A DNA stretch of 64,000 nt from Proteobacteria bacterium UBA981. Lineage in GTDB: Bacteria > Pseudomonadota > Gammaproteobacteria > Ga0077536. The translations under genes and the position numbers were made by a program. This document shows positions 1-64,000 of this stretch, one piece after another (within the stretch, counting starts at the first letter, position 1; each line of letters starts with the position of its first letter). The stretch lies in assembly GCA_002292285.1 (NCBI GenBank), contig DBBP01000008.1, positions 497,089 to 561,088 on the forward strand, written 5' to 3'. The notes beneath the pieces are model-generated. The model had not been told where the DNA came from. It saw only the letters and a list, made by a program, of their open reading frames with translations, and made no database searches.

Positions 1-1511
1 CCAAGATCAAAGCTATTCCAGCCGAAATCGGCGGCGGCTTTGGTGGCAAAACAGTGGTCTATCTTGAGCCCGTCGCCATGATGCTTGCCAAGCAGTCCGG
101 CAAGCCAGTGAAAATGGTCATGTCACGCGACGAAGTCATGCGCGCTACGGGCCCGACCTCAGGCGGCCATGCGCGCTGCAAACTGGGCGCGCTCAACGAT
201 GGCACACTGGTCGCTGGCGAACTCGAAATGGAATACGAAGCAGGTGCTTTCCCCGGCTCGCCCGTCGGTCTGGGCTGCATGACAGGCTTCGCGCCCTACA
301 ACATGACCGACATCCTGTGCACTGGCTGGGACGTTGTGGTCAATCGTCCGAAAGCCGCAGCCTATCGCGCCCCAGGCGCGCCGGTCGCAGCTTTTGCAGT
401 CGAGTCGGCAATGGATGAGTTGGCTCTCAAACTGGGCATGGACCCGTTGCAGCTGCGTATTAAAAACGCCGCAATTGAAGGGACCCAGGCACCCTACGGC
501 GTCAAGTTTGGTCGCATTGGCAACCTTGAGAACCTGCGCGCCGCCGAAGAACACCCGCACATGAGCGTGCCGCTCGGCCCTAACCAGGGTCGTGGCATCG
601 CGTCAGGATTCTGGTTCAACATCGGTGGTACTTCGAGTGCAGAAGTGATGATCAACGAAGATGGTACGGTCATCGTAGTCACGGGCAATCCGGATATCGG
701 CGGTTCCAGAGCGTCGATGGCACTGATGGCAGCTGAGGTTCTCGGCGTTGATGTGTCACGCATCAAACCGCTGGTCGCTGATACTGAGTCTGTTGCCTTC
801 TCGGCATTGACGGGCGGCAGTCGCGTCACCTTTGCGACCGGCAAAGCGGTCATCGAGGCCGCCGAAGATGCAGTCAAGGACATGAAGCGACGCGCCGCGA
901 AAATGTGGGACGTCGAGCTTGACCAGGTTGAATGGGAAAACGGCTGTGCAGTGTGTATCGAGACTGATAAACACAAGCCATTGTCAATTGCCGACATTGC
1001 CAAGAAATCCGATCGAACGGGCGGCGCCATCAGCGGCAAGGCCAATATCAACGCTCAGGGCGCCGGTCCAGCGTTCGGGACGCACATTTGCGATGTTGAG
1101 ATTGATCCGGAAACCGGTTTTGTCACCGTATTGCGCTACACCGCGATTCAGGACGTCGGCAAGGCCATCCACCCGAGCTACGTGGAAGGCCAGATGCAGG
1201 GCGGTGCCGCTCAGGGCATTGGCTGGGCTTTGAACGAGGAATATGTGTACAGCGACGAAGGTCAGCTGCTCAACACCGGGTTCCTGGATTATCGCGTGCC
1301 GGTCTGTTCCGACCTGCCGATGATCAACACCGTGGTCGTAGAAGTGCCCAACCCAGGTCACCCCTATGGCGTTCGCGGAGTCGGAGAAGTGCCGATTGTG
1401 CCGCCGTTGGCTGCGGTCGCAAATGCAGTCTCACGAGCTGCCGGTGTGCGGATGGGGCATTTACCCATTTCGCCGCCGAAGCTACTCGCCTCAATTGATG
1501 AAGCGAAGTAG
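1..1511 (+). CDS. Xanthine dehydrogenase/aldehyde oxidase-family molybdopterin-binding large subunit (CoxL-like); 5' end lies outside the window
   Basis: Frame 3 is open from base 3 (KIKAIPAEIGGGFGGKTVVYLEP...), so the gene starts upstream of the window. It has the GGGFGGK motif and C-terminal blocks (GFWFNIGG, DVGKAIHPSYVEGQMQGG, GVRGVGE) typical of Mo-hydroxylase large subunits. Confidence 0.85.
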   Translation, partial: KIKAIPAEIGGGFGGKTVVYLEPVAMMLAKQSGKPVKMVMSRDEVMRATGPTSGGHARCKLGALNDGTLVAGELEMEYEAGAFPGSPVGLGCMTGFAPYNMTDILCTGWDVVVNRPKAAAYRAPGAPVAAFAVESAMDELALKLGMDPLQLRIKNAAIEGTQAPYGVKFGRIGNLENLRAAEEHPHMSVPLGPNQGRGIASGFWFNIGGTSSAEVMINEDGTVIVVTGNPDIGGSRASMALMAAEVLGVDVSRIKPLVADTESVAFSALTGGSRVTFATGKAVIEAAEDAVKDMKRRAAKMWDVELDQVEWENGCAVCIETDKHKPLSIADIAKKSDRTGGAISGKANINAQGAGPAFGTHICDVEIDPETGFVTVLRYTAIQDVGKAIHPSYVEGQMQGGAAQGIGWALNEEYVYSDEGQLLNTGFLDYRVPVCSDLPMINTVVVEVPNPGHPYGVRGVGEVPIVPPLAAVANAVSRAAGVRMGHLPISPPKLLASIDEAK

Positions 1512-1523
1512 CTGAGTTCTGCC

Positions 1524-1772
1524 ATGGCGAAGGTCGTCCTGCCTTTGGAGGTAGCGCGTTCCTTCGCCGCCGGCGTGACCGAACACCAAGTCCAGGGCGG
1601 CGATGTTCGCCGCCTTCTCAAAGACCTCGAACAGTCCTTCCCCGGTATCGCCGAACGTCTCGGCCAGGGATTCGCAATCGCTATAGACGGCCAGATCTAC
1701 CAGGACTGGTTTGTTGAAAAAGTACGTGCGGATAGTGAAGTCTACTTTCTGCCCGCCATCGAAGGCGGCTAG
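1524..1772 (+). CDS. MoaD/ThiS-family ubiquitin-like small protein (C-terminal Gly-Gly)
   Basis: The 82-aa ORF starts 12 nt after the preceding stop. Its beta-grasp-like size and the C-terminus ...SEVYFLPAIEGG resemble MoaD/ThiS sulfur carriers. Confidence 0.6.
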   Translation: MAKVVLPLEVARSFAAGVTEHQVQGGDVRRLLKDLEQSFPGIAERLGQGFAIAIDGQIYQDWFVEKVRADSEVYFLPAIEGG

Positions 1773-2096
1773 GAGCCCCTCTCAACGTCCCCGTAGCGTG
1801 TTTATATAAGCGCTGGGTGCCCGAACCCAACGCTTGGCGCGGCTGACTCGCGCAATGTCACCAGCGTTGTTTTATCAAACCCGCGACGAACGAATCGCCA
1901 AGTCACGGCATCGGCCTGCCGAACCTGTCAGAACCTGGTGGTAACACTCAAGACTGCGGACAAATCGGGTGGTCACCATCCGTCGCCTGGAAAACATCGC
2001 GAGCGTATTCCACGCGAACGAGTGACGAAAGCGGTGACTTTGAAGCTCGACGTTACCCGAGTGCGCGACCCGCAACGCGGATCACGCACCGATTCG

Positions 2097-3845
2097 CTAA
2101 TCCTGTGCCGCTACCGGCGTCACGGCGTCGTGAACCGCAGGTTCCGCCTCATACGCCGCCGTGCGCAGAATGCGTCCCGGCAGCGCGCCAGTACATTCGT
2201 CGTACTCAAAGGTCGCCACGCCGTTAACGATAATGGCGCGGTAGCCACGGGCTTTTTGAATCAAACGCTTGCCACCGGCGATGATGTCCTCATAGACCGG
2301 TTCCTCCGGCGTGACTTCGAGTTTCTCAAGATCGTAGACCACCACGTCAGCCGGCATCCCGACCTGCAATGTCCCAATGCCATCAAGGCCGATTGCCGCC
2401 GCCGACATGTAGGACAAACGCCAGTGAGCTTCTTCAAGGCTCATTACGCCGAGATCCCGCACCCATTTCGACAGCATCACAGTCGGATACTTACCCAGGC
2501 ACAGGAACTGGGTGTGCGCACCACCATCTGAGAGCCCCGGTATGACGAACGGGTGGCTCATGATTTCACCTACCGCGTCATCCTCGGTGTTGTTCAAATC
2601 TTCGATCAGGAACAAGGTGCGCAAACCCTCGCCAAGCGCGATCTCGCAAAACGCATCGAGCGGCGGGATGCCCATCTCGCGCGCGATCTCGCCGACGTAG
2701 CGGCCGTTGTAGTTGGTCTGCTCGGACTCGAACACCTTCATCCGTTCCCAATTACCAGCCCATAAGCGGTTGGTGTGATGGTCAAGGTCATGCTGGAGGC
2801 GCGCGCGTACTTCCGGGTCACGCAGATTCGCGAGGCGCTCTTCAAGTGGGCATGCGAGTGCTTTATTCCATTGCGGCATGTCGTCGAACAAGTTGTATTC
2901 AAGCAGACTGAACAATGACTCGATGCGATGCGCGTTGCCGAGTGCATAAACGCGATGGCGCGTATTCATGTCTTCCAGGCGCGCCAGCGCTTCCTTCCAT
3001 TGTCCGGGCAAATGATGAACTTGCAGGATGGCGTTGTAATACACCGGGCGGCCACTCAGTTCCGCCCAACGCTCCAGCAGAACCGCCTCGTCCGGACCGA
3101 GATGCAGGGACTGCGGCGTGACCTCAATAGAACCGACGTTAAATTCCTTCGCGACCGCAATCAGGGCCTCGGTTTCCTCCGGGCTTGCGATCAGGCTTGG
3201 CAGCATGGAACCGTCAAAGTCGCGGTCGATTAAATTCAGGTCCGTCGACAGCCCAAGCGCACCAGCACGATATCCCTCACGCACGAGCTCTTTCATCTGC
3301 TCGAGTTCATCGTCAGTAACTTTCTCACGCTTGGAGTCTTCTTCGCCCAGCACCCAGCCGCGGATCGGAGACTGCGGAATGTAAGTGGCAACATTCACGC
3401 CGATACCCGCGTTCTCGAGCGACTCAAGGTAATCGCGCTGACTCACCCAATCCCACCGCATACCTTCTTTCATCGACGCATACGGGATGGCTTCCACACG
3501 CGTCATGCGTTGCATAGCTCGTTCGCGATCTTCCGGACGACAAGGTGCAAATCCGAATCCGCAGGCACTAATGACGATGCTCGTGATGCCGTGCCAGCAC
3601 GACTGCGAGGCATACGGGTCCCAGTTGAGTTGCGCATCGTAGTGCGTGTGTACGTCAATAAAACCTGGCGCGACGACCAAACCTTCGGCATCGATTTCCT
3701 TGGCGCCCGTGCCTCGCACATGACCGATTTCGGCAATCAGCCCGTCTTTAATCGCAACATCGCCATTGAACGCCGGCATCCGTGTGCCGTCCACGACCCG
3801 CCCGCCGCGAATCACCAGATCGAAATCTGTTGCAGAATCTGTCAT
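2097..3845 (-). CDS. N-acyl-D-amino-acid deacylase (D-aminoacylase) family amidohydrolase
   Basis: The N-terminal signature is DLVIRGGRVVDG...DVAIKDGLIAEIG...VAPGFIDVHTHYD. I prefer the ATG at 3845 (MTDSATDF) over the track start at 3899. Confidence 0.8.
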   Translation of the reverse strand: MTDSATDFDLVIRGGRVVDGTRMPAFNGDVAIKDGLIAEIGHVRGTGAKEIDAEGLVVAPGFIDVHTHYDAQLNWDPYASQSCWHGITSIVISACGFGFAPCRPEDRERAMQRMTRVEAIPYASMKEGMRWDWVSQRDYLESLENAGIGVNVATYIPQSPIRGWVLGEEDSKREKVTDDELEQMKELVREGYRAGALGLSTDLNLIDRDFDGSMLPSLIASPEETEALIAVAKEFNVGSIEVTPQSLHLGPDEAVLLERWAELSGRPVYYNAILQVHHLPGQWKEALARLEDMNTRHRVYALGNAHRIESLFSLLEYNLFDDMPQWNKALACPLEERLANLRDPEVRARLQHDLDHHTNRLWAGNWERMKVFESEQTNYNGRYVGEIAREMGIPPLDAFCEIALGEGLRTLFLIEDLNNTEDDAVGEIMSHPFVIPGLSDGGAHTQFLCLGKYPTVMLSKWVRDLGVMSLEEAHWRLSYMSAAAIGLDGIGTLQVGMPADVVVYDLEKLEVTPEEPVYEDIIAGGKRLIQKARGYRAIIVNGVATFEYDECTGALPGRILRTAAYEAEPAVHDAVTPVAAQD

Positions 3846-4145
3846 TGAATACACTCCCCAGTGAATTGGTGGCCGACTAGCCTTGTTCGGCGCAAGCATG
3901 CGCGCAGCCGGTCGGAATCGATGGCGCCCCTAACCTGGCCGCAATAGTCGCGGTCATGTTAGGGGCGCTGGTAAATCGAGCCGTCCCGAGTCGTGACTTA
4001 TGTCGCACACTCGAGACGGCCTGTAAGCAGTTTAGTAAGTCGGAATCGCAGTTCGCGGCATCACGTAATGCGCGCGGCTGCGATGCGCCGGGACAGTTAG
4101 TATCCGGCGGCGTCCCTCACGCAGACCTTGATTGGGATGTCCCGT

Positions 4146-5279
4146 TCAGCACGGCAGGTTAAACAGTTCCTTGGCGTTATCACGCACAATCCATTGACGC
4201 TGTTCGGCCGTGATGTTGGCACTGTGCTCAGTGAGCAGTTCCTGTGATAACGGCCACGTCGAATCCGTATGGGGGAAGTCATTGGCCCACAACAAACGCT
4301 GCGGATTGAGCTCGCTTACATTCTTGAAAGCGATCCAGTCATCCTGGAAAGTAAAGTAGACATTTTCATTGATGTAGTCGCTCGGCTTTTTCTTCAAACC
4401 GCGGCCTTCCATCCAGTAACCATGCCGATCGTATGCATGATCCATACGGTAGGCATAGTGCGGCAACCACCCCGCATCGCCTTCTGCGATGACCAATTTC
4501 AGCTTCGGATGCCGGTCAAAAACGCCGCCCAATACGAACAGACCCACGATGTCCTGGACGCCGCGGATAATATTCATGAACCCATTGATGCGGTTGCCGC
4601 GGACCTGTCCGAACACTGCATCGGTATTTGAATTTTTTGAGGTCAGAATGTGGAAGCACAGCGGCATTTCTAAATCGACTGCGCACTCCCATAGTGGATC
4701 GTAGAGCGGCTGGTCATAATCTTCGTGTTGCGGGTCACCCGGCATCATCATGCCGACAAAGCCCAGCTCCTTAGCCCGGCGGACATCTTCGATAGCGGAC
4801 TCGACACTCGACACAGACGTCTGCGCCAGACCGAACAAACGATTGGGGGCGACGCTGCAATATTCTGCAAGCCAGCGGTTATAGGCCTGCATACAAGCTG
4901 ACTTATAGGCAAAGTCCGGGTGGTTGCACAGCACCATGCCGATCGAAGCGTAGAGGATTTCACCGGCGATGCCGTCGCGGTCTTGGTCCGCTAGGCGGTA
5001 GTTTGAATCTGCGCCACTGCGATGCAATTCGACGAACTTTGAACCTTCGCGTTTGGCGACCAGATCCTCAGGCGGCACACCGGCACCCGCAACCAGCCCC
5101 AAGGGGATGCTGGTTCCTTCCATGCCGGGTATCACGTAGACATCGCCGCCTCGTGCATCGACTTCGATGTGCGGCGCGTTGTCGCGATACTTGGGTTCGA
5201 TGTAGTCGGTGTAGCAGTTTGGTGCTTCGACGATGTGTGAGTCCGCCGAGATGCAGCCTCCTTCGACAATGGCTTGCAT
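4146..5279 (-). CDS. Amidohydrolase-2 family metal-dependent hydrolase (TIM barrel)
   Basis: 377 aa. It has ISADSHIVEAP near the N-terminus and WANDFPHTDSTWP near the C-terminus, as in ACMSD-like amidohydrolase_2 proteins. Confidence 0.75.
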   Translation of the reverse strand: MQAIVEGGCISADSHIVEAPNCYTDYIEPKYRDNAPHIEVDARGGDVYVIPGMEGTSIPLGLVAGAGVPPEDLVAKREGSKFVELHRSGADSNYRLADQDRDGIAGEILYASIGMVLCNHPDFAYKSACMQAYNRWLAEYCSVAPNRLFGLAQTSVSSVESAIEDVRRAKELGFVGMMMPGDPQHEDYDQPLYDPLWECAVDLEMPLCFHILTSKNSNTDAVFGQVRGNRINGFMNIIRGVQDIVGLFVLGGVFDRHPKLKLVIAEGDAGWLPHYAYRMDHAYDRHGYWMEGRGLKKKPSDYINENVYFTFQDDWIAFKNVSELNPQRLLWANDFPHTDSTWPLSQELLTEHSANITAEQRQWIVRDNAKELFNLPC

Positions 5280-5555
5280 AATTCCCTCCCAGAAATCGGC
5301 ACCCGGATTGGCCGCCGCACCGTCACGTTAGCGCTTTATGGGGGCGACAACAACGGTGCGCAGTCACGTGGCTGCGCGACAAACTTTGGATGCGCTGCAA
5401 CAAAATTCGTCAGTCAGCGACTCCGCCTGTCGGAGCGAGGCGCCGTGCAATCAAATCAACTCAACTCTGAACTGAAACCGGGCGGCGATAGCCGGCCTGT
5501 GCCGAGTAGCGATATCGCGATGCGCGCATGCAGGAACCGCGCCTGGATCAGGCTG

Positions 5556-6653
5556 TTAACGAGGCACTGGTATACGACCGATTCGATTGCCCGAAAAAGA
5601 CCCCATATAGATGTAGTCACCGTACTCCACAGCGACCGTGGAACCGCCGAATGGCCGGCCGGCTGATTCAATAACCGGCGACACCGCGCCGGTTGTGCTA
5701 TCTACCGAACTGATCACGAACGGCAACTTGCAGATCGGGTCATTCCTGAGCAGGCACTGGTCGCGAATGGTTGCCAGGTCGACCAAATGTGTCGCCACCA
5801 GCAAGTCGCCGTCCGGCCGGACGCTGAGATTATCGGGCGCACCATTGAGTGCGGCAGTCCACAATCGCTTGCCAGTTGCCCGCTCTATCGCGACCAACTG
5901 ATTAGCAAGATAGTGGTTGCTGTAGACGACCTTGTTGTCGGCCGAGATCGCAATCCCGTTCGGTAGTGCCCCTTCGGAGCCCGGTATCTTCTGCCAGCCG
6001 CTGTCGGCATGCCATTCCAGAACAAAACCGCTCTCGACGCGATCATTAGTCGGACGCGACAGCAAGGTGCCCGCCTGTTCGCGCGGCATCATGTGGCTGG
6101 CAATTAAACCACCGTCATCGAGTATCGCCACGTCATTCACCCAATACGGTTCGTCGACCATGACACAACCACGCCAGCGGGCAGTAATGCGGGTGCCGTT
6201 TTTGTTGAGCTCCAACCACTCGATCGATTCGCGCCCCGCATGGTTGACGACCAGCAATGTGTGACTACCCAGCTTGTTTGCAGACACATGCAGGCCGTGG
6301 GCAGAAAACTCAGCTGGTGGCCCAGGACAGTCCGGAGAGCCCCAAGCAGGTCCTTCCGACACTGCGGGTGCATCAAGACCCGGTGGATATACCTTTTCAG
6401 TATTCAGCGTATCGAGGTACAGAATGCGAATGTCGCCACCCTGCGTAGCGTGTGAATCATTGAAATTAACCCCGCCAAGACTACCGACTACCAGGGCCTG
6501 CATGCCTGTCACATCGTCGAGATCTTCCGGAGCGCTAAATCCGCAAATAGGGGTAATACCGTTCTCAGGTTGGCAGTCAGTCTGCATCAGATCATCGGCG
6601 TGGACCGCCGCCATCACGCTGCACAACAACGTCAGAAAAAATAGCTTCATCAT
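5556..6653 (-). CDS. Secreted beta-propeller protein, paraoxonase/arylesterase (PON)-like lactonase family
   Basis: The signal peptide is MMKLFFLTLLCSVMAAVHA. HGLHVS...HTLLVVNHAGRESIEWLEL resembles the PON/arylesterase core block, and the rest shows a propeller-like repeat pattern. Start taken at the Met-Met pair (6653). Confidence 0.6.
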   Translation of the reverse strand: MMKLFFLTLLCSVMAAVHADDLMQTDCQPENGITPICGFSAPEDLDDVTGMQALVVGSLGGVNFNDSHATQGGDIRILYLDTLNTEKVYPPGLDAPAVSEGPAWGSPDCPGPPAEFSAHGLHVSANKLGSHTLLVVNHAGRESIEWLELNKNGTRITARWRGCVMVDEPYWVNDVAILDDGGLIASHMMPREQAGTLLSRPTNDRVESGFVLEWHADSGWQKIPGSEGALPNGIAISADNKVVYSNHYLANQLVAIERATGKRLWTAALNGAPDNLSVRPDGDLLVATHLVDLATIRDQCLLRNDPICKLPFVISSVDSTTGAVSPVIESAGRPFGGSTVAVEYGDYIYMGSFSGNRIGRIPVPR

Positions 6654-6856
6654 CTCGACACCTTCCCGTTCAAATAAATTGCGGGACGAATTAGCCCCTG
6701 CAGTGGCGACTGACATTGGCTGTCATGCGCTACTGTGTTCTACTCACGCGAGGAGGATTTCTGCCACTCCCGCGTCTTGTCCGAGCCTGCGTTCTCGCGT
6801 TGGCGCAGGAACAAGCGACTCGCGCGCGACTGTCCAGACAAGGAGTCACGACTGTC

Positions 6857-7681
6857 TCAACGGCCGTTAAACACCGGCTCCGTTTTCGCGACGAAAGCCT
6901 GCACGGCACTGCGATGGTCTTCAGTCTGGCCGCAGTGAATATGATGAGTCGCTTCCAGATCGAGGCAATCGTCAACGTCGCCACTTGAGATGACTCGATT
7001 GAAATTCTCCTTCATGTAGCGATACGCGACTGTGGGACCTCTCGCCAGGCGCGTAGCAATGGCCGCAGTCTCGCTGGCGAGGGTATCCGGCTCACACACC
7101 CAATTGGTCAAACCGAGCTGGAGGGCCTGCTCGGCACTAATCCGCTCAGAGAGGAAATACAACTCACGCGCTTTGGCGGTACCCACCAATTGGCTCAGAA
7201 AAAACGTACCGCCGTAATCGCCGGAGAAACCAACCCGCGCAAAAGCGGTCGTCAAGATCGCGGATGCCGCCATGATGCGCAGATCACAAGCCAAAGCGAG
7301 AGAAAACCCGGCCCCGGCAGCTGCGCCAGGCAAAGCCGCAAGGGTCGGCTTGGGCATTTTGTAAAGTTTGCCGGCCGTCGCGCGCTGATTCACTCGCTGG
7401 CGGTGAATCGCACCGTCAATGGTATTGTTACCCACCGTACCATCCCCGCTCGCGGCCATACCCTTGACGTCACCGCCGGCACAAAATCCTTTGCCCGTAC
7501 CCGTGAGAACAATGCAACGCACTTGCGCATCAAGTTCCGCGCGCGCCAGTTGTTCCTGCAACGCGGCATTCATGTCCGCGCTCATTGCGTTCCTGGCTTG
7601 CGGACGGTTCAAGGTCAGGGTCAACACGCCGGCGTCCAAATCGGCGAGTAAATCTTCGGTTCCCGTTTCAAGCTTGCTCAC
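6857..7681 (-). CDS. Enoyl-CoA hydratase/isomerase (crotonase) family protein
   Basis: LTLNRPQARNAM and LTGTGKGFCAGGDV are crotonase oxyanion-hole motifs. 274 aa. Confidence 0.85.
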   Translation of the reverse strand: MSKLETGTEDLLADLDAGVLTLTLNRPQARNAMSADMNAALQEQLARAELDAQVRCIVLTGTGKGFCAGGDVKGMAASGDGTVGNNTIDGAIHRQRVNQRATAGKLYKMPKPTLAALPGAAAGAGFSLALACDLRIMAASAILTTAFARVGFSGDYGGTFFLSQLVGTAKARELYFLSERISAEQALQLGLTNWVCEPDTLASETAAIATRLARGPTVAYRYMKENFNRVISSGDVDDCLDLEATHHIHCGQTEDHRSAVQAFVAKTEPVFNGR

Positions 7682-7731
7682 AGTTCAATTCTCCCTTCCG
7701 CACCAGTTGATACGCTAAAACGCTGCATTCG

Positions 7732-8490
7732 CTACTTACGAAATTCTGCCAGCCGCTCGCCACTGTCAGTAAACGCATAGTCAGTTGTCGCCTCATAATG
7801 TAATCCAGCTGCCTGGCCGCGATTTTCGGCCTGGCGATATAAATCCTTATAGGCAACAAACGACTCCGCGCTGTTAGGGCGCATTTCATCAATCAAGGTC
7901 GCGATCGCTTTATCAAGTTCGTCCAGCGGAACGACCTGGTTGGCAAGGCCGAGCGCAACGGCGTCGGCGCCAGTTAAAGTGCGCGCAGTCAGCGACAGTT
8001 CGCGAGCCTTGGCAATGCCGACCCGCATCGGCAAACGCTGGCTCATGCCCCAAGTTGGTCGCAGCCCCCATTTAGCGTGCGTATCGCCGATGCGTGCCTT
8101 GTCGGCGGCGATCATCAAATCACAAGCCAGCGCCAGTTCCAGGGCACCAGTAAAACAAAAGCCGTTGACCCGTGCGATCACTGGCTGCGGGAGCGCTTCG
8201 ATTTGAGCGATCACACGCCGGGCAGGAACATCGAGGATGTCGCCGACTTTGCCGTCGACGAGTTCTCTGTCGCCGAGCGCTTTGAGGTCGACACCGGCAC
8301 TGAACGCCCGACCGGCACCAGTCAGGATCACGAAACGCGTCGATGGCTGCGCGCTGATGTCGCTGAGGGCGCGATTCAGCTCGCCTAACATCGTCGGCGT
8401 GATGGCATTCAAGGCCTCCGGGCGGTTGAGCGCCAGTGTCGCCACATCGTCGTTGTAGTCGAGGGTGATTTCAGTAAATGGTTCTGTCAC
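7732..8490 (-). CDS. Enoyl-CoA hydratase/isomerase (crotonase) family protein
   Basis: Motifs are LALNRPEALNAI and LTGAGRAFSAGVDL. The Arg/Cys-rich first 77 residues of the track ORF look non-native, so I prefer the in-frame GTG at 8490 (VTEPFTEITLDY). Confidence 0.8.
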   Translation of the reverse strand: MTEPFTEITLDYNDDVATLALNRPEALNAITPTMLGELNRALSDISAQPSTRFVILTGAGRAFSAGVDLKALGDRELVDGKVGDILDVPARRVIAQIEALPQPVIARVNGFCFTGALELALACDLMIAADKARIGDTHAKWGLRPTWGMSQRLPMRVGIAKARELSLTARTLTGADAVALGLANQVVPLDELDKAIATLIDEMRPNSAESFVAYKDLYRQAENRGQAAGLHYEATTDYAFTDSGERLAEFRK

Positions 8491-8588
8491 GGTTGCTGGG
8501 TCTCTTTGTCTGATAGTGGGTTTTGGTGCGCACACCGGTCGGCGACCAGTATAAGAGCATGGCTGCCCGAACTGACCTGCTTTCAGCG

Positions 8589-11312
8589 TTAGCTTTCGGG
8601 CGCAGCATCGAATATCACAGTGCCGAGCGCACCATCCACCGTAATCAAGGCCCCGTCTTCGATGATGCGCATGGCGTCGGTAATCTGAACCGCCGGCAAA
8701 CCGTACTCGCGCGACAGGCACGACCCATGTGCCAGCAGCCCCCCGGTTTCCAGTACCAATCCGGCAATGACTAAAAATACCGGCGTCCAGCCGGGGTCCG
8801 TCGCCTGACAGACGAGAATGTCGCCCTCTTCGACTGCGCCGATCTCGGCCAGACTTTTAATCACGCGAGCCCGGCCAGTCACTACGCCGCGACTCGTCCC
8901 AACGCCACGCAGAATGCCATCGGCTGCCCCATCTTCGTTTGGGCCAGCACTCAAATCGATAGATTCTCCCCGCCGGAGAAAGGCAGGTGGCGTCGCGAGT
9001 TTGCGGTCAAACTGTTCGAAATGATGGCGGCGGCCGGCGATCTTCGCTGCCGTCAATCGCGCATCGAAATTGCCCGCAAGGGCTGCGTTGAGTTCATCTA
9101 CTGCGAGGAAAAAATAATCGTCCGGCTTGCTGAGGATTCCCCGCTCGAGCAAGCGCCGGTTAATTTCCAGCAATGTGCGCTTTTTAGACCAAGTGATGCG
9201 ATCGATATAGTGACGTTCATCATCTCTGACTTGCAGAAACTCATAGACGTGCTTCAGCACCAATCGAAACAACCCGCGCTTGAATAGGCCGAAGGCCTGT
9301 GCACGCAGATTTTCCAGAACCTCGGCCACGGCTGCTTCGCGCAGGACCCGCGTGCGCGCCTCAGCCGCCGCCGGGCTGACGGATCCATCGGCGCTGAGGA
9401 TGGCCTTGAAGGCGTTGTAATCCCCTGCAGGATTTTCGATCCGACGAGGGAACCAAAAATCGCGGTCAGCCTGGCCGCGGTGCCCATGCTCGCGAACCAT
9501 CGCCGCATATGCCTGACTAAATGCTTCCGCTTCCGGACAGGCAGCTGCAGCCCCGAAGAACGCCGCGCCAGCATGTGCTTCGAATAGCGCTTGCAGAACT
9601 GGCGATCGCCGAATCATTTGCGCCAAATGCCAGAGCTGTTCATTTTCCTGCAAGGTCACGGTTTGCCGCGGCACGCCAGTAATGAGATCAGCATAAACGC
9701 CGGCATTGCTGCCGGTGTACCAACGCCCGATCAAATCGCCGAGCCACAGGAGCAAACCTGGAGCAAAGATAAAGAACCCGGCCCATTGGCGCTGGTTAAA
9801 GGCGACGAAAAATTCGATCCGCGACTCGAGGTAGGCGTACAGCGCTTCATCGTCAAGCGCGCGCAGCCCGTCATCGCTGAGACCGTCTGCCTCGGGAATC
9901 CGCTGCTCAAGCTCGTGATAAACCGCTTTTATCCAACGCGTCGGTCCCATGCCACCAGCAGCGACTGTGAGTCGTGCATATAGTTTCACGTAGTCGAACC
10001 ACGAGAACGGCGCCTCGATGACCTCGGCCCACCAGGCCGGCGGCACCCGCCCGAGGGCCGCCGGCGAGCGCAAAAATGGTGGAATAAATTTCGCTGCCTC
10101 GCGACGCTCTAAGGACGCGTTCCAATACACTTCGGCGTTGTGGTATTTAAAAACACGAGTGTTCGCCTGACGCGGCAAACCCATCACCTCAAGCGCGCGC
10201 CGATGACACTCCGTTTGCCCCCGCGCACGCACGGAATAAAACAGCGGCGTCACAGCACCAGTCCACCATTCGTCCGCAAAAGCACGCGTCCATACGTGAT
10301 CGTCGTCATCCGGTAGTGCCTGCCAGCCGTCCACCTGTTCATCCCAGGAGAACGTCGCGGCGGTGATATCACGTGCCTGCAGCAGAAAAAATTTGCCACC
10401 CAGGCTGGCCCATTCAATATCTTGTGGGTAGCCGCCGTAATGCGCGGCGACTTGTTGGCCCAGTTGCGCCAGACGCTCGAGCGCGCCAAGGTCTAACGAC
10501 AGCGATCGTCGACGCGTGTCGTCGACTGCGCGTGTGATGGTGCCGGACGGCGCCGTCGGGTCAGCAACAACCTCGAGTTGTTTGTCGCCCAGCGTATGGC
10601 GGCGAATTGCCAGCGTGCGATTGGACAACACGAATTCGTCTGGCGTGATGATGCCGGACACTACAGCCTCGCCGAGCCCCCAGCTCGCATTGACGACTGA
10701 TTCATCTGTCGCACCCGTCAAAGGATTGGCGGTGAACGATACGCCCGCGACATCGGCATCGATCATCGCCTGCACGACAACCGCAAGTTTCGCATCACGA
10801 TGCGAAAACCCCATCCGCTGGCGATAACTCACCGCACGAGCCGTCCACACGGACGCCCAACAGCGCCGCACAGCCACAGCAAGTGCCTGGTCACCGCAAA
10901 CGTCGAGATAGGTATCGTGCAACCCTGCGAAAGAAGCCTCCGCGGTGTCTTCTGCAATCCCGGACGAACGCACGGCAACGCGCGCGTCAGGCCCGTCCAG
11001 CTGCGCGTAGGCGTTGGTCAGGGCGGCTGCGAGGGACACAGATAGTTCGCTTTGCTCTATGGCGCTGCGAATCCTGCCGCTTGCCATCTCGAGTTCGTCG
11101 ACACCAAGCGTGTCGAGCCGCGCTATCAATGTCTCGATTTCTGCACTGATGCCAGCACAGTCGAGCATCTCCTGGTAAGCCTTAGTTGAGATGACGAATG
11201 CCGGCGGGACGGGCAGCCCGGCAGCGAACATACGCCCGAGGTTCGCCCCCTTACCCCCAACCTGCCGGCGCTCCTGCGCATCCGTGTCGGCCAACCAAAC
11301 TATCTCACTCAC
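8589..11312 (-). CDS. PEP-utilising enzyme, PEP synthase/rifampin-phosphotransferase-like three-domain kinase
   Basis: 907 aa. The N-terminus is a PEP/pyruvate-binding ATP-grasp region (RRQVGGKGANLGRMFAAGLPVPPAFVISTKAY). About 450 central residues have no motif I recognise. The C-terminus is a swivel phospho-His domain (GDILVCQATDPGWTPVF...ETGGLLAHGSCLSREYGLPAV). Confidence 0.8.
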   Translation of the reverse strand: MSEIVWLADTDAQERRQVGGKGANLGRMFAAGLPVPPAFVISTKAYQEMLDCAGISAEIETLIARLDTLGVDELEMASGRIRSAIEQSELSVSLAAALTNAYAQLDGPDARVAVRSSGIAEDTAEASFAGLHDTYLDVCGDQALAVAVRRCWASVWTARAVSYRQRMGFSHRDAKLAVVVQAMIDADVAGVSFTANPLTGATDESVVNASWGLGEAVVSGIITPDEFVLSNRTLAIRRHTLGDKQLEVVADPTAPSGTITRAVDDTRRRSLSLDLGALERLAQLGQQVAAHYGGYPQDIEWASLGGKFFLLQARDITAATFSWDEQVDGWQALPDDDDHVWTRAFADEWWTGAVTPLFYSVRARGQTECHRRALEVMGLPRQANTRVFKYHNAEVYWNASLERREAAKFIPPFLRSPAALGRVPPAWWAEVIEAPFSWFDYVKLYARLTVAAGGMGPTRWIKAVYHELEQRIPEADGLSDDGLRALDDEALYAYLESRIEFFVAFNQRQWAGFFIFAPGLLLWLGDLIGRWYTGSNAGVYADLITGVPRQTVTLQENEQLWHLAQMIRRSPVLQALFEAHAGAAFFGAAAACPEAEAFSQAYAAMVREHGHRGQADRDFWFPRRIENPAGDYNAFKAILSADGSVSPAAAEARTRVLREAAVAEVLENLRAQAFGLFKRGLFRLVLKHVYEFLQVRDDERHYIDRITWSKKRTLLEINRRLLERGILSKPDDYFFLAVDELNAALAGNFDARLTAAKIAGRRHHFEQFDRKLATPPAFLRRGESIDLSAGPNEDGAADGILRGVGTSRGVVTGRARVIKSLAEIGAVEEGDILVCQATDPGWTPVFLVIAGLVLETGGLLAHGSCLSREYGLPAVQITDAMRIIEDGALITVDGALGTVIFDAAPES

Positions 11313-11490
11313 CGCCGCACCTCATCGCCCCTATCCCCAGCCGCCGTGCCATGGCATCGAGGAGCCCTGGCGCGTCTGTCCCCATAATGCCTCGAAGCGG
11401 CGGCCGGCCATAGCGTCCGCGCGCGGGACACTCGATCAGTGGCGATACGACGATTACACTGGCGGTGCTCCCGCAAACAGGAATCACAGC

Positions 11491-12342
11491 ATGAAGATCG
11501 GCGTCGTCTACCCACAGATCGAACTCAACGGTGACCCGCAGGCCGTACGTGACTTCGGCCAGGCCGCCGAAGCGCTCGGCTACGACCACCTGCTCGCCTA
11601 CGATCACGTCGTCGGCGCGACCCACGATCGCGAACCGAAGTTGTGGGGACCCTACACTGAGCAGGATCCATTCCATGACCCGTTCGTCATGTTCGCCTAC
11701 CTGGCCGGACAGACTGAGCGTCTTGAGTTCGCCACCGGCGTCATCATCCTGCCCCAGCGCCAAACGGCCCTGGTCGCCAAGCAGGCAGCCGATCTGGATC
11801 TGTTGTCGGGAGAGCGCCTGCGCTTCGGCATCGGCGTTGGCTGGAACTACGTTGAATACGACGCTCTCGGCCAGGAATTCGCCACGCGCGGCGCTCGTGC
11901 TGATGAGCAAATCGAATTGATGCGCCGCTATTGGGACGAATCACTGGTGAGTTTTAACGGACGTTTCGATCGCGTTGATCGCGGCAACATCCTGCCCCGC
12001 CCGAAGCGCCGCATTCCGATCTGGATCGGCGGCTTCAGCGAGCCCGCCTACCGCCGTGGCGGCACCCTGGGTGACGGATTCATATTTGCGGGTCCCGATC
12101 ACGCTGCTGGCTGGGAGCGCGTCAAGCATCATCTCGCGAAAGCCGGACGTTCCGCAGAAGGTTTCGGCCGCGATTTAATCACTAACACTGCCACGTCCGT
12201 CGATGCGTGTGTTGCCGCCGTTGAAGGCTGGCGCGAAAACGGCGGTACGCACGCGTCCGTGTGCACCATGGGCATGGGACTGGACAGTACCGCTGCGCAT
12301 ATCGATTTCATCTCGACTGTGCGGGAGCGCTTGGGTGGTTAG
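11491..12342 (+). CDS. Luciferase-like monooxygenase (LLM) family oxidoreductase, F420-dependent-like subclass
   Basis: Start moved to ATG 11491 (MKIGVVYPQIELNGDPQAVRDFGQAAEALGYDHLLAYDHV). The upstream part of the track ORF overlaps the opposite-strand gene and is Pro/Arg-rich. It has the LLM block VIILPQRQTALVAKQAADLDLLSGERLRFGIGVGW. Confidence 0.8.
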   Translation: MKIGVVYPQIELNGDPQAVRDFGQAAEALGYDHLLAYDHVVGATHDREPKLWGPYTEQDPFHDPFVMFAYLAGQTERLEFATGVIILPQRQTALVAKQAADLDLLSGERLRFGIGVGWNYVEYDALGQEFATRGARADEQIELMRRYWDESLVSFNGRFDRVDRGNILPRPKRRIPIWIGGFSEPAYRRGGTLGDGFIFAGPDHAAGWERVKHHLAKAGRSAEGFGRDLITNTATSVDACVAAVEGWRENGGTHASVCTMGMGLDSTAAHIDFISTVRERLGG

Positions 12343-12354
12343 GCGGATAGCACT

Positions 12355-12759
12355 ATGAACGACATCGCGAACAAACCTGCGCCGACTCCAAGTGAGATGA
12401 GCCAGCCGTTCTGGGACGGAGTCGAGCAAGGCGAGCTGCGCATGCAAACATGCAGCGAATGCGGCACGCCGCGCCATTACCCGCGCTTGCTGTGCAGTGT
12501 TTGCTACAGCGACGGAGTGGTGTGGAAAACCGCCAGCCGACAGGGCAAAGTCCACAGTTGGACTGTAGCCCACCACCCCTATCACCCGGCTTTCGTTACG
12601 GAAGTCCCCTATACACTGGTCGTCATCGATCTTGACGAGGGACCGCGCGCGATTGGCCGTTGGGACGGTGACACACCCGTGATCGGCCAACCAGTGACAG
12701 GGCACTTTGTCGCACGGGAAGGTGGTTCAGATCTGGTTTTCGCAGCGAGCGGAATTTAG
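12355..12759 (+). CDS. DUF35 Zn-ribbon/OB-fold protein
   Basis: 134 aa. A Zn ribbon (MQTCSECGTPRHYPRLLCSVCYS) is followed by an OB-fold-like C-terminus. It starts 12 nt after the LLM stop. Confidence 0.75.
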   Translation: MNDIANKPAPTPSEMSQPFWDGVEQGELRMQTCSECGTPRHYPRLLCSVCYSDGVVWKTASRQGKVHSWTVAHHPYHPAFVTEVPYTLVVIDLDEGPRAIGRWDGDTPVIGQPVTGHFVAREGGSDLVFAASGI

Positions 12760-12843
12760 ATGCGTGGAGACAAAGAGAGCTCGTTTATTCATGTTCATTC
12801 ACTGTGACGCTCGCACAGCCTGCGAAGAGCAATCCTGAAACTC

Positions 12844-13746
12844 TCAGGCGCCGCGCAATCGCCAGTTCCCCGTACCGCTAATTAAGACATAAACGATCGT
12901 GCCGAGTGAGATATCCGCCAGAAGGTAGAGAATCCGATGGACGGCCGCCGCAATTAGCGCATCGCCGACACCAATTTGCTGCGCCAACCCTACCGCGAGT
13001 ACGGCCTCACGCACCCCAATGCCGGCTGGGGCGAATACGGCAATTGTGCCAATCGCATAAGCGAGTGCGAAAAGACTCACGATATACAATGGCGTGGCGT
13101 CGGTCTGCGACGCGATGAGAAGCCAGAATGACAGGCCAAGAAAAATCCACGCCCCACCCAGCGACAAAACGTATCGCGTTGTCGGCTTCGCGAGCGCGAG
13201 AACGCGTGCGAACGTCCCCCTAAAAGCAAGAACCACGGCTATGGCTGTGACGACACCCCCGACAAGCAGTGACCACCTGCCAATGACAGTCAGGCCCGCC
13301 CGATCCAGCAAAGTAGTCCCGTGTAGCACAAACGCAGGCAAGCCGACGAGCGACGCAGAGCCGACGAGCCAAACGAGTTCAACTAAGATCACCCGGCCAA
13401 TCTGTTCGCCGGTAAAGCCTAGAATGCGGTAGATACCCGCTCTGCTCAAAAACTGCCAAACGCTTCCGGGTGCGTATTTGGCGATCTGCGAGGTGTTGTA
13501 GGCAAACGCGCCTTGCTTCCAGGTCAGGTTGAGCGACTGCCCCTGCGCCACCGCACACACGAACCAAGTCAGAAATCCCTTCGATACGATGATCGCCGCA
13601 AACGCGAAAGCCGCCACAGACAGGGGAAATCCGCGCAGCACATCGACTATCTCAGTCCAACGAGAAGTCAGATAATAGCTGCCTCCCGCAAGCACCAGAA
13701 CCAGCCATAAACGTTGCAGGACGCTACGAAGCTGGCCCCAGAGCAT
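12844..13746 (-). CDS. Polytopic membrane protein, lysyl-PG synthase TM-region / UPF0104 flippase-like family
   Basis: 300 aa and almost entirely hydrophobic helices. It has the PAGIGVREAVL motif typical of UPF0104. It starts 3 nt after the upstream stop. Confidence 0.6.
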   Translation of the reverse strand: MLWGQLRSVLQRLWLVLVLAGGSYYLTSRWTEIVDVLRGFPLSVAAFAFAAIIVSKGFLTWFVCAVAQGQSLNLTWKQGAFAYNTSQIAKYAPGSVWQFLSRAGIYRILGFTGEQIGRVILVELVWLVGSASLVGLPAFVLHGTTLLDRAGLTVIGRWSLLVGGVVTAIAVVLAFRGTFARVLALAKPTTRYVLSLGGAWIFLGLSFWLLIASQTDATPLYIVSLFALAYAIGTIAVFAPAGIGVREAVLAVGLAQQIGVGDALIAAAVHRILYLLADISLGTIVYVLISGTGNWRLRGA

Positions 13747-13749
13747 GAG

Positions 13750-15006
13750 TCACGCTTCGAGCAATTCGAACAAGGTTTCGAACTGCGCGAGCGACTCCTT
13801 TTTCACAGGGTCAAGGGCAAGGCGAATCGTATCGGAGACTAACTCATTCTCCGCGACCAACTCCTCAAGGTGTTCGGTGACTCGTGCCGTATCGGTGTCA
13901 TTCAATTCAAACACATAGCGTTCAAGATTGAAAAGCGCCATCACCTCAAGGTACTTGTGGCTCCAGCCAATCACGATTACCGGAACTGCGATCGATAGCG
14001 CCGCAACCATCGCGTGAAACCTGGAAACCGCGACCACATCACATAAGGCAACGAGTCGTTTGATGTCGATCGCATCAAGATCGCCGTCCACATATAAAAA
14101 GCGACTCTGATCCAGGCTTTCGAGACGGCTCCGGACGGCGCGAATTATCGGAAGATCATTATTCCGCAGCTCGTCACCGCCATCGGCTCGGGTTGCGTTG
14201 GGAAACAGCAAAACGACGCGACCATTCGCCAACTGTCCCTTGACGAGTGCTGCAAGATAGCCGACGTAGTCCCATCCCGCATTTTTCGCGACCACCGAAC
14301 TTGGGCAGATTCCGACCACCACACGCCCCGCTGTGCGGGCGTATTCGAGTTCCTGGACAAGTCGATCTGCCTCAGGTGACGGCGCCACGGTGAGCCGGTC
14401 TCGTGATTCGAGAAGAAATGCTGCGTCATTCGCGCGTTGCAGTAACCTGGCCTCGAGCCCAAGACCGGTGAGATTCGCCAACGTGCGGCTGCCGCGCGAA
14501 AAAATCGCTGTACAGCGCGGCAGCATGATGCGCGCCACGCTCCGATTCAGTCGATTATCAAACGAGCCGAGAGCCTGCGAGAACTTTACAACAGGAATAC
14601 CCAGCAGCATCGGGCACAAGATGGTCAATACATTGAACGGCAGAAATTTTTCTCGTCCGTCGACGAACGACACGCCCGCGAGATCGACCAGAACGTCCGC
14701 CCGAGCCAGTGCGCGTCCGGATTTCGGTAGAACATCGATAAACCGCCGGAGCCCGAGTACGTGCAGCATCATGCCCACAAGCGCACCAGGAAATAGAACG
14801 GTAACGAGGTTGATCGGCGTGCAACTATGGATCCGAATAAACCCATGCTGCACAAGCTCGGAATCTTGCACAGGGTAGTAACTGAAAAATTCTATGCGGG
14901 CGTCGGGAATCCGATCGCGGATCCGTCCGATAGCCGTGAGCGCCATGGCTTCGGCCCCATGATTGCCGCCAAAGGTCGCGGCAATAAGTGCAACGGTCGC
15001 AGTCAA
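13750..15006 (-). CDS. Polysaccharide pyruvyl transferase family protein (CsaB/WcaK-like)
   Basis: 418 aa. It has N-terminal IAATFGGNHGAEAMALTAI and C-terminal VVAVSRFHAMVAALSIAVPVIVIGWSHKY (the RxH...P.I.I.Y/W..K block of pyruvyl transferases). The TTG start overlaps the upstream stop (TTGA). Confidence 0.7.
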   Translation of the reverse strand: MTATVALIAATFGGNHGAEAMALTAIGRIRDRIPDARIEFFSYYPVQDSELVQHGFIRIHSCTPINLVTVLFPGALVGMMLHVLGLRRFIDVLPKSGRALARADVLVDLAGVSFVDGREKFLPFNVLTILCPMLLGIPVVKFSQALGSFDNRLNRSVARIMLPRCTAIFSRGSRTLANLTGLGLEARLLQRANDAAFLLESRDRLTVAPSPEADRLVQELEYARTAGRVVVGICPSSVVAKNAGWDYVGYLAALVKGQLANGRVVLLFPNATRADGGDELRNNDLPIIRAVRSRLESLDQSRFLYVDGDLDAIDIKRLVALCDVVAVSRFHAMVAALSIAVPVIVIGWSHKYLEVMALFNLERYVFELNDTDTARVTEHLEELVAENELVSDTIRLALDPVKKESLAQFETLFELLEA

Positions 15007-16181
15007 TGCACGGTCTCCAGACCTTTCTTGATGTAGAGATACAATTTAATCAGCGGTCTGGGTAGACGGAATATCCAATGCGCATGCTCTTTTTCACTAA
15101 ATCTCATATTCCACATCACGAGATACGCAGAGAGAAACTTGAGCGGTGTGATTCGCTCGAATACGGTGTCCTTGATCCTTATTCCCAGCTTCTCGCCCGC
15201 TTTGACCCTCGCAGACACGTTGTAATGCGTTGGGGCGACGCGACTCTGCCCGTCGAGGATATATTCGCGACCCACAGCTTGCGCGTCGATGACTCCTGCG
15301 GCTGAAGCGCTTTGTACGAGTTCCTGAGCTGTGGGGGTCCTGACAAGCACACCGCTGTGCTTGATCGGATCGTCTCTCAGCGAGTAAAGCCACACGTCGC
15401 CAATCGACAGATCTGCCGCGTATCCGAAATGATCGCTACACGCCATGCATTTACGTTCCGAGAAAAAATTCAGGTTGCGATAATCGCTGAAGTAGGAGAA
15501 CGGTTTCTCGACGATGACCCCGTTATTGAACTCCGCCGACAGGCGTCCTCGCCAATGTCCTGAGCGGAACGTGTAGGCCGTGAGATCCTCGCCGCCGCTC
15601 TCGGCCGCAAGCTTCGCGATGACGCCATCGATGAGGGCCGTACGCGAATTATGCCCGCACAGGAAAGCGATTTTGTAGACCACTTTAGCAGACAACTCAG
15701 GCTCTTTTTGTCCCCAGCGATGCAACGCTGAAATATCACAGGGTAATCCGCAAACCGCGAATCGGCCTTCGTTAAGTCGGAGAATCTCGAGAACGTCGCG
15801 CATGAATCGCGTCTCGACATATTTGCTTCCCCGCGCGGCAAGAATCTCCTCGCGAGTGCGCGCGAGGGAAAATTCAGCTCGTACGGCACCGTCGACGATG
15901 CGCGTGCAACAGACAATCGCTCCATCGATTGCACCAATCTCGAGCGCGTGAATGAGCAGCGCGCTGGTCGTGCCGCCAGACGCGGCACCGGCGCGGACAT
16001 CCGCACTGGTCGCATAAGTCAGATATCCCTCAATTGCATCGCCAACCATCGCATCAATTTCTGTGCGCGACCAATGCTTCTTGGTGAGGCGATCGATGAC
16101 AGAGTTGAATCTCATTGGATCGGTACCTTTACCCTCGCCAAAATCAAGATCCTGGGGCAACGTGTCGTACGCTGCCCTCAC
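15003..16181 (-). CDS. Coenzyme F420 hydrogenase/dehydrogenase beta-subunit-like (FrhB family) protein
   Basis: AASGGTTSALLIHALEIGAIDGAIV and GLPCDISAL...FLCGHN resemble FrhB/FdhB-type flavin-binding proteins. The start is uncertain: GTG 16181 or ATG 16115. Confidence 0.65.
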   Translation of the reverse strand: MRAAYDTLPQDLDFGEGKGTDPMRFNSVIDRLTKKHWSRTEIDAMVGDAIEGYLTYATSADVRAGAASGGTTSALLIHALEIGAIDGAIVCCTRIVDGAVRAEFSLARTREEILAARGSKYVETRFMRDVLEILRLNEGRFAVCGLPCDISALHRWGQKEPELSAKVVYKIAFLCGHNSRTALIDGVIAKLAAESGGEDLTAYTFRSGHWRGRLSAEFNNGVIVEKPFSYFSDYRNLNFFSERKCMACSDHFGYAADLSIGDVWLYSLRDDPIKHSGVLVRTPTAQELVQSASAAGVIDAQAVGREYILDGQSRVAPTHYNVSARVKAGEKLGIRIKDTVFERITPLKFLSAYLVMWNMRFSEKEHAHWIFRLPRPLIKLYLYIKKGLETVH

Positions 16182-16681
16182 TCAATACCGGCGAGTGTCG
16201 GACGAGATCCCGAGATCCCGAAAATTTCGTAAATTTTTCGATATTCGACATTCCGTAAACCTCCGATTCGCGGGCCGAGGTCACGTCAGCTTGCGCGAAG
16301 AAGTGTAACATCCCGCCGCCAAGTCCCGTCCGATTTTTATCCTGCGGTGGTTGCGTTTTTTCACCTACAACGCAGTCGCGACTTCTGTCACACGTGATCA
16401 TTCAACGGGCATTCGCCTGCGCCTGTCAGCGCGCCGGTTCAGGCTCGGGAGTGCGGTTTCGCGCGCGGCAATTGCTGGCGCGATTCTCCAACCGCTCGGC
16501 TGGCCCTGCTAGAACGAAACTTTGACGGATCTCTGTTGATCTTCCCGGACAACGACAAACAAAGTTTGTGCTCCGCGCGCCGCACTTTTGGCTACTTTGG
16601 AAAATGGCCATCCACTAACGCGCCCACAGGAGGCGGTCAAATTGGCGCGCAGTAAGAAAAAGCGGATATGCCCTTCTTGCC

Positions 16682-17896
16682 TTACTCGGTTGTCGGTTGA
16701 GCTTCCCGGACCACGCCTTCGGTGATCAGTGCGCGCGCCTGCTCAGCGCTAAGTCCGGCCTCCAGCAGTAATTCCAGACTATGTTCTCCGAGGCGCGGTG
16801 GCGTACGCGTTAACGGCTGCCGTTCGCCGTTAAAGCGTAGTGGTTGAGCGACACCTTGTAGCTCCCCGCGGCTGTCGTCAGCATAGTCAAACACCATGCC
16901 CGACGCCTGCGTATGCGGGTGCTCGCACAGCTCGCGCAAGTTGTGGACAGGCGAACACGGCACACCAGCGGCACCGAGGTCGGCTAGCCATTGCTCGCGA
17001 CTGCGTCGCCGCATTATCCGGTCGACAATGGCAACGGTTTCGGCGCGCCGTTCGACGCGCTCGGTATTCGTCGTGAAGCCTTCTCGCGTAGCCAGCTCAG
17101 GCTCGCCGGCCACATCGCAAAACGTTTTCCACAAGCTGTCGTTAGCCACACCAAGAATGACCTGCTGATCGGCGGTTTCGAATACCTGATACGGGCATAG
17201 CGATTCGTGCCCCGACCCTGGGCGCATCGGCTCGGTGCCACGCTGCCAGAACCCTTGCAGAAAATAACCGAGAAAAGCCACGGAAGTATCAAACAGGGAG
17301 GCTTCAACCTTGAGTCCGCGTCCTGTACGAGCACGCTCGAGCAAGCCGGCCAAAATGCCAATCAAGGCATGCAAGCCAGTACCCTGGTCGACAGGAGAAT
17401 ACGGACTGCGCATCGGTGGGCCGCCCGGCTCGCCGGTAATCGACAGCATGCCGCTGAAGGCTTGCAAGACGACGTCATAGCCCTTGCCTTCGCGCATTGG
17501 GCCGACATCGCCGTATCCGGAAATACTGCTGTAGACAATGCGCGGATTAATCTCTGCGAGCGTTTCATAGTCCACTCCGAGCCGCTCAGCGACGCCGGGA
17601 CCAAAACTCTCGATAACAACGTCCGCAGTTGCGACCAGACGGTGCACCACGTCGCGCCCGGCGGTCGATTTCAGATCGAGCGCGATGCTGCGCTTGTTGC
17701 GATTCACACTCAGAAAAATCGTGCCGTCATCACCGGCAAACGGTGGCCAGTGGCGGGTGTCATCACCGTGCGCCATCGGTTCCACCTTCACCACATCAGC
17801 GCCCATGTCGCCGAGATACTGGGTACATAGTGGGCCGGCGAGCACTTTGGATAAATCGATAACGCGAGTACCGGCGAGTGGGCTGCTGGGATTCAT
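16682..17896 (-). CDS. Family III CoA-transferase (CaiB/BaiF type)
   Basis: Motifs are GTRVIDLSKVLAGPLCTQYLGDMGADVVKVEP and SGYGDVGPMREGKGYDVVLQAFSG, which includes the canonical Asp. Start taken at ATG 17896 (MNPSSPLAG). Confidence 0.85.
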   Translation of the reverse strand: MNPSSPLAGTRVIDLSKVLAGPLCTQYLGDMGADVVKVEPMAHGDDTRHWPPFAGDDGTIFLSVNRNKRSIALDLKSTAGRDVVHRLVATADVVIESFGPGVAERLGVDYETLAEINPRIVYSSISGYGDVGPMREGKGYDVVLQAFSGMLSITGEPGGPPMRSPYSPVDQGTGLHALIGILAGLLERARTGRGLKVEASLFDTSVAFLGYFLQGFWQRGTEPMRPGSGHESLCPYQVFETADQQVILGVANDSLWKTFCDVAGEPELATREGFTTNTERVERRAETVAIVDRIMRRRSREQWLADLGAAGVPCSPVHNLRELCEHPHTQASGMVFDYADDSRGELQGVAQPLRFNGERQPLTRTPPRLGEHSLELLLEAGLSAEQARALITEGVVREAQPTTE

Positions 17897-18044
17897 GGAT
17901 GGGGTTTCTACGTTTGCAAACCAGTACGCATGAGAAACACCCGCGAGGATTGAGTCAAGCTCGCCTGTCTGGTGGCACCCTTGCATGCAACCAGGAACGT
18001 TTCACGAATGCCCGACGTTGCGGCGCGAGACTTTCGCGTGCGGG

Positions 18045-19181
18045 CTACTCCTGGGCCGGCAGCTCCACCGTTGCACTCCCTTTGGCGGTGATTTCTTCGA
18101 GTTGATTCTCGATCCAAACGTCAAAATCGACAAGATGAATACCGTCTTCAATACGCTTATCGGTGACGCGTGCGCGACACCACGACACGTCACCAAAAAT
18201 GTTCGGGCGGCGCAGCGACACCTTGAGCTTGCGCAAGAAACCATCGTCGCCCATCCAGTTCGTCATCAATTGCCCGAGCCACGAAATGCGCTGCGTACCC
18301 ACGTCGTAGCCGCCTGGCATCCCCACATCGCGCGCCATTTTCTGTTCCGCGTGGCCACGTGCAGGATTATCTTCTGCACCAGTCTTGGTATCGATAAACG
18401 CATCTGCCGGGTGCCGTTTGCGATGCATAGTCGCGCGCCGATGTGCTTGGTAGCTGTGTCCACCACCGGCGTACCAACAAATCATATCGGTAATATTGAG
18501 CGGTCCTTTCAGCATCGGCTGAATCGTGTCGCCGACGGCGACCAAATGCCAGTCGCGCGCCAATGCGCCGCGCAGTTCCTCGATTTCGATGTGATGAGCG
18601 ATATGTTCAAGTTCGTCGGAAGTGTAGCGATGTGCTTCACGTGGCGCGTAATTAAGACCATCGCGCGCTTTAGCGCGAGGCACCCGGGCTGTGCTTCCAA
18701 GCGCACGACTGACCAGCTCACCGTGCTGATTGGTGTAGAGCACCTCGCCGGTCTGAATAATGAATGTCTTGGCAGCCGACCCGCTTTTCTCGACCGCCTC
18801 AAGCAATGTCGCACGGGCGCTGAAGCTGTCTCGATGCCGAATCGGCTTGTACCACTCCCATTCCGTGCCGCCGTAGAGCCATTGAATACCGCGAAGTTTC
18901 GGTGCCACCACCGTCGTATCAATCGTGTAAAGAAAGCAGCCCGGGGCAAGGGCCGCGTTCCAACGAGTCGCCGAGCCATACTCGGGAGCGCAGAACAACG
19001 GATTTTCATCGCCCAATGACCAACAGTAATGACGCACGCTATCCGGTGCTGCTTCGGTGTTCCATTGCTGTGAACCGCGCCGCAAGGGTACCCCAATCAG
19101 ACTCCGTGCTTCTTCTAATGCGCCCTCCCACAGGGCTGGCGATTGATTCGCAGGTGGCGCGTTCTGTTCAGGTGGTGTCAT
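18045..19181 (-). CDS. Double hot-dog acyl dehydratase/enoyl-CoA hydratase (FAS1-like N-terminal half plus MaoC-like C-terminal half)
   Basis: 378 aa. The N-half has HYCWSLGDENPLF. The C-half has GGYDVGTQRISWLGQLMTNWMG...FGDVSWCRARVTDK, a MaoC-like pattern. It sits between two CoA-transferase genes on the same strand. Confidence 0.65.
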   Translation of the reverse strand: MTPPEQNAPPANQSPALWEGALEEARSLIGVPLRRGSQQWNTEAAPDSVRHYCWSLGDENPLFCAPEYGSATRWNAALAPGCFLYTIDTTVVAPKLRGIQWLYGGTEWEWYKPIRHRDSFSARATLLEAVEKSGSAAKTFIIQTGEVLYTNQHGELVSRALGSTARVPRAKARDGLNYAPREAHRYTSDELEHIAHHIEIEELRGALARDWHLVAVGDTIQPMLKGPLNITDMICWYAGGGHSYQAHRRATMHRKRHPADAFIDTKTGAEDNPARGHAEQKMARDVGMPGGYDVGTQRISWLGQLMTNWMGDDGFLRKLKVSLRRPNIFGDVSWCRARVTDKRIEDGIHLVDFDVWIENQLEEITAKGSATVELPAQE

Positions 19182-19199
19182 GCTCAGTCTGCCCTGTGT

Positions 19200-21602
19200 T
19201 CAAGCCACGACGCCAGCGTCGCGAAGCTCGTTAATTTCTGCCTCACTCAAGCCGAGCAAGTCGCCGAGCACGACGTTATTGTGCTCACCTGTTTGCGGGC
19301 CGCATGTCTCGATGCGCGGCGCAAAATCGGAAAAGCACCACGGCGCCCTAAACAATTCTTCTTCGCCATAAACCGGAATATCGACCCGCTGTTTAATGTT
19401 GCGAGCAGCGAAATGGGGATCGCGCCATTGTTCTTCTATCGACAGCACCGGCGCACTGGCAACGCCGGCGGCTCGCAAACGTTGCACAAGGTCATCACGC
19501 GGTTGGGTCGCTGTCCAGGATGCCAGCGCGGCATCGAGTTCCGCCGCGTGCTGCACCCGTCCCGCACGAGTGCTATAGCGCTCATCAGCATGCCAGGAGG
19601 CATCCGGATGGAGTGCTTTCAACGCCAGCCAGCCAGCCTCATCGAAGATCGCAATGGTCAACCAGGCATCATCGTCCAGCGCCGGATACACGCCATGCGG
19701 CGCATAGTCAGGATGGCTGTTACCCGCGGCGCCCGAGCTACTCGCAGCGCGCTGCCCGGCAATGATTGAGGGCCGCAAAACGCTGATCAGCGCTTCGATC
19801 TGCGACACGTCGATGTAACTGCCCTCGCCGCTCAAGCGCGCCCGACGCAGCGCCGCCATAACCACGCACAAGGCATGCGCAGAGGCATTCGGATCACCAA
19901 ACGCGAAACCCAATGCGCCGATCGGCGCTTCGCCGCGATACCCGACCAGCGTCTCCAGACCAGCGGCACTGGACATGTTTGGCGCATAAGCACGCATATC
20001 CGCCAACGGCCCAAACTGGCCGGCCGCCGACATAGACAGCATCACCAAGCCCGGGTTGAGCTCGCGCAACGTGTCGTAGCCAAGACCGTTGCGTTCCATC
20101 GTGCCAGGCGACATGTTCTCGACGATTAAATCGCTCATCGTGATCAGGCGTTTTAACAAGGCGACGGCGCGTGGTTTTTTGGTGTTCAGGGTGATGCCAA
20201 GCTTGCCGTGATTGACTTGGTGATACATGGGCGACATCTCTTTCGAAGGTCCTTCCACCTTCTTACCATTCCGTATCACCCTGCCAGACAAACGCAGATT
20301 ATCCGGACGGCCGGCGTGCTCCACTTTAATCACCTGTGCGCCAAGTTCAGCGAGCATGGTACTGACCCACGGCGCCGACCAGACCCAGCCGAGATCGACA
20401 ACGCGCATCCCCGCCAGCGGTTGCTCAATGGTCGGCGTGGGGCCACTTGCGGCCAACGGTGTACCGTCCGCCAGCAGGCTAGCGCTGACGTCGGCAGCGT
20501 GTTCAGCGCGTTTCGTCGTGACGTGGAACGGCAGTTGCGGCGTTCGCACCGTTTCATCGTCGAGCGTTTGGCCGGTAAAAAATTTGCGCGCTTCGAAGTG
20601 CGGCGTTTGTAACACTTCGTCGATGGTTCGCAGCGGTGACATGATTAAATTGTTTTCTAACGCAATGGCTGCCAGCTCTGCCTTGGTCTTATCCGCCAGC
20701 CACGGCATCACCAACGCGTCGACTTCGTCCGGATACTGCTGGCCCATTGCGCGTAAATTCTGATAGCGCGGCTCGTTGCTCCAGGCCGGATTACCCATCA
20801 CTTTAACCAGGCGCGCCCATTCTTCCGGGGTGCGTCCGAAGATGCACACCTCCCCGTCTTTACACGGCAGGATGACGTAGGGGTACGCACCACCAGAACC
20901 ACTCGCTCGCCGACCGTTACGGTGCCAACGCAGGCCGTGGTGGATATACAGCCGGCAGTTCGCTGCCACGTAGCTAGCGAGCACGTCGGCAAGCGCGATG
21001 TCGACCACCCGCCCCTGGCCACAATCGTCGCGAACCTGCAGCGCTAACAGGCTCGCCGATGCCAAAGTCACACCACCCTGTTGTTCAACTATCCCCGGAG
21101 GCAGGGAAAGCGGTTCTCTGGCCGGGTCCCCAAGGGCCCAAAGAACGCCGCTGATTGCCTGCGCTTCGAGCGCTGTGGCAGGGTATTTCGCATACGTTCC
21201 GGCAAGCCCAAAAGGCGACGCCACGCCAATGATGAGGTCGGGCAAGCGTCGCTGGAGTTCCTCAAAAGATCCTGCGAGCGTCGCAAACGTTTGCGGCGCG
21301 TCGCAAAGCAGAATATCGACGTCCACCAAGGCCCTCTCAAGCGCTGCCGATGAGGCGTCACAGCGCAATTCCGACTTGCCCTCAGCAAGCGAACAGATCG
21401 TTTTCGTCAATGCGCTGTCTGGCAGATCGGGCGGGCAATTTGCAGTCTGCAGCCGACACACTGCGGCTCCCATGCGTGCGAGCAACCAACCCGCGTAGGC
21501 GGCGGCCAGGCCGCTTCCGTCGCCTGCGAATTCGACTACCCGGACCGGTCTCGTGAGTGGCTTTTCAGTCATAGTTTGAGACGTATCCCGCCGCGCATCC
21601 AC
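19200..21602 (-). CDS. Tandem-fused family III CoA-transferase (two CaiB/BaiF modules in one 800-aa polypeptide)
   Basis: Module 1 has VRVVEFAGDGSGLAAAYAGWLLARMGAAVCRL. Module 2 has GMRVVDLGWVWSAPWVSTMLAELGAQVIKVEHAGRPDNLR. The start is GTG 21602 or ATG 21572. Confidence 0.8.
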   Translation of the reverse strand: MDARRDTSQTMTEKPLTRPVRVVEFAGDGSGLAAAYAGWLLARMGAAVCRLQTANCPPDLPDSALTKTICSLAEGKSELRCDASSAALERALVDVDILLCDAPQTFATLAGSFEELQRRLPDLIIGVASPFGLAGTYAKYPATALEAQAISGVLWALGDPAREPLSLPPGIVEQQGGVTLASASLLALQVRDDCGQGRVVDIALADVLASYVAANCRLYIHHGLRWHRNGRRASGSGGAYPYVILPCKDGEVCIFGRTPEEWARLVKVMGNPAWSNEPRYQNLRAMGQQYPDEVDALVMPWLADKTKAELAAIALENNLIMSPLRTIDEVLQTPHFEARKFFTGQTLDDETVRTPQLPFHVTTKRAEHAADVSASLLADGTPLAASGPTPTIEQPLAGMRVVDLGWVWSAPWVSTMLAELGAQVIKVEHAGRPDNLRLSGRVIRNGKKVEGPSKEMSPMYHQVNHGKLGITLNTKKPRAVALLKRLITMSDLIVENMSPGTMERNGLGYDTLRELNPGLVMLSMSAAGQFGPLADMRAYAPNMSSAAGLETLVGYRGEAPIGALGFAFGDPNASAHALCVVMAALRRARLSGEGSYIDVSQIEALISVLRPSIIAGQRAASSSGAAGNSHPDYAPHGVYPALDDDAWLTIAIFDEAGWLALKALHPDASWHADERYSTRAGRVQHAAELDAALASWTATQPRDDLVQRLRAAGVASAPVLSIEEQWRDPHFAARNIKQRVDIPVYGEEELFRAPWCFSDFAPRIETCGPQTGEHNNVVLGDLLGLSEAEINELRDAGVVA

Positions 21603-21856
21603 GGTTGAGCCCGCGCCGAGCGGGCAGAATTTATTGTTTTCGAGGACCGCACGAGTGCCAACGAACGCGCAAGGGTAATGAAGAGCGCACGCGAATAAAA
21701 GCGCGGTTGACGGTGTGAATCGTCAGGCCTAGGGTTAGCGACTGTCCTCACCCGGCATGCGTGTATGAGCACCAAGCAAGACTGCCACACAACCACTCAA
21801 ACCAGCACAGCGTCATCCACGCTGCGACTGCGGTCAGCCATTTTTCCAGCACTGCT

Positions 21857-22441
21857 ATGGATCTGACGCCAATCGTTCTCGAGGGCGCAGCCGTGCGGCT
21901 CGAGCCGTTATCCCTGACCCATGCCGACGCGTTGGTCGAAGCGGCAGCTGATGGCGCGTTGTGGGAGTCGAAAGTCACCACCATACCGACATCGGCAAGT
22001 ATCGAAAGCTACATCAACAATGCCTTGCTCACACACCAGCAAGGTGCCGCGTTACCTTTCGCAATCGTTAGCAAACTGAACAGCCGGGTAGTGGGCAGCA
22101 CGCGCTTTTTGCATATCACTGCTGGACATCGCCGCGTCGAGATTGGCTATACGTGGCTCGCATCGAGCGCCCAGCGCACGGCCGTCAACACGGAAGCGAA
22201 ATTGTTGCTTCTCACCCATGCTTTTGAGCGCTGGCAATGTATCCGCGCCGAATTGCTGACCGATGTTCTCAACAGCGCCTCACGGGCAGCCATTCGACGT
22301 CTCGGCGCGCGCGAGGAAGGTGTTCTTCACCACCACATGCTCATGCCGGATGGACGCATTCGCGACTCAGTCATCCATGCGATCGTTGCAAACGATTGGC
22401 CTGCGATAAAGGCACGTTTGCAAGACCGGCTCAGCGCCTGA
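21857..22441 (+). CDS. GNAT family N-acetyltransferase (RimJ/RimL-like)
   Basis: Start at ATG 21857 (MDLTPIVLEGAAVRLEPLSLTHADAL). The block RVEIGYTWLASSAQRTAVNTEAKLLLLTHAFE...AIRRLGAREEGVLHHHM is typical of GNAT. Confidence 0.7.
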   Translation: MDLTPIVLEGAAVRLEPLSLTHADALVEAAADGALWESKVTTIPTSASIESYINNALLTHQQGAALPFAIVSKLNSRVVGSTRFLHITAGHRRVEIGYTWLASSAQRTAVNTEAKLLLLTHAFERWQCIRAELLTDVLNSASRAAIRRLGAREEGVLHHHMLMPDGRIRDSVIHAIVANDWPAIKARLQDRLSA

Positions 22442-22675
22442 ATCCGATCCGTACAATCCGTTGCCAACGTCGCCGGTGACCTGATGATGTCAAACGAAAC
22501 CGGGCGTTATCCAAAGCTTGCGCCGCACGGGTCGCCTTCGCTCGTGCTGCTCACTCCTACGCTAGTTGCGGGTAGTTGACTGCCTGGACGGAGCAAATTT
22601 CCGTGTGATTGTCATTGGGCTACGAAAACGCTGCCCGTATACTGAGCGTACGGGATATCTCACGCCGGGGGCAGG

Positions 22676-25348
22676 GTGCTAATAGACGAACTGATCATCG
22701 CAGTGCGAGAGCTGCTCGAGCACGAGGGCCGCGTAGCGTATCGCATGCTGAAGCGCCGTTTCGAGCTCAACGACGACGATCTCGAAGACATCAAAGCAGA
22801 GTTAATCGACGCCAAACGGATTGCCGCGGATGAAGATGGCAAAGTCATGGTCTGGCTTGGCGCACCTCAAGACGACAGTGCGGTGACTCACTCGCGCGCG
22901 CCAGCGGCTGCAAATGTCGCCGATCGCAGACTCATTACGGTCATGTTTTGTGACATCGTTGGTTCGACCGAGTATTCGGCACGCTTCGATGCGGAGGAGC
23001 TGCGCGACATCGTGCGCGAGTACCAGCAAATCTGCTCGACGATCATCGCACGCTGCGACGGCCATGTAGCCCAGTATCTGGGTGATGGTTTACTGGTCTA
23101 CTTTGGCTATCCAGCAGCACTCGAAGACGAAGCAGGTCGCTCGGTACAAGCGTCCCTGGAAATTCTCGCGGCCCTGCGCGACGCCGAACACCTCAACACG
23201 AGATTGGGCGGCCCATTACGCGTGCGTATCGGCATCCATACGGGTTCGGTCGTCATCGGTGAGATGGGTGGTGCGGAACGCCATGAGACCCTCGCGTTGG
23301 GCGAAACGCCGAACATTGCCGCCCGCGTGCAGTCAGCTGCAAGTCCGGATGAAATCCTCATCACCGCCACGACGCATCGGCTGGTCGATGGTTTGTATGA
23401 ATGCGAATTACACGGCTCGCACACCCTTAAAGGCGTCGCAAAGCCGGTTGATTTGTACAGTGTGCGTGGCGAAAGCGCCCCATTGAACCGCTACGAAGTC
23501 GCCCTAAGCACCGGCAATCTGACCGATTTCGTCGGCCGTCAGGAGGAATTACAGCTCCTCGGTCGTCACTGGGCGCAAGCGCGTTCGGGTTATGGTCAGG
23601 TCGTGCTGCTCAGTGGCGAGGCCGGTATCGGCAAATCTCGTCTGGTGCAGGAATTCAAGAAAGAACTCGGGCCGGAAGCCCATCAAATCACCCTGCGCTG
23701 CTCGCCCAACCACCAGGACAGCGCCTTTTATCCACTGGCGCAATTGCTCCGCCGCGTATTCGGGATCGAGAGCGATGATCCGGAAGCAGTCCGTATTAAC
23801 AAGCTCGAAGAAGGATTGCGCGAACACAGCTTTACTAAACCACAAACCGCACCGCTGCTGGCGTCCCTGCTGGGGCTGGTGCATCCGCAGGCCGAGATCC
23901 TTGAAGGCCTCGAACCGCAGGCCCGCACGGCGGAAATGTTCGAAGCGCTGGTCGAGTGGTTCAGGGAGCAAAGTGCTGAACGGCCACTGTACCTGGTCTG
24001 GGACGACGTGCACTGGATGGACCCGGCGACGGACGAGTTTCTCAGTACGTTAATCGAACGCATTCCGGCGACCCGCACGCTCGCGGTGCTCGCATTTCGC
24101 TCCGATTTCGTGCCGCCATGGAGCAAACGGACCTTCCTTGAGCTGCTGTCCGTTGGGCGACTACCGGAACGCGACGTCGATGCCATGATTAGCCATCTTA
24201 CCGAGCGAGAGAACATCCCCCTCGCCCTCGGACGGCACATTAAAAGTAAGACCGACGGGATACCGCTCTACGTTGAAGAACTGACCAAAGCTATCGTCGA
24301 TGGCGGTTTGCTCGATGAACGAGAGAAATTCGAGCTATCGGACACTTTGCAAGGGATCAGCATCCCCGCAACATTGCAGGACTCACTCGAGGCCCGCATT
24401 GATAGCTGCCCGCACGGCAAACTTGCTGCCCAGTGGGGCGCAGTGATTGGTCGCGAATTCGGTTTACGGCTGTTAGGCCGGGTCATCAAAGACCGGGCGT
24501 TGTTATCCAGCGGCCTGAACGAATTACTCGACGCGGAGCTTATCTACCGCAGCGGTACCGCAGCCAATCCGACCTTCATCTTCAAACATGCACTCATTCG
24601 TGATACTGCGTACGAATCCCTGCTCAACAAACATCGACGCGTGTACCACGCCGATGTCGCTAACGCCCTGGAAGAACATTTTCCCGAGACGGTCAAACGC
24701 GAACCGGAGCTACTGGCGTTTCACTTTACCCAAGCTGCCAATCATGAGCGTGCCATCGAGCACCTGTTCATTGCCGGCAAGCGCGCCATCGAGCGCTCGG
24801 CTGAGCAGGTTGCTCAGGCGCACTTCAGACAGGCCTTGCAGGCTATTCCGGCTATTCCGGAGGGAACCGAACGTACTGCGCTGGAACTCAAACTGCTGCT
24901 CTTGCTTGGCCCCCTGCTGAGTGCTGCCCTGGGCAATGCCGCCGATGAGGTAGAGGCTTTGTATCAACGCGCCGTGAAACTGTGCCGCAGTCCCGAGCAC
25001 AGTGGCTCGCGCTTTCCTGCCTACTTCGGTCTGCGCGCCTGCCACCTTGCAAAATCCGATCTGAAATCGGCACACGAGATTGGTGAGGCATTGTTTCGCG
25101 CTGCTGCCGCAACTTCCAATCAAGATATCCTGCTGGAAGCGCATGTTGCGCTCGCCGGATCGTATTTTTTTCGCGGCGATACGGCAGCGGTCGCCCACCA
25201 TAGCGGGGCCGGGCTAAAGCCTATAAGCGCAAGAAGCATTCGCGCCATGCGCTGCTATATGGCATCGAGCCTGGCGTTGCTTGCCTGGTACGCAACGCGC
25301 TCACCAGTTGGATGCAAGGATTTCCTGAGCAGGCTGAACAGAGCATGA
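22676..25348 (+). CDS. Class III adenylate/guanylate cyclase - AAA(STAND) ATPase - helical repeat protein, N-terminal fragment; frame is lost after about 25220
   Basis: The cyclase domain reads ITVMFCDIVGSTEY...YLGDGLLVYFGYP...RIGIHTGSVVIGEMG...GETPNIAARV. A P-loop (LLSGEAGIGKSRLV) and long helical repeats follow. The last ~40 residues of the track ORF look out of frame. Confidence 0.8.
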   Translation: MLIDELIIAVRELLEHEGRVAYRMLKRRFELNDDDLEDIKAELIDAKRIAADEDGKVMVWLGAPQDDSAVTHSRAPAAANVADRRLITVMFCDIVGSTEYSARFDAEELRDIVREYQQICSTIIARCDGHVAQYLGDGLLVYFGYPAALEDEAGRSVQASLEILAALRDAEHLNTRLGGPLRVRIGIHTGSVVIGEMGGAERHETLALGETPNIAARVQSAASPDEILITATTHRLVDGLYECELHGSHTLKGVAKPVDLYSVRGESAPLNRYEVALSTGNLTDFVGRQEELQLLGRHWAQARSGYGQVVLLSGEAGIGKSRLVQEFKKELGPEAHQITLRCSPNHQDSAFYPLAQLLRRVFGIESDDPEAVRINKLEEGLREHSFTKPQTAPLLASLLGLVHPQAEILEGLEPQARTAEMFEALVEWFREQSAERPLYLVWDDVHWMDPATDEFLSTLIERIPATRTLAVLAFRSDFVPPWSKRTFLELLSVGRLPERDVDAMISHLTERENIPLALGRHIKSKTDGIPLYVEELTKAIVDGGLLDEREKFELSDTLQGISIPATLQDSLEARIDSCPHGKLAAQWGAVIGREFGLRLLGRVIKDRALLSSGLNELLDAELIYRSGTAANPTFIFKHALIRDTAYESLLNKHRRVYHADVANALEEHFPETVKREPELLAFHFTQAANHERAIEHLFIAGKRAIERSAEQVAQAHFRQALQAIPAIPEGTERTALELKLLLLLGPLLSAALGNAADEVEALYQRAVKLCRSPEHSGSRFPAYFGLRACHLAKSDLKSAHEIGEALFRAAAATSNQDILLEAHVALAGSYFFRGDTAAVAHHSGAGLKPISARSIRAMRCYMASSLALLAWYATRSPVGCKDFLSRLNRA

Positions 25349-26049
25349 GCCAGGCGTTGATCAGCTGCGATGAAATTGGCCATTCAGTCTCCCGTGCGTT
25401 CGCCTATGGTCACGGGGCGACGTTGTCGGGCTGGTTGCGCAATTACGATGAAGCAGATGCCCGCGCCACCGTCGCGATCGCCGTTGCGCACCAATTTGGC
25501 ATCGCGTTCGCTGACGGTTGGAGCCTCTTACAACGCGGTCATGCCCATGCCTGTCGTGGCCAGCACGAATCCGCACACGTCGATCTTGCCGCCGGACTGG
25601 AAGTGCTGGAGCAATCCGGGCAGGCAAACGGGTTGCGCTCGCAGTTGATGTACACGTGGTTCATGAGCATGACCGCCGAGGCCCACGGAGAACTTGGCGC
25701 CCCGGAGAAAGGACTGGCGTTGTTGCCCGAAGCGATTGCCCTGATAGAAAAGACTGGTGCACGTCATCCGGAACCGTCCTTGTACCGCGTGCGCGGCGAT
25801 TTATTGCGCAGTATGGGCCTTGCCACAGAAGCGAGAGAATCTCTGGAGCACTCGCTTGAGCTGGCCAAGCAGCGCGGTGCTGTTGGCTTCGCTTTGCGGA
25901 CAGCACTCAGTCTCGTTGAACTCGACATCGAACAGTCCGCGACGCGCGCCAACCAGGGCACACTAGAGAAACTCCGCACTGCCTTTACCGAAGGCTCCCA
26001 AACGCATGATTTGCAACACGCCGATCGCCTGCTGGCCCGCATCGCCTGA
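25312..26049 (+). CDS. C-terminal TPR-like fragment of the same cyclase-AAA-TPR gene (frame 1)
   Basis: Frame 1 is open from 25204 and reads AKAYKRKKHSRHALLYGIEPGVACLVRNALTSWMQGFPEQAEQSM..., continuing the helical-repeat region. It has no start context of its own. Confidence 0.7.
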   Translation: MQGFPEQAEQSMSQALISCDEIGHSVSRAFAYGHGATLSGWLRNYDEADARATVAIAVAHQFGIAFADGWSLLQRGHAHACRGQHESAHVDLAAGLEVLEQSGQANGLRSQLMYTWFMSMTAEAHGELGAPEKGLALLPEAIALIEKTGARHPEPSLYRVRGDLLRSMGLATEARESLEHSLELAKQRGAVGFALRTALSLVELDIEQSATRANQGTLEKLRTAFTEGSQTHDLQHADRLLARIA

Positions 26050-26106
26050 CCTACGGGAAACGCTGGCGACGGGCACACCAATGATTCCGACACGAGGAAT
26101 ATCACG

Positions 26107-27105
26107 ATGACAATAATCACTTATAGACTGCGTTCTACCGGACTCGCTTGGCTGTGCGTATGCCTGTGCACATGGATGTCGGTGGTGAACGCGAAGCAGT
26201 CTGCGCATCTCGCCGACGATGTCGATGTGACGATACTGTCTTCCAACCTCGCTAACGGCGCTACCGTCGGAGAGTGGGGCTTGTCTGTACTCGTTAAAGT
26301 CGACGGTCATTGTGTGCTGTTTGACGCCGGCCGCTACCCGGATACGGTAATCAGGAACACGGAGGTGCTTGATATCGACCTGAGTTGCGTCACTGATGTC
26401 GTACTGAGTCATTTCCACTTTGACCACACCACCGGCTTGCTCCCGCTGCTGTACCATTTACGCGAACAGAATCCGCAGGCGCTGCGCAGATTGCATGTTG
26501 CCGAGGGGTTTTTCCTGTCGCGGCGTATGCCTGCGCATTCTTTGGACGCAGAATCCAATCAAATGATCGCCATAAAGGCCAAACTTGAGGCGGCAGGCGT
26601 TGAGATTCTGGTCCACGCTAAGGCGACTGAAATCTTGCCAGCGGTCTGGGTCAGCGGCCCTGTACCGCGCGAATTTCCCGAAAAGAACTATCCGAGTACG
26701 ATTGAAGTATCGCTGGATCATCGGTGGGTGGAAGATCACGTCCCGGAAAGCCAGGCCTTGACCATTGCAACCGCTGCCGGGCACATCGTGATTTTGGGGT
26801 GCGGCCATTCCGGTGTCGTTAACGCATTAACGCATATCAATAACACCATCCATCAACGTCCCGTGCACGCACTGATGGGCGGCTTGCATTTGTTTGCGGC
26901 CGACGACGAAACACTCGGCTGGACAGCAGACCGGTTGCGCGCGATTGGCGTGCAGCATTTGATGGCCGGACATTGCACCGGCATCGAACCCCTGATTCGT
27001 TTGCGCACTGGCTTAAACCTCAACCGTCGGACTGCCGTCGTTGGCGCTGTCGGCTCACGTTTTGTCTATGGCGAAGGGATTAAGCCGACCGTCATTGCAA
27101 TGTAA
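26107..27105 (+). CDS. MBL-fold metallo-hydrolase (COG1237-like), with N-terminal signal/anchor
   Basis: EWGLSVLVKVDGHCVLFDAGRYPD...VVLSHFHFDHTTGL carries the HxHxDH metal motif. The N-terminus is hydrophobic (GLAWLCVCLCTWMSVVNA). Confidence 0.7.
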   Translation: MTIITYRLRSTGLAWLCVCLCTWMSVVNAKQSAHLADDVDVTILSSNLANGATVGEWGLSVLVKVDGHCVLFDAGRYPDTVIRNTEVLDIDLSCVTDVVLSHFHFDHTTGLLPLLYHLREQNPQALRRLHVAEGFFLSRRMPAHSLDAESNQMIAIKAKLEAAGVEILVHAKATEILPAVWVSGPVPREFPEKNYPSTIEVSLDHRWVEDHVPESQALTIATAAGHIVILGCGHSGVVNALTHINNTIHQRPVHALMGGLHLFAADDETLGWTADRLRAIGVQHLMAGHCTGIEPLIRLRTGLNLNRRTAVVGAVGSRFVYGEGIKPTVIAM

Positions 27106-27170
27106 CTTAGTGCCGGGCCCGTCAGCTGCCCGGCGACCCCATCACGCAATCACAGGGAAACATACTCGAC

Positions 27171-28049
27171 ATGGAAATTGGATTATTTGGCATCAACATG
27201 GGGCCGCTCGCTGCGCCTGAAGCCTCGCTACAAGTTGCGCAAAGCGCGGAAGCGGCAGGGTTTGATTCTCTCTGGGCCGGCGAACATGTCGTGCTGCCAG
27301 AACCACAACAACCACCGTCGCCACTGCCGGCGGAATACCCCATGGTGGACCCCAACATCAGCTTCGCATGGCTGGCCGGGCAAACCGAGCGCATCTGCTT
27401 TGGTACCGGCATTATCATCCTGCCACAGCGCAATCCGTTGGTGCTAGCGAAGGAGATGGCCAGCCTCGACGCTTTGTGTCGTGGGCGCTTGCTGTTTGGC
27501 GTCGGCATTGGTTACCTGAAAGCGGAGTTCGACGCACTCGGCATACCGTTTACTCGCAAGGCGGAACGAACGCTGGAATACATCGAAGCGATGCGCGCGA
27601 TCTGGACGCAGGACAACCCTCAGTACAGCGGGGAATTTGTATCGTTTAGCGGCGTGAAGGCCTATCCGCGCCCGTTTAGGGATGGCGGCCCTCCTGTCGT
27701 GTTTGGTGGGCACGTGCCCGGGGCGTTCCAGCGGAGTGTGACCCATGCGCAGGGCTGGTACGGCTTTGGCCTCACGCCGGAAGCAACTGCAGACTGTCTG
27801 AGCGGGCTCGCAACCGCCGCGTCCGAAGTCTCGCGACCGCCACAGTTGGGTAAGCTTGAAATCAGCGTCACCCCGTTTGGCAATATCGACTTGGACGCAG
27901 CTAAACGCTACGCCGACCTCGGCGTGGAGCGCCTGATTGTGTTGTTTCCAAGCGAGTCCGATAAAGAACTTTTTTCGAAATCGGTCACCACCCAACAAAT
28001 CGTCGACTACGTCCACAAGCTTGGCGACACAGTGGTTGGACGCGTCTGA
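27171..28049 (+). CDS. Luciferase-like monooxygenase (LLM) family oxidoreductase, F420-dependent-like subclass
   Basis: MEIGLFGINMGP...AEAAGFDSLWAGEHVVLP and IIILPQRNPLVLAKEMASLDALCRGRLLFGVGIGY mark it as a paralogue of the 11491 gene. Confidence 0.8.
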   Translation: MEIGLFGINMGPLAAPEASLQVAQSAEAAGFDSLWAGEHVVLPEPQQPPSPLPAEYPMVDPNISFAWLAGQTERICFGTGIIILPQRNPLVLAKEMASLDALCRGRLLFGVGIGYLKAEFDALGIPFTRKAERTLEYIEAMRAIWTQDNPQYSGEFVSFSGVKAYPRPFRDGGPPVVFGGHVPGAFQRSVTHAQGWYGFGLTPEATADCLSGLATAASEVSRPPQLGKLEISVTPFGNIDLDAAKRYADLGVERLIVLFPSESDKELFSKSVTTQQIVDYVHKLGDTVVGRV

Positions 28050-28201
28050 ACTGAGAACCATCCCGTCGTCGCCGGGGGCAACTATACGGTTGTCCCTGGC
28101 GGACGGTTTCTTTGCGCTGCAAAAGCGGCGAATATAACTGGACCGACAGCGCGCTGCGCGTCTGTCCCTATGCAAGCAATCGAACAGAGGTCCATACCAC
28201 T

Positions 28202-28999
28202 ATGCCCCATATCAATCGCGACGGCGTAAACGTGTTCTATGAAAGTTTTGGCGAAGGCTCACCGACGCTGGTATTCCTCCACCCCTGGAGCACCAATCAC
28301 TACATCTGGGCTTTCCAGGTTCTCAATTTCTCGCAGAAACATCGCTGCCTGGTTGTCGACCATCGCGGTCACGGACAGTCAGACAAACCCGCGGAAGGCT
28401 ATGGCATCGATGAGATGGCCGCAGATGTGGTTGCGATACTCGATGACGCTGGCGTTGATCGCGCAGTTCTCGTCGGCAACTCCATCGGTGGCATGGTTGC
28501 TATGCAAACCAGTCTCGATACACCGGACCGGGTCATTGGCAATCTCATCCTAAGCAGCGGCACGAATGTCGGCGCCGACACGCCGCCGGAAGTTGCCGAA
28601 GCCATGCAGGCCGATTGGCGCGCTGTGTTCGGCGGTCTTATGGATGCCGGTATCTCCGCCAAATCAAAAGTCGAGCGGCCGGAAATTAAGGCCTATATGG
28701 ATGGTTGCTTCCATACTGACAGTAATTTCAATGACGCCGTGTTCTGGGCCAGCGTGGCTGACCCGAAAGGCGTGTTCAACTGGAACATTTCCGACCGTCT
28801 GAAAGACATCACCCAACCGACCATGATCATCGCGGGTGAAGAAGATGGCGCGACAACACCAGAGCAGAATAAGTTTCTTGCCGACAATATTCCCGGCGCG
28901 AATCTGAAAATGTATAAGGACGTCGGCCATTTCTGCCAAATGGAAAAACCCACCGACTTCAACGCTGATCTGGCCGCCTTCATCGCCAAGGTTGCCTGA
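28202..28999 (+). CDS. Alpha/beta hydrolase
   Basis: Start at ATG 28202 (MPHINRDGVNVFYESFGEGSPTLVFLHPWS). It has the nucleophile elbow GNSIGG and a C-terminal His block (DVGHFCQMEKP). Confidence 0.8.
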   Translation: MPHINRDGVNVFYESFGEGSPTLVFLHPWSTNHYIWAFQVLNFSQKHRCLVVDHRGHGQSDKPAEGYGIDEMAADVVAILDDAGVDRAVLVGNSIGGMVAMQTSLDTPDRVIGNLILSSGTNVGADTPPEVAEAMQADWRAVFGGLMDAGISAKSKVERPEIKAYMDGCFHTDSNFNDAVFWASVADPKGVFNWNISDRLKDITQPTMIIAGEEDGATTPEQNKFLADNIPGANLKMYKDVGHFCQMEKPTDFNADLAAFIAKVA

Positions 29000-29015
29000 A
29001 TCTGATGCCTGCTAG

Positions 29016-29042
29016 CCACCGGAGTCGTCCTGACTCCGGTGG
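29016..29042 (+). other. Perfect 11-bp stem-loop (CCACCGGAGTC-gtcct-GACTCCGGTGG) between the hydrolase and the cupin-like gene
   Basis: The inverted repeat was read directly from the sequence. No T-tract follows, so its role (terminator, RNA stabiliser or protein site) is open. Confidence 0.35.
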
Positions 29043-29065
29043 ACTGCTGAACAGGAAAGTCCCAC

Positions 29066-29683
29066 ATGCAAACTGGCCGCAGCGCCGACGACTACGTCGA
29101 AGTTCACGATGAACCGGATCACCGCCATGCACTGAGCAACGAATTCGCGTGGGTCTACCAGGTCCGTCTCGCGCCCGGCGCCGATACCTTGTGGCACCGG
29201 CACACCGAAGACACGATTTATTTCTCGCTGGCTGAAACGCGGGCCCGTGAACAATTTCCAGATCAGGACACCGTGGTGACGGACGTGCCGTGTGGTGCCC
29301 TGCTCTCGCGCCCGCATCGCAACGACCCACTCATCCATCAGGTCAACAACGTCGGGCAGGATACTTTTCACATGGTCGGGGCAGAAGCACTGGCGCAACC
29401 GCCAGTCCATCCTGCCAAGGTCCTCTCGGCTAGTGCGCATACGCTGGAACTTGAAACCGATCGTTTCCGTGCTTACCGGATTACCAGCGGCGAGGCGACC
29501 CATACGGTCACCTACGATCGATATGGGCTCATTGTGAGTCTGACAGTGGGCGTGCTGCAGATCCGAAGCGCCACCGCGTCCACGGCTGTGGCGCTCGAGC
29601 GCGGCACAGTATTATGGATTGAGCCGAGCTGCGAAGTTGCTTTTTCGCCTGGTGTTGGCGCATTTTTCGCTGAGTGGCGTTAG
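29066..29683 (+). CDS. Hypothetical protein, possibly cupin-like
   Basis: 205-aa ORF in a clean intergenic slot. LAPGADTLWHRHTEDTIYF resembles a cupin metal-site strand. I see nothing else I recognise. Confidence 0.45.
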   Translation: MQTGRSADDYVEVHDEPDHRHALSNEFAWVYQVRLAPGADTLWHRHTEDTIYFSLAETRAREQFPDQDTVVTDVPCGALLSRPHRNDPLIHQVNNVGQDTFHMVGAEALAQPPVHPAKVLSASAHTLELETDRFRAYRITSGEATHTVTYDRYGLIVSLTVGVLQIRSATASTAVALERGTVLWIEPSCEVAFSPGVGAFFAEWR

Positions 29684-29710
29684 TGGTTCAGCCCGCTGCT
29701 GAACGAACAT

Positions 29711-29729
29711 AAAAATCGCGCAAGCGCGA
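29711..29729 (-). terminator. Candidate intrinsic terminator for the CpxP-like gene
   Basis: The minus strand reads TCGCGC-tt-GCGCGA followed by TTTTTAT, just after the stop at 29731. The stem is short with a tight loop, so support is only moderate. Confidence 0.4.
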
Positions 29730-29730
29730 C

Positions 29731-30117
29731 TTACTTCACCGCTGAGCGACTCAGCACACCTTTGTCGTACTTCACTTTTTGCTCGTCAGTTAGGATTGCG
29801 CGCATTTCGACCAGGTGGGCATAACGCAGCCGTAGTATCTGCGTTTTCGCAGCCATGAGTTCGTCGATTTTCGCGTTGATATCGGCGAGATCCACACCCT
29901 CTTGCACCGTCAATTCATTCACAGCCTTTAGCGCGGCTGCTTCCTGTGTCTTGTATGGCGCTTGTGCTTCATGGAGAACGTGATGCATGTGGCCGATTGC
30001 AGCTTTCTGCTCGGCGCCCGGATCCGCAATCTCAGCAGCAAGCAAAACCCAACTGCTTAGCAACATAATCAACAGTAAGAGAAACTGCGCCAGATGGTGG
30101 TGTACTTTCATGGTCAA
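29731..30117 (-). CDS. CpxP/Spy/ZraP-family periplasmic protein (LTxxQ motif)
   Basis: 128 aa with a signal peptide and helical character. It has the LTxxQ-type motif ILTDEQKVKYD. Confidence 0.65.
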   Translation of the reverse strand: MTMKVHHHLAQFLLLLIMLLSSWVLLAAEIADPGAEQKAAIGHMHHVLHEAQAPYKTQEAAALKAVNELTVQEGVDLADINAKIDELMAAKTQILRLRYAHLVEMRAILTDEQKVKYDKGVLSRSAVK

Positions 30118-30219
30118 ACCCTGATTTGAAATGTCGCGGCTAAACTAACATGGACGCCCGGTACAGGCGCGAACGGCCTCGCGCTATCTGCAGGCCGGCC
30201 ACCGGAACGACATATCGGA

Positions 30220-30675
30220 CTACGGTGAGTCGCATACGTGCGCGCTGGTATCCGGCGCTTGCTGGGCTAATGTTGCCAGGGTCGGCAATAGCCCTTTGAG
30301 CCCAACCGAACATTCGGCCAGCCGTTTCAGCGCCTTCGATTCACCGACACGTGCGGCGAATGCAGTGGCCGCTTCCTGGGCAGCATCGCGCTGACCAGCT
30401 GCGCACCACGCCTGAATTTGCGCCATGAGTGATTCGCTGTTACCCGTAATTGTGGCCAATTCGGCATTATCCAGATCGTGCAGGCAGCTCTGCATTTTTC
30501 CCGCCTGGTCGACAATCATGTTCATTTGGGCTTCGTTTGGCTGCCCCATATCCTTCAGTTGTTCCATGAGTTCGCGTAACTGTTCAGCATCGTAGTCGTT
30601 GGCGTGGACCATGCCACTACACATGGACAGCAGCACCACGGCAGCGAAAGCGGACAAAGTGAATGGTTTCAACAT
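30220..30675 (-). CDS. Secreted all-alpha hypothetical protein (5 Cys)
   Basis: Start at ATG 30675. The signal peptide is MLKPFTLSAFAAVVLLSMCSGMVHA. The rest is Gln/Ala/Glu-rich and helical, with no family recognised. Confidence 0.5.
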   Translation of the reverse strand: MLKPFTLSAFAAVVLLSMCSGMVHANDYDAEQLRELMEQLKDMGQPNEAQMNMIVDQAGKMQSCLHDLDNAELATITGNSESLMAQIQAWCAAGQRDAAQEAATAFAARVGESKALKRLAECSVGLKGLLPTLATLAQQAPDTSAHVCDSP

Positions 30676-30778
30676 CGAATTTCCCTGGCGGCCTGCGGAG
30701 CGCATGTGCTCGGATTATGAGCTAAGGACCAGCTTGCAATCGTGACGCCGTTCACGACTGCAAGCCGACTCGTGCGGT

Positions 30779-31270
30779 TTAGCGATAAGGGTTCGCGAGA
30801 TGACCACCGATAGCGTAACCGGCTACCGCACCTGCCGCGGTTGCGGCAAGCTGCCCGGCGCCCTGGCCAATTTGCGAACCGATGTAACCGCCCAAAGCGC
30901 CGCCGACGGCGTTACCCAAATTAGGCGAGCCTGCGTAACTGCGGCGCGGATAATAGGCGCGTGGCGCGTAGGTCTGACGTTGCACCACGACCGGCGCCGG
31001 TCGGTAGTAAGAGCGGTGGCGGGGCTGAACGAAACCACTATGCACGTTCACCACCACATCGAATGAGCTACCGCGATGTCCTCGACGGTGTCTGCGATGC
31101 CCGTGGGCTCGGCGTGACGCGTGGCGATCATAACCGTGGCAGGAATGATGCTTGGCGCGATGGTGGTCGCGCTGATGCCCATAGTCGTGAGCACTAACGG
31201 TGGCAGTGCCGAAGGCCAGACACAGACCGGCCCCAACGCTAACGATAAGCTTACGGAAGGAATAGTTCAT
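30779..31270 (-). CDS. Glycine-zipper (Rick_17kDa/SlyB-like) envelope protein with a His/Arg-rich segment
   Basis: A signal peptide ending GTATVSA is followed by HDYGHQRDHHRAKHHSCHGYDRHASRRAHGHRRHRRGHRG. The C-terminus is a glycine zipper (GNAVGGALGGYIGSQIGQGAGQLAATAAGAVAGYAIGG). Confidence 0.65.
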   Translation of the reverse strand: MNYSFRKLIVSVGAGLCLAFGTATVSAHDYGHQRDHHRAKHHSCHGYDRHASRRAHGHRRHRRGHRGSSFDVVVNVHSGFVQPRHRSYYRPAPVVVQRQTYAPRAYYPRRSYAGSPNLGNAVGGALGGYIGSQIGQGAGQLAATAAGAVAGYAIGGHLANPYR

Positions 31271-31404
31271 GGTGAGCTCCTTATCGCCACAACGGTGGCT
31301 GCTGGCGCATAAATGACGCGCCGTGAGTTTGTAGATTAGGTGGTGACGGGTGAATCGCTCCTGAACGGAAATGCATCTAATAAAAGACAGCCGACAGTGT
31401 GCAT

Positions 31405-31920
31405 TCAGCGGTGTGCGTACAAACGCAGCAGATTGTCGATGTGATATGCGGGCAGCGTAATGATTCGCTCAGTGCCTTCGAAATGCAGGTATTGTCCAAA
31501 ACCGTCAGGCGTGCGCCCACCGATGGCCAGAATCCACGAACGTTCTTCGGGCTGGAGGAATGCCAGTTCAATGCGCACGGATTTAGCATCGATTCCGTAG
31601 TGTTTTGGCTGTATCGCAGCGAGCGAAAAATCGCGCTCGATGCGAGCAGTACTCAACATTCGCACACGGGCATCAATGAAGCTCGATGAATCGGCATTGG
31701 AGGTTGCGCAACATGGCTGGCCACCGACATAAACCCACCCGCCTGCCATGCGCTCAATAAGCACCTTGGAATCTCCGCGTCTGAAAGTTATCGTCGTGAG
31801 CGTCTCGATGCCGTCCGGCAGCAAGAGCCGGTCGATGCGGTGACGTGCGACGCTTTCATGGCGACCGGCATCGCCGAACCAGACATAGCCGCCCAACACC
31901 AGTCCACCGGCAAACACCAT
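31405..31920 (-). CDS. DUF4340-like protein (usual partner of GldG-type ABC systems)
   Basis: 171 aa with an N-terminal TM helix. AIQPKHYGIDAKSVRIEL resembles the DUF4340 'yGLd.P..v.l' block. It lies directly downstream of the GldG-like gene. Confidence 0.5.
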   Translation of the reverse strand: MVFAGGLVLGGYVWFGDAGRHESVARHRIDRLLLPDGIETLTTITFRRGDSKVLIERMAGGWVYVGGQPCCATSNADSSSFIDARVRMLSTARIERDFSLAAIQPKHYGIDAKSVRIELAFLQPEERSWILAIGGRTPDGFGQYLHFEGTERIITLPAYHIDNLLRLYAHR

Positions 31921-31940
31921 TAACCATAACCCTGTGCGTA

Positions 31941-33314
31941 TCAGCGCCGCCTACCTCGAATCACGAGGCCCACAATGACCAGCAGCACTGGCCCCGCCAG
32001 TGTCGTCAGTAAAAATGTTGCCCTTAGTTCGGTATTGCTCATCCGTAGCTCGGCAAGAGCGTAGTCGCGCGGCACGATGTCAATCATGTTGCGGTGATCA
32101 GCGAGTTCGCTGACCAAGTTGAGAAATAATTGACCATTACCCAGCGCAGCGAAGAACGAATTGGTTGCGAAATCCCCATCGCCGAGTACAGCCACACGCC
32201 AGTCGCCCAATCGCGGTGTGACCAGCACAGCCAGCGTCCGCGCACGTAGTTCAGTATCGTCGTCTTCGAGATACGCGCCTGCACTGGTTTCTACCAGCGG
32301 CAGCACGTCGATCTTATCTGGCGTACCGCCGTTGTGCGGCATCAGCTCCGCTGCCCCGGGGAAAAAACTTAGCGCGAGACGTCGTGTGACGCGGTGACGA
32401 GTGTAGTCGCTGACAGCCGGCGTCGCCGGATCCGTCCAGTAATGGCGAGCCGGATCTTCGACGCGCGCACTGGTAATGGCAATACCATGTGCAGCAAGCA
32501 GGCCATCCAGGCCACTCGAAATATGTGGTTCAAGCAGCATCAATAAACTGCCGCCTTGCTGAAGATGCGCAGACAGTTGTGCCACTTCCCGGACCGAGAA
32601 GGACGCCTGAGGCGACGCGACCACCACGACATCGCAGCGCTGCAGCGCGTCTGGCCCCTGCACCAGCAGGCGCTGTTCCACCGTATAGCCAAGCACTTCC
32701 AGCGCGTTGCGTGCCATGCCCATGCCATGGCGTTCATGCAGCGTCAGGGGCCGCCCCCCGCTACCGTGACTGTGGCCATGATCATCACCCCCTTGTTCGA
32801 AGTGGTCATGGCTTTGCAGACTGAACGGATTACTTTCCAGGTGGCCATCGGTGAAGCACACGCGGCCGGTGGATTCACTGGTCACACGGATAAGCGCGTT
32901 GGTAAATTCGGTTTCGGTGGCGTTATTCACCACAACACGACGACTGCCGCTTTCAAACACCGTGGAGCCGGCGAACTTTACATCGAAGCGTTCAGCCGCA
33001 GCTGGTTCCAACACCGGATCATGATTCGCCAATGTAATTTTTGTGGACGCGCTGGCATAAAGTTCGAGCAGATATCGCGCATCCTGCATGGCACGGCTTC
33101 GAGTGTCGTAGAAAAAAGTCACAGAGACCGGTTGTCGAATTCGCTCAATGACGGCGCGCGTCGGAGCCGAAATGCTGTAAACAGAAGCGCTGGTTAAATC
33201 GATGCGCGCCGGATTGCGCACCGCCCACATATTCAATGCCACTGAGAAAGTCAGTACAGCTATCAGCGGTAATAGTCCATGCACGCGTCGTCTGAAAAGA
33301 ATCCCGGCCATCAT
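31941..33314 (-). CDS. GldG-like ABC-transport auxiliary component
   Basis: 457 aa with TM helices at both ends. RIDLTSASVYSISAPTRAVIERIRQPVSVTFFY is typical of the GldG/ABC_transp_aux family. It carries a His-rich insert, HDHFEQGGDDHGHSHGSGG. Confidence 0.7.
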   Translation of the reverse strand: MMAGILFRRRVHGLLPLIAVLTFSVALNMWAVRNPARIDLTSASVYSISAPTRAVIERIRQPVSVTFFYDTRSRAMQDARYLLELYASASTKITLANHDPVLEPAAAERFDVKFAGSTVFESGSRRVVVNNATETEFTNALIRVTSESTGRVCFTDGHLESNPFSLQSHDHFEQGGDDHGHSHGSGGRPLTLHERHGMGMARNALEVLGYTVEQRLLVQGPDALQRCDVVVVASPQASFSVREVAQLSAHLQQGGSLLMLLEPHISSGLDGLLAAHGIAITSARVEDPARHYWTDPATPAVSDYTRHRVTRRLALSFFPGAAELMPHNGGTPDKIDVLPLVETSAGAYLEDDDTELRARTLAVLVTPRLGDWRVAVLGDGDFATNSFFAALGNGQLFLNLVSELADHRNMIDIVPRDYALAELRMSNTELRATFLLTTLAGPVLLVIVGLVIRGRRR

Positions 33315-34028
33315 TCAGTAACGCCTGGCCGCGAGCACTTGCGCGGCCAGCACTAGCGCGCAGACACAAATGCTGATGAAGTAAACCACCGCGCCGCGCG
33401 AAATGACGCCCCTGATCAAATCAAGATACTGGACGGAAAAAGATCCGTGTTGCAGCCAGACCACTAACGCACTGCCAGGCACCAGATTGGCCGCGTAATC
33501 CAGGAACCAGAATCCGAGCAGGACGCCCCAGCTGGCGACCGCGGCAACGACCTGATTTTGCGCACAGCTTGAGGCCAGCACGCCGACGGCTGCACATGCC
33601 GCAGCCAGCAGGAATACCCCCACATAGCCACCAATGATCGGCCCATAATCCGGTTCTGCAGTCCACGCCAACACGGCGACGGCGACGCTGCTGCCGGCTA
33701 GCATCAGCGCAACCACGATCATCAAGGCCGTATATTTAGCGAGCACCAGGGTCGTCTCGCTGAGCGGCAGACTGAGCAGCAACTCGAGCGTGTCGTTGTG
33801 CCGTTCCTCGGCGAACGCTCGCATAGACAACAGCGGCATCATCAACAATAGCAACAAGCTCATGTTGTGAAAGGCAGTCACCATGTCAATAGCACTGACG
33901 AACAGCGCATTAAAACTGAAGAAAAATCCGCTGGCAGCCCAGAAAGTTGCGATGGCCACGTAGGCGATAGGGGTCACAAAATAGTGCTCGAGCTCGCGCG
34001 CAACGACAATTAAATAACCATTCATCAC
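33315..34028 (-). CDS. ABC-2 type transporter permease (GldF-like)
   Basis: 237 aa with about 6 hydrophobic helices. It abuts the GldG-like gene and overlaps the ATPase gene by 4 nt. Confidence 0.7.
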   Translation of the reverse strand: MMNGYLIVVARELEHYFVTPIAYVAIATFWAASGFFFSFNALFVSAIDMVTAFHNMSLLLLLMMPLLSMRAFAEERHNDTLELLLSLPLSETTLVLAKYTALMIVVALMLAGSSVAVAVLAWTAEPDYGPIIGGYVGVFLLAAACAAVGVLASSCAQNQVVAAVASWGVLLGFWFLDYAANLVPGSALVVWLQHGSFSVQYLDLIRGVISRGAVVYFISICVCALVLAAQVLAARRY

Positions 34029-34981
34029 GCTGCGTTACCTGCCTCAGCGCGAATGACAGCAATCAATCTTTGCTCGATATTGGCTACGCCCGACGCCACC
34101 GATTCAAGTGCCGTGTGATTCGCGAGCAAGCGCAGCAAGTCGGCGCGCCGCTCAACGGCGATGCTGACCACAAGCTGGAATTGTTCACCCGCCAGGCAAA
34201 CCAGGCCGCTCAAATCGAGTTGTGGGTCGAATGCCAGCAACGCCCTGCGCAGGGCATCGGTGTCGGTACAACTGAAGCGCGCGTCCACCAGCCCGCCCTC
34301 CGCGGCTGTACCTGCCATCGACAGGTCGGTCAGCGTGCCGTTGTTCAGGTACACCACGCGGGTACACAGCGCCACTACCTCTTGCATGATGTGGGTGGAA
34401 AATATCACTGCGCGATCGCGCGCTACCGAACGAATTAGTTCGCGCGCTTCGATAATCTGAAAGGGATCCAGCCCATTGGTCGGCTCATCGAGCAGCAACA
34501 CCCGGGGATCGCCGAGCAACGCCTGCGCCAAGCCGATACGCTGCCGATAGCCTTTCGACAACTGACCGATGATGCGACGACGGACGTCGACTAAATCGAA
34601 TCCCAGCAGCGCCTCGTCGACGGCTCGATCACGCGCTTGACCATGCAGGCCTCGTGCACCCGCGACAAAACGAAGATAACGCTCGACAGAAAACGGGTCA
34701 TACAGGGGAACGCGCTCGGGGAGATAGCCGATGTGACGTCGTGAGTCGGGGTGGTCGGGTCTGAGCGCTTGCCCGCCTGCGACAACCTGCCCCGAATCTG
34801 GCCAAAGATAGCCTGCTGCGATCCTGAGCGTCGTGGTCTTGCCGCAACCGTTTGGGCCAAGCAAGCCAACAATCTCGCCGGGCTGCACGAGCAACTCGAG
34901 TTGCTTCAGTACATCCTGACGCCGATAGCGCTTGCAGATACCGCGCAGTTCAAGTGCCGCGGGAGGGGATTCAGTACTCAT
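34025..34981 (-). CDS. ABC transporter ATP-binding protein (GldA-like)
   Basis: Motifs are Walker A GPNGCGKTT, signature LSKGYRQR, Walker B VLLLDEPTNGLD and an H-loop STH. Confidence 0.9.
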   Translation of the reverse strand: MSTESPPAALELRGICKRYRRQDVLKQLELLVQPGEIVGLLGPNGCGKTTTLRIAAGYLWPDSGQVVAGGQALRPDHPDSRRHIGYLPERVPLYDPFSVERYLRFVAGARGLHGQARDRAVDEALLGFDLVDVRRRIIGQLSKGYRQRIGLAQALLGDPRVLLLDEPTNGLDPFQIIEARELIRSVARDRAVIFSTHIMQEVVALCTRVVYLNNGTLTDLSMAGTAAEGGLVDARFSCTDTDALRRALLAFDPQLDLSGLVCLAGEQFQLVVSIAVERRADLLRLLANHTALESVASGVANIEQRLIAVIRAEAGNAA

Positions 34982-35035
34982 TGATCGGGCCTGCGCGAGG
35001 ATGTCGCGCAGGCCGCCAGGTTTGCAGTCGGAAGA

Positions 35036-35905
35036 CTAGTCGTAAGCGCTGTCGTGTTTGTGTTGACCGTATTGCTCAATTCCATGCGAATACCACAGCT
35101 CGCCCTGATGGACATCGCGCAAATTCTTCAGGCGATCAATTGATCTCATTGACTCGTAGGCGTTCCAGGTGATGCCTGGAACGACACCGGCTTCGTTGTC
35201 TGGCGTGTATACCGCATCACCGGCGAGGAACAAGGTGCCGGTATTTTTAAGCTTCACCATCACCGATTGATGACCCTGGGTATGCCCCTTGGTATCAAGC
35301 ACGACAATGGTGCCGTCACCAAACAGGTCGTAGTCGCCTTCAAGCTGAAGGTAGTTGAAGTCGCGGGCATCGTCGAAATCGCCCATCACAAAAGCGGATG
35401 CCTGGTATTTCTCGGGCCACCAGGCCGTTTTCATTTCGACCTTCTGCACGACGTGCGTCGCGTTCGGGAACATCTCCATGTTGCCGGCGTGGTCAAGATG
35501 CATGTGCGAAAGAATGACGTATTTGACGTCCTCAACCTTGTAGCCAAACTTCTCCAGCCACTTGTCGATCACCTCGTTGCGCTTCTGGATAGGCTGGAAC
35601 GCCTTACACAACTTACCCCAATGGCTTTCGCATTTGCCATCAGACACAGCCACGTTGTTGCCGGTGTCATAGAGCACCAGCCCACGCGGGTGATCGATGA
35701 TGTACATCGCCACAGGGACCTTGATCATTTTGCCGACATCAAGCATCGCGGTCAGCCACCCTTTGTCCATTTGCAGCACGCCGCTCGAAACCTGATAGAG
35801 CTTGATGGGTTGTTCAGCCTGCGCCGACGTCGTGAATCCGACGACGAACGCCAAAGTCAGAAACAAGGTGCGCAGCTGGGGCCCGCTAAGTGCCGCAATC
35901 AGCAT
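35036..35905 (-). CDS. Secreted MBL-fold hydrolase, N-acyl-homoserine-lactonase (AiiA/AttM)-like
   Basis: The signal peptide ends FTTSAQA. YVILSHMHLDHAGNMEMF carries HxHxDH, and DTKGHTQGHQSVMV...FLAGDAVY is laid out as in AHL lactonases. Confidence 0.7.
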   Translation of the reverse strand: MLIAALSGPQLRTLFLTLAFVVGFTTSAQAEQPIKLYQVSSGVLQMDKGWLTAMLDVGKMIKVPVAMYIIDHPRGLVLYDTGNNVAVSDGKCESHWGKLCKAFQPIQKRNEVIDKWLEKFGYKVEDVKYVILSHMHLDHAGNMEMFPNATHVVQKVEMKTAWWPEKYQASAFVMGDFDDARDFNYLQLEGDYDLFGDGTIVVLDTKGHTQGHQSVMVKLKNTGTLFLAGDAVYTPDNEAGVVPGITWNAYESMRSIDRLKNLRDVHQGELWYSHGIEQYGQHKHDSAYD

Positions 35906-36153
35906 CTGGGAAATCTCCTGTTGGTAAGATCGGCGCTAAACCGACCAGAATCGAGGCAGCGTTTATTGTAGCGCCACAGCTACAGCTTGGGGATTACTGT
36001 TGGTATTCATCATAAAAATAGCCGAGGCATGGGGTCTACGACGCCATGACCCGAGTAATTGTTGGGAATTCAACGCCAGGCGCGCTCCGAATCCTTGTCG
36101 GGGACGGTTATCTGGAGGCTTCCGGGTCTTCGTACCGCAACCTCGGATGTCGG

Positions 36154-36948
36154 TTAAATGTCATCAGAGATCGCATGCCCTTTGCCGCGCTTGGCACGCA
36201 TGTAGCGCAAATTATGTTCATTGACGCCGGCGATCAACGAGACGGATTCGCTGATTTCCTGCCCACGTGCCTCAAGTTGCGCGCGTTTGTCCGGATTGTT
36301 CGACAACAAACGTAGCGGCCGGCGCGCGAGCAAATATTTGAGTACTACGGCGGCATCGCCGAAATCGCGTGAATCCTCGGGCAGACCGAGTGCAACATTG
36401 GCCTGATAGGTATTGTGACCGCCATCCTGGAGCAAGTAGGTCACCGCTTTGGCCCACAAACCAATCCCTCGGCCTTCGTGACCACTCATGTACACGACCG
36501 CCCCGCCGCCTTCATTCTGCATTTGCTCAAATGCAGCATCGAGCTGGGGACCACAGTCGCAGCGGCGCGAACCAAACACGTCGCCGGTCAGGCAACAGGA
36601 ATGAATGCGCACCAGCGGTGTCTCTGAGATACGGAATCCCGGCAGCGCAAACACTGAATTAACCGACATGGAACTACTCAACAACTCGCGCAAGGCCTCA
36701 GTACCGCCATCGCCCACGTCACTCGCCGCATCCAGCACTGCCGACAACTCGGTACGCCGCACGAACGGATACCACTCCAGCATGACTTCAACGTCGCCGA
36801 TCGCACGCGGAATCAATACCGGCCCCAGGATCGAAATAAAAGCTTCCGCGTCGTCGCCACCCACGACTTCACTGTTTTGGTCGAGGGTTACCAGCAGGCC
36901 ATCGCTCTCAAGGCGGGCGCGAATGGATTCATCTACGTAGCTGAACAA
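36154..36948 (-). CDS. GTP cyclohydrolase II-like protein with atypical ~100-aa N-terminal region
   Basis: VRIHSCCLTGDVFGSRRCDCGPQLDAAF...GHEGRGIGL...SRDF...LRLLSNNPDK matches the RibA Zn-Cys and active-site blocks. There is no DHBP-synthase domain. Confidence 0.8.
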   Translation of the reverse strand: MFSYVDESIRARLESDGLLVTLDQNSEVVGGDDAEAFISILGPVLIPRAIGDVEVMLEWYPFVRRTELSAVLDAASDVGDGGTEALRELLSSSMSVNSVFALPGFRISETPLVRIHSCCLTGDVFGSRRCDCGPQLDAAFEQMQNEGGGAVVYMSGHEGRGIGLWAKAVTYLLQDGGHNTYQANVALGLPEDSRDFGDAAVVLKYLLARRPLRLLSNNPDKRAQLEARGQEISESVSLIAGVNEHNLRYMRAKRGKGHAISDDI

Positions 36949-36987
36949 TGGATCAGTCCTGTTGCTCTGTGGCGCTTAGCGCTTCGG

Positions 36988-37680
36988 TTAATAAAGGAGC
37001 CACTGCCGCAGTAGCGCAGTCACTGCGTGAGGCCGCTCCATGGTACTCATGTGTCCGCATTGCTCAATCACCGCAAGCTTCGCAGACGGTATATTCGCGG
37101 CGATTTCCTCATGCATTTGCAAGCTCGTTATGGCGTCCTCGCGCCCACATAGCACCAGCGTCGGGCAACGATAAGCGGACAATCCGGACAAGGCTTCCGG
37201 TCGGGAAATAATAGCGCGCACCTGCCGCACAAAAACCTCAGGTCCGAGTTCCGTTGCCATATCGGCGACAGCACCGGTGAGATCCACATCATCGAGACGA
37301 TCGGGGTGCAACAGCGCGGGCATCAGCGTCGCACTCACGGCGGCAAATTCACCGCTCTCAGCAAGTGCGATGAGCGCGTCGCGGCGCGCCGTTTGTTCGG
37401 CGGTTTCCTGTCTGGCGTTCGTATCCAGCAGGGCCAAGCGAGTGACCCGTTCAGGCGCCATACGCATGATCGCGTTTGCGACAATACCGCCCATCGACAG
37501 TCCACATAAAGCGAACGATGGCGGCGCCTGCTCAAGCACCGACGTGGCCATGGCTTCAATGCTCGGCGCACGACTCACATCAGCGACCTGACATTCAGCC
37601 ACATCGGCCAGATAGGCCACTTGGTGCGCCCACAGGGTTTGCGTGCACAGCAAGCCCGGAACGAAAACAAGCGCAGTCAT
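36988..37680 (-). CDS. Alpha/beta hydrolase
   Basis: Start at ATG 37680 (MTALVFVPGLLC). It has the nucleophile elbow GLSMGG and a C-terminal His block (CGHMSTMERP). Confidence 0.75.
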   Translation of the reverse strand: MTALVFVPGLLCTQTLWAHQVAYLADVAECQVADVSRAPSIEAMATSVLEQAPPSFALCGLSMGGIVANAIMRMAPERVTRLALLDTNARQETAEQTARRDALIALAESGEFAAVSATLMPALLHPDRLDDVDLTGAVADMATELGPEVFVRQVRAIISRPEALSGLSAYRCPTLVLCGREDAITSLQMHEEIAANIPSAKLAVIEQCGHMSTMERPHAVTALLRQWLLY

Positions 37681-37834
37681 AATCGATTCATAGACATGTT
37701 TGACCCTGAACGAGCAGTCGCTCGCGAGCACACAATGATATCGCGTTCAGTTCGGCGAAATGGTGGGTGGCGTCGATTGGATAGCACCGCTCCGGGTACG
37801 AGACGGCGTGTGCGCCTCGTACCCGGCATCGCTA

Positions 37835-38704
37835 TCAGGGTGCGAGCGCTTCCAGCGCGTCGTAACACGGCCCCGGCTCGCCATCCGCACGGATCGGTTG
37901 CAGGACGACCTGATCAGCACCAGCGTCGAAATACTTCTGTAGTTCGGCCTTAATGGTTGCGGCGTCGCCCCATAGGACCATCGCATCCATCAGCCGATCA
38001 CTGCCACCGTCCTTCAAATCGCCTTCGTCAAAACCAAGGCGGAACCAATTTTTGAAGTAATTGGGCAAACCCATGTAGGGGGTTAACGCCGCCCGAGCCG
38101 CCGCTCGCGCGGTAACCGGATCGCTATTCAGGCACACTTTCTGTTCGCAGATGATGGCACCCTTGTCACCCATTGCAGTCCGCGACAGGGCGACTTGCGC
38201 TGGAGTGATGTTGTAGGGGAACGATCCCAGCGTCCGATCAGCAGACAATTTAGACATGTTCGGTCCGAGTGCCGCCAGCGCTACTTGCTTCTCGCCCTTC
38301 GCACCACCAAGCGCTTCCCATGCGCTGTCCATGTCGTCGAGATACTTCCGCATGGTTGCGACTGGGCGTTTGTACTCGTGGCCCCGCATATCGGACACGA
38401 TAGGTGCATGAGAAACGCCAAGTCCGAGCACAAAACGGCCGCCGTAAAGCGAGTTCAGCGTGTTGTGGCCCATCACCGAAGCGGACGGATCGCGCGCATA
38501 GATATTGGCGATACCGCTGGCTACTACTAATTTGTCACTGTGGCTTAACAAATAGCCGCCAACGCCGAAAGTTTCGTAATTCACTGCCTCAGGGTACCAA
38601 AGCGTTGAATAGCCCAAACCTTCGACACGTTTGGCCAGGTCGGCCAATTGCGCTGCATCGAGCACATCGGTGAATGTGAAAACTCCGTATTGTCCAAATT
38701 TCAT
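37835..38704 (-). CDS. Luciferase-like monooxygenase (LLM) family oxidoreductase, F420-dependent-like subclass
   Basis: Start at ATG 38704 (MKFGQYGVFTFTD...VEGLGYSTLWYPE). GGRFVLGLGVSH is an LLM block. Confidence 0.8.
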   Translation of the reverse strand: MKFGQYGVFTFTDVLDAAQLADLAKRVEGLGYSTLWYPEAVNYETFGVGGYLLSHSDKLVVASGIANIYARDPSASVMGHNTLNSLYGGRFVLGLGVSHAPIVSDMRGHEYKRPVATMRKYLDDMDSAWEALGGAKGEKQVALAALGPNMSKLSADRTLGSFPYNITPAQVALSRTAMGDKGAIICEQKVCLNSDPVTARAAARAALTPYMGLPNYFKNWFRLGFDEGDLKDGGSDRLMDAMVLWGDAATIKAELQKYFDAGADQVVLQPIRADGEPGPCYDALEALAP

Positions 38705-38956
38705 GATCAACCTCCATATGTTGAGGGCGGCAGCATAGCGTCTGGCGAGCGGCAACGACAGAGTCCCACGGCGCCCGCCCGAGCACCCAAACCCGGCAAC
38801 AGTTGGCGAAGGCCTGGGGCTGAACAGCACTCAGCCTCAACTACCCCATGTCCACGCCCGACAGCGCCCGCAACGGCGGACATTACGGCACAATAGGGCG
38901 CTCTAACGATTTGCGCGGGTGCAGTCCGCCCCCTTCCCTGAGCCTGGAGTACTGAC

Positions 38957-40093
38957 ATGATCCCGAGAACGATTTACACCGAAGAACATGACATTTTCCG
39001 GGACAGTGTCAGGCGCTTCGTAGAAAAGGAAATCGTGCCCCATCATGAACAATGGGAGCGTGACGGGATGGTCAGCCGTGAGTTGTGGCAGGCGGCTGGA
39101 GAAAACGGCTTGCTGTGCTGTTTCGTACCGCCAGAGTACGGCGGCCCAGGCGGAGACTTTCTGCACATGGCCGTCGTTACCGAAGAACTCGCGCGCGTGG
39201 AAGCCAGCGGACCGGCTTTCCATTTGCACTCGGCCATCGTTGCGCCGTACATCTTCCACTACGGTACCGAAGAACAAAAACAGGCCTTTTTGCCGGGCAT
39301 GTGTTCCGGCGACATTATTGGTGCCATTGCGATGTCCGAGCCCGGCGCGGGCAGTGATTTGGCCGGCATGCGCACCACTGCCAAGCGCGCTGGTGACGAA
39401 TACACCATCAATGGACAGAAAACCTTCATCTCAAATGGCCAGCTCGCCGACCTGGTTGTCACGGCGTGCAAAACCGATCCGGAAGCTGGTGCCAAGGGAA
39501 TCAGCTTGATGCTGGTGCAACGCGGCGACGAAGGCTTTACGCGCGGACGCAATCTCGAGAAAGTCGGCTGGAAAGCACAGGACACCTCGGAGTTGTTTTA
39601 CAGCGACGTGCGTGTGCCCGGCGAGCGCCTGCTCGGCGAGGAGAATCAGGGATTCAGCTATCTCATCGAACAATTGGCGCAGGAACGGTTAATCGTTGCT
39701 GTGCGCGCTGCGGCGACAATTGATGCAGCCTTGAATGCGACTGTCACCTACACCAAAGAACGTGAAGCCTTCGGCAAGCCGATTTTTGCCTTTCAGAACA
39801 CACGTTTCAAACTCGCAGAGGTGAAAACCCGCGCTACAGTGGTGCGCAATTTCATCGATCGTTGTATGGCCCTGCATCTCGACGGCGAACTCGATGCCGA
39901 TGACGCCGCAATGGCCAAGCTCTACAGCACCGAGACCATGTGCGAGATCCTCGACGAATGCCTGCAACTGTTTGGCGGCTACGGTTACATGTGGGAGTTC
40001 CCAATCGCACGTGCCTGGGCCGGCCAGCGGGTCTCGCGAATTGCCGGTGGCTCGAGCGAGATCATGAAGGAGATCATTTCGCGAACCTTGTGA
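38957..40093 (+). CDS. Acyl-CoA dehydrogenase
   Basis: 378 aa with GAIAMSEPGAGSDLAGMRT, FISNG, and the C-terminal RIAGGSSEIMKEIISR. Confidence 0.9.
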   Translation: MIPRTIYTEEHDIFRDSVRRFVEKEIVPHHEQWERDGMVSRELWQAAGENGLLCCFVPPEYGGPGGDFLHMAVVTEELARVEASGPAFHLHSAIVAPYIFHYGTEEQKQAFLPGMCSGDIIGAIAMSEPGAGSDLAGMRTTAKRAGDEYTINGQKTFISNGQLADLVVTACKTDPEAGAKGISLMLVQRGDEGFTRGRNLEKVGWKAQDTSELFYSDVRVPGERLLGEENQGFSYLIEQLAQERLIVAVRAAATIDAALNATVTYTKEREAFGKPIFAFQNTRFKLAEVKTRATVVRNFIDRCMALHLDGELDADDAAMAKLYSTETMCEILDECLQLFGGYGYMWEFPIARAWAGQRVSRIAGGSSEIMKEIISRTL

Positions 40094-40195
40094 TGCTGAC
40101 CGCAATAAACACCCCAAAAGTATCACCACATTGTTACGCGATCGCGCGCGACCAGTTTGCGCGCGTCAATACACTGTGGTGCGCCGGTAACCGTT

Positions 40196-41386
40196 ATGAC
40201 ACCTGAGCAGAAACCGCTAACTGGTGTGCGCGTTCTCGATGTCGCTACTTTCGTCGCAGCGCCGTTCTGCGCAACCATCCTGGCTGAATTTGGCGCTGAG
40301 GTAATCAAAGTCGAACACCCACAGGGTGGCGACCCGATGCGTCGTTTCGGCACGGCAACCGAAGAACCAGACCAGACCCTCGCCTGGCTTAGCGAAGCAC
40401 GTAATAAGCGATCGGTAACACTGGACCTGAAAGCACCTGCCGATGCAGCTACGTTTCGGGAGTTAGTCCGTCGCGCGGATGTCGTGTGCGAAAACTTTCG
40501 CCCCGGCACGCTCGAGAAATGGGGCCTTGGCTGGGACACCCTGCAAGCCCTCAATCCGGCCCTGGTGCTGCTGCGGGTGAGTGGCTACGGGCAAACCGGC
40601 CCCTATCGTGACCGTCCAGGGTTTGCGCGCATCGCGCACGCAGTGGGTGGGCTGACCCACCTTGCCGGCATGCCTGACGGTCCGCCAGTGACGCCGGGTT
40701 CCACCTCGCTCGCTGATTACATATCCGGACTCTACGGCGCGGTCGGCGTGTTGTTGGCGCTGCGGGTTGCTGAGGCGACCGGGGTCGGGCAAGTCGTTGA
40801 CGTCGCCTTGTTCGAGTCAATTTTCCGGGTCCTTGACGAGCTTGCTCCTGCTTATGCCTCAGCCGGCATCGTCCGCGCTCGCGAAGGTGTTGGGACGCGT
40901 AACGCGTGTCCGCACGGACATTTCCAGTGTGCGGACGGGAAGTGGGTTGCGATAGCGTGTACCAGCGATCGAATCTGGGCGCGCATGGCGGAGAATGTGC
41001 TCATGCGCCCAGAATTCTCTGCCTCGCATCCAACCACAGCGGCCCGTCTTGCCGACCGGCCCCGCATCGATGCACTGGTAGAGAAATTCACGGCCTCAAT
41101 GACCGCAACAGAAGTCGTTGCGCGCTGCGTAGAAGGCGATGTGCCCTGCGGTCCGGTGAACACAATTGCCGATATCTTTGCCGACGAGCATTTCGCTGCC
41201 CGCGAAGTCCTCACAAAAGTCATGCACGACACCTTGGGCACCATCGAGATCCCGAACGTCTTGCCGCGCCTTTCCCGGACCCCGGGCGAGATCACACAAC
41301 TTGGACCACGGCTCGGCGAAGCCAACGATACCTTTCTGCAGCAGTTGCTGGCCAATGATGCTGAGATTCGAAAAGTGCCACGCTAA
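40196..41386 (+). CDS. Family III CoA-transferase (CaiB/BaiF type)
   Basis: Start at ATG 40196 (MTPEQKPLTGVRVLDVATFVAAPFCATILAEFGAEVIKVEHP). SGYGQTGPYRDRPGFARIAHAVGG follows. Confidence 0.85.
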   Translation: MTPEQKPLTGVRVLDVATFVAAPFCATILAEFGAEVIKVEHPQGGDPMRRFGTATEEPDQTLAWLSEARNKRSVTLDLKAPADAATFRELVRRADVVCENFRPGTLEKWGLGWDTLQALNPALVLLRVSGYGQTGPYRDRPGFARIAHAVGGLTHLAGMPDGPPVTPGSTSLADYISGLYGAVGVLLALRVAEATGVGQVVDVALFESIFRVLDELAPAYASAGIVRAREGVGTRNACPHGHFQCADGKWVAIACTSDRIWARMAENVLMRPEFSASHPTTAARLADRPRIDALVEKFTASMTATEVVARCVEGDVPCGPVNTIADIFADEHFAAREVLTKVMHDTLGTIEIPNVLPRLSRTPGEITQLGPRLGEANDTFLQQLLANDAEIRKVPR

Positions 41387-41500
41387 ACCGTCACCACTGT
41401 CCAGCGCGCCTGCAGCCACTGGCGCAACCTTACTACCATGGCTTGCGTCCGCTTATCCAGATGCCACAATGATTGCAGTGCTGGCAGCGGAGTGAAGACG

Positions 41501-42349
41501 GTGAGATTCAAAGTGCGCGAATTGGGCAACGGTTTCGCTGCCGAAATTCAGGACATCGATTTAAGCGCCAACCAAGATGCTGACGCGATCGAAGAACTCA
41601 AACAACTGTGGTGGCGCTACGGGGTTCTGGTCTTTCGTGATCAGCATCTCACCGAACGGCAAGAAGCAGATTTCAGTGCCAGATTCGGTCCGCTGGAAAT
41701 TCATCTTCGCCACGAGTATCTATCGCGCGATACGCCGGAGATTCTCTATATCTCAAACATTGTGGAAGATGGTCGCGAGATTGGTATTTTGTCCAATAAC
41801 GATGTCGGCTGGCACTATGACCAGATCTATTTACCGCAACCTGCAGTGGGTTCTTTGTTGTATGCGGTTGAACTACCGCAGGCCGGCGGCGCGACGTATT
41901 TCGCAGACACGGTGAGCGCCTACGAGCAGCTACCCCAGGACGTTAAACAGACTCTGGCAGGCAAACGTGCCGTGCAGTCCTATGCGAAATTCAATCGCGC
42001 TTATAGTGTGCCGACAAATGAAGCGCAGACACGCAAGACTCAGGACATCGATCATCCGGTGGTGCGGACTCACCCCTACTCCGGGCGTCAATCCTTATAC
42101 GTCTGCGCTGGCATGACAACCGAAATTCTCGGCTTGCCGAGCGACGAAAGCGCAGAATTAATCACCTGGTTATGCGAATGGAGCGTGCGCCCTGAATTCG
42201 TCTATCGCCACGACTGGCGACTTGGTGATGCAGTGTTGTGGGATAACGCCGCAAGCATCCATCGCCGCGAACCGTTTGATTTGAGCGAGCGCCGACTCAT
42301 GAAGCGCACCACGATTCAGCCATTGCCGGAAGTGGCCGTCCCCTTTTAG
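41501..42349 (+). CDS. TauD/TfdA-family Fe(II)/2-oxoglutarate dioxygenase
   Basis: FAAEIQDIDL...FRDQHL is a TauD-like N-terminus, with the WHYDQIY HxD motif and C-terminal WDNAASIHRR. The start is uncertain: in-frame candidates are 41438, 41492 and 41501. Confidence 0.8.
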   Translation: MRFKVRELGNGFAAEIQDIDLSANQDADAIEELKQLWWRYGVLVFRDQHLTERQEADFSARFGPLEIHLRHEYLSRDTPEILYISNIVEDGREIGILSNNDVGWHYDQIYLPQPAVGSLLYAVELPQAGGATYFADTVSAYEQLPQDVKQTLAGKRAVQSYAKFNRAYSVPTNEAQTRKTQDIDHPVVRTHPYSGRQSLYVCAGMTTEILGLPSDESAELITWLCEWSVRPEFVYRHDWRLGDAVLWDNAASIHRREPFDLSERRLMKRTTIQPLPEVAVPF

Positions 42350-42697
42350 CAGGCTATCGAAAAACTACTGCGGCCCCCGTCTGCCGCGTCGCGTGCTCGC
42401 TCACTCCTCGCCTATCTTGATGATTTGTCTCGTCGTTCGCTGCGCGGCTCCTTGCAGCCGGGCATCCTCGCTACGTTTTTCAACAGCCTGCTACGCATTC
42501 GCAGGATAAAACGACTACGACGCCCGTCTGCCGCGTCGCGTGCTCACTCACTCTTCGCCTATCTTGATGATATGTCTCGTCGTTCGCTGCGCGGCGCCTT
42601 GCAGCCGGGCATCCTCGCTACGTTTTTCAACAGCCTGCTACGCATTCGCAGGAAAAAACGACTACGGCGCCCGTCTACCGCGTCGCGTGTTCACTCA
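42350..42697. repeat. 147-bp tandem repeat, about 2.4 copies, in a convergent intergenic region
   Basis: The anchor string CGTCTGCCGCGTCGCG recurs at 42378 and 42525, and as CGTCTACCGCGTCGCG at 42672, giving a period of exactly 147. Copies 1 and 2 differ at only a few positions. The array starts right after the TauD stop and ends about 45 nt before the stop of the CitE-like gene. Confidence 0.9.
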
Positions 42698-42740
42698 TCA
42701 GCTTTACCAGGTTCAGTAGCGGCTCTCTGCCCAGAGTGGT

Positions 42741-43619
42741 TCAAACGTTTTGAGCACGGACCGCCTGTGCGGTGTCGATAAGGCGTTGCGCTTTTTCGAC
42801 GATCGGATAATCAACGAAGTAACCATCCACCTGTATCGATGCCAGGCCATCGGCTTCGGCTTGTGCAAAGCTTGCGACAATTTTCTCTGCCCACGCAACT
42901 TCCGCATCGTCCGGGGTATAGATGCGATTCGCGAGCGCAACCTGGTCGGGGTGAATGCATAGCTTGCCCTGAAAACCGAACTCACGGCCGAGTCGGGTCG
43001 ACGCTTCCAGCGCGTCGTGCTCGCGGATATGGATGAAGACCGTATCGACCGGCGCTTCGAGTTCCGCCATTCGTGAGGCTAGCACCAGCTCGGCACGTGC
43101 CGCAGCCAGTTCGCCTTCTGTCAGAGTCCAGGTCAGGCCCAAATCACGGGTGTAGTCACCTGCGCCAAACGAAAAACGTTTGACCCGCGTACCACTTGCG
43201 GCGATGTCTCGAATAGCGCCCATGCCGCGAGCGGTTTCAATAATCGGCAACAGGTCGATGCGACCAACTTCAAGTCCGAGGCGGCGCTCAAGATTAGCCA
43301 TCGCCCAATCAACGCTATGCAGATCACTCACGCGCTCAACTTTCGGCAACATCACGCCGTCCAGCCACGGGCCAACCACTGCCTCCAGATCGTCGAAGCA
43401 CCATTCGGTGTCGATGCTGTTTACGCGCACATAACCGCGGCACGGGCGGGGCTTTCGCAACGCAGCGACCACACTCGCGCGGGTCGTCTCCTTCTCGGCC
43501 ACTGCGACAGCATCCTCAAGATCAAGGATGGCAACGTCGCAGCCGGTGGTGAAAACTTTCTCGACGCGGCGCGCATGATTTCCCGGCGTAAACAAAAAGG
43601 TACGATTGAGTTGCGGCAT
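42741..43619 (-). CDS. HpcH/HpaI aldolase / citrate-lyase beta (CitE)-like acyl-CoA lyase
   Basis: FLFTPGNHARRVEKVFTTGCDVAILDLEDAV is a CitE-type N-terminus. 292 aa. Confidence 0.85.
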   Translation of the reverse strand: MPQLNRTFLFTPGNHARRVEKVFTTGCDVAILDLEDAVAVAEKETTRASVVAALRKPRPCRGYVRVNSIDTEWCFDDLEAVVGPWLDGVMLPKVERVSDLHSVDWAMANLERRLGLEVGRIDLLPIIETARGMGAIRDIAASGTRVKRFSFGAGDYTRDLGLTWTLTEGELAAARAELVLASRMAELEAPVDTVFIHIREHDALEASTRLGREFGFQGKLCIHPDQVALANRIYTPDDAEVAWAEKIVASFAQAEADGLASIQVDGYFVDYPIVEKAQRLIDTAQAVRAQNV

Positions 43620-43806
43620 GAGGTACGAATTCCCAGACTAGACAAGCACGCAAAGCGTAGCGCATTTTTCGGTCGTCAGTAGCGCAGCAATGGCCATCTT
43701 GACGAGCCCGCCCAGTCCACGCACGCTGTTGCCATTCACGCACTCGAGGCCGGGCCGTAGCGTGGCCCTCGAGCAACTGGTAATCAATCTGATCTGACAG
43801 GAACCT

Positions 43807-44553
43807 ATGATGAATCGAGGGCATGCACTAGTCACCGGCGCCTTGGGTGGTCTCGGCACCGCCATCACCGCTAATTTGTTATCCGCCGGGCACAGTGTTG
43901 TCGCCTGTGATCGACGTGGCGATGATGCCGATAGCTGGCTCGCGCAATTCCCCACCGAGCAGCGCGACCGACTCAGCTTCCATGCGTTGGATATTCGCAA
44001 TCTGGGTGCGTGCGAGAAGCTCCGCGACCAGTTAATTGCCGAGAGCATTCATATCGCCTATTTGATCAACAACGCTGGCATCGCCAATCTGGCGCCACCC
44101 TGGGAGATGGACCCCGCCGCGTTCGATCGGGTCATCCAGGTTAATGTCTACGGGACCTTCCACCTTACCCGAACATTTTGCGGCGCGATGCGCGAGCGGA
44201 ACTTTGGCCGCGTCGTCAATTTCGCATCCCTGGCAGCATTTGATCCCGATAGCGGCATGGCCGGTTATGCAGCCGCCAAGGCCGGCGTTATCGGCTATAC
44301 GCATTCCATTGCAGGTGACCTGGCCGCGCACAACATCACGGCCAACGCCATCGCTCCAGGTCTGATCTGGCATGAGCGATTGCGCCCAACCTACACTGAC
44401 GAAGAACGTGAAAAGTTCCGCCGCAACATTCCTATGGCACGCGAAGGTGAACCTGCCGAGATTGCCGAGACCGTAGCGTTCCTACTTTCAGACGGCGCTG
44501 CCTACATCACTGGCCAGACGATTCATGTGAACGGTGGCGCGTATATGACTTGA
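43807..44553 (+). CDS. Short-chain dehydrogenase/reductase (FabG-like)
   Basis: It has TGALGGLGTAI (TGxxxGxG), NNAG, YAAAKAG (YxxxK) and the C-terminal GQTIHVNGG. Confidence 0.9.
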   Translation: MMNRGHALVTGALGGLGTAITANLLSAGHSVVACDRRGDDADSWLAQFPTEQRDRLSFHALDIRNLGACEKLRDQLIAESIHIAYLINNAGIANLAPPWEMDPAAFDRVIQVNVYGTFHLTRTFCGAMRERNFGRVVNFASLAAFDPDSGMAGYAAAKAGVIGYTHSIAGDLAAHNITANAIAPGLIWHERLRPTYTDEEREKFRRNIPMAREGEPAEIAETVAFLLSDGAAYITGQTIHVNGGAYMT

Positions 44554-44914
44554 ATTGAAACGCGCGTGATACTCAGGCGTCCAGCTAGGCGACATCGCAG
44601 CGCTCTGCCTGTTCAGCCCGCCCTGATGCCGCGCTACGAGAGTCCAGCTGTCTCCTACGCTGAACCGCGTCTGAGTGATACAGCAGAAGCGCTGACGGAA
44701 CCGGGCATCCCTGGGTGTACCGCCAAACGTTGAATGCCCGGACACGATGTCGGCGGTATAGACGTCAGCGCCAAAGCGACCAACTTGCGGATGACCGTCT
44801 CCTGCTGAGCATAAGCTCACCTCTGGTCGCGATAGAAAATCATATTGCGGTGGTACAGCGCGTCTTCGAGTGCAACAATATGCAACGCGCAGCTGATTCC
44901 GCCATGCCGCGCGT

Positions 44915-45238
44915 TCAGCCATCGATATCAACACAGACGATGCCACGCTCGATCCACACCAGGTAAGTTTTCAGAGCAACTGCGCAGGGCGACATGCTGG
45001 CTTCGCCGCTGCGAATGTTGAATCGCCCAAGATGAAACGGGCACACGATCTCGTCGCCATCAACCTCGCCATCGGCGAGCGACGCCTCGCCATGTGTACA
45101 TAGGTCGTCAGTGGCAAACCATTCGCCATCGAGGTGATACACCGCGATATCCGTACGTCCCGCCAGCTCGACTCGTCGGATTTCGCCGACCTCGAGTTCA
45201 GCGGCAAGGAATAACTCAACAGCAGGCATGATTTTCAA
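44915..45238 (-). CDS. Rieske [2Fe-2S] ferredoxin
   Basis: 107 aa. CTHGEASLADG...IVCPFHLGRF carries CxH...CxxH. Confidence 0.85.
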   Translation of the reverse strand: MKIMPAVELFLAAELEVGEIRRVELAGRTDIAVYHLDGEWFATDDLCTHGEASLADGEVDGDEIVCPFHLGRFNIRSGEASMSPCAVALKTYLVWIERGIVCVDIDG

Positions 45239-45413
45239 TCGGTATTTAGAGGTGGAGCGAAATCATGCATCAACGCGTCATCGTCCGGCAAATCAGGTGT
45301 ACGCCAGCCTGCGGCTCATGGTTGGGCTGCCGGCGACCGCTATGAGTACTCGCAATCCGTTTCGCACTCGACTGAGTCAGATAGGTTTAGCTTTTCGCGC
45401 GGCTTGACCGCCC

Positions 45414-46805
45414 TTACTTACGTTTCGGTTGCTTCCACGGTGGCAACGACCGATGGGCGTGGTGCTCTGGAAACAGTCGTTTATTGCCGGCGCCGAAATA
45501 ACTTTCGCGCAAAGTCTCGCCATCGTAAGCGGTACGCATACGACCGCGACGCTGCAATTCGGGTACCACCAACTCAACAAAATCCCGAAAACCCGACGGC
45601 TGATCGACAGGTGCCAGATTGAAGCCATCGCAACCGCCTACATCCATCCAGCGTTCCAATTCATCGGCAACAGTCTGCGGGCTGCCGACAATCTTCGGCA
45701 TCACTGATCCGATCGACAAATACTCACCAATCTCCTGCAGGGTCCAGTCGCGATCAGGATCGATAGCCTCAAACGTGCCCAGCAAACCCTGAATAGCGTC
45801 GGTCTTCATGTCCTTCAGACGGGCCGTCTTGTCGAGTGATGCAAGATCGACCCCGACCCAGCCGCAAAACAGCGCCAGCGAACCTTCCGGGCTGCGGAAC
45901 TGTTCGGCGGTCTCGAGCTTGAGCTGAGCTTCGGCGTCGGTTGGAGCGACAATCACCGTGATACCAGGAAATATCTTCACCTGATTGGCTTTACGCCCCG
46001 CTGCACGCACCGCCTTGCGCACTTGTTTTACCCCTGTGACACAGGCGTCCAGATGCGGATACAGCGCAAAAATCGCTTCAGCATGCGTGGCCGCAAACTC
46101 GACCCCACGCCCCGATTGACCAGCCTGATACAACACCGGTGTCCGCTGCGGCGACGGTTCACACATATGCGGGCCGGGAACATTGAAGTACCTACCCGCG
46201 TAATTTATCTCATGCACTTTGGCGGGATCAGTATGCATATCGTTGACGGTGTCACGAACGATGGCGTCCTCTTCCCATGAGTGTTCCCACAGCTGATAGA
46301 CCACGTCGAGATATTCTTCAGCACGGTCGTAGCGCTCGTCGTGGGCCATTTGGTCATCGAGGCCGAAATTCGCATTCGCATCGGCGAGGTAGGACGTGAC
46401 GATATTCCAGGCGATACGACCGCGCGTGAGGTGGTCGAGCGTCGAAAATACTTTTGCTGCCTGGTAGGGCGCGAAATAAGTCGTTGAATAAGTGCAGGCG
46501 AACCCGATATGTCGCGTCGCATAGGCCATCGCTGAAATAACCAGAGTCGGGTCATTACTGGGGAACTGCACGGTGTGTCGGACGGCTGCTTCGCGCGAAC
46601 CTTTGTAGACGTTGTAAGTGCCATGTACATCAGCAAGAAACAGCGTGTCGAAACATCCGGCCTCTAGCATGCACGCGAGATCAACCCAGTAATCAACATC
46701 CTTATAACCGAGACTCGAACCGTCCAGCGGGTGCTTCCATTGGCCTTTCGAATGATGGCAAATGGAACACTGTGTAAATGCGTTCATGTGAATTTGTTTC
46801 GCCAT
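45414..46805 (-). CDS. Flavin-dependent monooxygenase, NtaA/SnaA/DszA (LLM) family
   Basis: 463 aa. MAKQIHMNAFTQCSICHHSKGQWKHP is an N-terminus typical of this family, and an LLM TIM-barrel pattern runs throughout. Confidence 0.85.
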   Translation of the reverse strand: MAKQIHMNAFTQCSICHHSKGQWKHPLDGSSLGYKDVDYWVDLACMLEAGCFDTLFLADVHGTYNVYKGSREAAVRHTVQFPSNDPTLVISAMAYATRHIGFACTYSTTYFAPYQAAKVFSTLDHLTRGRIAWNIVTSYLADANANFGLDDQMAHDERYDRAEEYLDVVYQLWEHSWEEDAIVRDTVNDMHTDPAKVHEINYAGRYFNVPGPHMCEPSPQRTPVLYQAGQSGRGVEFAATHAEAIFALYPHLDACVTGVKQVRKAVRAAGRKANQVKIFPGITVIVAPTDAEAQLKLETAEQFRSPEGSLALFCGWVGVDLASLDKTARLKDMKTDAIQGLLGTFEAIDPDRDWTLQEIGEYLSIGSVMPKIVGSPQTVADELERWMDVGGCDGFNLAPVDQPSGFRDFVELVVPELQRRGRMRTAYDGETLRESYFGAGNKRLFPEHHAHRSLPPWKQPKRK

Positions 46806-46893
46806 GCTGCTGCCCTCCCAAGACGCTAGCAGAGGTGGATTAAGACTTCGGTGATCTGTATTCCTCCGCCTGCGCGGAACTCGACTCGAGAGA

Positions 46894-48033
46894 TCAGTCG
46901 GCGAGATAGTGATTCAAGCGTTCGTAGGCGCTCAGAAAGTCTTCCTGAAAGTCCTGCATCACTGCCCGCACCGGACGCGCTTCGTTCATCAGGCCAACGC
47001 CTTGCCCGACCCAGTAGGTCGCGAGTTTTTGAGCGCCCTCGTGACCGCTTTGCGACAGCTTGTCGACTTTACTCAAAGCCGGCTCACTAACAAACGACTG
47101 CAGCGGCATCGGCAGTGGCTCAGGCCCAAGCGGACCTTCCCATGCATCCGTCCAGGCGGAGCGCAATTGGCGCGAGGGTTCGCCGGTGCGACTGCGTGAA
47201 CGCACGGTGTCGCGCGAGGTGGCGCGGAGCATTTTCTCTTTCACGATTGGGTTCGTTTCGGCTTCTGGCGTGGTCAGCCATACTGAAGCGGTCCACGCCC
47301 CAGCCGCACCCATTGCCATGCAAGCGGCCATTTGACGACCGGTCACGATCCCGCCCGCCGCGAGCACAGGAATATCCCCATACGCCTGAATCGCCTCAAC
47401 AACCTCGGGTACCAACACCATCGTTGATACCTCGCCGCAATGTCCGCCGGCCTCACCGCCTGCCACGACGAGGATGTCCACCCCCGCTTCAAGCTGACGA
47501 ATAGCATGCGCCTTGGCGCCGACCAGCGCCGCTACGGCCACGCCATGTTTGCGACCATATTCGAGCATGCTGTCCGGCGGTACGCCGAGCGCGTTGGCAA
47601 TCAATTTGATGGGATGGCGAAACGCCACCTCCATGGTCGCTTCAGCACCTGAGGGGTGGAGATTTTTACCGATTTGCAATGTATTACGCCGTGCACGCTC
47701 GAGATCAGATGATTCAATGCCGTGCTCGGAGAGAACGCGCGCGCTGAAATCGATATGCGAATCCGGAATCGCCTTGAGCAATCGCTCGCCGTCAAACGAT
47801 TCCCCTTTGCCCATAACCTTATCCGGAATAAGCAGATCAAGACCGTAGGGTTTGCCGTCAATATTCGCATCAATCCAGGCGAGTTCCTCTTCGAGGCGCT
47901 CGGCCGACATGCTCGCCGCGCCAAACACACCGAACCCGCCCGCCTTCGAGACTTCCACCACGACATCGCGGCAATGGCTGAAGGCGAACAACGGAAACTC
48001 GATACCGAGCCGCTCACATAGCGCTGAATTCAT
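46894..48033 (-). CDS. Nitronate monooxygenase (NMO / 2-nitropropane dioxygenase) family FMN protein
   Basis: Start at ATG 48033 (MNSALCERLGIEFPLFAFSHC). VVAGGEAGGHCG is an FMN-site block. Confidence 0.8.
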   Translation of the reverse strand: MNSALCERLGIEFPLFAFSHCRDVVVEVSKAGGFGVFGAASMSAERLEEELAWIDANIDGKPYGLDLLIPDKVMGKGESFDGERLLKAIPDSHIDFSARVLSEHGIESSDLERARRNTLQIGKNLHPSGAEATMEVAFRHPIKLIANALGVPPDSMLEYGRKHGVAVAALVGAKAHAIRQLEAGVDILVVAGGEAGGHCGEVSTMVLVPEVVEAIQAYGDIPVLAAGGIVTGRQMAACMAMGAAGAWTASVWLTTPEAETNPIVKEKMLRATSRDTVRSRSRTGEPSRQLRSAWTDAWEGPLGPEPLPMPLQSFVSEPALSKVDKLSQSGHEGAQKLATYWVGQGVGLMNEARPVRAVMQDFQEDFLSAYERLNHYLAD

Positions 48034-48055
48034 TATCGACTCCGTGCCTCGGGCA

Positions 48056-48853
48056 CTATTTGCCTTTATAAACGGGTTCACGCTTCTCCATGAACGCGCG
48101 CGGCCCTTCCTGCGCATCTTCGGTTTTGAACACCGGCGCTGAAATCTTCGTTTCCAGTTTCAACGCATCCAGTTCCTCCATGCCCAGACAAGCACGCGCA
48201 GATTTGCGAATTGCCTGCACCGCAATCGGTCCATTGGCCGCTATTTTGTTCGCTATTTCAGTCGCTTTGCCGATAACGTCATCTGTTACGTAATTCAGAA
48301 ACCCGTAGCCGAGCGCTTCGTCGGCGGTGATCAGATCACCAGTCAATAGCAGCTCCATCGCTTTGGCATGCGGCAACTGATGCGGCAGACGCACCGTTGA
48401 ACCGCCGGCCGGGAAAATTGCCCACTTCACTTCCTGTACGCCCAGCTTCGCAGCCGGCACAGACACGCGAATGTCTGTGCCCTGGGTCATCTCCATACCG
48501 CCGGCGATGGCATGACCATTAAGCGCAGCGATAACTGGCTTGACCGGATCGAAGCTGCGCAAAAATGCGTATTCAAAAATATCCGGGCGCGCGAGAAGCT
48601 TTTCATCCCACTCATCTTCCACCCCACGGGTGCCCGCAATCAGGGGAACCAGGCGTCCTAAATCGGCGCCGGCGCAAAACACCGTGCCGGTGCCAGTAAG
48701 AATCGCTACGCGTACGTTGTCGTCGTCTCGCACTGCGTCCCACGCATCAGCCAGGCGCACCGCGACCTCGGGATTGACGGCATTGCGTGCCTCGGGACGG
48801 TTGAGTGTGACGGTGGCGATGTGCCCGTCTACTGCGTAATCGACAACGGCCAT
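48056..48853 (-). CDS. Enoyl-CoA hydratase/isomerase (crotonase) family protein
   Basis: Motifs are VTLNRPEARNAV and LTGTGTVFCAGADL. 265 aa. Confidence 0.85.
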   Translation of the reverse strand: MAVVDYAVDGHIATVTLNRPEARNAVNPEVAVRLADAWDAVRDDDNVRVAILTGTGTVFCAGADLGRLVPLIAGTRGVEDEWDEKLLARPDIFEYAFLRSFDPVKPVIAALNGHAIAGGMEMTQGTDIRVSVPAAKLGVQEVKWAIFPAGGSTVRLPHQLPHAKAMELLLTGDLITADEALGYGFLNYVTDDVIGKATEIANKIAANGPIAVQAIRKSARACLGMEELDALKLETKISAPVFKTEDAQEGPRAFMEKREPVYKGK

Positions 48854-49090
48854 GCTATTTCCCTTAGTGTGATGATGGAGGCCTTAGTCTAACCGTGCGG
48901 CTTGATCAGGGGAACGCGTGACCGCGCGGTCCAGAAGCGCTAGCGGTGGGCCAGGGGGGGGCGCGAAAGCATCCTTCAGCCATGCTGATGGCCGACATCG
49001 ACCGCCCCTTTGGGAAGGAACACCACTCAACCGTTATCGCCGCCCCTCGCGCTTCCAGTACAATCCGCCCGGCAATTAATCGAGCAGCGC

Positions 49091-50026
49091 ATGACCACTC
49101 ACATCCAGCCCGATTGGGCCGCCCCTCATTTGCAGGTAAATCAGCCCGCCCCAGAATGGTTTGCGCGCGCGCTGTCGCACCCCATGCATTCGCATTTCGT
49201 CGACGTCGAAGGCTGCCCTATTCATTATCTGCGCTGGCAACGCACAGCCAGCGACGCGCCGAAACGCGGCGTACTACTCGTGCACGGCGGCGGAGCACAT
49301 GCTAACTGGTGGCGGTTTATTGCGCCGCTTTTGACGCGTGATTACGAGGTGGCGGCGATCGATTTGTCCGGCATGGGTGACAGTGGTCACCGCGACGAAT
49401 ACAGCGCCGCGCTGCGCGCCGCCGAAATCCGAACGGTCCTTGCCGACGCCGAACTCGGCGCGCAGCCTTTTGTGGTCGGACACTCCTTTGGCGGTTATAT
49501 GACCATGCGCTTTGGCGCCGACTACGGCAGCGAGATAGGCGGCGCGGTGATCGTCGACTCACCAATCCGACGCCCTGATGACCCGCAAGGCCAGACCCCG
49601 CAACGCGCACTCAGCCTCGCCCGTCACTACCCGAGCTTCGAACTCGCCATTGAGCGTTTCAGATTGCTGCCGGCGCAGACCTGCGAGAACGATTTCATCG
49701 TCGAATTCATTGCCCGTCACTCGCTCCGCGAGACGGATGCCGGTTGGACATGGAAATTTGATGTCAGCGCGATGGGCTCGCGGCGCTGGGGCGAACCATT
49801 CCACGAGCACCTGCAAAAACTACGTTGCCGCGCTGCCCTGCTGTTTGGACAAAATAGTGCACTGGTGAGCCGCGAGACCGCCGATTACATGGCTGAGCTA
49901 ATGGGCCCGCAAGCACCGGTAGTCGAAATACCCGAAGCGCAGCACCACGTTATGCTCGACCAGCCGTTGGCTTTTGTAGCGAGTTTGCGCACCTTGTTGG
50001 ACGCTTGGGTTCGCACTGATGGCTAG
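49091..50026 (+). CDS. Alpha/beta hydrolase
   Basis: Start at ATG 49091 (MTTHIQPDW). LLVHGGGAHANWW is followed by the nucleophile elbow GHSFGG and a C-terminal His (AQHHVMLDQP). Confidence 0.75.
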   Translation: MTTHIQPDWAAPHLQVNQPAPEWFARALSHPMHSHFVDVEGCPIHYLRWQRTASDAPKRGVLLVHGGGAHANWWRFIAPLLTRDYEVAAIDLSGMGDSGHRDEYSAALRAAEIRTVLADAELGAQPFVVGHSFGGYMTMRFGADYGSEIGGAVIVDSPIRRPDDPQGQTPQRALSLARHYPSFELAIERFRLLPAQTCENDFIVEFIARHSLRETDAGWTWKFDVSAMGSRRWGEPFHEHLQKLRCRAALLFGQNSALVSRETADYMAELMGPQAPVVEIPEAQHHVMLDQPLAFVASLRTLLDAWVRTDG

Positions 50027-50068
50027 CCCACTAACCTTGCACTGCAGAACGATTTTTTCGATACGCTG

Positions 50069-50515
50069 ATGGACGTCATTCCGCATACCGGTATTGGTGA
50101 CATACGGCTCGGTTCGAGTCGCGAATCCATCGCCACCATGCTCGGCGCGGCAGAAAAAAAATCGCGCGACTACCATGAAGATGGTGAGCATTCCGAAGTG
50201 TGGGTGTATCGGCTTTTACGCCTCGAACTCTCGTTCGATTCCGAACACGATTTTTATTTATCGCATATCACGTCATATCACCCCTACACCTTGGTGCGCA
50301 GCTTCAATCCGATCGGGCTGGAAGAGAAATTTCTGTTGCAGAAGTTCCCACACCTGGATCTCGACGTCGAAGTCAGCACAGAAGAAAAATATTTCACTGA
50401 CAAGGTGCTCGACCTGACCTTCGGAACAGCGCGCGGAAAGGTCGTTAGCGTGACAATATTCCCGGCGTATGATGGTGACGGTAAACAGGTGCTGTGGCCG
50501 GCAGGCCCGTCATAG
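50069..50515 (+). CDS. Hypothetical protein (no family recognised)
   Basis: 148-aa ORF filling an otherwise empty slot. It looks AT-richer than its neighbours and has no clear RBS. Confidence 0.45.
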   Translation: MDVIPHTGIGDIRLGSSRESIATMLGAAEKKSRDYHEDGEHSEVWVYRLLRLELSFDSEHDFYLSHITSYHPYTLVRSFNPIGLEEKFLLQKFPHLDLDVEVSTEEKYFTDKVLDLTFGTARGKVVSVTIFPAYDGDGKQVLWPAGPS

Positions 50516-50572
50516 CAGATCAGGTGCGGGCGTGTGTGGCCCCACTTTCAGAACACAGCGCAGGGAATTTGT

Positions 50573-50980
50573 ATGAAGATAAACGGTAGCTGCCATTGCA
50601 AGAACATTGTCTATTCGGCAGAAATTGATCCGCAGCGCGTGGTTGCGTGCCACTGTACCGACTGCCAGACGCTTTCCGGCAGCGCCTTCCGAACAGTTGC
50701 CTTCACGCTCGAAGACGCCTTTACGCTGGAATCAGGCACGATCAAGATTTACATCAAAACCGCCCAAAGCGGACGCCCGCGCGAGCAGGCCTTCTGCCCC
50801 GAATGCGGTTCCCCTATCTACGCCACATCGACCGGCGAAGGACCGCGAGTTTACGGCTTGCGAGTTGGCACCATAGAGCAGCGCAAAGAGTTGGCGCCAC
50901 AGCGACACGTCTGGGCGCAATCAGCACTCTCCTGGATACAGGACATGCACACGCTGCCAACCATCGATCAACAACCGTAA
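50573..50980 (+). CDS. GFA/CENP-V family (glutathione-dependent formaldehyde-activating-like) Zn protein
   Basis: Start at ATG 50573. MKINGSCHCKNIVYSAE...ACHCTDCQTLSGSAF...FCPECGSPIY is the Cys pattern of the GFA domain. Confidence 0.8.
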   Translation: MKINGSCHCKNIVYSAEIDPQRVVACHCTDCQTLSGSAFRTVAFTLEDAFTLESGTIKIYIKTAQSGRPREQAFCPECGSPIYATSTGEGPRVYGLRVGTIEQRKELAPQRHVWAQSALSWIQDMHTLPTIDQQP

Positions 50981-51410
50981 ACGAAACCATTCGGCGGGCT
51001 GCTTGATTGAACCGGGCTCGCGAGCCGTAGCGCCTCGCAACGACGTCCTCAATGCAATCGCGGATGGGCCACTGGCAATGACGGACATGCCATAGGCCCG
51101 GAAATACTGGCGTCTGACGCCGGCTTGCCCTGGCACTTCAGCCGCTCTGCCGCGAAAAAAACTTAAACAATTGATTAATAAATATTTTTTGACCTGAAGG
51201 CGAACTACAGCAACACTTTTGCAGGTCGATCATCAGCCCCCCCATACGCACCACGCGACGCAGCGTACGCAACTTCGCTAGCAGGCAATTCAGTAACCAC
51301 TTCGCAGATCACGCAATTGGCGGTGCTATCACCATGCACAACCCGGACCGGCCCGCTACGCTTACAGGCACTTAGTCCACGCTAATCTTCCGCCGAAATA
51401 TCTAAAATCT

Positions 51411-51439
51411 TTTAAATTAGATAGTTAGCTCTGTATACT
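51411..51439 (+). promoter_or_regulatory. Candidate sigma70-type promoter (TTTAAA-N17-TATACT) inside an AT-rich tract upstream of the Slam-like gene
   Basis: The hexamers and 17-nt spacer were read directly. The site lies about 40 nt upstream of ATG 51480. The surrounding 51395-51473 is far more AT-rich than the window average. Confidence 0.35.
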
Positions 51440-51479
51440 AAAGTTAATTCTGAAATGCGGATGCAATATAACTGTGCAC

Positions 51480-52805
51480 ATGCAACGTTACCTGATCGCG
51501 GCCCTATCGCTCGTTATGCTGACGCTCCCGCTCAATTCGAATGCCGACGAGGCACTCGACAAGGCCCGCGAACTACTCGAAAAAAATGACCCGGTCGCCG
51601 CCTTCGCGGTCCTCGACCCACTTGCTGAAAGCCGAGAGGGCGAACCCGATTTCGACTATTTGTTCGGTATCTCGGCACTGGACGCCGGGTATCTAACCCA
51701 CGCAGTGTTCGCTTTGGAACGCGTATTGGCTGTTCAACCCGACAACGATGTAGCGCGCGCAGAAATTGCCCGCGCCTACTTTTTGCTTGGCGAACGCGAG
51801 ACTGCCATGCAGGAATTCGATACGGTACGCGCGAGCGGCACCGCACCTGCCGCAGCACAGGAAACTATCAATCGCTATCTCGCGCTGCTCGAACGGGCGC
51901 CGGGACAAGCGGGTGATGAAACGACGCTTATCAGCGGCTGGTTCGACATCACTGGCGGCTATGACACCAACATCAATTCCGGCACTGATCAGAGCCAGAT
52001 TGCGTTGCCCGCGCTCGGCAATGTGCGCTTTCAACTAGTCGATGGCGCAACAGAACAGGGCAGCGGTTTTGTACAACTTGCCGGCAATGTGAATATTTCG
52101 CACCGTCTGACGGACAACATCCGCGCGATCGGCGGTGCACGAGGCTTCTTCCGCGAAACTGAATCACCGTTTAGCACTCGCGATGCTTACGCCTACGCAG
52201 GTCTCACCAGCGAGCATGGCAAACACCGCTTTACCGTCGCTGGCAACTACGAAAACTACGCGTTGGATGGTGATACGTTGCGCAACGTCTATGGTGGATT
52301 TGGCCAGTGGACATACGCACTAGATGATAGTTCGCGAGTGAATTTTTCAGTGCAGGGTTCTGCGATCGAGTACATCAATATCCCCACCCGGGACGTCGAT
52401 CGATATGTGTTCGCCGCCGGCTACGTTAAAGCGTTCGCCATGGCCGGCGAGCCCTATGTGTTTACAGGGGTTTACGGCGGTTTCGAGAATGAACGCGATA
52501 GCGCCTTCCCGCAGTTCGGACATGATTTATACGGTGGCCGCGTTGGCGCCAACATCGGCATATTCGCCAACACGAGAGTGTATGCCAGCGTGGCGATGGA
52601 GCAGCGCGACTATAACGGCGAGGACACAATTTTCCTGACGCGGCGCGACGACACTCAGCTTATTGCCAACGCCGGCCTTGAGTACGAAATCAATCGGTTT
52701 GTAAAAATCGCACCAGAAATTTCCTACATAAACAATGATTCAAATATCCCTTTGAGTGATTACGACCGCATCGTCGGTAGCATGCGCTTACGTTATTCGT
52801 TCTAG
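51480..52805 (+). CDS. Outer-membrane TPR + beta-barrel protein, Slam/DUF560 (type 11 secretion)-like
   Basis: The signal peptide is MQRYLIAALSLVMLTLPLNSNA. About 120 aa of TPR-like helices are followed by about 300 aa of alternating beta-strand pattern ending ...MRLRYSF, with the terminal aromatic residue typical of OMPs. Confidence 0.6.
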   Translation: MQRYLIAALSLVMLTLPLNSNADEALDKARELLEKNDPVAAFAVLDPLAESREGEPDFDYLFGISALDAGYLTHAVFALERVLAVQPDNDVARAEIARAYFLLGERETAMQEFDTVRASGTAPAAAQETINRYLALLERAPGQAGDETTLISGWFDITGGYDTNINSGTDQSQIALPALGNVRFQLVDGATEQGSGFVQLAGNVNISHRLTDNIRAIGGARGFFRETESPFSTRDAYAYAGLTSEHGKHRFTVAGNYENYALDGDTLRNVYGGFGQWTYALDDSSRVNFSVQGSAIEYINIPTRDVDRYVFAAGYVKAFAMAGEPYVFTGVYGGFENERDSAFPQFGHDLYGGRVGANIGIFANTRVYASVAMEQRDYNGEDTIFLTRRDDTQLIANAGLEYEINRFVKIAPEISYINNDSNIPLSDYDRIVGSMRLRYSF

Positions 52806-52825
52806 GAAGCCCCGGAGCAACGGCG

Positions 52826-54475
52826 ATGAAAGATCACTATCCCACGACTCTCAAACCCCTGGCCATTGCAGTCGCGATTGCCGCGGGCGTCGCACCGCTT
52901 GCGCCGGCCTGGGCCGCTGCAGGCAAAGTCGCATTCGCGATTGGTGACGTTACGATAGAAAATCCAGGTGGTGCGCGGAGTGGAATTAAACGTGGCGCGG
53001 TATTGGAATCCGGCGATACGGTTGTCACAGGCAGGGGCCGCGCGCAGCTGCGCTTTACCGACGGCTCGTTCGTATCCCTGCAACCGGAATCCAGCTTTCA
53101 AATCGAAGACTACAACTACGAGACGAAGGAGCAGAGCAACGACCGTAGTGTGTTTAACCTCTTTCGCGGCGGCTTGCGCACGATCACCGGGTTGATCGGC
53201 AAACGTAGTCGCGGCGTTTATCGCGTTAACACGCCGGTCGCGACCATCGGTATCCGCGGAACCGCCTATACCATGGCCCTCCAACCCGATGGTGCACTTG
53301 CGCTCGAATGTGCCGACGGCACGATATTCGCCGCCAACGACGGCGGTACGACATTTTTTAATGCCGGTGAAGTCGGCGTTGTACTCAACCAGTTTACGGT
53401 TCCACAACTGGTCCAGGGTGAAAGTGGCGAGCAGCTGTTAGTCCTGTCACCACCAGCCCGGGAACTCAATGAAGAACAGATTCCGATCATCGGCGATGAC
53501 GGCGACACCGACACGGTGACGATTAACATCACCGGTCTTGACGCAGACGGCGTGAAACAAACATTGCTCGATTCGGGTCTGAACGAAGAACAGGCCTGTG
53601 CGCTGGTCAGCGAGGTTTTCCCGGATTTCGTTATCCCGGAAACGGTCGTGGAAGATGAAGTTGTGGTCGTCCCCCCAGTGCTGCTCATCGATGATGGTAC
53701 AGGGATGGCGGTTGCCTCGGCGTTTTACTGCCATACCGGTTGCGAAGGCGCGCCCTATTTGGAAGTGGAACCACAGGTGTCCACCGACTTTATTACGGGC
53801 ACCGGGCAACTTGAATCCTGGACCAACGAAATAGATGACGAACTTTCCGCACGCGGTGAACTCGCGTTCGCAGACACTGGCGCCGACGAGGTCATTGCCT
53901 GGGGTCGCTGGACGTTTAGCGGCGGTGGTACGTTTACCCGCCGTGACGATCCGGCGTCAGATTTCTTTGGCGCAGAAGAGAGTTTGCACTATGTGGTCGG
54001 TCGGCCAACTGATTTGCTGGCGCTTTCCGGGGCACCGCACAACGGCCATTTCAGCACTATCGGGTACACCACGCCCACCAGCAAAGACGGCACTACCGGT
54101 GCCTTTGTGAGCGCCGCAGCGTTCGTGGACTTTGGCACCAACACGGTCGACGGACAGGTTAAGTACGACTTCCAGGGCGCAACCTACGACGTTCGATTTG
54201 CGAGCCTGACGACCGTCGCACCGGGCGAAGTGGGCACGTTTTCCGGTTCCAGCTTTGCGCCAGACAACATTTCGGCGACGTCCGCAGGGGCCTGTGTAAC
54301 CGGTTGCGACACAAGTGTTCGCGGCATCGTTGCTGGCGATAACGCGGAACGTCTCGGCTTCGTGTATCACGTTAAAGATGCCTATGTGGGGACAGCCAAG
54401 GGACAGCAATTCGGTAGCGTTGCCTTGACACAAGATGATGGCGGACCACTGCCACAGGCACCGGCAGTTCCCTAA
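52826..54475 (+). CDS. Secreted FecR-domain protein with acidic linker and TbpB/fHbp-like C-terminal beta-barrel (candidate T11SS cargo)
   Basis: The Sec signal (…VAPLAPAWA/AAGK) has no lipobox Cys. The FecR-like blocks are GKVAFAIGDVTIENPGG...LESGDTVVTGRGRAQLRFTDGSFVSLQPESSFQI...VNTPVATIGIRGTAY. The C-terminus reads AAFVDFGTNTVDGQV...GTFSGSSF...VRGIVAGDNAERLGFVYHV...QFGSVALTQ. Confidence 0.65.
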   Translation: MKDHYPTTLKPLAIAVAIAAGVAPLAPAWAAAGKVAFAIGDVTIENPGGARSGIKRGAVLESGDTVVTGRGRAQLRFTDGSFVSLQPESSFQIEDYNYETKEQSNDRSVFNLFRGGLRTITGLIGKRSRGVYRVNTPVATIGIRGTAYTMALQPDGALALECADGTIFAANDGGTTFFNAGEVGVVLNQFTVPQLVQGESGEQLLVLSPPARELNEEQIPIIGDDGDTDTVTINITGLDADGVKQTLLDSGLNEEQACALVSEVFPDFVIPETVVEDEVVVVPPVLLIDDGTGMAVASAFYCHTGCEGAPYLEVEPQVSTDFITGTGQLESWTNEIDDELSARGELAFADTGADEVIAWGRWTFSGGGTFTRRDDPASDFFGAEESLHYVVGRPTDLLALSGAPHNGHFSTIGYTTPTSKDGTTGAFVSAAAFVDFGTNTVDGQVKYDFQGATYDVRFASLTTVAPGEVGTFSGSSFAPDNISATSAGACVTGCDTSVRGIVAGDNAERLGFVYHVKDAYVGTAKGQQFGSVALTQDDGGPLPQAPAVP

Positions 54476-54582
54476 CAATTCATCCGCATGAAGGGCCTTC
54501 GAACTGCTGCTGTGAAGACGCAAAATCACAAAGTTTCGCACTCCTCAGTCAGTCGCCATGGCAATCTGGAGCGCGACTGAAA

Positions 54583-55248
54583 TTAAGGTTCCGACCACAT
54601 CCGCATTAGAATGTTGTAGCTGTTGTTAAGCGCGGCGGCTTCAGTCGCCCCGCTTCGCCGCAAGCCGTCAATCGCTTCACTCAAATGAATCAACACGGCC
54701 CGCTGTTCAGCCGTCCGCACCAGACTTTCCACCCACGTGACCGCAGCCAGGCGAACGCCTCTGGTAACCGGCGTGACGCGATGAAGAAACTGCGGCGGAT
54801 AGCAAACCATAGAACCTGCCGGAAGCTTCACTGCTGTCTCTCCTCCGACCATCTTGATGACCAGTTCGCCACCATCGTAGCTGGCCGGGTCGCTCAGAAA
54901 AACCGTTAGTGCAACATCGGTACGCATCGCAGCTGGTGCGTACATGATCGCGGCGTCGACATGCTCGCCGTAGGCCATGTCTGCGTGATAGGCACTGATA
55001 AGCGGCGGTCGCACGCGCCGCGGCAACGTCGTCATGACAAACTGGCGATTGCGATGCAGCGCTTCAACGACGATCTTGCCGATCTGTCGGTTAGCGTCTG
55101 CCGCTGGGGACAATTGCAGATTGTTTTTTGCTTCGGCCGCCTGTCCACTGGCCGTTGCAGTGACTGACTCCCATTCAGCGTCGTCAGTAGCGGTGGAGAT
55201 GGCGTCCAGTTCGGAAGCTGAAAGCAAATTGTCGATGCGGGTCAACAT
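54583..55248 (-). CDS. PKHD-type Fe(II)/2-oxoglutarate hydroxylase (PiuC/YbiX family)
   Basis: Start at ATG 55248 (MLTRIDNLLSASELDAI...). SGQAAEAKNNLQL, YGEHVDAAI (HxD), DGGELVI and FLHRVTPVTRGVRLAAVTWVES are as in YbiX/PiuC. Confidence 0.8.
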   Translation of the reverse strand: MLTRIDNLLSASELDAISTATDDAEWESVTATASGQAAEAKNNLQLSPAADANRQIGKIVVEALHRNRQFVMTTLPRRVRPPLISAYHADMAYGEHVDAAIMYAPAAMRTDVALTVFLSDPASYDGGELVIKMVGGETAVKLPAGSMVCYPPQFLHRVTPVTRGVRLAAVTWVESLVRTAEQRAVLIHLSEAIDGLRRSGATEAAALNNSYNILMRMWSEP

Positions 55249-55300
55249 ATCTGCTGCGTTATCCAGTCCGTGGTGAATTGTTGCGAGTGAGGGACCGCTT

Positions 55301-55717
55301 TCATAGGCGTGCCTGCGCCTGATGAATTGCCTGATCACCGCGCGCTATGACAACCATATCGACTGCCATACCGATAGTCACTTCATCCACCGAACAACCG
55401 ATGACATTGGTGATGAACTCGGGCCCTTCCTCGAGTTCTACCACAGCAACGACATACGGCAAGCGTTGCTCAAAACAGGCGTGATAGGCCTTCTCGAAGA
55501 CCACGAACGTCGCCACGACACCGCGTCCCGAAGCCGCCGTCCAAATCAGCGAAGCGGCGCTTGCCTGACACGTGAGACAGGCCTGGCTGCGCGCGTACCA
55601 CGCGCCGCAGCTGCATCTCGCAAGTACGAATCGCCCAGCATCCAGGGCATCCCAGAACGGCTTATCCTCATTTGTGACAACCCGTGCCGGCGGTTTTATC
55701 TCGTGTTTCGTACTCAC
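55301..55717 (-). CDS. DUF35 Zn-ribbon/OB-fold protein
   Basis: 138 aa. FWDALDAGRFVLARCSCGAWYARSQACLTCQAS is followed by an OB-like C-terminus. It lies 10 nt downstream of the thiolase-like gene, the classic pairing. Confidence 0.75.
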   Translation of the reverse strand: MSTKHEIKPPARVVTNEDKPFWDALDAGRFVLARCSCGAWYARSQACLTCQASAASLIWTAASGRGVVATFVVFEKAYHACFEQRLPYVVAVVELEEGPEFITNVIGCSVDEVTIGMAVDMVVIARGDQAIHQAQARL

Positions 55718-55727
55718 TTTAGTCTCG

Positions 55728-56885
55728 TCACGCCGGCTCGGTCGCGAGAATCACGGCCGACTGGGCCTGCCCTGCTCCGGTGATGCCGACGTTGGTCACC
55801 AGTGCGGTCCGGGCATCAGGCACTTGAGTGGCGCCGCCCTCTCCGCGCAATTGCCGGACACCTTCTGCAACATGGGTAAAGCCTTGTACGTACCCCCACG
55901 AGTGCAGCGTGCCGGACGTATTGCAGGGACGCGCCGAATCCCAACAAAAATTGCCTGCGCGCAGCCAGTCGCCCGCCTCACCGGGGCCGCATAAACCCCA
56001 GGCTTCAAGCTGCAAGGCAACGATGATGGTGAATGCGTCGTAGAACTGGAACACGTCGATATCGTCGAGCGTCATACCGGCTTTAGCGAATACCCGGGAC
56101 CGCGCCGGCTCAACGTTGAAATCGGCGGCGCCCATTGATTTGTTCGCTTGCCCGGGGCCGCCCTGGCCGGCCTCGTGGCAGCTGCCAACACCGAGGATGT
56201 GGACAGCGGGTTTGCGCAGCCCCGCGGCTCGTTCTGCACTGGTGACAATAAATGCGATCGCACCATCACTGACCAGACAATAGTCGAGCAGATGCAATGG
56301 CCGAACAATGAAACGTGAATTCTGGTGGTCATCGACACTGATCGGTCGATTCGCCATCATCGCATCGGCGCGGGGTACCGCATTGCCTCTCAAGGCCACT
56401 GCAATCTCGGCTAAATCAGCCGAGCTCGTCGAATATTTGTGAAAATAGCGCTGCGCCATCAGGGCCGACTGAGCGCTGGGGGAAAACAAGCCGAATACCG
56501 CATGCTCATTAACCTCATCTGCGCCGATGGTGACGGTTTGCGAACGCGCGTTGGTCGCGTGTACGCACATCACATAATCCGCACTGCCGGATTCAATCAG
56601 TCCGATGGCGCTGGCGATGGCAAGAATGCCGGTCGCACCGCTGGAGTTAATGAGTAGTGTCGAGTTGACGCCGAGCGCCGCTCGACTGGCGGCCACGCCC
56701 GCCGCACCTTCACCAAAGCCAGGCTGGAAAATGTAGCCATTCACCTGATCGCGCGTGAGTCCGGCATCGATGAGCGCTAATTCGATGGCGTCCCACGCGA
56801 GCTGTTCAGCGCTGGTGTTGGGAATGGTGCCTTGGGGGGTTACGCCAAGACCGGCTATTGCGTAACGTGTCATTGAGCCATGCAC
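55728..56885 (-). CDS. Thiolase-like (SCP-x type) protein, partner of DUF35
   Basis: 385 aa. YAIAGLGVTPQG...SSGATGILAIASAIGLIESG...C-terminal GITGAGQAQSAVIL follows a thiolase-fold pattern. Confidence 0.8.
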   Translation of the reverse strand: MHGSMTRYAIAGLGVTPQGTIPNTSAEQLAWDAIELALIDAGLTRDQVNGYIFQPGFGEGAAGVAASRAALGVNSTLLINSSGATGILAIASAIGLIESGSADYVMCVHATNARSQTVTIGADEVNEHAVFGLFSPSAQSALMAQRYFHKYSTSSADLAEIAVALRGNAVPRADAMMANRPISVDDHQNSRFIVRPLHLLDYCLVSDGAIAFIVTSAERAAGLRKPAVHILGVGSCHEAGQGGPGQANKSMGAADFNVEPARSRVFAKAGMTLDDIDVFQFYDAFTIIVALQLEAWGLCGPGEAGDWLRAGNFCWDSARPCNTSGTLHSWGYVQGFTHVAEGVRQLRGEGGATQVPDARTALVTNVGITGAGQAQSAVILATEPA

Positions 56886-56980
56886 TCAGAGCGTTGTTTG
56901 CACAGCGACTTCCCGCAAGCGTTCCCGACGAGTGGGGTCACAATTGGCATCGACTCAGTGGCCATGCGCTGCTGACGCCG

Positions 56981-57862
56981 TCAGTGTGCGCTCTGCAAGT
57001 CGTTGATCGCACCGAGGTCATAGGTCGAGCTGAACGGTTCATGTTTCGGAATGCCGTAAGCGTGTTTGATTCTGTCCAGTTCGCCCTCTGCAATCATCGT
57101 GGCCAGCGCTTTGTCGATATCGGTGCGCAAACGCTTGTGCGGTTGCCGTGTGGCAACGTGCAAGTTCCAACGCACCGCTGCCGGCGGCTGATAGTCTTTC
57201 ACAAATCCACACTCAGCCAAGCTGGTGTTTCGCAGCATCGCGCCGGAACGTGCTGCAATGCGTAATTGCCAACCGCTGGTGGGGCCCCACAACAAGGCCG
57301 CCTCGGCCTCACCGGAGAGCAGGCCCTTGTACGCCGCGCCGAGCGAAAAGTAATTCTTCGAATCGGCCTTGACCATCGCCAACGCGAAGTGCGCGACGGT
57401 TTGCGACTGAATCGCTACTTTCCGACCACGCAGACTGCGAAAGCCGGCGGGGAAGTCGGCAGCGCAGGCGAGCAGCTCGAAGGCCGCGCCGTAGTACGGC
57501 TCGCCGAGGGCTAAAGCATTCTGGCCGGAGAGACTATCTCTGGCCGGCCCCGGAACGCTGAACACCGCGTCACACTCGTCTCGCGCCAGGCGCCCAAGTG
57601 GGTAATCGCTGTCGTCTATTTCGGTGATGCCTGGTTCATTGTCGATCCACACTGGAACCAACTCGCGCCCACTACTGCGTGCTACCGCTGCTGCCACATC
57701 GTGGTCGAAGCCTGATCTGGTCCCGAAATCAGAATAAGGCTCATTGTGCTTCAGCATGCACACCTTCATCGCAGGACCTTTATTGGCAGCGATGACCGGG
57801 CCACAGCCAGACCCGATCAGCACGCCGACCAACACGACGAGCAAGCATCTGTGCATGGTCAT
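56981..57862 (-). CDS. Periplasmic family-3 solute-binding protein, MoxJ/quinoprotein-dehydrogenase-associated type
   Basis: It has a signal peptide, and MKVCMLKHNEPYSD resembles the MoxJ-like 'VCad.n.PfS' start. It begins 3 nt after the PQQ dehydrogenase stop. Confidence 0.7.
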   Translation of the reverse strand: MTMHRCLLVVLVGVLIGSGCGPVIAANKGPAMKVCMLKHNEPYSDFGTRSGFDHDVAAAVARSSGRELVPVWIDNEPGITEIDDSDYPLGRLARDECDAVFSVPGPARDSLSGQNALALGEPYYGAAFELLACAADFPAGFRSLRGRKVAIQSQTVAHFALAMVKADSKNYFSLGAAYKGLLSGEAEAALLWGPTSGWQLRIAARSGAMLRNTSLAECGFVKDYQPPAAVRWNLHVATRQPHKRLRTDIDKALATMIAEGELDRIKHAYGIPKHEPFSSTYDLGAINDLQSAH

Positions 57863-57865
57863 TGC

Positions 57866-59560
57866 CTAGCGTGGCAAAGCGAACACAATCAATGCGCTGC
57901 CCAGCGTTGTAAGCTTGGGCTCACCGACAATAGCCGCGGCAATGCCGCCGCCGCCGCTTGGAATCGCGACATATTGACGATCATCGCTTTTCCAGGTGAT
58001 CGGTTGACCACGAATCGCCGAGCCGGTCTGGAACTTCCACAGAACTTCGCCGGTGGCGTCATCGAGTGCCAGAGCGTGACCGCTTTGGTTACCTGTAAAT
58101 ACCAATCCGCCGGCGGTCGTCATAGCGCCACCGAGCATCGGAAAGTCATCGCGGTACTTCCATTTAATAGCGCCGGTTTCCGGGTTCAGCGCGACCAGGC
58201 GACCGTAGGCGATTTCATTTGCGCCTTCGGTTTCTCCCGGGCCACCACCCCAGAATGGCGTGCCATTAACAAACACGGCAGTCTCCTTCACCATTTTGGC
58301 GCACGATTCGATGCTCGGCACGTACATCAACTTGCTGGCGGCACTCCATGAGTAGGTATAAGCCCCATTGTTACCGCCTACATTACCCGGACAGATGTAT
58401 TCCTTGTTGCCGTCGGCGACTGGCCGATAGGCAGCGTCGAGAATCGGCCGCCCTTTGGCATCCAGGCCAGTGGCCCAATTCAGTCGGTCGGTGTATTGGA
58501 AGCCTTTCAGAAATTCACCACTCTTCGCATCCAGCACGTACACAAACCCGTTCCGGTTCGCCTGCATCAATGCACGGACTGACTTTCCGGCGAGTTTAAT
58601 GTCTGCAACCACGAGGTTGTTCGTCGCATCGTAGTCCCACACGTCGTGCGGCGTGTACTGAAAGTGCCACTGCAGCGCGCCGGTATCGGGGTTGAGAGCG
58701 AGCACCGAGTTGCTGTAGAGGTTGTCGCCCTTACGCACGTCGCCATTCCAGTCTGGTGACGGATTCCCTGTCGGCCAGTACAGCAAACCGGTCTTGGGGT
58801 CGTAGGTACCCGTATTCCAGGTCGGGCCACCACCGGTTTTCCAGGAATCACCGGCCCAGGTTTCAACACCGGGTTCGCCCGCCACGGGGATAGTGTAGGT
58901 GCGCCATGCGCGCTTACCGTCGGCAATGTTGTAGGCATCGACGAATCCACGTGCGCCGTATTCGCCACCGGCGATGCCGCTGATCACTTTATCGCCGACG
59001 ACCAGTGGTGCCGCGCTAGCGCTATAGCCTTGTTTGTGATCGGCCATGGCGACATTCCACAGCACTTTGCCACTGGCACGATCGAACGCCAGCAGTCGTG
59101 CGTCGAGCGTTGCCATAAAAATACGCTCACCAACAATTGCCACGCCACGATTAATCGGGCCGCAGCAAATACGGATGTCAGCCGGCATGTCGTGCTCGTA
59201 ATGCCACAGTGCAGCGCCCGTACGCTCATCAATGGCCCAGAGGTTGTTATGCGGAGCGGTGAAATAGACCACGCCGTCGATCACCACGGGTGCGCCCGAC
59301 AGCTGTCCCGTCAGGCCAGTTTGAAATATCCATACTGGCGCCAGTCCGGCAACGTTGTCACGATTGATGTCCGTCAGCGGGCTATAGCGCCAGTTTTCGT
59401 AATTTCCGCCATACATGCTCCAACCACTGGTGTCCGTGGTGCCGGCCATCAGGCGTTCGTTGGACACTGGCGCAAAACCCGGCCCGGTCTCAGCGGCCAG
59501 CGCCGTGCTGATGAATAGAGAAAGCGCACACAGCGCCAGAAGTTTGATCGCGTTAATCAT
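57866..59560 (-). CDS. PQQ-dependent alcohol/methanol dehydrogenase (type I quinoprotein), lanthanide-type active-site signature
   Basis: The signal peptide is MINAIKLLALCALSLFISTALA. It has WSMYGGNYENWRYSPL, the vicinal Cys pair RICCGP, and the catalytic block TPHDVWDYDATNN with Asp at +2 after the catalytic Asp. Confidence 0.9.
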   Translation of the reverse strand: MINAIKLLALCALSLFISTALAAETGPGFAPVSNERLMAGTTDTSGWSMYGGNYENWRYSPLTDINRDNVAGLAPVWIFQTGLTGQLSGAPVVIDGVVYFTAPHNNLWAIDERTGAALWHYEHDMPADIRICCGPINRGVAIVGERIFMATLDARLLAFDRASGKVLWNVAMADHKQGYSASAAPLVVGDKVISGIAGGEYGARGFVDAYNIADGKRAWRTYTIPVAGEPGVETWAGDSWKTGGGPTWNTGTYDPKTGLLYWPTGNPSPDWNGDVRKGDNLYSNSVLALNPDTGALQWHFQYTPHDVWDYDATNNLVVADIKLAGKSVRALMQANRNGFVYVLDAKSGEFLKGFQYTDRLNWATGLDAKGRPILDAAYRPVADGNKEYICPGNVGGNNGAYTYSWSAASKLMYVPSIESCAKMVKETAVFVNGTPFWGGGPGETEGANEIAYGRLVALNPETGAIKWKYRDDFPMLGGAMTTAGGLVFTGNQSGHALALDDATGEVLWKFQTGSAIRGQPITWKSDDRQYVAIPSGGGGIAAAIVGEPKLTTLGSALIVFALPR

Positions 59561-59597
59561 CTTTTTTTGACCCTCAAGGCATGCTTAGTTGGCTTTA

Positions 59598-60407
59598 TCA
59601 TAACGGGCAATCCTGATCGAAATCCGGCTTGCGCTTCTCGCGGTGCGCAGCGACCCCTTCGACGGCCTCGGAGGTCGTGAAGCCAAGCATTTCCAACGCA
59701 GTTGAAGCGTCGAAACTCGGACCTGCCATACGATACCAATTGTTCAATGCGTACTTGGTCCACCGCGTCGCTGCCGGGGCGCTGTCGCGCAATCGTTCGG
59801 CGATTTTTAGCGCTCGGTCCTGCAGTTCGTCGTCCTCGACGCACAGCGAAACCATGCCCAGGCGCTCAGCTTCTTCGCCATCCATGGGTTCGCACAACAG
59901 TAAGTGATATTTGGCTTTCGCCATGCCGCACAGCAACGGCCAGTTGATCACAGCCGAATCACCAGCGGCAACGCCCAGACGCGTATGACCGTCGACAATG
60001 CGCGCCGACTTACCGGCTATCGAAATATCCGCGAGCAGCCCCGCGACCAGGCCGGCCCCTACTGCGGCGCCGTTAATCGCCGAGACGATGGGTTTGGAGC
60101 AGTTGATGATGTTGTAGACCAGATCTTTCGCTTCCTTCCACGTTCGCATCAGCGTTTTGGAGTCTTCAATCATCTCCTCAATCATGCCGAAATCGCCGCC
60201 TGCCGAGAACGCGCGACCTTTGCCGGTCAAGATGACCGCACTGACATTCTCATCGTCGTCAATGTCGCGCCAGATATAGGTGAGTTCGCGATGGCCGTCC
60301 TTGTCGAGCGAATTCAATGTTTCCGGTTTGTTAAAGCTGATGCGCAGAATGCGTTCCGCCGGGCTGTCGATATCCAGAGCGTGGTAATGGGCATAACGTT
60401 CAAGCAT
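59598..60407 (-). CDS. Enoyl-CoA hydratase/isomerase (crotonase) family protein
   Basis: Motifs are [12 protein letters not shown] and [14 protein letters not shown]. 269 aa. Confidence 0.85.
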
Positions 60408-60566
60408 GGCTGTGAGTCCTTAATGCAGTGTTCCAATCGTGGTCTTGGCGTCGCCACATGATGCCATTCGTCAGCACAACGAGATAGATGCTGCGCCCTC
60501 TTTCAATGGCGCGGCGTTCGTTACATACTCAGGGCTCATCCATATTGTCGAAAAGGAGGTGATCCA

Positions 60567-60638
60567 ATGTCTAGTGAGATAACTACGGTATCGAAACAAC
60601 TTTTGGGTCGCGTACTCCTAATGAGGTCTGCTCGTTAG
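60567..60638 (+). CDS. Candidate 23-codon small ORF / leader peptide (MSSEITTVSKQLLGRVLLMRSAR)
   Basis: AAGGAGGTGATCCAA (60553-60567) precedes the ORF, with the GGAGG core 7 nt from the ATG. An intrinsic terminator lies 60 nt after the stop. Evidence for coding itself is weak because the ORF is short and has no homology signal. Confidence 0.35.
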   Translation: MSSEITTVSKQLLGRVLLMRSAR

Positions 60639-60698
60639 CCGGTACGGAATGTCCAAGCGATATCGATCCTGAGGTTGAAGATATTTCGATCTCACGGA

Positions 60699-60725
60699 GG
60701 GCCGCCACTGGCGGCCCTTTTTTTT
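60699..60725 (+). terminator. Rho-independent terminator
   Basis: GGGCCGCC-act-GGCGGCCC is followed by an 8-T run, so it is oriented for the plus strand. Confidence 0.75.
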
Positions 60726-60834
60726 GCCCCGGATCTACGGACCGTGAGCGGCAATGAGAGAAATTCATGCAAGCCTGTATTGCGACGCGTAGCGCCGATA
60801 GGGACAATGCCCGGACACACGGAGACTGATTGAA

Positions 60835-61629
60835 ATGCCTGATTTACTTGTAGACATCAGCGACGGCATCGCCACGCTGACTTTAAACCGTCCAGAAGCG
60901 CGTAACGCGCTCAGCCTTGAGATGCGCTCGATGCTGCGCGAAAGTTTCCACGAAATCGAACTCAACGACGCCGTTCGTGTGGTCGTGATACGTGGTGCTG
61001 GTGAGCATTTCATGGCCGGTGGCGACATTAAATCGATGTCCACCATCATCGATAAACCCGGCGATGAAATTCGCAATCAATTCATTACGCGAATCCACGA
61101 TTTGCATCCGATCATGTATTCCATGCGCCGCATGGCCAAGCCCATCATCGCCAGCGTCGCAGGTGCAGCAGCAGGCGCGGGCGTCAGCTTTGCGCTCGCA
61201 AGTGACATTGTTATCGCTGACGAGGAAGCTTTTTTTACCCTCGCTTACTGCCATATTGGCACCAGCCCGGACGGTTCTGCGTCGTTCCATTTACCACGCG
61301 CCGTGGGAATCAAAAAAGCGATGGAGATTGCCCTACTCGGCGACCGCTACGACGCCGCTGCGGCAAAAGACATGGGCTTGATTAATTTTGTTGCCCCAGC
61401 AGGCACGCTGGCGGAAGCGACCGATAAACTTGCGCGCCGTATGGCAGCCGGCCCAACGCGGGCTTACGGGAACACCAAACGTCTGCTCTATCGGTCGATG
61501 GAAAACGAGTTTGAGTCACAGTTGCAGATGGAAGCCGAAATGTTCTCCGACTGTGCTTCAGGTCCAGACTTTAAGGAGGGCATCACCGCATTCATTGAGA
61601 AACGCAAAGCGAAGTTTTCCGGCCGATGA
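60835..61629 (+). CDS. Enoyl-CoA hydratase/isomerase (crotonase) family protein
   Basis: Motifs are LTLNRPEARNAL and IRGAGEHFMAGGDI. 264 aa. Confidence 0.85.
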   Translation: MPDLLVDISDGIATLTLNRPEARNALSLEMRSMLRESFHEIELNDAVRVVVIRGAGEHFMAGGDIKSMSTIIDKPGDEIRNQFITRIHDLHPIMYSMRRMAKPIIASVAGAAAGAGVSFALASDIVIADEEAFFTLAYCHIGTSPDGSASFHLPRAVGIKKAMEIALLGDRYDAAAAKDMGLINFVAPAGTLAEATDKLARRMAAGPTRAYGNTKRLLYRSMENEFESQLQMEAEMFSDCASGPDFKEGITAFIEKRKAKFSGR

Positions 61630-61829
61630 AATCTTAGATGAGGGTGGCGGGTCGGCGCGCCGCGCGTCGGCCTGCGCACCAGCGTAACAACAGTACGCAA
61701 AAGTGACCTCTGGGGTAAGGCAACGGCGTGCGGGACCCGCAGCGCGCAGTAGTTTGCGAAGCCCCCGTGTTACCTAGCGTAATCCGGCACGCGCATGGTC
61801 ATGACCGAACTCCTCAACACTGTAGGCAA

Positions 61830-63203
61830 TCAGCCTGCCGCAGCATTTGCCGCGCGCGCTTCAGCCGGCCCAAACTGCGCTTCCATCGCGCGTCGAACTT
61901 TAACGCTCTCCATGCCGGCATCGATATCGACGTCATCCCAGCTAAGCGTCGCGCCTTTCGCAAGCGCGCGCTTGAGCTTGCAACCGTGCGCAAGACCGAG
62001 CGGCAAAGCCGCTGCGTCCAGCGATACCGACGCCGGCACGAGTTTGCCCCACACCGTGAAGCCGCCCTCGCCGTCGAGCATTTCACCCGCCTTGAGATCA
62101 CGTTTGGCCGTCGCCACAACGTCACCGCGCCAAGCATACGGTTGACCGGTCGGCTCTGTGCGCAACGCCGCACTGGCAACCGAGATGCCGAGTTCCAGAC
62201 CAATCAAATGAAATGGTTTATACATCGATGAATAGCGACCGCTGTCATCGGTTACCAGACCGTACTCGGCGAAGCATCGCTGGACGTATTCGTCGCCGGC
62301 GACGAATACGGTATACACACCCCAGCGCAAGTCACGGGTAATGTCGCCGCCATCGCGTTCAAGGCTCGAAATGACCTCGACCCGGCCGCCATCTTCGAGC
62401 ACACCGCCAGCAGAGCGTGGGCGCAGGATACTCGGCAGGTCATCGACATCGCACGGCGGGAACAACAATCCATCGGACGGTGGTAACAGACCGGTTGCGT
62501 TAGTCACGGCGCTCATCTCAATAGCGGATTTGGTGCCGTCCAAAAATGAGTTGAACATCTGAGGGTTCATTCCCCCGGTAACGGCCTGTTCCGGAGTCAG
62601 CCCGTAATGGCCCCATACGGTGTCTGGGGTTGAGTCATGGTAGATGGGTAAGTACTTCGTGCCCTTGCCGGCGGCAACCACCTCCAGCCCGCTGGCGCGC
62701 GCCCAATCGACCATTTCGCAGATCAAGGCGGGCTGGTCGCCGTAGGCCAATGAATAAACGACACCCGCCGCGCGCGCTTGTGCAGCCAGATAAGGGCCGA
62801 CCAACGCATCAGCTTCTACGTTCACCATCACAATATGACGACCGTTCTCAATGGCGAGCAGCGCATGGCGAATCCCGGCCGCCGGGTTCCCGGTCGCGTC
62901 AATGACGACGTCGACACCATCGCTGGCGACTAATGCGGCAGCGTCATCGGTGATGAACGTAGTGCCGGTTCGCCGCGCCGCATCGATATCCGCGGCCGCG
63001 TACTGCTCGGGTGGCCAGCCGATGCGGCTTAGCGATTCGCGGGCTCGCGCCGGCGACAAATCGGCAATGCCGACAATGTGCATTCCTGGTGTGCGACGCG
63101 CCTGGGCGAGAAACATCGCTCCGAACTTGCCGGCCCCAATGAGCGCGACCCCGACTGGCCGGTTCTCTTCGGCGCGTTGTTTGAGCAAGTGATAAAGATT
63201 CAT
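61830..63203 (-). CDS. NAD(P)-binding oxidoreductase with C-terminal SAF domain (COG4091-like, homoserine-dehydrogenase-like fold)
   Basis: Start at ATG 63203 (MNLYHLLKQRAEENRPVGVALIGAGKFGAMF, a Rossmann GxGxxG). The C-terminal DVVATAKRDLKAGEMLDGEGGFTVWGKL is SAF-like. Confidence 0.7.
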   Translation of the reverse strand: MNLYHLLKQRAEENRPVGVALIGAGKFGAMFLAQARRTPGMHIVGIADLSPARARESLSRIGWPPEQYAAADIDAARRTGTTFITDDAAALVASDGVDVVIDATGNPAAGIRHALLAIENGRHIVMVNVEADALVGPYLAAQARAAGVVYSLAYGDQPALICEMVDWARASGLEVVAAGKGTKYLPIYHDSTPDTVWGHYGLTPEQAVTGGMNPQMFNSFLDGTKSAIEMSAVTNATGLLPPSDGLLFPPCDVDDLPSILRPRSAGGVLEDGGRVEVISSLERDGGDITRDLRWGVYTVFVAGDEYVQRCFAEYGLVTDDSGRYSSMYKPFHLIGLELGISVASAALRTEPTGQPYAWRGDVVATAKRDLKAGEMLDGEGGFTVWGKLVPASVSLDAAALPLGLAHGCKLKRALAKGATLSWDDVDIDAGMESVKVRRAMEAQFGPAEARAANAAAG

Positions 63204-63207
63204 GGGC

Positions 63208-64000
63208 TTACCCGCGAGCTGCGGCAGGTTGCTCTGCCAGTTCCAGGAGGCAATCGTCCGCCAATGGCTCCAGTGGTGTGAAATCACGATGCGCGATCCA
63301 TTCCGCGCGCTTAAATCGGCGAATGTGATTGTCGACGTGGCACAGGCTGAGATACACGATAGTGCGGTCATACGGCGACATGTTGGATGGACTGCCGTGG
63401 ACTAGATTCGAATGAAACAAAATGACCGACCCTGCCGGCCCTTTCGGTGACACGATGCCGCCATCCTTAACAAGCCTGGAAATCGTGTCGTCATCGATCG
63501 TCCAAAGCGGATAGCTGGTGGTCTTAACATCATGACCAGCAGCCAACGTACCCTCCTTGTGACTACGCGGAATGAACATCAGCGCGCCATTAAATTCGGT
63601 CACGTCTTCGAGAAACAAGGCAATGTTCATGGCGCGCGCCTCGGGCATCAAGTCGTCACGTGCCCAGGTGCCGTAGTCCTGATGCCATTGCCAGATAGCG
63701 CCATTGAACGCCGCTTTCGCATTAATCTTGAACTGGTGCATGTAAACGTTGCCGTCCAGTAATTGCATGACCGGCCCGAGCAGGCGCGGGTGCCGGCCAA
63801 GGCGGCGGTAGGCCTCGTTATAGTTTTGCGCGGCGAATGCCGTACGCGCAGTTTTTTCATCCATTTCGCGCACGACCTCGGGGCGCTCTGTGGCGAAAAT
63901 CTGATGCGCCTCATCACGCAACAGCGCGACTTCAGTGGCAGAAAAAACATCTGGCAGATAGACGTAGCCAAGTTCATCGAACTGACTTTGTTGTTGTTCA
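63208..64000 (-). CDS. Phytanoyl-CoA dioxygenase (PhyH) family Fe(II)/2OG oxygenase; 5' end lies outside the window
   Basis: The reading frame stays open to base 64000 (EQQQSQFDELGYVYLPDVFSATEVALLRDEAHQIF..., a typical PhyH N-terminus), so the TTG start in the track is probably internal. It has the WQWHQDYG HxD motif and HGSPSN. Confidence 0.8.
   Translation of the reverse strand, partial: EQQQSQFDELGYVYLPDVFSATEVALLRDEAHQIFATERPEVVREMDEKTARTAFAAQNYNEAYRRLGRHPRLLGPVMQLLDGNVYMHQFKINAKAAFNGAIWQWHQDYGTWARDDLMPEARAMNIALFLEDVTEFNGALMFIPRSHKEGTLAAGHDVKTTSYPLWTIDDDTISRLVKDGGIVSPKGPAGSVILFHSNLVHGSPSNMSPYDRTIVYLSLCHVDNHIRRFKRAEWIAHRDFTPLEPLADDCLLELAEQPAAARG

What the first reader, a model, noticed from the sequence alone, without database searches (positions are those of the whole stretch)
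51480..54475. Candidate type 11 (Slam/DUF560-like) secretion pair with an uncharacterised FecR-domain cargo
ORF 51480..52805 has a Sec signal peptide and about 120 aa of TPR-like helices (…DPVAAFAVLDPLAESREGEPDFDYLFGISALDAGYLTHAVFALERVLAVQPDNDVARAEIARAYFLLGE…). About 300 aa of beta-strand pattern follow, ending ...MRLRYSF. This size and layout match Slam/DUF560 outer-membrane translocators. The next ORF starts 20 nt downstream on the same strand. It ends in a segment (HFSTIGYTTPTSKDGTTGAFVSAAAFVDFGTNTVDGQVKYDFQGATYDVRFASL…GTFSGSSF…VRGIVAGDNAERLGFVYHVKDA…QFGSVALTQ) that follows the strand pattern of the C-terminal 8-stranded barrel of TbpB, fHbp, HpuA and hemophilin. That barrel is the domain Slam proteins recognise. 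Each call is only moderate alone, but the translocator-then-cargo adjacency is the canonical T11SS arrangement, so the two reinforce each other. Known cargo are metal/heme-acquisition or host-interaction proteins. To my knowledge a FecR-fold cargo has not been characterised.
Basis: partly seen in the sequence, partly recalled or inferred. Interest (0 to 1): 0.8.

Follow-up and report, generated by a model that had tools for sequence, protein, structure and literature searches.

The report
Slam-type secretion pair, FecR-domain cargo
Two adjacent genes encode a Slam-like outer-membrane translocator and a signal-peptide protein that joins a FecR-type domain to the barrel "address tag" of known Slam cargo, which points to a large, undescribed environmental class of type 11 secretion substrates.

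Summary

**The outer-membrane protein (OMP), 51480-52805.** It has a signal peptide. Its model (pLDDT 88) shows a TPR domain followed by exactly 14 β-strands. On its own it scores only on TPR_19 and the tail of BBP2_2. However, 58 of 65 homologues match PF04575 (DUF560/SlipAM), and 10 of 10 tested pass the curated cutoff.

**The cargo, 52826-54475.** It starts 20 nt downstream, after a GGAG. It has a signal-peptidase-I signal and no lipobox. The model shows a FecR β-sandwich, a disordered linker, and then a handle plus an 8-strand barrel.
- All 43 significant Foldseek PDB hits are TbpB, fHbp, hemophilin, NHBA, HpuA or FecR-type anti-sigma domains.
- Two relatives pass Pfam's TbpB_B_D cutoff.

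**Gene linkage.** In 56 of 65 testable reference-genome loci the OMP gene lies directly upstream of the cargo gene. The reverse check gave 4 of 4.

**Family features.**
- There is no TonB receptor or ECF sigma factor nearby, and no Fur box.
- The C-terminal module spans at least 2000 protein clusters, often with 2-7 copies per protein.
- A cytoplasmic TPR-GT41 glycosyltransferase is a frequent third gene elsewhere, but it is absent here.
- The FecR domain is the most conserved part of the cargo, which is the reverse of known cargo.

The T11SS literature searched does not describe FecR cargo. I rate this a new variant of a known kind. Secretion has not been tested experimentally.

The parts
51411..51439 (+). 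Weak sigma-70-like promoter candidate (TTTAAA-17-TATACT), 41 nt upstream of the OMP start
   Evidence: It matches 9 of 12 consensus positions, and the number of such sites in the region equals the shuffle expectation, so this is only tentative. A 10-nt inverted repeat at 51396-51405 / 51417-51426 overlaps it.
51480..52805 (+). Gene for a T11SS/Slam-type outer-membrane protein (441 aa)
   Evidence: ORF. Homologues carry PF04575. AF2 model with pLDDT 88.1.
51480..51545 (+). OMP signal peptide (residues 1-22, predicted cleavage after SNA)
   Evidence: Sequence inspection. It is modelled as a lone helix at residues 2-15. This region is not conserved in the family (22% pairwise identity).
51549..51896 (+). 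Periplasmic TPR domain of the OMP (residues 24-139, seven helices)
   Evidence: TPR_19 at 27.6 bits. Helices in the model. It is the most conserved part of the OMP (60% mean pairwise identity, 38 of 116 columns at least 90% conserved).
51924..52799 (+). 14-stranded β-barrel of the OMP (residues 149-440), with a low-confidence 32-residue loop after strand 1
   Evidence: 14 strands in the AF2 model. The best-superposing PDB barrels are the 14-stranded OmpG (TMt 0.66-0.67) and CymA. SlipAM matches in homologues cover this region.
52806..52825 (+). 20-nt intergenic spacer with a GGAG ribosome-binding site (52814-52817)
   Evidence: No terminator-like site lies between the genes.
52826..54475 (+). 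Gene for the predicted T11SS cargo (549 aa): FecR domain + linker + handle + barrel
   Evidence: ORF. AF2 model with pLDDT 83.8. Foldseek. Family.
52826..52915 (+). Cargo signal peptide (residues 1-30, predicted signal-peptidase-I cleavage AWA/AAGK; no lipobox)
   Evidence: Sequence inspection of 65 family N-termini. The mature N-terminus AAG[RK]VxFAxGxV is conserved.
52922..53413 (+). FecR-type β-sandwich domain (residues 33-196)
   Evidence: PF04773 at 47.3 bits. Foldseek matches to BDI_1681 and to the PupR periplasmic domain (rmsd 3.0-3.6 Å over 131-134 columns), and to the 5ix9 adhesin anchoring domain (31% identity, 1.1 Å over 62 columns). It is the most conserved part of the cargo (50% pairwise identity).
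53414..53695 (+). Acidic, partly disordered linker with two short helices (residues 197-290)
   Evidence: pLDDT is below 50 for residues 208-230; helices at 240-249 and 254-264. In relatives this region is replaced by (EP)n or GNPDTP repeats, or is followed by extra modules.
53696..54001 (+). β 'handle/pedestal' domain (residues 291-392) with the conserved GWGRW and SLHYVVGxPT motifs
   Evidence: Model. Together with the barrel it aligns over about 275 columns with fHbp, the TbpB C-lobe and hemophilin. Conserved columns.
54041..54433 (+). C-terminal TbpB-type β-barrel (residues 406-536), the predicted T11SS targeting domain, with a conserved CxxxC
   Evidence: Model. NHBA C-domain TMt 0.71. 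The homologous region of P0167 and P0241 passes the PF01298 cutoff. In the 60 FecR-bearing representatives listed (of 71), the last module ends within 8 residues of the C-terminus.

Best explanation
This is a two-gene operon for a type 11 (Slam/DUF560-type) secretion system together with its own cargo.

Proposed mechanism:
1. Both proteins are exported by Sec and lose a signal-peptidase-I signal peptide.
2. The 441-aa protein inserts into the outer membrane as a 14-stranded barrel, with a three-repeat TPR domain facing the periplasm.
3. The 549-aa protein is not lipidated. Its C-terminal handle-plus-8-strand-barrel module is the same fold that targets TbpB, fHbp, HpuA and hemophilin to Slam. 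The translocator recognises this module and the protein is moved across the outer membrane.
4. Like hemophilin, it would then be released or stay loosely attached to the surface.
5. The N-terminal FecR-type β-sandwich would be the functional 'effector' part, most likely a protein- or ligand-binding (adhesin-like) module.

The system is not wired to iron or haem uptake.

Shown here, computationally: the folds, the family relationships, the signal peptides, the operon spacing and the conserved gene pairing.

Inferred: Sec export, recognition of the C-terminal barrel, translocation, release, and what the FecR domain does.
For: OMP:
- Signal peptide, TPR domain and exactly 14 strands.
- 58 of 65 homologues match PF04575.
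- 10 of 10 tested pass its cutoff at 26.7-44 bits with near full-length coverage.

Cargo:
- Confident model (pLDDT 83.8) with FecR, linker, handle and barrel.
- All 43 Foldseek PDB hits at E<=1e-3 are TbpB, TbpB C-lobe, fHbp, hemophilin HphA, NHBA C-domain or HpuA for the C-terminal part, and FecR-type anti-sigma domains for the N-terminal part.
- P0167 (TbpB_B_D 29.5 bits, HphA_C 20.4 bits) and P0241 (TbpB_B_D 34.4 bits) pass the 26-bit TbpB_B_D cutoff over the homologous region.
- The module sits at the extreme C-terminus and has a near-invariant Cys pair, which fits an extracytoplasmic protein.

Linkage:
- 20-nt gap with an RBS.
- 56 of 65 full-length cargo genes with upstream room have the OMP gene directly upstream, and 1 has it downstream.
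- 4 of 4 independently chosen OMP homologues have a family cargo gene directly downstream.

Cargo-like family features:
- 2-7 tandem handle-barrel modules, and Pro-rich repeat spacers. These parallel the multi-TbpBBD and Pro-Thr-repeat cargo described in PMC12282271.

Soluble cargo has precedent: hemophilin and HrpC (PMC8406197, PMC12282271).

FecR-domain proteins named as surface adhesins or lipoproteins (Lsa33, LipL45) give weak NCBIfam matches to the domain.
Against: - No experiment has been done.
- The window's own OMP does not reach PF04575 at E<0.1, and its only above-cutoff barrel hit is the tail of BBP2_2.
- The window's own cargo does not hit TbpB_B_D, HphA_C or Lipoprot_C, and only 3 of 65 relatives hit TbpB_B_D.
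- A profile of the C-terminal module does not detect fHbp by hhalign (no better than shuffled controls) or any cargo chain in PDB sequences.
- The PDB contains no Slam structure, so the OMP fold search cannot separate Slam from other TPR-barrel or 14-strand proteins.
- The usual T11SS companions are absent: no TonB-dependent receptor, no TonB, no Fur box.
- The FecR domain is otherwise known from periplasmic contexts. Here it is the most conserved part of the protein, which is unlike the variable N-terminal effectors of known cargo.
Confidence: 0.78

Rival explanations
1. Same secretion pair, different topology: a tethered surface protein without a lipid anchor. Only the variable C-terminal handle-barrel module(s) are passed through the Slam-type barrel. 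The conserved N-terminal FecR-like domain stays folded in the periplasm, docked on the OMP's TPR domain or plugging the pore. The flexible linker threads the barrel. This would be analogous to the N-terminal retention module that holds LapA/MpIBP-type RTX adhesins in their outer-membrane pore.
For: - The FecR domain is the most conserved cargo region (50% versus about 30% for handle and barrel). The OMP's periplasmic TPR is its most conserved region (60% versus 43% for the barrel).
- Every characterised structural relative of the N-domain acts on the periplasmic side: the PupR/FecR-type domains, and 5ix9 'cell surface anchoring domain' (31% identity, 1.1 Å over 62 columns).
- The family profile finds 5ix9 at E=1e-3. 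NCBIfam 'retention module-containing protein' matches residues 38-103 at 23.4 bits.
- There is no lipid anchor, yet many members are giant multi-module proteins, which is typical of cell-attached adhesins.
- The linkers are disordered or rigid Pro-rich spacers such as (EP)n.
Against: - All known T11SS cargo cross the membrane completely.
- The retention-module match is below its 50-bit cutoff.
- The conservation contrast is partly an ascertainment effect, because homologues were collected by a score dominated by the FecR domain.
- Some loci encode two or three tandem cargo genes per OMP (L024, L063, L065), which fits poorly with a 1:1 plugged pore.
- NCBIfam names FecR-domain Leptospira proteins as a surface adhesin (Lsa33) and a lipoprotein (LipL45).
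Confidence: 0.2
2. Not secretion but signalling. The FecR-domain protein is a periplasmic sensor or regulator that docks on the outer-membrane protein, as FecR docks on FecA, and relays a signal. The C-terminal barrel would be merely a periplasmic binding domain.
For: The PF04773 domain is clear. The closest structures to it are anti-sigma periplasmic domains. FecR co-occurs with cluster-1 T11SS loci as a regulator, alongside sigma-70 domains (supplement of PMC12282271).
Against: - There is no transmembrane anti-sigma segment. The FecR domain begins directly after a cleavable signal peptide.
- No ECF sigma factor or TonB-dependent transducer lies within about 7 kb in the window or in four annotated related loci.
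- In the fold search, the handle-barrel module matched only surface or secreted proteins.
- Up to 7 tandem modules, in proteins of up to about 3350 aa, are implausible for a periplasmic sensor.
Confidence: 0.06
3. The OMP is a generic TPR-porin of the BBP2/EpsL/PgaA/BcsC kind that exports a polysaccharide or another non-protein substrate, and the FecR protein is an accessory or unrelated neighbour.
For: - The window OMP's only above-cutoff barrel hit is BBP2_2 (25.8 bits against a cutoff of 23.7). It also gives weak NCBIfam matches to EpsL and PEP-CTERM-associated OMPs.
- The top Foldseek hits include BcsC and PelBC.
- A glycosyltransferase gene is a frequent neighbour in other genomes.
- PMC8406197 notes that some PgaA homologues carry PF04575.
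Against: - The BBP2_2 match covers only the last ~65 residues, whereas SlipAM matches in homologues cover about 280 of 288 model positions.
- The model has 14 strands and three TPRs, not 16 strands with a long TPR array.
- There are no polysaccharide synthase or export genes in the window flanks.
- The neighbouring glycosyltransferase is GT41, has no signal peptide and so is predicted to be cytoplasmic. GT41 is known (my own knowledge) as a protein-modifying family, not a polysaccharide synthase family.
- The tight, two-way pairing with a protein bearing a T11SS-cargo fold would be left unexplained.
Confidence: 0.04

Closest known systems
Slam1/Slam2 with TbpB, LbpB, fHbp and HpuA (Neisseria surface lipoprotein translocation; T11SS cluster 1)
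   Same: - The OMP has a signal peptide, a short periplasmic TPR domain and a 14-strand DUF560-family barrel.
- The cargo gene is adjacent.
- The cargo ends in a handle plus an 8-strand barrel that superposes on TbpB, fHbp and HpuA structures.
   Different: - The cargo is not a lipoprotein.
- The N-terminal functional domain is a FecR fold, not a transferrin- or factor-H-binding lobe.
- There is no TonB-dependent receptor, TonB or Fur box.
- The hosts are free-living environmental Beta- and Gammaproteobacteria.
- The OMP is so divergent that the window copy falls below PF04575 detection.
Hemophilin-type soluble T11SS cargo (HphA/Hpl, HrpC with HrpB/HsmA-type OMPs)
   Same: The cargo is non-lipidated, Sec-dependent, and has a handle-barrel C-terminus. 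A. baumannii hemophilin 7re4 is among the Foldseek hits. P0167 scores sub-threshold on HphA_C.
   Different: There is no haem-binding clamp and no haem or iron gene context. An extra ~165-residue FecR domain and a long linker precede the handle. Many relatives carry 2-7 modules.
FecR/PupR-type anti-sigma factors (periplasmic C-terminal cell-surface signalling domain)
   Same: The PF04773 β-sandwich superposes on BDI_1681 and the PupR domain at 3.0-3.6 Å.
   Different: There is no cytoplasmic anti-sigma domain and no transmembrane helix. There is no partner ECF sigma factor or TonB-dependent transducer. The domain is at the N-terminus of a secreted-type protein rather than the C-terminus of an inner-membrane protein.
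N-terminal retention module of LapA/MpIBP-type RTX adhesins (5ix9)
   Same: The first ~60 residues of the mature protein match the 5ix9 anchoring domain (31% identity, 1.1 Å; profile E=1e-3). The overall logic is also similar: N-terminal β-sandwich, then a long variable spacer, then C-terminal secretion-competent modules.
   Different: The NCBIfam retention-module score is below its cutoff (23.4 against 50 bits). No Pfam RTX-repeat match was found, a type 1 secretion signal or LapG cleavage site was not looked for, and the outer-membrane partner is a DUF560 barrel, not a TolC-like channel.
Leptospira FecR-domain lipoproteins LipL45 and Lsa33
   Same: Both place a FecR domain right after the export signal. 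Weak NCBIfam matches cover residues 33-167 (29.7 and 20.5 bits).
   Different: Those are lipoproteins without the handle-barrel module, and the scores are far below their family cutoffs (350 and 420 bits). They are not members of the same family.
HMW1C/HMW1 (my own knowledge: cytoplasmic GT41 glycosyltransferase modifying a secreted adhesin before export)
   Same: In 39 of 63 related loci with room, a GT41 gene lacking a signal peptide (so predicted cytoplasmic) lies directly downstream of the cargo gene or within 6 kb of it.
   Different: The GT41 here carries an N-terminal TPR array (OGT-like). The secretion route is T11SS rather than two-partner secretion. The window itself has no GT41 gene. 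Glycosylation of the cargo is untested.

Membership tests
T11SS / Slam outer-membrane protein (DUF560, PF04575 SlipAM) | The protein itself matches PF04575 at or above the curated cutoff | tested here: not met
   The window OMP gives no PF04575 match at E<0.1. TPR_Slam scores 13.7 bits against a cutoff of 35.2. BBP2_2 scores 25.8 bits on residues 370-438 only.
T11SS / Slam outer-membrane protein (DUF560, PF04575 SlipAM) | Full-length homology to proteins that are PF04575 members | tested here: met
   The OMP is 38-65% identical over 95-100% of its length to PF04575-positive proteins. 58 of 65 aligned members match PF04575 at E<=0.01. 10 of 10 tested score 26.7-44 bits against a cutoff of 22, covering up to positions 6-288 of 288.
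T11SS / Slam outer-membrane protein (DUF560, PF04575 SlipAM) | 14-stranded β-barrel preceded by a periplasmic TPR domain and a Sec signal peptide | tested here: met
   The AF2 model (pLDDT 88.1) has helices at residues 24-139 and 14 strands at 149-440. The signal peptide was identified by sequence inspection.
T11SS / Slam outer-membrane protein (DUF560, PF04575 SlipAM) | Encoded next to a cargo gene with a C-terminal 8-strand barrel | tested here: met
   In the window the gap is 20 nt. 56 of 65 loci have the OMP gene directly upstream of the cargo gene. The reverse check gave 4 of 4.
T11SS / Slam outer-membrane protein (DUF560, PF04575 SlipAM) | Cargo surface exposure or secretion depends on the OMP | not testable with these tools
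   This needs co-expression or knockout experiments.
T11SS cargo (TbpBBD / lipoprotein-C type C-terminal barrel) | C-terminal 8-strand β-barrel of the TbpB/fHbp/hemophilin fold, preceded by a β handle/pedestal | tested here: met
   Model: handle at 291-392, barrel at 406-536. Foldseek E values are 5e-6 to 7e-4 to TbpB, fHbp, TbpB C-lobe, HphA, NHBA and HpuA, with about 275 aligned columns. NHBA barrel TMt is 0.71.
T11SS cargo (TbpBBD / lipoprotein-C type C-terminal barrel) | Sequence match to PF01298 (TbpB_B_D), PF22829 (HphA_C) or the lipoprotein-C domain | tested here: inconclusive
   The window protein gives no match. In the family, 3 of 65 match TbpB_B_D and 1 of 65 matches HphA_C. P0167 (29.5 bits) and P0241 (34.4 bits) exceed the 26-bit cutoff. 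The profile-versus-fHbp hhalign test is not significant.
T11SS cargo (TbpBBD / lipoprotein-C type C-terminal barrel) | Sec-type signal peptide (lipoprotein or soluble) | tested here: met
   A signal-peptidase-I type signal is present and there is no true lipobox. The 12 of 65 Cys-containing motifs lie inside the h-region. This was by inspection, not by a predictor.
T11SS cargo (TbpBBD / lipoprotein-C type C-terminal barrel) | The barrel lies at the extreme C-terminus | tested here: met
   In the window the barrel ends at residue 536 of 549. In the 60 FecR-bearing representatives listed (of 71), the last module ends within 8 residues of the C-terminus.
FecR-type anti-sigma factor (cell-surface signalling) | PF04773 periplasmic domain | tested here: met
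   47.3 bits on residues 64-167. Foldseek matches 4m0h and 6ovk.
FecR-type anti-sigma factor (cell-surface signalling) | N-terminal cytoplasmic anti-sigma domain plus a single transmembrane helix | tested here: not met
   The FecR domain starts at residue ~33, directly after a cleavable signal peptide.
FecR-type anti-sigma factor (cell-surface signalling) | Adjacent ECF sigma factor and TonB-dependent transducer | tested here: not met
   The window flanks from about 44 to 62 kb encode hydrolase, GFA, PKHD dioxygenase and CoA-catabolic enzymes only. Four annotated related loci have none either.
RTX-adhesin retention module (LapA/MpIBP type) | Match to the NCBIfam retention-module model at its cutoff | tested here: not met
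   NF033682 scores 23.4 bits against a cutoff of 50, on residues 38-103. Structurally, 5ix9 gives 31% identity and 1.1 Å over 62 columns.
RTX-adhesin retention module (LapA/MpIBP type) | C-terminal RTX repeats and a type 1 secretion signal | tested here: not met
   No Pfam RTX-repeat match was found in the window protein or in seven long relatives. The C-terminus is a handle-barrel module instead.
Polysaccharide TPR-porins (BcsC / PgaA / PelB) | 16-strand (or larger) barrel, long TPR array, and an exopolysaccharide synthesis operon | tested here: not met
   The model has 14 strands and about 3 TPRs. There are no EPS genes nearby. The BcsC and PelBC Foldseek hits have TM scores of only 0.30-0.44.

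The most novel reading that the evidence does not exclude
The FecR-like N-domain is not a surface effector. It is a conserved periplasmic docking or plug domain that pairs with the equally conserved TPR domain of the Slam-type OMP. The protein therefore ends up spanning the outer membrane: FecR domain inside, linker through the 14-strand barrel, and 1-7 variable handle-barrel modules displayed outside. This would be a lipid-free way of anchoring T11SS cargo, convergent with (and partly homologous to) the retention module of LapA-type RTX adhesins. In many lineages it may be coupled to cytoplasmic glycosylation by the linked GT41 enzyme.
Probability: 0.2. Interest if true: 0.85.

Novelty: new variant of a known kind. 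Interest (0 to 1): 0.62.

Why it matters
So far, type 11 secretion has been demonstrated experimentally only for a handful of host-associated 'cluster 1' systems that move iron-, haem- or host-factor-binding proteins. The other DUF560 clusters, from water and soil bacteria, have no characterised members (PMC8406197). The 2025 cargo survey found few convincing cargo outside cluster 1 (PMC12282271).

This locus and its relatives supply a concrete, testable cargo class for environmental T11SS:
- The OMP-cargo pairing is strongly conserved in both directions.
- The C-terminal module family spans at least 2000 protein clusters.
- The architecture is modular, with 1-7 handle-barrel units.
- There is no link to TonB-dependent uptake.
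- The N-terminal domain's characterised relatives work in the periplasm.
- A cytoplasmic GT41 glycosyltransferase is a frequent partner.

If confirmed, this would widen the known functional range of T11SS beyond metal acquisition. It would also open the question of how non-lipidated cargo is retained or released.

Tried and rejected
1. hhalign of the C-terminal module profile (full module and barrel only) against the N. meningitidis fHbp sequence. I recalled the sequence from memory and verified it against PDB at 547 bits. The result was E about 0.4-0.5, no better than reversed or shuffled controls. There is no sequence-level link to fHbp.

2. Profile searches of both families against PDB sequences. 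The OMP profile found only TPR proteins (MamA and others). The cargo profile found only 5ix9. No Slam or cargo chain was detected by sequence.

3. Foldseek of the OMP model against PDB. There is evidently no solved Slam. The hits are generic (BcsC, FadL, PelBC, OmpG, CymA, porins), so this does not discriminate.

4. Word-indexed database search with the C-terminal profile returned only 17 hits, a limitation of the index. It was superseded by the exhaustive HMMER search.

5. Fur-box scan. The best match upstream of the operon is 10 of 19, a level reached about 600 times in the window. Iron regulation is not supported.

6. Rfam scan of the ~490-bp upstream region found nothing at E<=1.

7. A GT41 homologue was sought in the window. 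None was found; the only hit is a TPR cross-match to the OMP.

8. I looked for genera from my loci in the supplementary cluster tables of PMC8406197 to assign the OMP to a numbered SSN cluster. There were no occurrences, so cluster membership is undetermined.

9. Pfam scans of long relatives for adhesin-type repeat domains found only FecR and a low-complexity match. The extra length comes from tandem modules and Pro-rich repeats.

10. The FecI/FecR regulator reading and the polysaccharide-porin reading were both considered and rejected. See the rival explanations.

Full report
**Observation**

The two ORFs are present exactly as described.
- The first runs from ATG 51480 to the stop at 52805 (441 aa). 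An in-frame GTG lies two codons upstream.
- The second runs from 52826 to 54475 (549 aa) on the same strand.
- The gap is 20 nt and contains GGAG 8 nt before the second ATG. No terminator-like site lies between them.

Both are real, conserved genes. The first has 711 database homologues and the second has 1060, the closest at 65-67% identity. Identical copies occur on metagenome contigs with the same flanking genes. The nearest named relatives are from uncultured Gammaproteobacteria.

**The outer-membrane protein (OMP)**

By inspection, the N-terminus (MQRYLIAALSLVMLTLPLNSNA/DE) is a Sec signal peptide.

Pfam on the window copy alone gives TPR_19 (27.6 bits) and a match to the last ~65 residues of BBP2_2 (25.8 bits, cutoff 23.7). 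It gives no PF04575 match, and TPR_Slam scores only 13.7 bits. At family level the picture reverses:
- In an alignment of 65 full-length homologues (A1), 58 match PF04575 SlipAM, with a best E of 3e-16.
- All ten members tested individually pass the curated 22-bit cutoff, at 26.7-44 bits.
- Their matches cover up to positions 6-288 of the 288-position model, and they include a protein 64% identical to the window copy.
- NCBI names several of them 'surface lipoprotein assembly modifier'.

The AlphaFold2 model (pLDDT 88.1) has seven helices at residues 24-139 and exactly 14 β-strands at residues 149-440. That is the Slam/DUF560 layout, not the 16-strand, long-TPR layout of BcsC or PgaA.

Foldseek against the PDB cannot settle the matter, because no Slam structure is there. 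The best-superposing barrels are the 14-stranded OmpG and CymA. BcsC and PelBC appear only because of the TPR-plus-barrel combination.

I conclude the protein is a divergent member of the DUF560 superfamily that falls just below single-sequence detection.

**The second protein**

After a signal-peptidase-I type signal (…APLAPAWA/AAGK), the mature protein begins immediately with a FecR domain (PF04773, 47.3 bits).

The model (pLDDT 83.8) shows:
- a β-sandwich at residues 33-196;
- a disordered acidic linker with two short helices at 197-290;
- a β 'handle' at 291-392;
- a β-barrel at 406-536.

Foldseek against the PDB gives 43 hits at E<=1e-3. For the C-terminal ~275 columns these are TbpB, the TbpB C-lobe, many fHbp entries, A. 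baumannii hemophilin, the NHBA C-domain (TMt 0.71) and HpuA. For the N-terminal domain they are the FecR-type anti-sigma domains BDI_1681 and PupR.

Sequence-level support is weaker but present:
- 3 of 65 family members match TbpB_B_D and one matches HphA_C.
- P0167 (29.5 bits) and P0241 (34.4 bits) exceed the 26-bit TbpB_B_D cutoff over the region homologous to the window's barrel.
- A direct profile-versus-fHbp comparison was not significant.

The family is not lipidated. The Cys residues that look like lipoboxes in 12 of 65 members lie inside the hydrophobic core of a normal signal peptide. A near-invariant CxxxC in the barrel fits an extracytoplasmic protein.

**Linkage**

A scan of one genome per species with the cargo profile returned 79 loci. 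Most are Rhodocyclaceae, Gallionellaceae, Methylophilaceae, other Burkholderiales, Moraxellaceae and various Gammaproteobacteria.
- Of 65 full-length cargo genes with at least 1.3 kb of upstream sequence, 56 have an OMP homologue directly upstream on the same strand and one has it downstream. Several of the remaining eight are second or third tandem cargo copies.
- In the reverse direction, I started from four OMP homologues not chosen through the cargo. All four have a FecR-plus-module gene directly downstream.

**Wider family**

An exhaustive HMMER search with the C-terminal module alone found at least 2000 clusters at 50% identity (the listing cap), 1409 of them at E<=1e-10.
- Of the 140 top representatives, 71 carry the FecR N-domain, with 1-6 modules each. 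Across all the top representatives the module count reaches 7.
- In the 60 FecR-bearing representatives listed, the last module ends within 8 residues of the C-terminus.
- Some relatives replace the linker with (EP)n or GNPDTP repeats.
- The same module also occurs in ~590-aa proteins with classic lipoboxes and two modules each, a TbpB-like layout.

Multi-barrel and Pro-rich-repeat architectures are described for predicted T11SS cargo in PMC12282271.

**Context and regulation**

The window flanks encode the following:
- an α/β hydrolase;
- a GFA-family protein;
- a convergent PKHD/YbiX-type Fe(II) dioxygenase;
- a CoA-type catabolic cluster: a ChsH2 OB-fold protein, a thiolase-like protein, enoyl-CoA hydratases, a PQQ dehydrogenase, a luciferase-like monooxygenase and a nitronate monooxygenase.

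There is no ECF sigma factor, TonB or TonB-dependent receptor here, or in four annotated related loci. There is no credible Fur box and no Rfam element upstream. Unlike the characterised cluster-1 systems, this one shows no link to iron or haem uptake.

**Mechanism**

The best-supported reading (confidence about 0.78) is a T11SS operon. Both proteins are exported by Sec. The OMP forms a 14-strand translocon with a periplasmic TPR domain. The cargo's C-terminal handle-barrel module is recognised, and the non-lipidated protein is moved to the surface or released, as hemophilin is. The folds, the family relationships and the gene pairing are shown computationally. Export, recognition, translocation and function are inferred.

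The role of the FecR domain is open. Weak NCBIfam matches to the Leptospira proteins Lsa33 and LipL45 make a binding or adhesin role plausible.

**An unexpected feature and the novel reading**

In known cargo the N-terminus is variable and the C-terminal barrel is shared (PMC12282271). Here the N-terminal FecR domain is the most conserved region: 50% mean pairwise identity, against about 30% for the handle and barrel. The OMP's periplasmic TPR is also its most conserved region: 60%, against 43% for the barrel. A caveat applies, because homologues were collected by a score dominated by the FecR domain.

The first ~60 mature residues also match the 'cell surface anchoring domain' of an RTX adhesin, 5ix9, at 31% identity and 1.1 Å. 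The family profile finds it at E=1e-3. The NCBIfam retention-module model scores 23.4 bits, below its cutoff.

This leaves room, with a probability of about 0.2, for a tethered topology. In that reading the FecR domain stays in the periplasm, docked on the TPR or plugging the pore, while the variable modules are displayed outside.

**Comparison and novelty**

The pair works like, and by family-level tests belongs with, Slam/DUF560 systems and their TbpB-barrel cargo. It differs in five ways:
- the cargo architecture (a FecR N-domain, no lipid anchor);
- the conservation pattern;
- the ecology of the hosts;
- the absence of TonB-linked uptake genes;
- in most relatives, though not in this window, a cytoplasmic TPR-GT41 glycosyltransferase gene directly downstream of the cargo gene or within 6 kb of it (39 of 63 loci).

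The T11SS literature available does not describe FecR as cargo. It appears only as a co-occurring regulatory domain alongside sigma-70 domains. The non-cluster-1 DUF560 clusters are stated to have no characterised members.

I therefore rate this a new variant of a known kind, with moderate-to-high interest (0.62). The rating is limited by the lack of any experimental evidence, and by the fact that automatic annotation already labels some relatives 'surface lipoprotein assembly modifier' and 'FecR family protein'.

Noticed in passing
L003:7379-9574, L007:7293-9470, L082:8959-11094, L083:8935-11118, L084:8953-11088, L085:9119-11095: A ~660-730-aa TPR + Glyco_transf_41 (GT41) protein without a signal peptide is encoded directly downstream of the cargo gene in 24 of 63 loci with room, and within 6 kb in 15 more. 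This makes OMP-cargo-GT41 the commonest operon form. The window lacks it. It may glycosylate the cargo before export, as HMW1C does for HMW1.
   Followed up: partly
L008:3743-4546, L018:2758-3483, L026:644-1435, L035:1885-2772, L042:3643-4497, L050:3840-4580: In several Rhodocyclaceae-type loci, a short (~250-aa) protein with only the FecR domain and no handle-barrel module is encoded just upstream of the OMP gene. Those loci therefore carry one FecR protein with the targeting module and one without. Its role is unknown.
   Followed up: partly
L024 (2372-3763, 5668-7401, 9400-10836), L063 (471-1886, 1930-3357), L065 (1712-3295, 3299-4786): Some loci encode two or three tandem full-length cargo paralogues after a single OMP gene.
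   Followed up: no
L067:5851-12519; L062:5986-8199: The L067 protein (over 2200 aa, running off the locus) has a run of dozens of consecutive Glu-Pro (EP) dipeptides after the FecR domain, reminiscent of the TonB periplasm-spanning spacer. It is followed by about 7 handle-barrel modules. The L062 protein has GNPDTP repeats in the same position.
   Followed up: partly
Proteins P0382, P0383, P0385, P0387, P0388: The same handle-barrel module occurs in ~590-aa proteins with classic lipoboxes (…LCGC…, …LTGC…) and two modules each, a TbpB-like bilobed lipoprotein layout. They have no Pfam match at all. Other giant module-bearing proteins have a non-FecR N-terminus that begins …VLFSSxG… after the signal peptide.
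   Followed up: partly
window 54583-55338 (- strand): This is a convergent PKHD/YbiX (PiuC-like) Fe(II)/2-oxoglutarate dioxygenase (NCBIfam 224 bits). The family match begins at residue 31 of the listed ORF, so the real start is probably about 30 codons downstream of the GTG at 55338. From my own knowledge, such genes are often iron-regulated, but no Fur box was found near it (best 11 of 19).
   Followed up: partly
window 44900-48900 and 55300-61700: The secretion pair is embedded in a CoA/lipid-type catabolic neighbourhood: a luciferase-like monooxygenase, a nitronate monooxygenase, a ChsH2-type OB-fold protein plus a thiolase-like protein, a PQQ dehydrogenase and two confirmed enoyl-CoA hydratases (a third similar ORF at 60835-61629 was not scanned). 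The pair looks functionally unrelated to it and seems inserted between a GFA gene and the dioxygenase gene.
   Followed up: partly
window 51163-51178 and 51396-51426: There is an AT-rich palindrome TTAAACAATTGATTAA about 300 nt upstream of the OMP start. A 10-nt inverted repeat (AAATATCTAA / TTAGATAGTT) overlaps the -35 region of the only promoter-like site. Both are possible operator sites, but the regulator is unknown.
   Followed up: no
window 50069-50515 (+ strand): This 148-aa ORF between the hydrolase and GFA genes has no Pfam match. It is called as a gene on the identical metagenome contigs.
   Followed up: no
L085:11112-12446: Dihydrofolate reductase and thymidylate synthase genes lie next to one OMP-cargo-GT41 locus. 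This echoes the published co-occurrence of T11SS genes with one-carbon and nucleotide-synthesis genes (PMC12282271).
   Followed up: no
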